Below, in pieces: positions 1-64,000 of a stretch of DNA of 64,000 nucleotides (its first letter is position 1; every line of letters starts with the position of its first letter). A program made the position numbers and the translations under genes. The stretch is from Phallusia mammillata (Eukaryota): positions 5,952,001 through 6,016,000 of the forward strand of contig OZ281500.1 in NCBI GenBank assembly GCA_965637545.1, given 5' to 3'. Under the pieces are notes generated by a model. The model was not told where the DNA came from, did not search any database, and saw only the letters and a program-made list of their open reading frames with translations.

Positions 1-1295
1 AACAGCACTGCCAGCAGAAGATACTGCTAGGGCATCGCCAATTTGCTACAATTTGGATCGTTTGGCTGCAGTTGTCGCATAATATCAGAGAAGAGAAGTG
101 AGACAGTATTCTCTACCTTACGCAGTCTTGGTGTAATAGGATACCAGCTCTGTTTGTTAGGCTGCTTTGTTTTGCGAAAACCGGACAATGGCTGACGGTA
201 TTCTCACATCTTTGTGTAGCCGTATTCACTTCTGGAACATAAACACCGGTAAACTTAGGAACAGAAACCCGGCGTACAAGGGTAACTGGGCTGAAACCAG
301 TGAAATAACAAGTATAGACACGCAATATCCCAAATACTTAGGTAATAATTTGTCCTTCAAGTGCTAGAAGAGAAGGAAAGGACTTTAGCCAGGGGTGTGA
401 ATAGGCGATCTATAACGACACGCAGCTAGTCGTTGCCGTGCTATTGAAATTTTACTTGTTCATACCAAGTTGGAAGTATATTTGATTATTGGCCATTGTG
501 CAAACAGCGTTTCTTTTCTTGAGTATTGATAAGGCTAAACACACAATAGGACACGCCTGCTGAAAAATTAAGACACACTGAGCAATGAGACTTGGGTTTT
601 GGCCAAACATGCAGGTTTAGAAAAGGCTTCGAACGCGACAGAGTACCCCCTAGTCGTGTATTTCCCGCAGATTTTCACTTACTGTCAGCAGACAAGGTTG
701 TTTTCGCAAAACTGTAAAGGAGAATTTTAAGACGATTTGGTTGACTGGTTGCACGTTGAAACTAAAGGGTTTAGATCACCCAACACCAGTCAACTTTGCT
801 GTTTTCTAGGTAACAAGTCGTTTTGTCTTGGTTTCCAGAGTAGACAGTAGAAGTTCTATTTGTGTGTTCAGCGTTCAGGCGAAAACCTATTCTGGGGTTT
901 ACTGATCGATTTCTGGCTCTGACGATTCAAGCAGTTTTAAATTCAATACTTCATGTAACTTTGTTTGGAGGTCGACAATTTCGAGCCAGGACCAGACCAG
1001 AGTTTCATAATTTTTCCAAATTGTTAAAATTATGGAGATGTGTGTGGTATGAATCGGTTTCAAATAAACTGATCCATTTTTGGTGTAAATGTTATATTTG
1101 ATGGGATTATACATTTTATCTCGATATACAACCGGTATCCGTTTGTGTTTAAGGCTTGTGTATGGTTGGTTACTGCACTTGCAGGGCATGCGAGAACCAG
1201 TAGGTCTTAGAACCTGAAAATTGACACAACTGAGTGCTACACGATACTGGGGATTAGGATCATTCGTGGATTTAAAGCTGATTGCTACCGTCGTT

Positions 1296-1400
1296 ATGTC
1301 GCTAAAACGTTCGAACATGTCATTCAGCGGTGGGAGATCGAAAAGCATGTGGAGCTTAGCTTTTGATGACCGTCGCCTCAGTTCGTCTGGATTTGAAAGG
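1296..1400 (+). other. Possible distal first coding exon (MSLKRSNMSFSGGRSKSMWSLAFDDRRLSSSGFER), gene assignment unknown
   Basis: ATG-initiated 35 codons ending at a consensus donor AGG|GTGAGT in phase 0. No homology recognised. Confidence 0.2.
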
Positions 1401-4400
1401 GTGAGTTTTTTTGCGTTGAATAATCTTGTAAAATTGCACACATACAATGCACTGATGTTAATAACATGGATTGTTGAGACACATGAAACAAGGTGTGTGA
1501 ACTATATACAGACTTTTTTGATACCGTTTTCTACACCTCGATTAACAACCTGCACTCATGATGACAACAGTGAATGTTGAAACGTCTGCACAATGTATTC
1601 TATATACACAAGTTCTTTGGCAGTGATGTTATAATCTAATTACTCTGTAAGTCCGTGTATAGTGTTCCTAAGTATATACCGGCTCTTAGCAGTTTTGTTG
1701 TTAGTCAAGATGTTTTTTCTGGCCCAGTTTTTTGCCAAAAGTTTTGCCGAAAATTTTCCGTACAAGGTCATCGTTCCACTTGGATGCTTAACTCGAAACG
1801 TGCACCATTTGTTTGTCACGTGCGCACAAAGTGCCTGATGGTGCATCTTTTACGCCTCGTTGAAGTTCGACGATGTTGGTCGATTAGCGTCGCTTTATCC
1901 GCTAAAAATGTTGACTTACCAAGGACTAACACTTGATGTAGCACCACATTAGACAACATGTCATTTCCAAATAAAACAACCTCATTAGTGTTGTTCAAAA
2001 AGCCTTACCGGCAAACGAAACCAAATTCCAGGAACAATCCATTTGTGTTCAATAGCATCTGTGGTTGGTGTTTGCATGCAAACATTCGATTTGGTTAATG
2101 CCCTTTGTGGTTGTGATTGTTTGCGTAAGAAGGGAAACCACGACAATATGCAGACAATGCAGAAAACACTATATGGAGCAACCACACTTTTCCAATATTC
2201 ACAGCCCTTGATCGATTTTTTGGTCTTTGCAATTCGACCTGTGACATTGAACGTCGAATAGTCGTTGGATGCATAATGGTCAAAGTAGTTTACATTCATA
2301 TTCAGTCCAGAATTTGAATGAACATGTAAACGTGTACATGTAAACATGTAAATTCAAGTTCATGAAAAAACCTTCCTTAAGATTTTAAAATATATATGTT
2401 TTGTCTGGATGTGATATGTTATGCGTACATTTTTACAGCCATGATGTGTTTACACTTACTTCCAGATACCATGCTGTAAAGGCGAAATATTTAGAGCTTA
2501 AAATCTTGAAGACGAATGACTTAAAGTTTGTAATTGAACAATAAAGAACTTAAATTAATACGAAAGTAAAATGTAATCTGGAAAAAAATGTTATAAATTT
2601 AATTTACATTTAAGACATTTATAAAATCAGAAATTCTTTTTGGATTTTTTTCCATTACAGTTAGTTTCAGTAATATTACGCAACAGAACATTTCAGTGGA
2701 TTTTTCCTGAATAGGAAATACACAGCAAACTGATGTCACGAAAAAAACTCGTTAATAACGGAACGTCTTGTCAGGATGCTGTAATGCTTCCCGTATTGGT
2801 TCTTTTGCTAACCGCTGTTTGCTTGTCAACAAACATACGTTCTTCATATTCTGGCTGTTAAAAAAGCTTTTTATTGGGCTCGTTTTTAATATAATTTTAT
2901 CGGCCAAATTCTTATTAATCTCACCAAATTTTGACAATTATATTTTTATTATATTTTAGCTAAATCTATAACTTTATTACGGGTACTTTATTCAAAAAAT
3001 ATTTAATCGCTAGTGGGCGCTGCGCATACAGCTGTTTGTGTTATTTCTCCGCTTGGTGGGAGTGTTAATCAACATTGCTAAACTAACTCGTTGTGCCCCT
3101 GATCAAAGCCTCGACATCCCCACCGGCGTTTTTCCGCGGTGCGCGGCATAACGAATGCGATTTAAGTGACGGCGCGATTACAAGTCAAAACCGTGTGAGG
3201 CAGTGGTTCGTGTCCATACCTAAATTTTACATATTAGCTCCCTTGCAATGATTCTATTATATCGCTTTACGGTAAAGGGAATGGCCTAGATAATTTTCCT
3301 TTTATTTGTATGTTTAGAATGGTCAACTCTTTTACTCTTTCAATTATATTTTCCAAATTGTCAACTGAATATATTCAATTGTAGCCTATAGGCTATTTGA
3401 AATGCTCTTTACTATGAATTTTAGTGTCAAATAGGAAATTCTTTTTGCGTTCTCTTGGTCTTGACGAACGCTGGTTTCAAGAGTTTGCCTTATCTGCCCG
3501 GATTATTGCAATTCATTGTAAAACGCAAAAAGTAAGATGTTGCTGGTTGACGTCGACGCGTATGTATTGTTTGGTTGTCGGCTGTAAATGTTGTGTCCTA
3601 AAGCTAAATCCATTGTCGGGCCATAAACCATGTCGATGGTTTTGAAAGCATGGCTGTAAAAAATACAGGTAATATCACAAGAAGCAGAAAAGTGTGATAT
3701 GTTTGATAACATGTATTTAGCTTAAGTGTGAAAAACAGACACCTTGGTTTAATAACAAAATCAGATCCCACAATCCAAGCGTAATTTACGCGACGTCAAT
3801 TTGGAGAAAGTAATTTAACGAGCATAGTTACACAGATTACGTAATAACTTCAGGCAAACACAGACATGGCACGTCGTTTGAACACGCCGATGGGTTCTCT
3901 TATCAACAACTGTACATAAAGATGCTACCGGAATTTCCCTACATACTTACGGCATCACGCGTGCAAGGCCAAAAAGGCGTTCCGAAAAGAGGCCATCGAA
4001 ACTTTGCGCATGACATAGCATCACGTGTTCGAACTTAATGCTCGGAAATTTTTCTGACTTGAAATGAATTTTTCCACTCAGTTCTGTCGCTTTTTGAATT
4101 ATAATGGTGATTGAGGTCTTGCTCTGTAAAACTTTTGAACAAACAACAACATTGCGAAACTATGTTGGGTGCTGTAGTTTGACTGGGTGTAGGCTATAAC
4201 TAGGACAAAGGTTCTCAACTATTTGTCTTGCGTACACGTTTACATGTTCATACAAAAGTCGTAATATAAAATTTGCCCCAACCTTTTTCCTACCTAACTG
4301 TCCCAGTAAAACTGTAGCAAAGAACTCCCAAGTCGATAGCAGAGCTGCAAGCAGGTCCTAAACTCTACCCGATCCCGACATTTTGTTGACATAAAGCCCC

Positions 4401-6180
4401 ATGTCCGAATGGTAAATTTACGACAGCGAAAAGTAGACACAAATGCGCCCTACAGTGCGAAGTCGGACCCGAAAATGCCGGTTTTATTTAAACTAAAAAC
4501 CGAACACGGCCTGACGTTTTGGCTTCCGTTTGAAAACATCTTCACACGGTAAATGCAAGTAACCGGTTTTAAATGTTTGTTGTAACATACTTACATTGGG
4601 TGTTATGTGTTTCTTGTTGCGTGACATTTAAATTATTTCGATAAGTGAACGTGGAAAAAACATATTGTGTGAAATAAACAGTGAAATCAGAAAACCTAAA
4701 ACGAAAATGAACCATGTTGTAACATCAAAAGCACACACGATATCAGGCCACTAATCCATTGCTTATGTGGAGATCGACCAAATCTTTGACCTGTTCAAAC
4801 ACATCCTACATTTTTAAGGCGCGTTTCGCATATTTTACGACTAAAGGCAGATGCGAAGCGTATGATGAAAGCATGGACATTGCCCATAACCGATAGATTG
4901 TAATCCGGATTCCAGTTCGTTGGCTTTTGTATGTTTAGTCGGTAACGTCTCGAGACCGACGTTTCGGGTTTCCAAAGTGCTTAGCTCTCACGACCGCCCC
5001 TCCGTTTTGTTTGTTGGAATGCCGACAAGCACAGGGAAACGCACCGGCCCACCCCAACCTCCTGGGAAACTTTCAACTCCGATTTAGCACACAATGAACA
5101 CGCTTCTTGCTACGTGTTTTCTCTGCGGGAATCTGAGTATTTACCGGTCCCGGGTCACTCAGGCCACAGTTGTATCGACTTTCCTTTGTCGCCCTTACGA
5201 ACTGTGTGGCCTCGCAACCAATTGCAAGGACAGCTGAGTGACTGATATAAATTTCAATTCGTGTAATTTGTGCAACGGTGAAACACTACATTGAACTGCA
5301 ACAAGTCGGCGTTAGTGGATGGTTGTTCTTTACAGGCATGTTATCTTGCAGCAAAGCCTTAGTAGTATAATATATTTTAAGCAAGCTATATTAGTTTAGT
5401 GGCCCTAAAAGTACAACAGCTGTTTGCGTTTAGGCCGGGACGCAAATTCTAAAGTCAAGCATCCAGCAGCGCGTGTTTAATTTGTTTTTGAGTAAATTGA
5501 TTGTTCCATCACCACAGGCAGATGCACTCTTTTGACCGGCGCCCAGATGCATTTGCAGGAATGCCGATAAACCAAAATGTTAAACGCTTCTTTTCTAGAA
5601 CGCCCTCGAATTTCAAGAAAACTTAATGCCAAATCCAGCATACATCTGAGTGCAATGGTTTTAAATGTCCCACATCAGAAAGGGCGCAGACAAAGGGATA
5701 TTAGTTATGAGCTGTCAATGTCACTGTTAGCTCTTCTTACTGGCTTTGGTACGCGTGCCCAAATCAGTCTTAGTTGAGTGCATGTTTATTTGTGTACTAT
5801 AAGCGCATTAGTTGTTTGTTTATCGCTAGCACTGCGAGTAACGTTATATTCCTTCGTACTAGCAGTGAAACTAATACCAGATTAATAGGTAGCAATGAAA
5901 CCATCTTTGTAAACATATTTAGGAAGTCTTTCGCCCACGTTATGATGCAAGTAACAAATAAATCAGTGGGCACAAATTGGATGACGCCAATCATGCCTCG
6001 GTCGACAGCAATTAGCTTCATGGGCATCATAATTTTCCCACTCTTGGTCGTCATTTGTTTTCCTGCACTATTCTCGTTACTACATCGTTTATATTCAAGC
6101 ACCTGAAGCTACTGGTATATTTTCGGAAAATGATTAAACTGTTGTCTATGGTAAAAAATGCAAGCAAAATTTACTTGGTC

Positions 6181-6501
6181 TGTGAATTTCGTTAATGATA
6201 ATATTTTGTTTTGCGTTGGAACTGTCATATCAACAAATATTTGTGCCCTACTGGATAACTAATTGAAAAGTATACAATCATTACAGCTTTGCTAAAACCA
6301 TAAAAGCCTACAATTGCCGCAACACTTACGTGCAAAATGTCCTTGTTGTGTGAATTTCGTTAATAATAATGTTTTGTTTTTCGGCGAAACTGTCATATCA
6401 ATATCAGCAAACTATTGTGCCCAACTGGATAACTAATTGAAAAGTATACAAGCATCACAGTTGTGCTTAAACCATACAAGCCCACAACTGCCGCAATACT
6501 T
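6181..6501. repeat. Imperfect direct tandem duplication, period about 168 bp (copies start at 6181 and 6349)
   Basis: Both copies contain TGTGAATTTCGTTAAT...ACTGTCATATCAA...CTGGATAACTAATTGAAAAGTATACAA...GCCGCAA. Confidence 0.85.
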
Positions 6502-9243
6502 GGGTTACAGCGTGCACCAGTTCGCAACAAAGGGGTTATAAAAGGTCAGGTTGACAGAATCAACATATCGGAGATGCGCATTCCGTATCAATTCCGCGGT
6601 CTACCATGGGCACTTTTTCGGCGCATGGAAAGTAAACAAAGTGACAATGGCCCGGTATCCAACCAACAGTACACCTGGACTGGGACCTTACCGCCTTTGT
6701 CACTTAAACCTCGTGAGCCGGGCATAATAATTCGATCGCTCGTTTTGCGATGATTGTAGCTTGTTATTGTTCCACGTATTGAATGAAAACAACACGGCCC
6801 GCACGCTAGTATACGGGCGTATATGCGTGGGTTACTAAAACATTGGGCGGTAACCATGAAGCTAAAGTGTCAACATGCGCTTTCTTTTTTCGAACGCGCA
6901 AACCGAAGTTATCGCTTACATGGTGTTATAGTGAAGTATCTGAATACTAAATCGTTAAGTGTATTTTAGGTGAAAGGTTACACCAGGGTGTGGAGTAAAT
7001 GAGATTGAATACAGAACGATTATTATCGAACAAGATGGCTTATTTGACGGTAGTACAGTGTCACATGTCATGTCAGTAAAACTTTTTGTTTGGTTCGGTT
7101 TAAAAACGGTTTACCTGGAACAAACAATAAAATCGCATCTTAAAGGTCTTATATGTCAACGATTTCCTGGTAACCGACAAATTTTTTTACCCAAGGAGGA
7201 ATCCTGCTACACCAATTGTGGATTATGCCCGACCATTCTGTGTTTGACATTCGCCCGACCGTTCAATGTTTAAATAACAAATATCATATGTATGTCTGCA
7301 CTAAGAGTCGAAGATTTCACTGCAGAGCTGAAAGATAGAATGACTGATCAGCGATAACTCCTTGGGCGGTAGGACAGGTTTTACTAGTCAGGTTAAACAG
7401 TTCAAGTTTCCTTCTAATTACAACCAGTAAGTTGCCTTCGATTGACAGCAGTATGAAAGCAATACAGGAGTGCTTACAGAGGATGTCTGCACTTTGGCAA
7501 ACGATATAGAATTTGTACTGCACCTACCGTTTATCCCATTGTAGCACACGCTTCTCTCCGGCAATTATAAGCAAGCCACGCGGATGTAACATGTCATATG
7601 CAAATGACGTCGCGAAGTCTGCCCTGGTATTTGCTTGACCGACTTCGTTCTTTCGGAGATCGCTTTATACGCGTTCCAAGCTGCCAAAAGGCCATCTGTT
7701 TGCTGTGCGCGTCTTAATTACTGACGATTATTTGCAAACGAAACACCGCCGCCGTTGTTTAGCATTCCCTTGTTGCCTTAGAATCAAAGACGAAATGGGT
7801 GGTTCGTTGTCCCGCAATAAAGTTAGTATTCCGGCGTGAGTTCCTCAACGTAGGCTGTAAACATAGAAGAAGTGTATGTCTAGCACCAGGTTGCCACTGG
7901 TCAGTTACAGTCCATCCTGCGCTTCGACGCAAAGTCACTGGCCGCGGGGTCAAGGGTTTAGCGGGTTGAACAAACGCATGTGGATGCAGCGGCGTGAGGT
8001 CAATGAGTTCAAATCGCTGCAGTTGGCGATTTTTTAACCGGCCGAGATGAGAGATACGACCCGGCACCAAATGACAATAGCTTTGATACGGCGTCAGAGA
8101 GATCAGTATCGGACGGTAGCAAAATGTTTGGTTTGTGCAGCATAGGGCAAGTCAGCTTGTAGCACGGAAGTTGTTCGTATTGGATTTGATGAGGGAAGAA
8201 CGCAGGAGAGCTCAGGAAGCAGTGGATTCCCACGCTTGTGCCAGGCGACCTTTCCATAACGATAATGCACTTCTTTGTTGTATCTAAAGGTCTTAATGCA
8301 TATTACGCGTTGTATGCTTGGTGGTAGTACCCGAATAGAACATTTAAAGCGCCAAGTACGCAATAAATTTTGGCATTTAGTTTACGTTTTATCTTTCCAA
8401 TCGATATGAGACTGTAGGCCACACCTGTTCTCCTATAGTCAGATGCGATCTATGTCACGGTCGCGATGTGATGCAATCGCTATCGTTCGGAACTTCGGCG
8501 TGATGTAATCGCGGTCAGAATGTCAATACATGCATAGAATACAAGCCGACGTCACGTTTGTCTTCGACATGTCTTTCTAAGTGTGTCACGAAGCAGACAA
8601 CCATCAGATGCAAGTTGTTGTTCTTAGAAACCGACAGAAGTTTATCAACAGCCTTGAATCAAGTACGCGGTGTATAATGCGATTAGCTATAGTGACGGTG
8701 GTCGCATATGCTTCTGGTGTCATATTATACGACAAAAAACGCCCGCAATTAGCCTGTTGTCGCTGGACCCCGTGATTAAAACGAATGCCGTTGCGAAACG
8801 ACCATGTTGTGTATACGCTCAGATTTTTTGATGCGAATTTTTAGATGGAGTAGATAAGGCATGTGCGTTGTGGCTGATTTTAGGAGAAATTTCTTCTGTA
8901 ATGTCGTAGAGGATATGCGTGTGTTTTTAGTGTCGGAAAACAGGATACGCCAATTTAGGCAAAACTAAAACTTAGTCAACTTATATAAGCTTACCGTACC
9001 TGAAAAGACCAGATTAATATTGCATAGCCAATGTTTTGAAGGTAGACTACAGGTGTGGTAATTACATTTATAACTAATGAGTTGTTATACGTAATATCGT
9101 TAAAAACTGTAATTACCCTCATGCAGAAATAGACTGGTGTAAAAATAGTAAAGGCTGTGGCTTGCGACAAAATTTGTCATTTGTTTACTTGCACATGATT
9201 TTGACACAACTTGGCCTGAAGCCTGGGGCGGATTGCTGTTTGC

Positions 9244-21130
<11,887 letters not shown>

Positions 21131-21677
21131 TGATCAAACGGCCACTGTTCATTTAATGTTTGTGGGAACAACACATTCCACACACAGGAACGCACTGCAC
21201 TCGGCGATGGATAGCACAAGCGGATACCAGAACCTTGAGCAAAGAGATGAGACAATATTGTGATAACCTCAAGGAACTATGATTGGAATAATGGGGCAGT
21301 ACTGCGCGTATCTTGCTACAGTTGTTCCCGTTCTTTTTTAAATAATTATTTATAGCGCGTGTTTCTTATTCTTAATCTATGGAGTAGGGTCGCAGTTGTG
21401 CCATACGAGCATTTTTTCTGTAATTGTTTCCTTTCAATAGCGGTAGTTGGTAGTATTCTACAGTTTACGGCGTTACTGAAACATTTGGTCGACATCAAGG
21501 CCGTGCTTTCTTGTTCAGCCGGTCTAAGCAAGGAGGTTTGGCCTGAAGTGAACGGTCCTTATGTGATGCTGCACTTAAAATGCACACTGGTATCCAGTTT
21601 TGAACTTTTCTTTCTTTTTCCGTCAAATCTGCAATTGCTAATCGAGTGCGGACCCTGAACGCGTCTTTTCGTGTACA

Positions 21678-21683
21678 AATAAA
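21678..21683 (+). terminator. Probable FCHSD polyadenylation signal AATAAA
   Basis: First clear AATAAA downstream of the stop at 21130, followed by a T/GT-rich tract at 21711-21725. Confidence 0.5.
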
Positions 21684-21730
21684 AAATATACAATTTCTGA
21701 TAAGTGAGTCTTATTTGTTGTGGTGAGGTT

Positions 21731-21736
21731 TTTATT
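21731..21736 (-). terminator. Probable GLYR1 polyadenylation signal AATAAA
   Basis: TTTATT on the plus strand, 352 nt downstream of the GLYR1 stop. Confidence 0.5.
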
Positions 21737-22087
21737 TCTGTGCTACACAGAATCGCCCGATTTGGAAAACGACAGACGAGACATGATTCCAAAGGACTAA
21801 ATCAACGAGAGAAAATGCGTAAAAATCGTTGAGAATTATGTGCTGTAAAAAACGATATTATCCACGATTAAGAGGGGGCAAAAATCACTACAGGCTACAA
21901 AATCGTATAGTAAACACGAATTCAACCGCTACGCTTTGTGGAAACGATTGTATAAAAAGAAAACAACAATACTACGAAACGTCGCAGCCACGGGCGGACG
22001 CAGGTCTTTGTACAAGCAGATCGTGGCGCGCCGGCGTTTGGCACTTGCAGTTGCAGGAAACGGGGAAAGCTTGCCTGGTGTTTCCGA

Positions 22088-25000
22088 TCACGCATTCACA
22101 GCCCTGTACACACAGGACATGTCCCGGTCGCCGAATCCAATCGCCTTTGTGCGCTTGTACAACTGAAAAACATCGGGAATGATATACATATATGTCAAGC
22201 CTGTCATGGAATTTGTGGTCCACGAAAAAGCTTGTGGTGTCCCAACCCCTGTATAGGTTGTTAAATGTTGAAACCAGCTTGTGGGAAGACTTGAAGGCGC
22301 GATTTGCTATGGTATTTTAGGCCAGAGAATTGAATTCAAACATTGCCTAAGCCGTAAGTCAATCCCAGCAATCCAAACGGGAATACCCCGCCTAATACCT
22401 AATTTGACCAACTTAAGCCAACCAGGTTGTGTAATAAAAGCGTCTTATACACACACGCATAGCAACACACGGTAAAAGTCACACAGTAGTATATGTCGGC
22501 CGCTCACCGCATCATAACATACCAGTTCTCTATTTTTACCGCAAATGTCCCTGGAAACAACGGGGTCACCTAGGCAGCAACAATAGGCGATTACCAAAAT
22601 TGGACGACTTACGTCACCGACGTACAACCGTTGGTCGAACAATAGCAATCACCTGGTGCGTCTATTTGAGGGTTTGAGGGTTTAATGGCCCAAATTGATG
22701 CCAAGGCACTGTGTGTTCAACAAATGACGAGATTCATGGCGAGTAAGCACAACTTTTAATGCGTCTCGTTTTTACAACCTTGTACCGTCCTAACGCAAAT
22801 ACTTGAACTAAACCATTAAAAGTGATCTGCTGGGCGTGTTTAACACGTGGAAAATGGTTGGTTTACCGACCCAGGGCAACCAAAAAAGCAAATGCTTACT
22901 GCATATTGCCCAAAACAGCTCTAAAGTCTAACTCTAAACCACAGGAAGTATAACATAGACTACCAGTAATATGCTGTTAAATTTGCAGGTATATCAAGCA
23001 TAAGCTTTAAACTTTTTGACACACTTGATTACTGTATTGCCAATTGTTGTAACATAAGTAATCTAATCCAGCTTAAATTCACCATCGGGTCCACCACACT
23101 GATTTGTAGGATAGTGGAATAATAATACCCACTTTATATCGACACCACTATGCTTAAATTGTAGTTATACATTTTGGGAGATCACAGCATATTACTGAAA
23201 TACACAATTAACACTGATTTTGTTCAACAGTATTGCTTATTGTTGTGGTACATCAAGAAAATTGCCATAATGTTGTATGTGTTTCATTTCAGTTATGTTA
23301 CCATGTGTTACATCAGATTTTGGTATTTTTACAAAAGAAATTTGCCAAATTTTTGAAGTAAATATTAGATTAAAACAGTGAAGTAAAAAAAATAGGGTTC
23401 ACAATTGAAACATTACATTTTTTAGGCAATTGACCAGGGTGTGGTTTGGCAAATGCATGTTTTCCAGCTAACCTGGTTCACACAGCACTTTGTTGGAAAT
23501 TAAGTGTTCAGACAAAAATTTTAATATACAAGTTTTAAAATCTACATTTTTCATGTGAAGTTTTTGTTTTCTCATCAGAAATTATAAAGAAAAAAATCTT
23601 TTTTTCTAACTTAACCCAGAGATATACATCATCAAACATCTTGACAATGCCCATTCGAGCATTTTATTTACACTTGGCCACAAAACTGATCATTTGTGTG
23701 CTTTTAAGATATAAATCAGTAAATATGTAATTAGGAACCATAAATGCTAATGGGTAGACAAACATGGTGTTAACATGCTTGCAAATCTATTTAACATTCA
23801 AATTACAGTAGAATGCCATTCACCATTCAGTATAAATTGTTGTGTAAAATACAGTAAACCTTTGTTAAACCGGATCTTCACCTGATTCAGACAAAACTTA
23901 AAGTATAAAGGATTTATAATGGCAAGCCTTTAACCGGGAAGAAAGTTTAAGACCTAAGGCAAGGAATTTACTTATTTTGTACATGTGGTTTGTAAATATA
24001 TAACCTGTAAAGTTGATAAAGACCAAATTTAAAATGCTCTTCGTATGGTTTAGCATCATACTTTGTGGAATATTGGGAAGAATGCAAAAGTTTTAAATGG
24101 TTAAGCTAGGAATTCGCCGATAAAGGTTGGGAACCACTGCTTAAACTAGGCAATTTTTTTGTTCCAAACAGGTCTAGATTAACCAACGTTTACTGTACAG
24201 AACTTTATTGTGATGTAAATTAATAAGCACACAACGGTAAATACCTCATTGGCTGCTCCAGCAACATGAAGAGGTTGTTCCAATACTTCACCCATCTGTA
24301 AGGCAAGTCGAAGGTCTTTCTGCTGATGTTTCAATGGGAAGTTTGCTGGAAAATGGCCCTGTGCAAACAAATCATCAAATATTATTTGTCTAATTTTTCA
24401 CAACCAGTGAGAATATATTTCTATGATAAAAGCATAGAGAAACAAAAAAAATCAACAAAAGTTGTTCACTACTCCATCCTTGCTTGAAAACAAGCCTATC
24501 AGTTTTGCCACCTTGACACCATAAATGCCTTTTGTGAATCTATTTTATTGAAAAATTTTGGTAAAATTGCATGTAAATGTATGTGAGGAAATTCTACAAA
24601 CTAAGCCAATGGACATGTAGTTGGGCCTGATCCTTTAAAATACACAAAGAATTCTTTATTGTTTTCGAGTTATGACCAACCAAACTTTTGCTAAAGATGA
24701 TGATCCAAAACCAGTCTTTATCTCATTGCACAAGGCTATTGGCAAAGGTGGTCTTACAATCAAAACTTTATGTGAAACAGAATTACGTGATGCTGGCTGC
24801 TACCTGGTAATTATATTGGCAAGTTTTAGTCATCCTGCTTTTTCAAAGTACAACAGAGATTTATTTGTTTTACATTTTTTTTTAGTATTCCTGCAGCAAT
24901 TGCATGAAAAACTTCACCAACAGTCCCTTACATGCTCTTTATCCGTGTAGAGGATCCTGTGCCCTACTTTACTTCTTAAAGTGGTCCAAATTAAAAAAAT

Positions 25001-28000
25001 TTAAAAGTATTATTGATTCTCCAAAAGACTAGCAAACATTCAGTCATTTGTTTTTGTCACCCACTCAATAGTTTCTGCTTGATGTATAAAATCTTCTGCT
25101 GTGTATTGTGTGGTAATTTGTAAACATTTTGGAGGCTCCCTGCAATGTTGTGCAATGCGACATGCAGTACTAAACAGGCTCCCATGCCTGCTGTACATGA
25201 ACTAAGCGGAAAACATATTTAAGGGGGATTTCAGAAAGGACTTTGGTGCAAGGAAAGCAAACCTTGTGAATATACTTTTTCCAAACACTAAATATCATGA
25301 CATGAAATGATATATTACCTCCAGTATTGCTGATCCTTTGGTTTGTACGAGGGGACAAGAAATGGCACTGAGATTAAGAACATCGAGTAGGGTGTACTGG
25401 TCAAGGCCAGCTTTTTCTGCAAGTGACAATCCTTCAGCCAGGGATGCCATGAATGTGCCAGTTAGCATGTTGACAATCAGTTTGGTGTTTGCCCCACATC
25501 CAAGTTCCCCTGTGCAAATAAAGATTTTAAAGCTTTTATTTGATCAAAAAAATGGGAAGTTTTTCAGTTCAATGTCATATAACAAGTTACTGATAATGAC
25601 AGTTACATAAAATTTGATCGCTTTCCCAAAAAGACAGTTAATTTTAGGGATGGGCCAAGCCGAGCCAGAACCAAAAAATTGAGTACCGAGCACCCCAATT
25701 TTTAATGCTCGGTGCTGAGCAGTCACATGAACTAAGCCGAGCGTTAGACAAAGAATAATGTCAACCTTGAAAGAAGTTTTTGAAACAAAAATATGCTTTG
25801 AACCATCCCACCCATGCGCAACCTATGTGCCAGTGAGAATTGTTGAAACAAAACATGCATTTTTAAGTAGTTGATGTTGTTACACAAAAACATAGGTGTT
25901 TCACTTAGCGTTGGCTTGCCTCACCTGTCATACAGAAGCGATTTTTGAAGTTTAGGTATGACCCTGGTGTCCAAATAAGGGACTTAAAAAAAATACAGTG
26001 TAATTGGGTATGTTTGTGACGTCACAATACACCAAGCACCGATCATTAACAAGTCATGCTCGGTGCTCGACCAAACAGAACACTTGCTGTTTTGGTCCAT
26101 CCCTAGTTATTTTAACAGGCAAAGACCTATTTTTTGGTGTTTTCTGGAAAACCTTTCTGGAAACTTTTTTTTTGTAAAACCACATTTCTGTTCTCAAAAA
26201 ATATTTATAGAATAAACACTGATGTTAAGTAAGTTTGAATTAAAGTTAAAAAATAGTCCTAACCTTTTTTAACCATCAAGCATTTATGTATCAAAACTAG
26301 TAATAACAATGAATGTGTTCCAGTATATTAATGTTACATAAATGCTGGAACTACAGGTTTTACTCTTTGAAACTAAAAATTGCCAATCGCAGATTGAAAA
26401 AGGCTGAGTTTGAGCTTTTGCACATCATTATACAACGTACAATATTGGACTTCGATGGCAGACTTGAGGTTTTTCCTCAGACATGGACTTGTGGTTTTGG
26501 CAAACAGGCCTGGTTTTATTTAGTTAAGTTAATGTTTTGACTAATCTGCTGTGAATTATTTAAATGACAAAAGTATAAAATTGAAATATTTTTATTTATT
26601 GCTTGATTTGGGGTTAACTGATGCAAAATGGAAAAATCTTGATTTTGTGGTTAAAAGTTTAAAACAGATGAAATATCCAGATTGTAGTTGAACACCAAAC
26701 ATATCTTTAATGTTGATACAAAAAAAAAACATTTAAAGAAAAAGGAAAAGTGATAAGAATCACACATTTTTTTTGCTTTGTGGCTGATTGTAGGGGGCAT
26801 TAAAATGTTTCAACTAGAAGGGTGGCTTAGCACATACACTATGATCTATTTTAAAACATAAATATATTTCCTATGTTTGTTTTGTATTGGGTCCCATATT
26901 AGCCATCGTCTTTTATAACCTTGGTTGTTTCTGCAAGCAACAACTCATGGGTCCCCACACATGCAAAGTTGTAGATAATGCATTTCAATAGGTAACAATG
27001 AGTAAGTTTGGTATTGTGAAGACAAACACAGTGATTGGTACTGTGCATATCTAAATATGCTATATGGAGTAAAAACTATTTAAATTGAAAAACTCATTTT
27101 AGGGGGCTAGCATCAAACATTTGATCGAAAAACGAGTCGGACAAACTTCGGGGTAAAATACCCCTTTTAGGGGGCTAGCGGGGTAAATACTGGGGTTATC
27201 AACAAAAACAAAGTGGGATGCACATGTACATAACTACATCTACCATCTGTATAAGTTTCAGCCACATCCATCAAGCATTTGATGGCAAAACAAGTCAGAC
27301 AAACTTCGGGGAAAAAAAAACATTTTAGGGGGCTAGCGGGGTAAATACTGGGGTTATCAACAAAAACGAAGTGGGATGCACATGTACATAACTACATCTA
27401 CCATCTGTATAAGTTTCAGCCACATCCATTAAGCATTTGATGGCAAAACAAGTCAGACAAACTTCGGGGAAAAAAAAACATTTTAGGGGGCTAGTGGGGT
27501 AAATACTGGGGTTATCAACAAAAACAAAGTGGGATGCACATCTACATAACTACATCTACCATCTGTGTAAATTTCCGCCAAATCCATTAAACATTTGATA
27601 GAAAAATGAGTCGGACAAACTTCGGGGAAAAAAAACATTTTAGGGGGCTAGCGGGGTAAATACTGGGGTTATCAACAAAAACCAAGTGGGATACACATCT
27701 ACATAACTATGAGTCGGACAAACTTCAGGGAAAAAAACATTTTAGGGGGCTAGCGGGGTAAATAATGGGGTTATCAACAAAAACCAAGTGGGATGCACAT
27801 CTACATAACTACATCTACTATCTGTGTAAATTTCAGCCAAATCCATCAAGGATTTGATGGAAAAACGAGTCGGACAAACTTTGGGGAGAAGAAAAAAAAC
27901 ACAAACATTTCGAGTAAAATCAATATGTGTCCCCTTCAGGGAAGGGGACCCATAATTATTTCAATATTGCAATTTTCCAGTTGCGATACAAAGGCTTTTT

Positions 28001-31000
28001 TCACCGATTTACTTGTTGAACTACTGCTTATCCCCTTAACAACAATTTTACAAATGGCTAAGCAAAAAAGATTAGAGTTTTTTGTTTTTAAAACCATACC
28101 TAGAAAGAAGGTCTTCTTTCCCATTGCTTCAAAGCACGAATATCCGTCCATGTACAGGGAGCGGTCTCCAGCAGCTAAAATCACGAGTTGTCCTGTCTCT
28201 GCTGCTTTTTTGCTTCCAGATACAGGAGCTTCGAGAAAACGACCTCCTCGCATGGAAATAGCCTTCAAAAGCACAATTTTTTAATGAGATATCAAAACTA
28301 TCAGTATCCCAAAACTGTTTGTCAAAAAGAAGATTGGTCAGAAACCTTAAAACTTAACATGAAAGTCATTTACAGCTTAAAGGTTTTCACAGGAATTGGT
28401 TTGATTCTGCTAAAAAAGGGATTTTAAACATACAGAAATGACACAGACAGAGCCAAATGCATTTTTAGTGATTTTAATTTAGACAAAGTAAATTTAAAAA
28501 AATTATCCAAAACAACAAATCACCAGAATAATTTCTGTGTGACTTTGTCAAACAATACCTCTGAAATTTCTTTTATAGTGTCATTGTCGACAGTGGACAT
28601 CTCCACATAACCTTTCCCTGATGTTATACCTTGCAAAACTCCACTGTTGCCTATCACCAACTAAAATACAAACAGGACCAAGAAAATTATTTTTTCTAAA
28701 ATGCACCAGCAATATTTTTTACCTTGTCCAAACTTGGCATAAGTTTAACATTTTTATTTTTTTAAATGGTTGAAGAGTTTAATGTGAAAACTGTACAATT
28801 TAAAAATTTTCACTGTAAAAAACAAAATTGTTTTTTGAATACAATATTTGGTCTTTAATTGGTTGACTCTGCTAAGGTACATTTTACAAAAAAGATCATG
28901 TTACAAATTTAACAAACTTACATCTCGGACAGCAGTTGAATCGGAAACACATGAAAATGTGATGTCACATTGTTGTACTACATCAGCTGGGGATGTCCCT
29001 TCTTTTGCACCAGCAGATAAAAGTTGCTTGCACCTAAATATAAAAAAGGTTTAAAATTGTTGAATATGTATTTTTATTTTCACAGCTTTGTAAAGCATAA
29101 ACACATGGGTCTCCAAGAACACATAATTGCTGATTTTGACAAGATGGTTATATCAAATGCCGATAAAATAAATGTCATTTATTTCTTACAAATAGCATTT
29201 TTTTTAAATGTTTGGAAAGTCAACCTTTTGCTAAAATGGAGTGCACAACGATTATCACCATTCAATGTATTTTTAAAATGTAAAAACGCAAAATGAATAT
29301 AACAAAAAAATAAATTTATTTTGTGTGTTTTGTTTAAGTGATGACCATATTTGAGGATTAAAAGTTCTGTGTTTGCTACAACTGCATAATTTTTTTTTGA
29401 AATTTTTTTACAAAAGAACAAAAACAAAATGTGTAAGTTTTCACACAGCAGATAAATTTTGCCATATAAATCATCGCTTTCAACTAAAAAAAGTTGTGTG
29501 CAAACTTTTGCATGATTTGAAAGCATTTTTTTATTCTATAACTTAATATGTTACTTGTTTTGGTTTCTGTTCCACACAGTAACATCATGTCCACTCTTGA
29601 TCAAATTCATTGCCATCGGAATCCCCATGATTCCAAGACCCAAGAATCCAATTCTAACAAAAATAAGTATTTTTTTTATAAACACTGCTATATTTCCACA
29701 GTCAGCAACCATGTACCAACAGGTGATTTTGAGGTAAAGTTTCATGACATGACAATTTACCATACTTTTTAAAATAATTCAAAATAATACATTGCTGGTT
29801 TTCAGTAACTTGTTATGATGTAGGTTATAAAAACCAGGCTACACACATGATTCTGCCTCCATTCTCATCGATTTTAAATCTACTGACACCAAACTGTTAG
29901 CATGCCATGTCATTATCATTTAAAATTTTCAATAAATTTGCCTTTCGTTGCCTACCCCTGTTTTGAAAATATCGCCACGAAGTAACTATTTTAATGCAAA
30001 TTTTGCAAGCAATTTTTAGGAATATTTGTTTTTCATTATTATTTACTTCATCACTTCACCATGTTTTCACAAATTAACTGGTGACAAAAAAAAGAAAAAA
30101 AGAAATTTGCAAAACAAGGCACCACAGAAAAAAAGATTACTATTTACTTCTTATCTGTGGGGATGACGTCTTTTGCAACAATACTTGTGGTGCTGTCGGC
30201 ATCCGCTGTCGTATCAGGTGAAACACATGGTTCGGTTAAGTTGAGGTTGTCTACTGAAGATACATGGACCTGCAAATAGGTGTGGCGAAATAAGACAAGG
30301 TGAAAATTAAAAACAAGGTGAAACAAACATTTAATACTACATGTATGCACACCTCATGCAAAAGTGTTAAGCAGAAAAGAAATGTCAAGCTTACAAAATT
30401 GTTAGTATTATTGCATCAATCACATTTTTTCACAAATATTTTTTATTGTTTTGAAATCAGGAAAAAATACAAACAATTTTTTTGAGAAAAATTAAAAATT
30501 TAGAGATGGTTTTTATTAACCACAAAAATGGCACTTGCCAGTTTTACTATTTATAATGCCCCAAAAAACCCTTTAGCAAACTCAAATACTATTTGGAGCA
30601 TCAATGGCATAAGGTTGACACTTCAAAATTGAAATTGAGACTAAAACTAAAGACAGTATTTATTGAAAGTAGTATCAGTTCAATGATAATGTTTTTAAAA
30701 AATTAGTTGCTCACGCTGACAGCTTATTAGTTCAGATTTAAAAGTGTTCAATTGCAATTATCATATGGATGTTAAACTACGAAAGCAATTGTCAGGTGCC
30801 AATCTTAATGCTGTAAGGCAAGCTACGTTTAAACTATATAAGATTTTGTTGGAACAATTTTTGGTTGCATATTTTCATGGTAATACTTGTTGCAAAAGCG
30901 TAGCACGGACACACATGAACATGCAAGCCACACACTTGCATTACGGTCAGTTGATGGGGAAATTAGTTACTCACTGGGTTAGCAGATGGAGGGATTGCAT

Positions 31001-34000
31001 TCTGTCTTTGTGTGAGCAGATAATGCGACATGTTCTGATGCTTGAGAGTTAGCTGTCAGACGTGGGCAAGAGGTAAATATTCAAAGTTGGATTTCACTTA
31101 TAATGGACAAGGCATATTAACATGTGTCTTTTAGCAAAGATCTACGTTTTATGAGCAACGGGATAGGAATTGCAATGGTGATAGTTAGGATGATGCAAGA
31201 TGTTTAGTAAAATTGTACAAATGCATAAATGAAAAAGTGGTCAATTCTACTACATTACAGGTGCACTTACCTCTTCTCTGGTTGGAAGACTTTTCTTGGC
31301 AGATTTTCTACGTTTCTTTGGTGGTGTGCCAGATGCAGTCTAAAAGTAAAGACGATTTTACTTTATTTACCAAAAAAAAACTACTTTAGAAGACAAAAAG
31401 TTGGGTTTGGCATTGCCTAACATATTCTGCACATTACATGATATGGTAAAAAGTCAAGAGTCCACTAGTAAAAATCACTTTTCTCACAAAAAGTAACATC
31501 AACAGAAAGACCCTTGTAAATTTTACACAACTTACAGCTGAAGATGATTTTTCGTGCTTAGCTTTCTTAGCAAGAGGTTGGTCATCACTTCCCTCTGACT
31601 CTTCCTCAGATTCCTCATCACTTGTGTCAGGGAGTCCTAAAAAATAAATTGATTTAATGCATCACATTACGGTAGAACTGTAAAAAACATTCCCACACAT
31701 GCAGGGGCGTATCCAGAAATTTTTAAAAGGGGGGTGCAACAATTTTTTTGGGGGAAATCCCTAATGACGTCATTATGATGTCACACGTTGTTCAAAACGG
31801 CGCGTTATGCGGCAAAGCACTTTTTCCAAAATTGGCGGTTTCTCTATCTAATTGACAGGAAGAACAGGTAAATTTAGCGAAAGCTTTGTAGTTTTCTGAT
31901 TTCGCCGCTGCTATCTAGCTTACACAGCCAAACTGCAGCTGCAAAATAAGCGTGACTGTCAGGTAATCAAAATCGTTGCTTAAAAAAACAGGGTCCAATT
32001 TCTAAAGAACTAAATCTCTTGCTGAAACGGTAACCCTACTGTTAAGTTGCGCAAAGTCACGAATGCACTAAAGGTGGTAACTGCAGAAGGCATAAATTGT
32101 GCCTGGCAAGTAACAAATTACCCTAATAACATAACTCGATTTACATCAATCTAATGTTTTTGACAAACTATTACGTGTTTGGCGGATCAAAGCAACACAA
32201 CATTACACGTTTTTAACACTTTTACATTGTTCAAATGCAAAAACAGTTTGATATGTTGCACTTAGTGCAGTTACCACTAAGCAAGAAACTGCTACCAGCG
32301 TCCTAGCCGGAACGTAACTTTCCCATTGTTAGCGCATAAACCTCCTTAAAAACCTCCAGATAACAAGCGAATACAAGAGATTGAAGGCTCGCATCTTTGA
32401 GATAACGACTCCCTGTTATCACGCAGTGGTAAACGGAACGATTTTGGCCTATTTAATGTACGAAATGCAGTGGTTCTCAACTGGTGGCACCCTTGCCACT
32501 AGTGGTACACCACAGCTTTTAAGGTGGTAAGCGAGTAGCTTTCTGCTGCAACTAACTCAAGATCATGAAATGCAATACAACTGACCCAACTGAGAACCAC
32601 TGGTCTACATAAACGCTTCAGGACTGATCCTTATTAAATGCATACATGCAATAATTAATTTATTGCATTTACAAACATACTGAAGTGGCCATTTCGATTT
32701 TTGTATACAATTTTTGCTCATAAAGGCATGTTTGTCACAGTTGGTACAGCCTGATTATGTCCACTGAAAAATATGTGGGTTTGCATATGTACAATGGAAT
32801 GAGATTTGCTTTTTACCACATGGTATCATGCATGATTGTGCGTTATTTAGCGCTATCCCTTTTAAAGTAACAAGCAGTGAGGGTCACTGGTACAACCTTG
32901 TATACAAGATGTCATCTGTGTCCTAGGTGTTCGAACTACTTGCAAGAAGAGATAAAATGTATGAAAGCTCTTGCAAAACTAACAGGATAATCATTGGGTT
33001 GATGGTAAAACCAAACAGATAACATATATATATACATGTAACCGGGTATATTCAGCCAAATCTAGTTATTTGCACAATCTGTTTAATAGGAAGTGTAAAT
33101 CCCAACAGTAACCATTTGTCTGAAAATTTTTTTATTGCATAAAAAGTTGTTTAATAGGTTATGCAATTAACTGGATTCATTTGTATGTGTGAAAGAAAGC
33201 CTACATGTAGGACAGGAATCGAAAATTACCTTTGGCTCTTCTCTCCACTGCATGGTCAATCTGTCGCACAGCTTCAAGAAAACCTTTTGCTTTGCCGATG
33301 GCATACTTCTGCTTTTGCTCCGCATAATCATGTACAAGATCAGCCTTTGTCCAAGCACTAAAATTATAATTTCAATACTTTACCTTGGCTAAAAATGTGT
33401 AAAAAATCTAGAAACTAGTCAGAATTTGAACCTTGTACATTAAAAGGTTTACAAGTCAATTTCATCATGTTGCAATAACAAATCTCGCAAAAAAAATCTC
33501 AAAAAAAAATCTCTAAAAAGGGGCAGTGGTACTAAATACTGCATGTGGCCGCATGTTATCACACGACAGGAAGTTGCAAAGGACTTGCTTTTACAAAAAT
33601 ATAATTTTGCGGACTTTTAAAAGCGCTAACGGTTAGAGCTCTCCGGGTTGGGTGAGGGTTTGTAAATAAAAGTACACTAGAATCTGGTTTATTTCACCCT
33701 TGCTGGGCTTGTATTACCACATTCCACATACAATGCAGTATTTTAAGCAGAATAACATGTAGTATTTAGTACCGCTTATTTGTAAAAAACAACACATTTT
33801 TATGAGCTAAATGAAAAAGCAACACGTTTGTATGTAGCATATTTAGCTTTGTGAGAATGTCAGCGAGGCAAAAAAAAAGAAAATTTGATCAAAACGTTCT
33901 TACTAATCGCCTGTTCCATAGAAGCGAATGAAAAACATCTCCACCTTCTTGCTTGGTTTTTTAACATCCTTGTCCGGTTCCGCTACCTGTAAATGATTAG

Positions 34001-34270
34001 ATTGGTCAATTTAAAAAAAAGTGATTTAGGAATAATGCATACGTTACACACCTTTCCTGGCCAGTATGGATATCCCGTCATTTTTGCCCTGTCAATAAAA
34101 AAATATTTAACACCACAAAATGATAATTGTTGTTTAGAATTGAATCATGAAATGTAAAGTTATTAGGTGATTATTAAATGCTAGGCCAAATATAACAAAA
34201 AACAACCAAATAAGAAAAAAGTTTTATAGTAAAATTACCACACAAAGTCTCCCACTTGAAAATTCGCCAT
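22088..34270 (-). CDS. GLYR1: GLYR1/NPAC/NP60: PWWP domain + beta-hydroxyacid (glyoxylate/succinic semialdehyde reductase-like) dehydrogenase, about 475 aa
   Basis: 14 exons: 34270-34239, 34088-34052, 33926-33844, 33357-33230, 31636-31536, 31339-31271, 30269-30148, 29653-29555, 29033-28922, 28660-28559, 28262-28100, 25509-25319, 24358-24245, 22162-22088 (1428 nt, in frame). PWWP: [18 protein letters not shown]...[13 protein letters not shown]. Rossmann fold: [10 protein letters not shown]...VTVWNR. Also [45 protein letters not shown], ending [11 protein letters not shown]. Confidence 0.95.
25645..26105. mobile_element. hAT-type MITE, 461 bp, in a GLYR1 intron
   Basis: TIRs TAGGGATGGGCCAA / TTGGTCCATCCCTA. 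Flanks GTTAATTT / GTTATTTT form an 8-bp TSD with 1 mismatch. Repeated subterminal CCGAGC/GCTCGG motifs. Confidence 0.8.
26812..27956 (+). mobile_element. Non-autonomous Helentron/HINE-like element carrying an internal tandem array
   Basis: Begins AACTAGA. Short subterminal inverted motif CACATA (about 26831) / TATGTG (about 27924). 3' GC-rich hairpin GTCCCCTTC-AGG-GAAGGGGAC (27929-27949) followed by CCATAAT. No TSD seen. The class assignment is inferred from this architecture. Confidence 0.55.
27097..27900. repeat. Tandem array, 158-bp unit, about 5 copies
   Basis: The GACAAACTT anchor occurs at 27140, 27298, 27456, 27614, 27717 and 27873 (periods 158, 158, 158, 103, 156). Units share TTTTAGGGGGCTAGCGGGGTAAATACTGGGGTTATCAACAAAAAC. 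Confidence 0.95.
32468..32602. mobile_element. Small Charlie-like MITE, 135 bp
   Basis: 12-bp perfect TIR CAGTGGTTCTCA / TGAGAACCACTG. No TSD found. Confidence 0.6.
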
Positions 34271-35550
34271 GACAATAGTTCAGCTTTTTAATACTGTACA
34301 GTTTGTATCTGAAAAATAGGTTTGCAAATAGCAATTACACATCATAAAAACAAAGTTAAAGCTTTTTTGTTGCAAGTTATATAGCTTAATTGTCTGTCTG
34401 GCTACTTTTCACATTCTGATTCCTTTATAGGTGGTGATGCCATAATAGAACGACTTCAATTTTGCAAAAAAGGAATAATTTTAATATATTTTACCGATAA
34501 AAACCTTGCAACATGGAAAAGCACGTTTTTGCAGAACTTTGTTCATTAAATAAGTCCAATTCTCGCGCCAGACAACCAAACTCGTTGCTGACATCTAACA
34601 GTGGAAATTATTTGCAATGAGCGCCGTTTAATGACAGCATAGCTTCATGTTAACTTTGTGTTGATTGCTCAAGTATACTTTGCAAGTAAAAGCGCCCTAT
34701 GTTGATATATTTTGCCCAAATGTTTTATATTTACATAATTTATTTAAAAGGTCAATGTTTACTATGTTTGGTGAAGCACCGATTATTGTTTTCAAAAAAG
34801 CAGTAGCAAAAAATTTGGATCAATGGCAGTATGCTGATTTATTATTTCGAATAACTTGAAAAGGGCTCTAGTTTTAATGCAAATACCATTTTTGGATAAT
34901 TTACTACGGTACGGATGCTAAACAGAACCGATGGTTGTGGTTAATGATTCAAATTCGGCCAGGTCACGTGATAATAAAAAAGCTGCTCATGCGAATCTAA
35001 AAAGGCTGCATGTTGTGGGTTTGAGACTAATCTGTGGAGTAGAGAATCATTGAGTTTGGGTTGCGTAAAAGTTGACGAATGTGGGCTTGCGTTTTCCTAC
35101 GCGGGAAAAGATGTATTTCACTAAATGTGCACCCAAAGCGTCAAAACGGCCAGAAAAAGTTGCTACAAGATCGACAAAACACAACACAGCTGTATTGCCT
35201 TCAGCACTATACTGTATTTCTATGACAAATCAACATGCATTTTTGCAAAAACGTTGTTTGTTTCTTTAACATATACCCGAATGACTTCAGACTGTAGTTA
35301 TAATGCTGTTTATTAATTTAAGGAAATGACAGGGCATTTATGTTTGATATTTATTTTTTTGTCTGGGTGTTTAGGTTGTTTTCCACTGCTAATTTTTGTT
35401 TCCCAAATTAATTGCACAATGGCATTCTCGGAAAGTGGAGATTGACCTGTACATTGGAATTCTATGATTCATTAAAGTTGACCTTTCCTTGCTAACAACA
35501 CTGTACACCAAAGGATAAAAACTTCATTGTTCGGACCAGGAAAATGGAAT
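34271..35550. promoter_or_regulatory. Putative bidirectional promoter region between divergent GLYR1 and JADE
   Basis: 1.28 kb separates the head-to-head start codons. Locally CpG-richer stretches occur at about 34560-34640 and 34900-35150. TSSs were not identified. Confidence 0.5.
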
Positions 35551-38500
35551 ATGACTAGCACACTTGCAATGACGTCTGGACGAAGACAGTCCAAACTACG
35601 ACTTCCCAACAACATATTGTCATGTGGTGATGATTTTAACCTAACCGGCGGCAGCTCAGGATCTCCACTCATCACACCCAATGACACCACTGACCCACTG
35701 GACAAAGGTTTGTGCTTGTTTGATATTTAGTAAGTTGAATTTGGGTTTGGCATATTGTATGTATTGTAATACTCCTAATACTATGCAGTTTGGTTAACTT
35801 TAGGACCTTAATTATGTCTTCGAAGCACTATTTTAATGTCAAAGCACTGTGTTGCCTGATCATTGACAATCTTGGTCAATTCAAGAATTGACACAATGCA
35901 GCTGATTTTTGTGAAAACTTGAATTAAAGCTTGATAGATCATGACAGATTAAATATCAAAATTTTATGTGTAGGTTCCTTTTTATGACATGCCGAAAGTA
36001 AACATGTTAACATGCATATAAAAGCATATGTTTTTCAAACCTTTGCATATTTAATAGCCACATTTTACTGACAAGTAACTTGACCTGAGTATGGGGGATT
36101 ATCTTCAAAACAAAATTTTTTGCAGTGTTTCATTTGGACTCAATGGATGGAGATGACAACAATAACAACAACCGCAGCGCAACTGCAGTTTTATCCAAAC
36201 TTTTAGATGGAAAGGATCTTTTCAATGATGTTGAAGCTTCTCCATCACCACCATGTCAAGACTCTGATTCATTTGTCCCATCCAAGTCTGCCTCTTCACG
36301 ACTTTCCATTCAAAAACTTTCGGCATCACAGCGCAAAAACAACCGTCCACCTACGAATCGACACAAACCAGCTGAGGTTGGTTACACTTGTGCACCTCAT
36401 TTGTCGACATATTTTTGCATTATTGTTGGGATACTCTAAATAAAAATAAGGTTTGAATCATGCGGAACAATTAAAATTAAATAGATGTTATGTCACATTA
36501 TTTCCTTCTTGATTCGATTTTTATGTCGTTATTGAGTCTGCCTTATTTTTAAACTCAAAACACCGTAATAATAAACATGGTTTCTTTAAGGCTGAAAAAA
36601 TTGAACAAAATGTTTTTAACTGAATAATTACTTCTCAGGTTTTTAGAAAAGATTTAATAAGTGCAATGAAAATTCCTGACACCTCTCAGTTACTTAGCGA
36701 AGAATATTGGGTTATGCAAGACTCCTGGAAAATTGAATGGGAGAAGGGTGTGCAGGTAATATGCATATTATAATATTGAATTGCTTGTTTTATTGCTTGA
36801 GCATATTGCCCTTTTAGGTTCCTGTAAATGCCAAATCAATTCCAACAAAAAACGTAAGAATTGTTCCCAAAGAAATGCAAGGTGGATTTCGGATGTAAGT
36901 GTTATGTTTTGTATTAACTGCAAAATGAATTTTTGGTAACATAAAGTATTAGGTCTTTATTAAAGGAGGTTTTCTGCATGAGCAGCACTATACAGTTCAA
37001 ATCAGTGTTCTTGTTAAGAACTGTGTATTTTGACTTATATGTGCTTATATATATACTTTTAGGCCAAGGAAAATGTTGAAATCTAGTCCGGAACCGGGAG
37101 ATAAAGACATGGTCGACCTTAATGTGCTTGCAGATTCGGCGTGTAGATATGACTTGGATGAAATGGACGTACTTTGGCTAAATGAAATCAATGAAGAGCG
37201 GAGTTTAAGAGGTAAGTTATCACAATAACTATGAATTTCAACTCCGTTTTTTTACAACTTTGATGATTTACAAAGATGTTTAGGTTTTCAATAAGTTGTA
37301 ATGCACCAAAGTTTCAGTCTGCTGAACATGCTTTAGTGATCAAAACTAATTGTTCCTTTGCTAAACATGGCTCAGGTTGTCTGCAAAATACTTTGTGTTT
37401 TGTGCAGGCAGCATGTACACATTATAAAAGTTGTATCGGGGTGTTGTAAACGAGTTTACTTGCATTATCAATATAAGGTTCAGTTCAAAACATCCATTAA
37501 GAAAGGGTTTCAGGTGCGGTATTAGTCAAACAAAAATTTTCAGTTTTGGTCTTATCCTTTCTGGGCCGACTGGATGCATTGCTAGTTATAAACATCACAT
37601 GCAATAAAAGTATGCTATAATGTTGATGTCAGAGAGTAGTGATGGGACGATACCAGGTTTTGAGTACCGATACCGAGTACGAGTTACCACATGTATATAC
37701 CTTCGATACCGAGTAAGTGTAGTATTGTACTTAGTTGTATATCACTGGCTAATTTATCAGCCATGGTCGGGCTACAGGCGTGCACACACACATGTCGTAA
37801 AATCTCCATGTGATAGCGAAAAAGATATACGTAACCTGGCAGAACTTTTTTGCAATTTTCTGCTGTCTGAAGCAAATTTTGGCATAAAGTTGTCCTTATT
37901 CTTATGGTGTAAATCGGCCTTCGGTACTCGCACCTTGGTATCGAAAACTGAGACAAAATATTTTGATACCGAGTACGAGTATCGATAGCACTGAAATCGT
38001 TCGATACTGAGTACCGGGTACTTGTCCCATCACTATCAGAGAGTAGCGCTGTTCCTTTTGAGCTGTTTTGCAGTTTTATCCTAGTTTATTAACACAATGT
38101 CTTTTGTGTAGGTTTAATGTCATTGGATGAATTTTCAATGGAACAAATAATGGAAGAATTAGAAACACAGTGTCATGAAAACATGCAAGTCGCAATACAG
38201 ACCAAGGAAGGACTGGGAATTGAATATGATGAAGATGTAGTGTGTGATGTGTGTCGAATGGTAAGTACCAAATTTTTGTGTTCCGGTTTCCACCACTTTT
38301 CTGACTTTGGAAGCAATTATATCAACATCACATTTATAGAGTTCTTCTGGCAATTGTATTTCAAAGCTTTGATATTATGCCTGGCAGCAACAGCTTTTGT
38401 ATTGTATCAAAATTTTTTCATATGGTAACAGCTATAACTTGTATTTTAGCCGGACTGTGAAGAGGGAAATGAAATGGTGTTTTGTGATGGATGTAACCTT

Positions 38501-41500
38501 TGTGTACATCAAGCCTGTTATGGAATTCTCAAGGTAATTTCACAACCCACACTAAAGTTGAACTCTTTTAGGTGAATTTCTCATTATTTTTTGTTATACA
38601 GGTTCCAGAGGGCAACTGGTTATGCCGTCCATGCTCACTTGGTATTCGCGGATCAGCTGTTTGTATTCTCTGTGACCGAAAAGGAGGAGCTATGAAGAGT
38701 ACACGTTCAGGCAATAAATGGGCTCATGTAAGCTGTGCTCTTTGGATCCCAGAAATTTCAATTGCAGATCCAGAAAGAATGGAACCAATCACAAAGGTTC
38801 GCTTTATAGATATATATATGTTTGTGTATCATATCCAACACATGAATTACTTAGTTGACGAAGGGCCCTGACCTGTTGCCCTTGGCACTAGAAAATAATG
38901 GGTAATTAGGTGGCCTGGAAGAAAGTTTATATGTGCGATTTATATGTTTTAAGGTGCTCCCACTTTTGTTTGCTCCTTGTATTCACTATTTCACATGCAA
39001 AATATTCTTTTGGTGTTTTCCTACTGAATAAATGTTTGTTTACATAACAGGAGATAAGAAGTTATGAATGATGTTTATTTGGCAGTGACAAAATAGACAT
39101 TCAAAAACAATTGGAAATAGCGTAAAGTAAAAGGCCTAAAAGTGAACACGAATTAACCTCTTAAGTGGAATACCATCCTTAATATAATCAACTTCGTAGA
39201 GTTTGCAAAAATTCTGATCCTCAATTCAACTCTGACCTTTTGACTCTGACTCCATCTAATACCTACATCCCCACCACTGCAACCTTAAGGGCTAGTTACC
39301 TGTAGAAATAAATGGTAGTTTAAATCTTTGCTTGAAAATTTAAATTGTGTTCCCATATCAGTTTATGACTTGTGGCCTATTTTCCAGGTATCCCATGTCC
39401 CTGCATCTAGGTGGGCATTGCTGTGCAGCATCTGTAAGGACAGGGTTGGAGCTTGTATCCAGTGCAGTGTTAAACATTGTGTCACAGCATACCATGTCAC
39501 ATGCGCTGTGGAAGAAAAACTGGACATGATTGCGGATTGTACTGATGAGAGTGCAGAGGATGCAGTCATTTTCAGGTGGGCATCTTTTGCAAGGAATTTA
39601 CAATACTATGACAATGGCTTTACGACACCGAGGTTATCATTTTGGGCTTGGTGACAGTTTTACCAGAAAACATGTGTTTCAGATTTTTGCTGTTCTAATC
39701 TAAACCAGTATCGAAAAGTGTATTTTTTAGTTTTGTGGATTTGTGTTGTGATATTTTTAACAAGTCTTACTTTTGTCAAATTGTGAAAACAACATTAATT
39801 GTGTTGGACAAACTTTTCAGTGCATGCGCTTTACAAAATTAACAGTTTTATTGTGTCACAGAGTATTGAACAAAAAAATTAAGCAAAAAAATAAACATAT
39901 TTTTGGGGAAAAGGTATTTTAACATAGTAACACAGTTTTGCATTAGGCATATTTTTTCAACAGATATAGTAACCAAAATTTAAAGGTGATAACATTTATA
40001 GGCACATAACCATAATTTAAAGGGCCACATGGATTTCCTTAAGCAGGTAAAATATGGCCCATAAACCCATCACTGCCTTCCTATCTCTCACTCTCAGGGC
40101 CCAAGATATGGAAAATTAAACTTTTACTACATATATATATGTAAGTTATAGGTTGAAACAGTGTGCACTGGCTGCAGCTTATAATTAGGTTGCTCTGAAG
40201 GTGCATGATAACCATTATACTACATAGGAAACTGGTTAATCCGGATTGCAGTTTGTCCCTGGTACGCGGCTTGCATATAACCGACATTTTTTTGACAAAG
40301 ATAGGCAATGTAGGGATTCACAATATATTACCGATTAACTGACTTGCAATTAACTGGTTTAGTTTGTATTGGGCACTAATTGATTATAACTGCCATATAA
40401 TAACATAACACCATTGCATTTCTTCAACATTGCAGGTCTTTTTGCAAGAAACACAGCAAAAATCGCACGGAGAGCATCAGCGACCAAGAAAAGGACGAAG
40501 AGGAAAAGAGGAACTTGAGGCAGAAGAGGATCATGGAGTTGGAGGAAGACTTCTTCACTCTTGTCAAAGATGAGGTAGAATGAGCATGATTTAAATATAT
40601 AGAATTGTTTATTGCTGGAAGTTTATCAGGCATTACGAAGCAGAACCATTGTTTTCTTTATTTTCATTTTCATTGTCACAACCAGTTTGTATTTTGATAG
40701 CACAAGTAGCCTCCATATGTTTCAACTTTGTTATGGTGCTTTTCAGTTTGCATGGGTATGCGATAATATGTATAAAATTTGTATTTAATTAGGGTAGTAT
40801 AATTTTGGGGTATTCTGATTTTCTGCCAATGTTTTAAAAAAACAGCCATAAATTGTGCAAGAGCAACATACATTTTTAGATTTTGGTTGGATTTGGAAAA
40901 TTTTCTTCAACTTTATAACACTGGGATCATTTTTACCTGTTTGTATATGTAGTGTGTTCGAGAATGTTAAATATACACCGTATTTTAGGTTAAACTTTCT
41001 GTGTCCTTTGTTTTTGCTGTCTCTTACCTTTATCCACGCTTCTGATAATCTGTTTATCAACAGTAATATGTGCCTCCATGTCTAAAGGAATCCTAAACAT
41101 TGGTTTGTTCCTCACATTTGGTCAAGAAAAACAAAAGGATGCAAAAATCTGCATAATTAATATACAGTGTCCTAACTCGTCATTGTGAACTTTGACCCCA
41201 GAAACCCACAAGCTCTCTGAGCATTAGAGCAACAAACTTTAGTTCAATTCATTCATCTTTCACCTATTTATGCTAAAAAATGTATGTATGTTTGCGGGCT
41301 GTTTCCGACATATAAACCCCAATTGTGCCGAGCTTTTCTACATTCCTTAGCTTATTTTGCCTAAACAACGCTATTTTCCAAGCAGAACATGCACATAACA
41401 CTTGCTTGGTGAATTGCTCAACAAAATTATCTTTTTCAGGCTGTCGCGAATGCATTGAGTGTTCCCATTGAGACTGTACAGGAGGTAATGGCGTATTGGA

Positions 41501-44500
41501 AACTGAAGCGTAAAGTCAACTTTGACCGCGCCTTGATCACTCCTAAACACGAGGAAGGTACAGCCCTCGCTGAAGCCGCTGAAACCAACCTCCAAAGGAG
41601 GCTTCGAATGTTCACCCATCTAAGGTAAGCATTATAAACCCTAGTTTAAAACACTGATTTTTATGCATATTGTAATTGCCCCCCAATGCGAATTGAAAAA
41701 GCAGACGGATGCTGAATGGCAATATCCATTTATTACATAATATTTTTTTAGTAAATTGTGTACTGTATCACGAACATCGCTTATTATAGGTGCTAGAGCA
41801 AAAGTCTGATTTATAATGCGAATTTATTTAAATGGCTTGTAATAGAAACTTAAAATGTTTTATCGGTTGAGCTCTTTGTATTTACACAGCGTAATTGGCC
41901 AAACAGCACACTTGTAATTCTGTTATATTATGTAATTAATTATTGTGTCTAAAAGATAAGTTGATGACCTAATTTGCCATCCACGAAGACTTACAGTGTG
42001 TCAATGACCAGTTACCACCCATTGTCATTTTACACATCGCAAAAATTACCTATAGTACCTTACGTAATATGCGTTTTATTACGCAACGCCTCGTAACAAG
42101 TGCTTTGCATTACAGGCAAGATTTAGAGCGCGTGCGCAACCTGTGTTACATGATCGGTCGACGTGAAAAGACGAAACGATCGTCAGTGAAAAATATGGAA
42201 AGCGTTTTCCTTACACAGGTTTGTACAAACTCAAGTTTCAGTTCCAGTACTTTGTGCATTATAAAAAGCAAATACCTCGACAATATTAGGTTATTTGGGG
42301 AATTTACTTTGTAGCCGTGGTTCCTATATCATTTTTCGGCGAACTTCTTTCATTTGAATTTTTTTTATACTTCCCCTATAGACTAAATAGTAGATGCTAA
42401 ACCATACAAAAACAAAATTGCGTATTTTGTCAACTTTACAGGTTATATTCTCAAAGAGTCTATTTACAAACCACATGTAAAAATTAAAGTAATTTTCTCC
42501 CCTAAAGTTTTAAAATCCCTGCCTTGAAAGGAATTTCTTCACGGTTGGGAAACACTTGCTTACAATTTGTTTCACAATGTAGATGAAGCTGCTGGAAAGG
42601 CGAATGTGCCATGACACCACTTTCAACACACAGCGTATGGCGAACAACCTGACCAAGTTCGGTAAACCCGAAGTTTGCGAGCTGGCAAAGAAGGAGTGGA
42701 AATTTCTTTCCAAGCACCCTGAGTGGATGCCAATGGACGTACTGGCGGACAAGGCCCCTGCAGACACCAGAGACAGTACAAACACTGAGTTAAAAGCACA
42801 AGTTGATACCAGCACCATACCTCCGGCATCTGACCATAAGGTGGCGCCAGATGTCAATAAACTTCCCACTTCGCGGCATAAGAATGGACTCCACCGTAAG
42901 GCGTTCTTAACCGCCTGCCAACGGCGCGAATCATTAGGCCTGAAGCGCGCACCAACGCAGACTGAGACACCAGAGGTCGCCCAAGAGGTTACAAAGCCGC
43001 GTGCCGAGACGAGAAAGCGAAGTTTGCGCTCAAATTCCGATTCAGACTTTGAGAGTGAAAACAAAGTCCCGTTTTCGCCAACTGACACACGGTTAAGCAA
43101 GCGCACAAAGACTTGGTCAGTATGGAGGACAAAAGCCGCTGGTGTTTCGCCCTCTGCCTTTACCGTGAAAACCGAAAAGGTTGAAGAGGAAAAAACGCCG
43201 GATAGCAAAAGCCGAACATCTCGCCATCGCCCTTCGCGTCTAGGCACACGGGCAAGCAGCATTACTGACAATGAGCGTTCAGCGCAGTTAAGTGACAGTG
43301 CCTTGCCCAATGCGACTGTTAAACCGCCCAAGCCTGATCTGGTGATCAAGTGGGATTCGGATAAGGTTGATGAACCGGAGATGACCACACAGAAGGGAAA
43401 AAATTCACTGCCTAATGGACAAGTTCCAAAATGCACCAAACCCGACAGCAGTAAGATATTAGTTGTATATATGCCATACATTTTTTTTTAAATAGACAAT
43501 CTTTGTAACAAACCACAATTTTTTGTGCTTTGCAATTCACACATGTACGTCCTGAAGGTTATTTTAACTTTTGTTTCGCCCATGTAGCTACCAGACTTGT
43601 TTTAAGTATCCGCTTTTATGACACAAAACATGTAATTTTTAGATGGCAATGCGAAACATACCGTCCAATCCCGTAAACCTATCTCCGCTGTGAAGAGCTC
43701 CCCGGGAAGTGTAGAGACGAGAAGCACATCACAGAAGATCGGGAGGAGGTTGCCCGGTCGCAGAGCAGCAGCCGAGGCAAAAAACGTGCCAGGAGCTCTT
43801 GCTCAATCATGTGACAGTGACGTGAGCGCCGAGGATCACAAGGCGAGCGTGTCACGTGAGCAAGGGCTCCGCAAATCTCACACGTCACCTCGCAAGGACC
43901 AAGGAGGCTCGGAGAAGGAAGTGCTTGTCGATAAGAAGAACATCCCAAGGCCTAGATTGCGTTCAGGAAAACGGGATGATGATGAAGATGGAGGTTACCG
44001 TGGTGACATGGACGAATCTGACTCTGAAACTTTGGGGGCATCACCCAGCCGACACAAGCACCCACATCCTGCAAGCAAACGGGTATCACATGCTATGCAG
44101 AAGCGTTCAGCGCGAAAGCACTCCGACACCGCCGACTCGAGTGATTACAAATCTCTAAACGAATATGACAAGACCTCGATGGCCAAAAGGAGGCGTTTAC
44201 GTTCTCTGCATAGACTGCAGAAGCCGGACGCATGCGAGGTGCGCTTCAAGGGTTACAAGGACGTCCTGGATGACCCTCAGGCGACTCCTCCGTCCCGTTT
44301 GTCGGGTCAAGCAGCGTCCAGTGAAATGACACTGCAGAGTGACACTACGAATGACCAGAGTCATCGGTGGTCAAAAAACGAGTCGGCCGTCGGCGATGCT
44401 TGCGATGAGGATGTAGCTGTTGATGAGCAGCGATCAATCGCCGGCGGCCCAACCCTGTCCACCAGCAATGCTGCTCATCCACCCAGCTACACTCCTGCCG

Positions 44501-47419
44501 GTTCCAACCAAGGATACCAAGTCCCAATGTCTTTTTACAATCCACCGCCGGGATACTATCCTAACAGTCAGGTCGTGCTGCCTCCCGACATATACTATTC
44601 CAACGTATATTCGCGCAGTGGCTGGACGCTTACGCCAAAGCAAAAGTCGATATATGCACAACAGTTTGCTGCCCAGGCTCTCCACCAGGCGGCGCTGCAA
44701 CATTCAGCACAGACCGCCGCGTCACTGCCTCCCGACAACTCGTCGCCACCGCTCCCTGACTCCACTCTCTCGCCGGAAAGCAACCAAATACCGAACTCAA
44801 TCGCGACTCAAGCTTCTTTAAATCCTTCCTTTGACCCTCAAAACCCATTAGTAATGAACACAGTGGCGCAAAATTCGCAGGAGCAGGGTTTTAGTGGTGC
44901 TTCGGTTTCACAAACGCAAGTTCAATATCAAGATAGCCAACCCCCGCCTGGTGAAGAGTCACCCGTATCTAGGAAATCGCACAAAAAGAAGAAGAGCAAA
45001 AAGTCAAAGAGGAAGAAAAAGAAGAAACGGAAGCGCAGAGAGTCGATGATGAGTGCCCAAAAATCTAACACCGCCTCCGAAGCTCAAAGCGGGAGCTCGG
45101 ATGAATACTGCGTAGAATACTGCTCAGTCCTTCCTAACCCAGTCGAGGACGAAACGGCGGCAACACCCACTTCAGAAGAAAGTCCCGCCCACGTTTCAGA
45201 CAATGACGACGTTCCAGTGGCCAACGTGCCCTCGCGGGAAGTGGAACTTAGCCAAAGCGGCAACGACACTCTCAACGCCAGTAATACCTCCGCAAACACG
45301 GGCAGCTTCGTATCCTCGGAACAAGCGTCTCCTGTAAAGCAAGGTGGACTTTTGTTAAAAATCGATCGCAAACGCCTTATTGTGACTCAGGAAAGCGAGA
45401 GTGAAGACGAAAGCGAATCCAGCGCGGCGTCCTCGTCAGGCAATGAAAGCGGCACACTCGCGGATTCTTCAAACAAAACTGCACCATACGTTTCACCGCT
45501 TAAACTTAAATTAAGTATTCAGAAGAGCGACCGGGCACTGAGAAGCGGCCTCATGCCGCGTTGTTATGAAATCCTGGGCGAAGACAACCCACCGCTGGAT
45601 GGCGAACGTGAGTCAGACAACGAGTCGCAATCTCTAATAAACACAACTGAAAAAACTGAACGGCCCACTAGAGCCCAAGCTGCATTACGCCGTCTTGGTC
45701 TTCTTAGCGACGACGCCAAGCCTCAGCAGCCAGAGAAGCGTGCCGTTTTGCGAATTCCCACTGTGTCCAACTCCTCACCTACACGAATTACTGCCCCCGC
45801 CAATGATCCCCCTGCTTTACCTGTGCCTCGCCGTAAGCGTGGGCGACCGAGAAAAACAGTGGCCCCAAAACATGAGGTGGAAAGCAAAGCATCAGTAGAA
45901 CACAGCACACCAGTTGCAGTTACGACAACCAGAAGTGCCTCTACTGATACGCGCGGCACCTTTACGTCTAACGTCCACGCGACGCCGCCCCATCGAGTAA
46001 GAAGCCATAGTGACGTCATACTGCCTGACGTGACGTCACCAGTCGGTGGCGGGGTGGCACAGCCCGAGCGTCACTGGAAGAAGAGGAAAGTAATTGAACA
46101 CGAAACTTCAGTCACTGTGGAACCGAAGCCACCCCCTGATAACAGTGCTGCAATCGAAAGTTCTGTTGTAAATCCTTCCAGCTCCTCAAATTACACAAGC
46201 CCGACTGAACCTAAGCCTCTGGAAACGCCGACCACAATTTCTAGTGCAAGAGAAATGCCAGGACCTACTCCCCCTAGCGGCGTTCAAAAAATGGACACAG
46301 AAGTAAGCGATATTAAACATTCGCACGAACCAGATGTTCACGAAAATGCGACGAAATGGCCAGAAACCACTGCTAGCCCTGTTACAGTCAAATCTCCGCG
46401 CGTTTCCACTGGCAACGGTAAGTTTTTATATCTTCGAAACAGCGCGTATAAACGTTTGTGTTCACGATTCACGGTTTTAAAGATTCTGACGAGAAACAAA
46501 CAAACCTATATTTTTGTATAGGACATGACGTTTTGACATAAACTTGGGTCATTTTCAAAGGAAATGAATAAAAACCCAAACAGCACCAAAATTCGAACCC
46601 CCTGTACTTATTAAACACCTAACCGTTTTATCTCTTATCGTTTTAATCTCAACGTGGTTTCGCGCTGTTGTCTTGATCCTGCTGATTTTATGTGCTGCTG
46701 GGTTTTTACATTCATGTTAAAATTGTCGCTAAAACTGCTTGAAAACGCACAGATACACAGCAACGGCCGACAAAAGCCAACAGGAGGAAAACGAGCGCGG
46801 ACCAACCTAATGACGCGAGGAAAAGCTCAGGGAAATCATTTCAATCATCGCGCACTGTTGTCGACGGCCTCCCTCCCGTGTCCCCTTACAGGTGTGATTC
46901 AGTTCTTAAGCTCTCTCAATGTAGGCTGCATAAGGTTTAATACAGCAGTTTTGCAAGTCACTTCTTGCTTGTTTAAATAAAAGGGCTTGATTCGGGCCTG
47001 ACTTCCCACTATGTCACATTTGCGTTAAAAATTAAACTCAGTTAATTAAAGTTTTAGACCTAATTTTGGCTTGTGTAAAAGAAATTGAGGTTTGGGCCTG
47101 GGTCTCGGATTTGTACCTCAATTTTAGGCCCGCTTACAGCTCAAAATAAACCTTTGACCCTGTGCTTAAAACGCCCGACCTATTTGCACTGAATATATGA
47201 CCTTTAACCCCTACTTAAAATTTCAGGTTTACCATTGCAAACACGCACCAACAGAAGATGTGCAAGTCGGGCACCCCAGCACCTGGCACTGTTCCTCGGG
47301 ATGCGGCTTTTAACCTCGTCCGAGCAAAGAGAAAACACGAATCGGGTGGCAAACCGGCGGTAAAAAAGACCTCCTCGTCCAAGGACGATCCATATGAGTT
47401 TGCGGATTTTGGGAGCTAG
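35551..47419 (+). CDS. JADE1: JADE family PHD finger protein (EPC-N, PHD-Zn knuckle-PHD) with a very long low-complexity tail, about 1920 aa
   Basis: 16 exons: 35551-35707, 36126-36376, 36639-36755, 36818-36894, 37063-37211, 38112-38260, 38450-38533, 38602-38796, 39388-39575, 40436-40574, 41440-41624, 42116-42218, 42583-43450, 43643-46417, 46753-46891, 47227-47419. Hallmarks: [111 protein letters not shown]. Likely a pro-ortholog of JADE1/2/3. The start codon is tentative. Confidence 0.93.
37637..38035 (+). mobile_element. hAT-type MITE, 399 bp, copy 1 (JADE intron)
   Basis: 12-bp TIR TAGTGATGGGAC / GTCCCATCACTA and a perfect 8-bp TSD TCAGAGAG. Clustered GATACCGAGTAC subterminal repeats. Confidence 0.95.
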
Positions 47420-50400
47420 AAAACTTGTTCATGGACCTCCGCCTTATTGATGACGGTTGTGTGGATTGTAATATATACAAAGAGTTTCAGTTCTTTCCTC
47501 TTGCACGCAGTTGCCTTTAATTTCGCTCTAAACAGGAACGTGTACTACATGTGCGATATAACCACCGCAAAACCGCAATAAGGGTGACTACAAAGTTCAG
47601 TCATGGTCGTCTCTCCTGTCTGTGTGGTTATAATTGCTAACCTTAAGCGTACTGCCGAAGATTCTACTTTCAGCCAGGAAATAGATCATTCACTAACTGA
47701 TGCACACTGCTTGAAACAACAGCATTCGGCAAAATCAAGACAAAATATTTAACACTGGAAAAGAAAACGTACACATAGTTGATGTTTGTTCTAGCACTCG
47801 ACCTACCCTTGGCCTCTAGACTTTGTGATATGGCGTTTTTACTTACATTCGTACCTATCGCAAGAAATGGAACACCGACAATTGTTTCTGCCTTCAAAAT
47901 TGGGTTTGTTCGGGCCAAGGTTTTAGCCGTCAAGAAATTTTTCGCGTTTTCTATTTTTATGCCCGCGCCCTTTTACTAGAAACAGGAATATTTTTGCTTT
48001 CTTCGTCTGTTTTTCGTATTCTTCGTTCGTTTTTTTGCTCGAGCTTCAATCTCTTAACGAACCAAAAGGCTCTGTCCTTTTAATTTATACATGGCGCCTA
48101 CTCGAAATCCGGTTCTCTGTTCTGTACACATTAATTTGCAGTCAGTCGAAAGAAACAGTTTTGTGTAGATCAGAGCTTACTACATGATAAAAATTGCAGT
48201 TGTGGAACTGACCAAGGCAAAAATAATTCGCGTTGTCTTTGTAGCGACGTCTACACATATATACTGTGAACTGTGGAATGAAAAGCTTTTGTAAAATTAT
48301 CAGTTTGGGATTTTGCTAAGTAGGCCATTACTTCATGCCACGAGATACACTTCACTTTTGGGGCGAAGTCTACAGTACATGCTAACTTTTAAATTTTTAA
48401 ATGTTGATTTGACGAGAAAAATGTGACAAATCACTACCATAAAAAGTAGATACCAAGCCGAAAACAGCTGCGCAACTGTAAGAAAATTGAAGAAAACACT
48501 GCAGACCCACCATCAGTCTCTGTAAGGCAACCGGACTCATTACACCATTTTTTGTCACAAAAACCTTCATTATTGCCTGCGTAATGCCAAACTTTTAAGC
48601 AGACGCAAGTAGGTGCTAAACGCTTGCTTTAAGCCCAAGTCGCCTTTGCCGCAGAGGTGGAGAAACCCGTGCACACCATGTGTTGGCATTCACCTTATGC
48701 CTGTCGAGCTCGTTGTGATTTTCGAAGTGGATCAATTTGCCCGCCCTGTGGAAAACGTGTCCGACTGTTTAGGTCAGTGCTTGAGGCTAATTTGCCATGA
48801 AAAGCGACGAAATCCACAGCAAGCTACTGGTAGCTGATTTAAAGAATAGAAGGCAGTCTATTTCAAGACCTATCATTTATTGCAGTTGTGGAACTTGCCA
48901 AGGACATGAAAAGTGAGGTAAAATATTGTTTGAAGACTGTCGACATAAATCTTGGAAAACGATTGCAAGGACTTTTAACATTTACGGTAAGTGACATGGA
49001 TTGAGATAGCAATCCTCGTAGCCCTCAAACACTGTTTGTGCAAGAGTTATCCCAAAATTCCTTTTGTGTTTTTGATCACTATGATGTAACAAACGATTAT
49101 TGTTGCTTCTAGGCGGGAAAATGCCTTGTTGACTATTTATATTGATTGCGTGGCACTGCTGTCAGGCTTAGTGGAAGGAACTGGCAACAAAAAACCCTTA
49201 ATATTCATCATATCACGCGTGGAATTCAGTGGAGCTTTGGATTTTCTGGACCCTTATGTCCAGTCATGGTGCTGTGAAGCATGCAGGCTTTTTTTTTAGT
49301 GTGAAAGCACAACGAAGATGGGAGGTAAATGCCGGACCGGTTGAAAGCAAACATCTAAAATGGATTTTAGACACATTGTGAAACGTTTTTGAACTTTATG
49401 AAAGCTAAAGGTAACAGAAATTTTGTTTCGTGTGAAAGTATCGCTTGATACCCTGTACTTTGTCTGACGGCGGATCGAAGTCTTCATAAACACGGCCTCC
49501 ATGATCAACTTGTGTTTTTTGTCGACTTTGGTCTGGATTAGATGCAGACGGCAAAGAGATGTCGATGTAACCCTTTTCACTTGTTCAGAACCGCCAAGGT
49601 ACGTATACTTTATAAAGAAGTTAGACAGGTGCCAGAACAAGGAAAATTACCCACGTACGACAACAAGCAGTTCACACGAAAACGAGAAGGAACGGTGACG
49701 TATAGACGCCATCTTGGAACTGGCAGTAGTTTGTCGACGGACATTCAGGTATTAAATGATCGACTTAACTCAACTCAATGGTTTCATTAAATGCTTTTTG
49801 TTTTGGATCGTGGTATTTGTTAATCTGTTTTAGTGCAGTGATTTTCCGTTACGATTAATTTCACGTCGTGGACAACCAGCCCAATTAAAAGAATATCGAG
49901 GACCGTTTAATTTTTGAGCAAGCATACACAACAGGCATTTTTTTCAAATGTATTTCTTCAAAATGGAATTTTAAAAAGTGGCATAAACTACTGGCAGCTA
50001 GAAATTTAATCTGAAATCGTTTTCTTTTAAAGACTATTTCCTGGAATTGTGTGAAAACTTAAATGCTTATCCAGTTTATCGCAAAAGTCATCATATGGAC
50101 CACCAGTTGAGAACTACTGAGTTATGGATTCAGCATGTGGTTTGGAAAATTCTTTCTCATGTTTGATATCGTTTGTATAAGTGATAAAACAAAACTTTGT
50201 TTTACAATTCGATTTTTTTGCAGAAAACAAAGCTGATGAGTTGTTTGGTTTAGACATCGTAGCAAAACTTGAATGATGGAGGATAAGAAATATGATGGAA
50301 ATTCTAAAAATCGTTCATTCCAAATATCATATCATATTTCTCGACTACATTTTTTATTTGGGATTAGTTTCGTGTTTTACGTTCGCCTTTGTTCTGTAGC

Positions 50401-50923
50401 GGTCACGTGCTTTCAAACCATTATTTTGGCACATTGGTTTGGCTAAGCATTAAGTAATGGAAAATTTTAACTTTGCAACCATGACTTTTCGTTCCATAGA
50501 ATTTATATGCTGTTTTTGTAACATATGGTATCGAGCGGTGCAACTTTACTGTTCCATGTGTTCTCATGATTCAGTAACTATTGGAAGCACATATTCGGTG
50601 TCGTTGCTACATGTTCCCGTCTTCCTCATATGTTCCAACAGCCTGACCATAAGACAGGCTGTTGCGTAAACCGGGTTTTCGAAATACGCGCGCACCCCGA
50701 GCCCCCGCAGTTCTTTTTCTACTTTTTTACAAATGTGTTTTCGAACATGATAACGTGTCTTTAAGAAGATTTTCGACTGCTTAAATTTTCCTAAACCATT
50801 TGCCACCCCTGTGTACCTCACACTGATTCAACAATATGTATTCACGAGAAATGATTTTTGGCGACGAATTTGTATTATGTACACGTGAAAAATCTCATCC
50901 TATTTAAGCATACGAAAAGAGGA

Positions 50924-53039
50924 TTAGTTAGGTGATGACCATTCTTTCAGCATTCGACGAGCGGCGCTCAATGCAACTTTCGGTGGTGTTCGGATATGTG
51001 CTACTGGGGTAGATGATTCAGAAGTGATTTTTTCACCAACAATAGAATTATCGGCGTCTTCTAGTACTTGAGGCTTCTGATCGAGAATAATCTTCAGGAG
51101 GACGCTCCAACCAGGCTCTTGTGTAGCATCCACAGGATCATTGCTTGATTCCTCATCTTCTTCAGTGATCTGTAAAATAATGATGAATGATTTCCAAATT
51201 TGTTGTTAATGTTTTTTTTATTTTTACAAAAATGTTGTTAAGTTAAGGATTATTGATTTGCTACAGAAATGTTATCATTAAAGTTTTTTTCATGAGTAAA
51301 CATAAACTTACATGTGGCAGCTCGGGGTCCAAAGGTTTAAGACAAATCACCCATGGTGACCAGACATGATGTTGATTTACTGGATGGAAGCTATCTTTCA
51401 CAATGCTCTGTAACAATGGATAATTGCAAAGGGTAAGTTGACTTAGGAACACTATGCACGGACTTGAAAAGTAGTTTAATCATAAACATTACTGCCAAGG
51501 TAGTGGTGTATATAGAATACATCGTGTAGACGTTTCGACAATCTCTGTTGACTTACATTTTAAAAAAAAATCAAAAAGGTTTCTACCATTTTTGTTTCAT
51601 TATCCTGCCGACTTCTTTTGGGTGGGATTACATCTTGTACCTCAGCTATTTCATTGGTGTTCTGACATCGGTCATCTATTGAGTGAAAGTTCCACAATCC
51701 GATTTTTCTGCCGGTGTCATTGCACTGAATGCTTAGGTTTGATGCAGAATAATCACAGCTGTTAAAAACAAAAACATGTTCAATGGCAACCAACTATTTC
51801 AACTTGGAGTTGGTTGAACTAGAAGGTAATCTCACCAACACAATAGCAAAGATCAGAAGAAAGAATTATTAAAAAGTTATTTATATTTTCATACATTGTT
51901 TGCCAGCCACAGAGGGCAAGCAGTGTTGATGACACCTTGATCATTTTTGCAACGTCAGCATTCTCTTCACTTTCCTCTGCTTCATTCATTAGCAGATTTG
52001 CTTTGTTAATAAGCTTTGTCATGACATGATCGGATATATTCTGCACAAAACAACAAATCTTAAATTTTTTTAGGGATAAATCCTACATGATCCACTATAA
52101 CACCAAAAGCTGTATATTTACAGCAACCTAAATTGATGAGTAATATTTTTGTTTCTCTACCAAAGTACCAACCATGGATGCGATGACCTTGTTGTTAACA
52201 TGTGGCAACCATTCGTTCAGTTTGAGGAGGTTGTTTGCACGCTCTACAAACTCATTTTCCAACTTCACTTGACACTCTTTGGTGAGATATTTCAAATGAA
52301 AGGGATATAGGTAAGAATGTGGACTACAGTTACTTGGCCATGAACAAATTTGCATGTGACCAGAGATGATCTGTTTCATGGCTTTCCTGCACTGCTGGTG
52401 GTCTGAAATAGATATGTGCATTCAATTTACCACTACAGAGATGCTTGTGTATGTGATGCTATGTTTTAATACTAGGTCGTAAAGAATGGACAGTTATGTA
52501 GTTTAAAAGCATATACAGTGGCAACTTACAGTTGTTTGAATTTGACCAAGGTAATCTCATTGACACAATAGCAGCGCATGAGCAGCATTTAATAAGGTCT
52601 TCTCCAATGCATTCCCATCCATACTGAGCCAACAATGGAGGGCTCAGACACAATGGCTTACCACACCAATATGAAAGCTGCAAGTTTAGCAATGTAAGGA
52701 AAATCATTTTTCCTTTAAGTTTAGAATTAGCAGTTTGTATTATAAAGGCTAAAATGTGAATTAAAAACATATAATTAATACAGTTTTAGCAAAGGATACA
52801 GTAAATGTGCTTAATCTGTGGTGATAGCCATCCTTTGATCTGTTGGAGACTACTGAAGATCCATTACAGCTGGTATTGTGTGAATCTCCATTTGTTTCTG
52901 GGTCTTCGGTCTCATTAGATAACTTACTTAATGTGCTGCTAACCAGATCAAGCAAAGTGTTTTTGACCTGTTCCACCACAGACATAGAAGGCCTCATTGC
53001 ACTTGGTATAATTTGCTGAGTTGGCAGTTTCTCGGACAT
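50924..53039 (-). CDS. ZC3HC1: ZC3HC1/NIPA nuclear-basket zinc finger protein, about 425 aa
   Basis: 7 exons: 53039-52800, 52677-52530, 52402-52173, 52040-51895, 51758-51587, 51407-51312, 51169-50924 (1278 nt). Motifs RLSTFT, YWCGKPLCLSPPLLAQYGWECIGEDLIKCCSC, HMQICSWP, LLALCGW, RKIGLWNF, SFHPVNQHHVWSPWV and EPGWSVLL match ZC3HC1. Confidence 0.92.
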
Positions 53040-53641
53040 AATGAACTTTGCTACAGTATATTGATTCCGCAAAACAATGAAATTTTAGTCTTTGACTATT
53101 TGCTTTAAACCGTCAAGAGAATTCTTTAACTCTGCACCGAGGTTCAGAATTAGACCAGTGTTGACAGTTGAACAGGCAATAAAACTGACAGTCAATGGTT
53201 GCCTAGAAAAATCATTGCGTTATTTGTAAATAAATGTGAAAAAACAACTTCACCCAAAACTTACCGATTAAAATGCACTATGGTGTGGTTGTTGTAAAAA
53301 CAAATAAAGAACTCGTTCTTTCCAAACCCAAGCTTCCCCGAAAGATCAGATGCAAGTGGGAAAGTGCTGAGAAATCCAGACCGCAAAGCAAATTCAGGTG
53401 CTTTCTCGTTTGCTACCTGAACAACAAAAAACATTCTAATATTTTGGTGTTAATACACTTTTTTATCATGTAAAGATGGACATAAATTCACTACTGTCAG
53501 CCCTGAAGCATCTATGCAGACAAGCGCAATCACGGTACACTCATATGTAAACCACAAGTCTACGCCTTGCCACATGAGAATGCTAGGTGACTGTACTGTC
53601 ATTTATAACATGTTCACATTTTTTAATCATTGTGTTGTGAA

Positions 53642-54040
53642 TAGTGATGGGACGATACCAGGTTTTGAAGCGAGTACGAGTACCACATGTATATACCTTT
53701 GATACAGAGTAAGATTACCGAGTACTTAAGTCTAGTGTTGTACTTAGTTGTATATCACTGGCTAATTTATCTGCCATGGTCGGGGTACAGGCGTACACTC
53801 ACACATGCCGAAAAATGTAATCACCACGTGATAGTGAAAAAGATGTACGTAAACTGGCGGAACTTTTTTCCACTTTTGTGCTGTCCGAAGCAAATATTGG
53901 CATAAAGTTGCCCATGTTCTTATGGTGTAAATCGGCCTTCGGTACTGGCACTTTGGTATCGAAAACTGAGACAAAATATTTGGATACCGAGTATCGATAC
54001 CACTGAAATCGTTCGATACTGGGTACTTGTCCCTTCACTA
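53642..54040 (+). mobile_element. hAT-type MITE, 399 bp, copy 2 (between OSTM1 and ZC3HC1)
   Basis: Same family as 37637-38035. TIR TAGTGATGGGAC / GTCCCTTCACTA and a perfect 8-bp TSD GTTGTGAA. Confidence 0.95.
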
Positions 54041-54536
54041 GTTGTGAATAACCAAAATTGTCTGTACCAATGAAGCAAACCTTTATGTTAATGTTACCTT
54101 TAAAATAGGCACACCATCACGATCAGACACAACAATAGCGTACAATCCTTTGATACTACTCAGCTGACGGTAGAGGTACTTCTTTAAATCTTCAGACATG
54201 ATGGTATTGCACAAAAATCAAACAAATTATCCTTAATCATATTATGCTGAACAGACACCCTGTACCACAGTAAAGCACAGTGATAATGTAGCCAATGCAC
54301 ATAATAGAAAAACGTAGTATTTACTTTTATTTAAATTCACATTGCAATTTAACCAGCAGCAATTTGCTTTATTCTGATGAAAGTATAATAAACATTAAAT
54401 AGTAATCACATTTCAAGTACAGAATATTTAAATCTGGGAAATGAATAGTCTTTTAACAGTTTAAACAGAACATTATTGAGTTTTGTTACAAATTTGTTTT
54501 GGCAAACTTAAAACGATCAATTATATTTGTTGAAAA

Positions 54537-55472
54537 TTATTCGGCATTGTCCAGCCTTGTGTGTCTGATCACACCACAGTGACCCAGCAAAAAGTCCTGG
54601 TTAGCATGCATCCAAACGCCAACATACAGTAGTATTGGTAGAGAAAACACAAGTGCAGCTATTTCCCATATTTCACCTTGATCTTTTTGTGCAACAGAGC
54701 ACTTAAATTTTTGTCCCCAATCTAGCCTTGTATAATTCATAGAATCAATGAGATCACTGCACAGTTTGTTTTCTTTTTCCACTGTTTCATAATAGTCATT
54801 TGCCTCGCAGTATAGCTTTACGCAAAAACTGCAAACCGTTTGGTTGGGATCTTGGGTAACTAAACCTGGTACGACCCCCTGGCCAAAGTCACTGAAACAC
54901 GAAAGTGTGTTTTCAATCATTGCCAACAACTTTTTTGTGCTTTCTGCTGGCTTGTATATCTGTGTGTCATTACTTTCCGTGACATCGAAACATTGATCAC
55001 ATTTTGATTTGTCCCATATGTATAAGATGAAATTATAAGTTGCCAGTACAACCTGTACATTGTCAGCTCGTAAAATTTGCCTTTTGCAGTTACTTGATTC
55101 ATTCTTTCCTTCATTGTTGAAGATGATCTTGTAAACATTGTTTACTGACATGTATTCTGACACACAGTTTTCGCAGTAATGCAGTGGCCGTGCATTAGCA
55201 ACAGTGCAGTTAATAAACTTTGCTGTAGCATTGCTAAACTGTTCCAAATACCTCATACAGTCTGGTGAGACAGATCCAGTCATGATATCTTTGTCGCAAT
55301 TTTTTTTAGACCAGCATTCACGCCGGTAGCTTTTCTCATTTCCACTGCTTCCTACAAGTGTACCTTCAACCCATTGTGAAGAGGAAGTATTGGTTTCTGT
55401 TGCACTTGCAAACGATTGTGATAATCTAAGCAGAGATAACAGGCAAAATAAACTGAAATTCAAGATATCCAT
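54537..55472 (-). CDS. OSTM1: Osteopetrosis-associated transmembrane protein 1 (CLC-7 beta subunit), 311 aa, intronless CDS
   Basis: Single ORF with a signal peptide and a Cys-rich, N-glycosylated luminal domain (NARPLHYCENC, LRADNVQVV, IWDKSKCDQC, LCSDLIDSMNYTRLDWGQKFKCS). One C-terminal TM helix. Confidence 0.92.
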   Translation of the reverse strand: MDILNFSLFCLLSLLRLSQSFASATETNTSSSQWVEGTLVGSSGNEKSYRRECWSKKNCDKDIMTGSVSPDCMRYLEQFSNATAKFINCTVANARPLHYCENCVSEYMSVNNVYKIIFNNEGKNESSNCKRQILRADNVQVVLATYNFILYIWDKSKCDQCFDVTESNDTQIYKPAESTKKLLAMIENTLSCFSDFGQGVVPGLVTQDPNQTVCSFCVKLYCEANDYYETVEKENKLCSDLIDSMNYTRLDWGQKFKCSVAQKDQGEIWEIAALVFSLPILLYVGVWMHANQDFLLGHCGVIRHTRLDNAE

Positions 55473-55962
55473 CTACAGGTGTAAATCTAAACAAGAACTT
55501 GTGTTAAGTTATAATATTTCAGAGTTAACTTTAATGGACGACACATTCAGAACAAAGCAGTAAAACTGAAACAATAATATGAAAATGGTAGAATGCAAAT
55601 GTCACAATATTTTAAAGCATTTCGGTCCTAAACAGTTCTTAAACAGATAAGTCACCCTAACAGAGTTACCAAAAACTATTGGCTTCTAGTATTAAATTGT
55701 TATACAAAACGACTGTTTTTAAAAGCGGAAAATGTACGGTTATATTTAGTTACACACAATTATCGCTTCTATTATATTTACCACAATGTAGTTTGACACT
55801 TTGACCAGACCCGTTTGGGCACAAAACATGCTAATCATGTGACACACATGGCCAGGAAAAGAACAGACTTGTTTATGGGTTAGTACAAAATATAATCTTG
55901 AGTAAGCGAAGCAATTGGTAATTTTTGTGACAAATCAACACGCAAATATATATATTTTTAAT

Positions 55963-57717
55963 TTAATTACAATCTTCCCATGTCGTTGGTGCAACTTGAA
56001 GGAGTTTTTGAAGCACCAGAGTTATCTTGTCAAGTCCATTGCATTCACGCCACTTGTATGCAAAAAAGTAATACACAATGGGCGAGGCAAGCAAAAACGC
56101 GAGAGAATACAAAATTAGAACATCTGGTTTGTAAACGAGAGGCGCAACAAGGAGGTAGCAACAAATGACGACGGCTAAAACCGGAACAGGAATCGGAATC
56201 TATAAAATAAAGTAGCTGGTAGTTTACCATTTGTTTTTAGCCTACATGATCTCGTATCGAACCTTAAATGGTCGTTTCATCGTAGGACGAGTGATTCTCA
56301 TGACCAAAATGCTAGCTATGGAAAGAGCTAGAAAGATCCACTTACTAAAGCTAAAAGCATTAATCAGTGAATTAAAGTCGTTTGGAAGCAGATAAATCAG
56401 CCCCGTCAACGTCGTAAAAATTAACGCCGGAGTTGGCGTGTGGTAATGAATGTCAGCCATTTCAAATATCTGTGAAAAGTATCAGAAGTAGCATGCTTAA
56501 ATCAACCTTTTCTGCGCAACATTACATTAAATCAGCCCAACCTTGGGAAGCTGACCACGCCTGGCCGCCGCCAGTGGAATTCGACCTGCTGCAATGACCG
56601 TTCCATTCAGGGAACCAGCAATTGACAAACAAACAGATACCGGTATAATCCAAGCAACAGGACCAAGCACACGTGATGCCCACGTTACTGCGACTGCGTT
56701 GCTTTGTAAAATCTCCTCAGGGGTAAGAACTGAAACGTGCAAATAGGTTTAACGAGGCAAATGAAACCTTACGATCAACTGTACGTTCAATACCTACCTG
56801 CAAAATAAGAGATGTTTACCATTATATAAAACATTGTCACTAAAGGCACTGCGATTAAGATGGCTCTTGGTATGGTTTTATGCGAATCTTTTACTTCTTC
56901 TGCAAGAGTGTTTAACCCGTTCCATCCATCATAAGCCCACAGGCCTTGATAAAATGCCAGGCCAACTTCGGAAAAGCCTATACCGACCAAGTCTTCTTTA
57001 CGAAAAGCGTTGCTGAAGTTATTTGTTCCTACTTGGTCACCCTGGCACAAACGGACGATTCCTCCAACTATTATTACAGCCATTCCCACAAACTTTGCCC
57101 AAGTGAGAATTTCTTGCAGTTTTGATGCAAATTTTAGACTTACGCAATTGACGATAGTAAGAAGTAAAAGTAGACTAGCCGCGATAGCCTGAAAATAGAC
57201 AAGTGTCGTATGTCTTATTTGTACCAACCTATTGTAACTAACAAAAACAATTTACTAATACCTTGGAAAAATATCTCGATGGTTTACAAGTGCTGGGATA
57301 GAATGATTCAACAGCGTAATCTCCAAAAGTTAACGCCAACGCAGCTATAGCAGTTCCCATGGAAATTAGGCAAGTGCACCACACATAAGAGAAAGCTAGC
57401 CAGGGTCCACACCCTGCATGTATATAAGTGTAGGTCCCACCTGAAATGCTAAAGCAAGACCCAAGCTCACAGTAACAAAGGGCGCCCACCATAGCTATGA
57501 CACCACAGCCGGCCCACACGACAAGGCTGAGACCTACACTGTTGTTGGATCCAGCTAAAACCCCAGTCGGGGAGACGAATATTCCAGAACCAACCATAAT
57601 TCCTGCAATGACTGCTACACTTCCGGCAAGTCCAATCTCTCGGCGCAGTAGAAATTCTTTGTTCTGAGTTCGAGTACTTTTCCCGATTTGGCTGCGATTG
57701 GTCTTAATTGCTTGCAT
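55963..57717 (-). CDS. SLC7A9: SLC7 heteromeric amino acid transporter light chain, b(0,+)AT-like, about 492 aa
   Basis: 5 exons: 57717-57262, 57188-56798, 56729-56542, 56469-56263, 56199-55963. Motifs GIMVGSGIFVSPTGVL, GALCYCELG, FYQGLWAYDGWN and RPFKIP. The TM3-4 loop Cys (FYPSTCKP) used for the heavy-chain disulfide is retained. The exact paralog assignment needs a tree. Confidence 0.85.
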
Positions 57718-59297
57718 CCTGAATAGTTGCGGTATGTGCATGTGAAAAATGTTAAATCTGTAAGTACAAAATGTACTCAAAAAGAGCAGCAGACGATCAG
57801 CGTCAGTGTAATGCCTGTAAGTACAATTGTTAGTTTTCTTTGAAAGTCTTACTTTGTAGGCTGCTATTCAAAGCATGCAGTTCACAGTGTCAATTCTGAA
57901 AAAATCCCTGTTATAACAATCACTAGGTGTCATAGTATTTTTCTGGACTGCAAAAATAAAAAAGCACTTCTCTGAGCTAAAAAAAAACATTCCAAGTAGT
58001 TAGGTAAATTGCGTATTTTGAGTACATTCCATATTCTACAATAGATCGTTGAAATGTATGGCGTTTTCATGAAGCTTAGCCATTGCATTGTTAGTCGTGG
58101 TTTGTTTATAGTTTAGAGTAGTCTGTCTAACTAACCAATACTCTCTTCAGAACATGCCTGGTTCTTCGTAATAAGGCTAAAATGACGGTCAATAAGTGTG
58201 ATGTTGTCTGCACACGAGACAATGCGAGTAAACGAAATATCCGTTGTTAGCCGAAGTGGTGTCACTTACTCGATGTGCATGTGTAATGCAAACACAGCGA
58301 AGTATCTGCGTTTGCAAACAATGTATACTACATCTGCAAACACACTTTACAAAAATCGAGCAAGCCTGGGCTTAACGCGACGAAACCCTCTACAGATGAT
58401 TTTTATGGAATGCTCAATGCAAACGATCTGATTTGTCAACCAACAGAAAGGACAGTATTAAATCAATGTTTGCGTACAGGTATACTGTTGCGTAACACAA
58501 CGTTGTCTGATTTTCCAATAAAGTCTTGCAGGTTTACTACCGATTTAAACACTACCAAATTTGGTCGAGTTTACACACAACCAGAAGCAATTTCCCGTCA
58601 CATACACTCAGTCCAATTGCTCGCAATATTTCTCTTGGATTGCTGACGAAGCTAGAAGTAGTGCCTAGCATTGCATGTATGATCTGTAATCGCAACTGTC
58701 CTCATGTAATAGCGCCCTATATAAAACCTGCAGTTCGAGCTGATCACATTACATGAGTACGCTCCGTTTGAATTCTGGATTGAGTTCCTCAGAAGTGTGC
58801 AGAGGACATTGACCTAAAAACTGGACTAGCCTTTTGTGAAGTGAGATTGTATGCTTTAGCCTTGTGTTATGAGTGGCGTTTGTACGCAAAATTTTTGATA
58901 CGTTGTAAATATGTAGGGATTGTTGACTAACATAATATGTATACCTGTGCTTTTCATTTCACTAAACTAGCATGCTGGTAGTGTGCAAATACATTGTACG
59001 AAAAGGAGGTGTACTTTTTTTCAAGCTAAAGATTTCACGTTAAGTGAACTCAGTCATGATTAGCAAATGTTAAAAAGTTTTAACTTCATAAAGGTAAAAT
59101 TGTACTTTATGTTATATGACGTCGGTTTGTAGATAAGACAGCTTTTTCAGAGTACGAATTCAACCTGGAAGCTAAGGAAATAAGTTACAATACACAAACA
59201 TCGTACAACACTGCAAAAGGGGTCAATTAGGGTTACGACAGGCAAAATTGACTACGAATATGAGGTTTTAAAAAAGTTTTTCATTTGCTCATTTGTT

Positions 59298-60801
59298 TTA
59301 ATCTCTGTCAGCTTTTTCTTTCTGCGTATTACTTCCCCGAATCTTCTTTAACGTCAAAACGACGGACGAAAAAAATATGATCAGCGAACCGATTAAACTA
59401 GTAAGTGTTGGCGAGTAACCTAAAAACACTAATTGCAGAATCAAAGCAAAAATAATTTGCGTCGATTGTACGACTACGACATGTCCAGCCTTTTCCTTTT
59501 GTAAAGAAATGGTCATAAGCATTTGTCCCAATATACCCACAACGGCAATCAGCAATATGAGCAGCAGGTCGTCCATACATGGGATTTGCAGGGTTCCTTC
59601 GCTTGCGAATAAAGCAAGGCTGTAGACTACTCCAACCCATGAGTAATGCAACATTGTAATGATAAAATGGACTCCTGAACCCAGGTAGCGTATGACAATA
59701 ATGGATGCCGTGTTACAAAGTACTGTAGCAAATGCTAGTAGGATTCCAGCCGTCATGTTTTCTGCTGATTCCGATGCCATATTTCGAAATAGGAACGAAG
59801 GACGAGCAACAAGAACCAAGCCGACAAATGTGAGGATTGAAAGCAAAGCTTCGATCACCGAGCAACTTTCTGTACAGTAAAATAATATGTCAGCTGTTGC
59901 TGCCAGGCATATTATCAAATTTATAGAGCTCCTCTGACATGTGTATTTTTATACAACGACGCCATTTCCAATCACGCGGTATCACAAGGCCGCCCGGGAG
60001 CCTAACTACAGGAAAAGATTATTTCTCTAGTTAAAAAACATCAAAACAGACGTGATGCTTTCATTGTGCTACAGACAAGTGTTCTTACATTAGAAGCCCA
60101 ATCATTCGTTGCGTTGTGGCGAGCTTGCGTTTATTTCTTTTTTCCCCTTTGTTTACCGTGCACTTTTCACAGGCATTCAGTGTTATTTACCCTGAAGGCG
60201 ACCTGCATATGACGTTTTTTTTACCCAAAATGCGACCTGAATTGGACGTCGAAACGTCAGAATGGAAATACTATTGTCAGAAGAGCTCTACGAATTAAAA
60301 TACTTTGTTGTCAGATACCATAATGAGTAAAGTCTTATCTACTGCTAAATGTGCTAATTAACATGTTGATGTGCTTGGTATGCTGTTATAATTAAAGCAC
60401 AATGTATTTTACAAACCTTTAAGGCAGATGCAGGCAACCAATCCGACCAAAGTTATGCAGGTGTTGGTAACAGATACCGCATCACCAAGTGGCGCAAACT
60501 TGATACTTGAGTAGAAAAACCAATTTCCTAAGACGCTGATGGCACCACGAATAATTATCAAAAGGTTCGTTTTCAGGTCATCCTGAAAGATATTTTCTCT
60601 TCTGTAGGTAAGCAGTGGTAAAGATACAATAAATTGCAGAATTGATCTCGCAAGTTGAACTTCATCGGCTCCAGCATCTTTCACATATTTGAATAACAAT
60701 CCACAAAGCGCCCAGCTAAATGCTGCCAGTAATGCAAATGTAAATCCAACAACCTTGTTGCATTTTTCAGAACATTTTTCTTTTCGGTTTGAGTAGTTCA
60801 T
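59298..60801 (-). CDS. SLC35G1: SLC35G1-like EamA/DMT transporter, copy A, 318 aa, intact
   Basis: Exons 60801-60417 and 59869-59298 with a phase-1 intron. Motifs RSILQF, RGAISVLG, PLGDA, CLKE, GIVLVARPSFLF-type, LQKEKAG and QIIFALILQLVFLG. Confidence 0.85.
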
Positions 60802-61890
60802 GTTTTAGGAACAATATGTAAAAAATCTCTAAAGAACAAATTTCCAGATTTGAAGATTTGAGGTACACAGATTTAAAAAGAGGTTTAGCTAAGGACAAAA
60901 TTAAAGTTGCACAAACGTACGTTGTATTGAACATTTAAGATGAACATACGTGTATTACAGGGGCCAGCCCTGAATCGTTCGTGTAGACCACAACGATCAC
61001 AGGTCACAGCACACTTGCTCATAAATAAAAGTACACCAGTCCTACTAAAGACGTTTACTGTATCAAGCTCATCCTCCAAACATCAGTTGGTAGAACAATG
61101 ATGATTGTTTTAAACTGACGTTTCTACGAAACGAATGAGTAAAGTACTGTAGGATATAACCGGCAAATCAAGTATCTTTAGTTACCCAGATGTATAAAAG
61201 CAAAGTAGAAAAGGAAAATTAAGTTACACTTGAGGTGAGACGGGATTTTTACATATACCCGCCTTATTTTCTAAGCAACTTACTTCATGGTCAATCGTTT
61301 TGTTCCAAAATCGACATCGCACTTTTAGCTAAAAAACGTACCTTGCCACGAAATGCCACTAAAACAGAACTCAACCTGATGTCAGTATAAACTTCATGTC
61401 ACCTAATCGCAATAGCTAACTTGGATGTTTGTTCTACTTTTGTGTCTGGCGGTGCATAAACCCTGAAGAGAACATCAAACATTGGTAAAGTCTGATTTTA
61501 ATCCAGTTTAACTTGCCGTGTGTGAACTAATATAGAGCTTTAAACTTCTTAATCCCCAATTAAATAAGAAAAGCTGCATGATGCGAGCATAATAAAACAG
61601 TTTCGAAATACTTTGTACATCAGAATCACTTCACAATAGCATTTGCAAGTTTGCAACGACTGTAATAGTACTGCCTTGTTGACTTTACTCTTTGTTGACT
61701 GAGTGAAAAGTCATGTTGATTGTATTTTCCACACCAGGCAGCTTGTTAAGATATGGAATTATCGCTGACAAAGCAATTGGATCTGCGCTTGACTGGCGAA
61801 ATTAAAAGCTGTTGTAAGACTGTGTAAGAAGGTGCAGCTTTTTTGTACGCAGCGGTTCATATTTATTCTTGTTGGTTACGCTGACACAAC

Positions 61891-62064
61891 CAGTGTTTTT
61901 TTTGAGGTGTTTTGGGGGACTGAAACGGTCCCCCAAATTTCTCCAGCGGTTTCCCAAAATTTGGACTTGCAACTACAACTACAGTTTTTGGTATTTAAAT
62001 GAAACACTTGCGGTCTCTTAAAACTACTTAGCGGTCACCCAAACCAAATCTTAAAAAAACCCTG
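61891..62064. mobile_element. hAT-type MITE, 174 bp, between the SLC35G copies
   Basis: TIR CAGTGTTTTTTT / AAAAAAACCCTG and a perfect 8-bp TSD GACACAAC. Confidence 0.85.
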
Positions 62065-62424
62065 GACACAACCATATGCGTGAACGGTTTTTCAACATAA
62101 TACTTTCAATGAAAATGCCGCAACCAATACAGAAGAAGTACACAACATGCCCTGCTGTCTACATCAGGTTACAAAACGTCCATGAGATTTATAGAATGCT
62201 GTACACCAGAAAATTAGAGAGTTCACAATTTTTATTCCCACTTATACAATACACATGTATGACTCAAAACAATACAATACTTACATATGCAAACGATGTA
62301 CCACAAACTGACAACGTACGAACCACAAACAAAATCCATTTTTCCTGGGTTATAACATGCAAATTTATTTAAGGACATATCTAAGGTGTCAAATAGAGTT
62401 TTTATTTGACTGGCTACGGTTGTT

Positions 62425-63517
62425 TTAATCTCTGTCAGTTTTTGCGTTCTGTGTATCACGTCCCCAAATCTTTTTCAATGTCAAAACGACGGACGAAAAA
62501 AAAATGATCAACGAACCGATTAAACTTGTAAGGGTTGGCAAATAACCTAAAAACACTAATTGCAGAATGAGAGCAAAAATAATTTGCGTCGATAGTACGA
62601 CTACGACACGTCCAGCTTTTTCTCTTTGTATAGCAATGGTCATTAACACTTGTCCCAATACACCCACAACGGCAATCAGGAGTACCAGCAGCAAGTCGTC
62701 AATGCATGGAATTTGCAGGGTTCCTTTGCTAGCCGTTAAGGCAAGGCTGTAGACTACTCCAACCCATGAGTAATGCAACATTGTGATGCTGAAATGGATT
62801 TCTGAACCCAGGTAGCGAACAACAATGACGGACACCGTGGTACCAAGTGCTGAAGCAAATGACAGCAGTATTCCAATGATCAGATTTCCTGTTGATTCTG
62901 ACGCCAGATTTTGGAAAAGGAACGAAGGACGAGCGACAAGTACAATGCCGACAAAAGTGAGGATTGAAAGCAGAGCTTCGACTACGGAGCACCGTTCTAC
63001 AGTAAAATGGACACGTTGACATGTTGACAAGTATCGTAAGTAGTAGTAAAATCGTACACAGTGCCAAAACATGTGTGCAATGGATGACCTACATGACATA
63101 TCATGCACTTTAAATCAAACAAAAAATACTTACCCTTGAGACAGATGCAGGCAAATAAACCGACCAGCGTTATGTAAGAGTTCATCACAGACACCGCATC
63201 ACCAAGTGGAATAAATTTCATACTTGAGAAGAGCAACCAGTTTGCCACGACGCCGGTCAACCCTCGAAAAACTAACATAAAGTTAGTTTTAAAATCGTCC
63301 TGAAAGAGTTTTTCTTTTCTGTAGGTAAGCAGTGGTAAAAGGACAATAAATTGCAAAACTGATCTCGCAAGTTGAACTTGATCGGCTCCAGCATCTTTTA
63401 GGTATTTGAATAACAATCCATTAAGCGCCATGCTGAATGCTGCCAACAGAGAGAAAGTATATCCAATGACTTTGTTGCATTTTCAGGACATTTTTCTTTT
63501 CGATGTGGATAATCCAT
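62425..63517 (-). pseudogene. SLC35G1: SLC35G1-like copy B with a 1-nt deletion at codon 13 (pseudogene, null allele or assembly error)
   Basis: Exon 2 (62996-62425) is 572 nt, the same as in copy A. Exon 1 (63517-63134) is 384 nt versus 385. Copy A reads GAA AAA TGC; copy B reads GAA AAT GC, and the ATG frame stops at 63398. Confidence 0.75.
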
Positions 63518-64000
63518 AATTGAAGCTGTGTACAAGAGTGTTCTTGTCGGTTAAAACTGATTTTACATCAACGTTTCTGGTCTGCTTGATATGTATTTTC
63601 TTTTAGCCTAAAAGACAACATTAGTTGTAAAAAACACACTATAACTTTATGATACTTTAAAGTTTAAATCTATTAGAACAATTAACACTCGCTCTGATAT
63701 ATGAACCCCTGGCTGGTTTTGTGGCAAACTCGAATCTAGACAACTTGTGAATCTATCGATGCGTATAGCAAAGCGGATATTAATTTATGACAAAAAATCG
63801 CACTGACCTACTCAAATTACAGTCTAGTTCGATACTTCAAAGTTTTAAGGTCGTTACAAAGGACAACTTGTTCGGTCGTAACGTAATTTTACCTGTGCAT
63901 AATACCTTATTCGTCAGAACCATTTCATCATGTCAACTAATTACATTTGCCAGAAGAGCTCTACAAACTTGATATTATGCCTGGCAGCAATAGCTTATAT

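What the first reader, a model, noticed from the sequence alone, without database searches (positions are those of the whole stretch)
24245..28262. Chromatin-reader GLYR1/NPAC with an apparently intact, plant-GLYR-like catalytic site
Seen: [15 protein letters not shown] with Lys codon AAA at 25483-25481, plus [13 protein letters not shown] and [10 protein letters not shown]. Established (recalled): plant glyoxylate/succinic semialdehyde reductases have GAKMKLIVNM (catalytic Lys170, Asn174), VSGSKKPAE and [10 protein letters not shown] (Phe231). Human NPAC has AKMMLIVNM (Met in place of the Lys), VSGNQQ and FYLKYIQKD, and is regarded as catalytically inert. Inference: this protein may be an active NAD(P)H-dependent aldehyde reductase tethered to H3K36me3 nucleosomes by its PWWP. 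That would be an ancestral metabolic-enzyme/chromatin-reader state coupling local redox or aldehyde detoxification to transcribed chromatin.
Basis: partly seen in the sequence, partly recalled or inferred. Interest (0 to 1): 0.72.

Follow-up and report, generated by a model that had tools for sequence, protein, structure and literature searches.

The report
Sea-squirt NPAC keeps its catalytic lysine
This is the ordinary sea-squirt (Phallusia mammillata) copy of the chromatin reader GLYR1/NPAC/NDF; unlike the inactive human protein it keeps every residue that plant and bacterial glyoxylate reductases need for catalysis, but so do most invertebrate copies outside the arthropod lineage, and activity is untested.

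Summary

The AAA codon at 25483-25481 is Lys385. It aligns without gaps to the catalytic Lys170 of Arabidopsis GLYR1 and to Met437 of human NPAC. All six residues shown by mutagenesis to matter in AtGLYR1 are present. Transcript contigs from four studies confirm the splicing.

In 130 full-length PWWP-GLYR1 proteins the position is:
- Lys in tunicates, amphioxus, an echinoderm, a hemichordate, molluscs and a nemertean;
- Met in jawed vertebrates;
- Ala in lampreys;
- Asn in ecdysozoans.

Lys is therefore the ancestral, widespread state, lost at least twice, and not a peculiarity of this gene. Phallusia does have one of the most complete plant-like sites in the sample. Many other Lys-keeping lineages have replaced the substrate-binding Ser.

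Catalysis remains an inference. I found no assay of any Lys-bearing animal NPAC. Interest is moderate: this is a clean, testable enzyme-to-pseudoenzyme case.

The parts
22091..34270 (-). Whole coding region of the Phallusia mammillata GLYR1/NPAC/NDF orthologue: 15 coding exons, 501 aa, stop TGA at 22090-22088
   Evidence: An exon-by-exon check against P0152 gives exactly one tiling, with all introns GT-AG. tblastn of P0152 is 100% identical within the exons.
33230..34270 (-). Exons 1-4 (34270-34239, 34088-34052, 33986-33904, 33357-33230) encoding the PWWP domain (aa 1-94; motif [12 protein letters not shown])
   Evidence: Pfam PF00855, E=2.4e-17, residues 7-87. Best solved relatives are the LEDGF/HDGF PWWP domains, E=1.5e-14.
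30148..31636 (-). Exons 5-8 (31636-31536, 31339-31271, 31052-30975, 30269-30148): acidic/basic disordered linker with a KKRRK patch (aa 135-139)
   Evidence: No Pfam domain in this stretch.
31008..31025 (-). HYLLTQ motif (aa 160-165) in exon 7. It resembles amniote HFHHFLLSQ, the stretch I recall as the LSD2-binding peptide of human NPAC.
   Evidence: A pattern search across orthologue linkers found H[FY]LL[ST] only in Phallusia, Clavelina, Styela and amniotes. The link to LSD2 is inference.
29555..29653 (-). Exon 9: Rossmann dinucleotide-binding motif GFLGLGIMG and WNRN
   Evidence: PF03446. Aligned to 3PDU, 3DOJ and 2UYY.
28922..29033 (-). Exon 10 of the dehydrogenase domain
28559..28660 (-). 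Exon 11. Thr310 (codon 28594-28592) is the equivalent of AtGLYR1 Thr95, in EMSTVD.
   Evidence: Alignment to 3DOJ chain residue 116.
28100..28262 (-). Exon 12. Ser336 (codon 28220-28218) is the equivalent of AtGLYR1 Ser121, in PVSGSKK.
   Evidence: Alignment to 3DOJ chain residue 142. The splice joint is seen in RNA contigs.
25319..25509 (-). Exon 13. Lys385 (AAA, 25483-25481) is the equivalent of Lys170 and Asn389 (25471-25469) of Asn174.
   Evidence: Aligned to Lys in 3DOJ, 3PEF and 3PDU and to Met in 2UYY. Both flanking splice joints are seen in four studies.
24245..24358 (-). Exon 14. Phe446 (24340-24338) is the equivalent of Phe231 and Asp454 (24316-24314) of Asp239, in [10 protein letters not shown].
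22091..22162 (-). Exon 15, the C-terminal helix ([24 protein letters not shown])
   Evidence: The loose end of the RNA contigs at 24245 continues into this exon.

Best explanation
The region holds three exons of the single-copy Phallusia mammillata orthologue of GLYR1/NPAC/NDF.

Domain layout (shown):
- An N-terminal PWWP domain. By homology with LEDGF and human NPAC it should dock on H3K36me3 nucleosomes of transcribed genes.
- A disordered linker of about 120 residues. It has a basic patch and an H-Y-L-L-T motif like the vertebrate LSD2-binding peptide.
- A C-terminal beta-hydroxyacid dehydrogenase domain.

Catalytic site (shown): the dehydrogenase domain keeps the ancestral, complete GLYR-type site. 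This comprises the Rossmann motif, Thr310, Ser336-Gly-Ser-Lys-Lys, Lys385, Asn389, Phe446 and Asp454.

Most likely mechanism (inferred): the domain still binds NADPH and can reduce small 2- or 4-oxo acids or aldehydes such as glyoxylate or succinic semialdehyde. Lys385 would act as the general acid. The protein would then be both a chromatin reader/elongation factor and a competent reductase.

Evolutionary context (shown): this is the ancestral state of the PWWP-GLYR fusion, and tunicates simply retain it. The Lys was replaced in vertebrates (Met in gnathostomes, Ala in lampreys) and independently in ecdysozoans (Asn).

Still inferred, not shown: H3K36me3 binding, catalysis, and any role of catalysis on chromatin.
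For: Identity:
- The exons tile P0152 (UniProt A0A6F9DDX8, Phallusia mammillata N-PAC) exactly.
- Pfam finds PWWP plus NAD_binding_2 plus NAD_binding_11.
- The gene is single copy in its own genome.
- It is transcribed and spliced as modelled in contigs from four studies.

Catalytic site:
- Gap-free alignments place K385 on AtGLYR1 K170 and on the Geobacter enzymes' Lys, where human has Met.
- The other five residues named by Hoover et al. 2013, as cited in PMC5399074, are also present.
- The 10-position pattern TSSKKKNFHD is identical to a plant GLYR. Only one other of 130 PWWP-fused proteins shares it.

Fold:
- The AF2 model has pLDDT 95.7.
- TM-scores are 0.96-0.98 to 2UYY (57% identity), 3PDU (53%), and 3PEF and 3DOJ (50%). 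The domain is therefore almost as close to active bacterial and plant enzymes as to human NPAC.

Conservation:
- All six residues are also kept in Ciona, Clavelina, a holothurian and the very fast-evolving Oikopleura.
- The Phallusia terminal branch is short, 0.065.

Distribution of the Lys position: K 34, M 84, A 7, N 5, with taxon labels.
Against: - No enzymatic data exist for any Lys-bearing animal NPAC.
- The domain has been kept for hundreds of millions of years in two lineages that lost the Lys. Its conserved core role is therefore non-catalytic: tetramer scaffold and cofactor binding (PMC13144531).
- Five of the six residues are also conserved in inactive human NPAC, so their presence is weak evidence for catalysis.
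- Ser121 is replaced in amphioxus (I), a hemichordate (L), molluscs (V/C), a nemertean (V) and Styela (N) even though Lys is kept. This suggests relaxed constraint on the substrate pocket in the fused protein.
- A nuclear, chromatin-bound location is an odd place for glyoxylate or succinic semialdehyde metabolism.
- In human NPAC, M437K breaks the oligomer, so the residue also has a structural role.
Confidence: 0.55

Rival explanations
1. Scaffold or sensor only. The tunicate dehydrogenase domain, like the human one, serves as an NAD(P)H-binding oligomerisation module for the reader/elongation factor. The Lys and its neighbours persist because they also shape the cofactor pocket and the domain interface, or through slow drift, not because any substrate is turned over in vivo.
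For: - The domain is retained after Lys loss in vertebrates and ecdysozoans.
- T, S, N, F and D are kept in inactive human NPAC.
- Ser121 is repeatedly lost in Lys-keeping lineages.
- Human M437K disrupts assembly, so this position matters structurally (PMC13144531).
- All biochemical functions known for NDF (nucleosome destabilisation, Pol II binding, LSD2 stimulation) are non-catalytic.
Against: - The full ten-position plant pattern, including the SGSKK loop that vertebrates changed to S/N-Q-Q, is kept in Phallusia. It is nearly complete in Ciona, Clavelina and Oikopleura despite the fast evolution of tunicates.
- Long branches at the vertebrate and arthropod stems coincide with Lys loss, as expected for a functional shift rather than drift.
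- No other GLYR-type gene was found in the genome.
Confidence: 0.4
2. Two products from one gene. The catalytic function belongs to a PWWP-less isoform, made from an internal promoter or trans-splice acceptor, that acts as a free cytosolic GLYR. The full-length nuclear protein acts only as a reader.
For: - Ascidian genes are often trans-spliced. Earlier notes on this genome report operons (s1-358934).
- The gene is the only GLYR-type locus found.
- Cnidarian homologues are said to lack the PWWP (PMC3457860).
Against: - The transcript contigs laid on the window are 1.3-1.9 kb and run on upstream of exon 12, into exon 11.
- No PWWP-less Phallusia protein appeared among the hits.
- I had no reads-level data to look for internal 5' ends.
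Confidence: 0.04
3. Artefact or decaying copy. The apparent intact site would belong to a pseudogene, an assembly chimera or a contaminant.
For: None found.
Against: - There are 15 exons with canonical splice sites and an uninterrupted frame.
- Identical spliced mRNA contigs occur in 16 runs from four studies.
- The product is identical to an independently deposited transcript-derived UniProt entry.
- The closest relatives are other tunicates.
Confidence: 0.01

Closest known systems
Human GLYR1/NPAC/NDF (PDB 2UYY dehydrogenase domain)
   Same: - Same architecture: PWWP, linker and beta-hydroxyacid dehydrogenase.
- 57% identity and TM 0.98 over the dehydrogenase domain.
- Orthologous by best hits and by tree.
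- The linker motif H-[FY]-L-L-[ST] is shared with amniotes.
   Different: - Human has Met437 where Phallusia has Lys385, and SGNQQ rather than SGSKK.
- Human has FYLKYIQKD rather than FPLKHQQKD.
- Human is reported to be catalytically inert.
- Human has an AT-hook. No RGRP-type AT-hook was found in Phallusia, only KKRRK.
[quoted passage not shown]
   Same: - 50% identity, TM 0.97 and a gap-free alignment.
- All six catalytic and substrate-binding residues, and the SGSKK and FPLKHQQKD motifs, are identical.
   Different: - The plant enzymes are stand-alone cytosolic or organellar proteins without a PWWP or linker (PMC5399074, PMC3457860).
- Activity is demonstrated in plants and untested here.
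Geobacter gamma-hydroxybutyrate dehydrogenases / GLYR-like enzymes (PDB 3PDU, 3PEF)
   Same: - 50-53% identity and TM 0.96-0.98.
- Lys, Asn, Ser, Thr, Phe and Asp are all aligned.
   Different: These are bacterial stand-alone enzymes with no chromatin module.
Drosophila NDF (CG4747) and other ecdysozoan orthologues
   Same: A PWWP plus dehydrogenase architecture and a gene-body elongation factor.
   Different: - The ecdysozoans sampled here (bee, horseshoe crab, scorpion, priapulid) carry Asn at the Lys position and have changed Thr95, Ser121 and Phe231. Drosophila itself was not examined here.
- Fei et al. state that the LSD2-binding region is absent in the fly.

Membership tests
Beta-hydroxyacid dehydrogenase (HIBADH-type) superfamily | N-terminal Rossmann domain with a GxGxMGxxM dinucleotide-binding motif | tested here: met
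   GFLGLGIMG at residues 219-227. PF03446, E=2.4e-44.
Beta-hydroxyacid dehydrogenase (HIBADH-type) superfamily | C-terminal all-alpha domain (NAD_binding_11) and the overall two-domain fold | tested here: met
   PF14833, E=3.6e-24. AF2 model pLDDT 95.7. TM 0.96-0.98 to four solved family members.
Beta-hydroxyacid dehydrogenase (HIBADH-type) superfamily | Catalytic Lys and the Asn four residues later | tested here: met
   K385 and N389 align to K170 and N174 of AtGLYR1.
GLYR (glyoxylate/succinic semialdehyde reductase; plant GLYR1/2, Geobacter GHBDH) | Six residues important for catalysis and substrate binding: Thr95, Ser121, Lys170, Asn174, Phe231, Asp239 (Hoover et al. 2013, via PMC5399074) | tested here: met
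   T310, S336, K385, N389, F446 and D454.
GLYR (glyoxylate/succinic semialdehyde reductase; plant GLYR1/2, Geobacter GHBDH) | NADPH-dependent reduction of glyoxylate or succinic semialdehyde | not testable with these tools
   Needs an enzyme assay. No published assay of a Lys-bearing animal orthologue was found.
GLYR (glyoxylate/succinic semialdehyde reductase; plant GLYR1/2, Geobacter GHBDH) | Stand-alone enzyme architecture | tested here: not met
   An N-terminal PWWP plus a linker of about 120 residues precede the domain.
GLYR1/NPAC/NDF chromatin reader | N-terminal PWWP fused to a C-terminal beta-hydroxyacid dehydrogenase domain | tested here: met
   Pfam architecture.
GLYR1/NPAC/NDF chromatin reader | Orthology to animal NPAC | tested here: met
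   The best hits are tunicate N-PAC proteins, followed by mollusc and vertebrate ones. Tunicate sequences group together (90/84) inside the animal NPAC group (93/84). Single copy in the genome.
GLYR1/NPAC/NDF chromatin reader | H3K36me3 binding through the aromatic cage of the PWWP | tested here: inconclusive
   In the alignment to the LEDGF PWWP, Met14, Tyr17 and Trp20 match the LEDGF residues and Tyr46 pairs with a LEDGF Phe. That these are the LEDGF cage residues is my recollection. Binding itself is not testable here.
GLYR1/NPAC/NDF chromatin reader | Catalytically inert domain with a non-Lys residue at the catalytic position, as in the characterised human protein | tested here: not met
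   Lys385 is present. This is where the gene departs from the characterised members.
GLYR1/NPAC/NDF chromatin reader | LSD2-binding linker peptide (vertebrate feature) | tested here: inconclusive
   HYLLTQ resembles amniote HFHHFLLSQ by pattern only. A PDB sequence search with the linker found no NPAC peptide chain.

The most novel reading that the evidence does not exclude
In tunicates, and probably in other Lys-keeping invertebrates, the H3K36me3 reader and Pol II elongation factor NPAC/NDF would be a working NADPH-dependent aldehyde/oxo-acid reductase tethered to transcribed chromatin. Vertebrates and ecdysozoans would then be two independent, datable conversions of a chromatin-bound enzyme into a pseudoenzyme. 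Phallusia and Ciona would be living representatives of the enzyme-plus-reader state on the branch next to vertebrates.
Probability: 0.3. Interest if true: 0.75.

Novelty: new member of a known kind. Interest (0 to 1): 0.45.

Why it matters
NPAC/NDF is studied only in human, mouse and fly, where the dehydrogenase domain is treated as a dead scaffold. The comparison made here gives three things:

- **Timing.** The catalytic Lys disappears on the vertebrate stem, after the split from tunicates, and separately in ecdysozoans.
- **Living intermediates.** Experimentally tractable chordates (Phallusia, Ciona) carry a fully plant-like site.
- **A direct test.** Whether a metabolic enzyme was once active on transcribed chromatin becomes testable by a simple assay with a K385M control.

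If the domain is inactive despite the complete site, that is also informative. It would mean the pseudoenzyme state predates loss of the Lys.

Tried and rejected
- I searched this scan's earlier findings near the window and by words. There was nothing on this gene. Notes elsewhere in the genome agree that it is Phallusia mammillata.
- Ciona savignyi and C. intestinalis were rejected as the source, at about 76-82% identity. My first estimate of 80% identity to Phallusia was an artefact of HSPs running into introns. Within exons identity is 100%.
- The primary NPAC structure papers (Marabelli 2019, Fang 2013) are not held in the library. I relied on a 2026 review and on the NDF papers for the human data.
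- A PDB sequence search with the linker gave no meaningful hit.
- Labelling ten shorter stand-alone homologues to look for cnidarian forms gave only plants, bacteria and unlabelled metagenome proteins.
- A greedy exon-boundary script failed at exon 10. An exhaustive search then gave a single solution.
- Spliced model: I did not type or assemble a joined coding sequence. Exons were searched by reference. The public protein P0152, shown exon by exon to be the product, served as the reference for whole-protein steps.
- The window has no N runs.
Full report
**What is in the window**

Stop-to-stop translation of the minus strand shows a chain of short open segments. They run from a PWWP-like peptide near 34.1 kb to a C-terminal peptide near 22.1 kb. 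Pfam assigns the segments to PWWP, NAD_binding_2 and NAD_binding_11.

A phmmer search of 1.8 billion representative proteins with the Lys-bearing exon gave tunicate-like full-length proteins as the best full-length hits. [quoted passage not shown]

tblastn of P0152 on the window is 100% identical inside every exon. An exhaustive exon-by-exon check gives one solution: 15 coding exons, all GT-AG, ATG at 34270, last codon at 22093-22091, then TGA, 501 aa. I did not build a joined sequence. P0152 served as the reference for the spliced product. Earlier notes of this scan on other windows name the same species.

The gene is single copy. Both the Lys exon and a whole dehydrogenase domain find only this locus in the 240-Mb assembly.

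**Expression and splicing**

Sixteen runs hold 10-14% of the sampled words of 24100-28400. The three exons there (468 of 4301 bases) make up about 11%.

I laid contigs from four studies on the stretch. Each gave one contig of 1.3-1.9 kb that joins 24358 to 25319 and 25509 to 28100, with CT..AC ends on the plus strand (GT..AG on the gene's strand). Each contig also runs on into exon 15 and exon 11. The runs are only presumed to be RNA, but intron-less contigs of this kind are transcripts. The gene is therefore expressed and spliced as modelled.

**The catalytic site**

Whole-domain alignments to solved structures are gap-free over about 285 residues. The matches are human NPAC 2UYY at E=1e-103, Geobacter sulfurreducens 3PDU at 3e-97, Arabidopsis GLYR1 3DOJ at 1e-90 and G. 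metallireducens 3PEF at 7e-90.

Lys385 aligns with the Lys of GAKMKLIVNM in 3DOJ. That is chain residue 191, or native Lys170 once the 21-residue tag is subtracted. It also aligns with the Lys of both Geobacter enzymes and with the second Met of AAKMMLIVNM in human.

PMC5399074, citing Hoover et al. 2013, lists Lys170 and Asn174 as catalytic and Phe231, Asp239, Ser121 and Thr95 as substrate-binding in AtGLYR1. The Phallusia equivalents are all present: K385, N389, F446, D454, S336 and T310.

Human NPAC keeps five of these six and differs at the Lys. It also has SGNQQ for SGSKK and FYLKYIQKD for FPLKHQQKD. The one exception is that the Phe231 equivalent is not lost in human.

An AlphaFold2 model of residues 212-501 has mean pLDDT 95.7. 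It superposes on 2UYY (TM 0.98, 57% identity), 3PDU (0.97, 53%), 3PEF (0.96-0.97, 50%) and 3DOJ (0.97, 50%). The tunicate domain is thus only slightly closer to the inert human domain than to active bacterial and plant enzymes.

**How special is it?**

| Residue at the Lys position | Proteins | Taxa |
|---|---|---|
| Lys | 34 | Tunicates (Phallusia, Ciona, Clavelina, Styela, Oikopleura), Branchiostoma, Holothuria, Ptychodera, several bivalves and gastropods, Lineus, some unlabelled |
| Met | 84 | Jawed vertebrates |
| Ala | 7 | Lampreys |
| Asn | 5 | Horseshoe crabs, a bee, a priapulid; a shorter scorpion sequence also has Asn |

Plant and bacterial outgroups have Lys. Lys is therefore ancestral for the fusion and was lost at least twice. 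In the chordate line the loss falls after the tunicate-vertebrate split.

A maximum-likelihood tree of the dehydrogenase domains shows three things:
- Vertebrates are monophyletic (100/99) and tunicates group together (90/84).
- The stems where Lys is lost are long: vertebrates 0.25, gnathostomes 0.25, lampreys 0.23, arthropods 0.26.
- The Phallusia tip is short, 0.065.

The deep backbone is unresolved, so the tree says nothing about order among phyla.

Keeping Lys does not mean keeping the site. The residue at the Ser121 position is:
- Ile in amphioxus;
- Leu in Ptychodera;
- Val or Cys in molluscs;
- Val in Lineus;
- Asn in Styela, which also has Ser for Asn174.

Phe231 is Ala in Ptychodera and Cys in Lineus. 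The complete plant pattern at the ten positions (TSSKKKNFHD) occurs only in Phallusia and one unlabelled protein. Ciona and Clavelina differ at one position. Oikopleura and Holothuria keep all six core residues.

Tunicates are therefore among the best candidates for a still-active enzyme. The scatter elsewhere shows that the substrate pocket is not uniformly constrained in the fused protein.

**What is known**

The NDF papers and a 2026 review describe the human domain as lacking detectable dehydrogenase activity. They report that Met replaces the conserved Lys, that the domain binds NAD(P)H tightly and forms the tetramer, and that M437K breaks the oligomer.

A 2012 study of PWWP evolution states that cnidarian GLYR homologues lack the PWWP.

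The Ciona protein appears only as a line in a proteomics table.

I found no paper that notes Lys retention in invertebrate NPAC or that assays such a protein. The primary structural papers are not in the library, so I cannot exclude a remark there. NCBI's automatic names for the Styela, Branchiostoma and Pomacea proteins ("glyoxylate/succinic semialdehyde reductase 1-like") show that the similarity is visible in public annotation.

**Other anatomy**

- **PWWP.** It aligns best with the LEDGF and HDGF PWWP domains. Met14, Tyr17 and Trp20 match the LEDGF residues, and Tyr46 pairs with a LEDGF Phe across a three-residue gap. I recall these as the H3K36me3 cage of LEDGF. The assignment is from memory.
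- **Linker.** It has a KKRRK patch but no RGRP AT-hook.
- **Exon 7.** It encodes HYLLTQ. An H-[FY]-L-L-[ST] pattern is found only in Phallusia, Clavelina, Styela and amniotes, where it reads HFHHFLLSQ. The review places the human LSD2-binding dodecapeptide at residues 214-225, and I believe this is that peptide. The match is by pattern only.

**Verdict**

The gene is an ordinary, already catalogued orthologue of a known family. The specific point, a complete GLYR-type catalytic site in a chordate NPAC, is real. It is the ancestral condition and, as far as I could search, it has not been discussed or tested.

I put the probability that the recombinant domain is a competent reductase at roughly 0.55. 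I put the probability that catalysis matters on chromatin at about 0.3.

Noticed in passing
window 27111-27811 (intron 12 of the gene): Tandem array of a 158-bp unit, 3.8 copies at 93% match, plus an overlapping 102-bp period. RNA-derived contigs pile up here at depths up to several thousand, and many fit two places of the stretch. The unit therefore belongs to a dispersed repeat family that is abundantly transcribed elsewhere.
   Followed up: partly
window 30975-31052 (exon 7): This 78-bp, phase-0 exon carries the HYLLTQ motif. The listed Ciona intestinalis isoform X2 and several short fish isoforms lack the corresponding segment, so it may be a cassette exon that switches an LSD2-type interaction on or off.
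   Followed up: partly
window 42583-46521, plus strand: A GC-rich island (45-53% GC against about 37% around it) holds a 302-aa ORF and a 943-aa ORF on the plus strand. The 943-aa ORF includes a lysine-rich basic run. A 323-aa ORF lies antisense to the first. Identity unknown.
   Followed up: no
window 59298-59918 and 62425-63108, minus strand: Two neighbouring ORFs of 206 and 227 aa encode closely similar multi-pass membrane segments. They look like a tandem duplicate of a transporter-like gene.
   Followed up: no
window 17734-19477, plus strand: Exon-sized ORFs with SH3-like peptides (for example ...[25 protein letters not shown]...). They indicate a multi-SH3 gene upstream.
   Followed up: no
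window 54537-55472 and 57238-57780, minus strand: A 311-aa cysteine-rich ORF has a hydrophobic N-terminus and a C-terminal hydrophobic stretch. A separate 180-aa ORF resembles the start of an amino-acid permease.
   Followed up: no
related proteins (alignment): Forty-three of the 84 Met-bearing vertebrate proteins also have Ala for the Ser121 equivalent, and most have Tyr for Phe231. Lampreys have Ala at the Lys position and Ser for Phe231. Decay of the site therefore continued after the Lys was lost.
   Followed up: partly
PDB hit 3W6Z: The entry title gives this as a solved K170M mutant of an archaeal L-serine 3-dehydrogenase from the same superfamily. That is the same Lys-to-Met change that nature made in gnathostome NPAC.
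   Followed up: no
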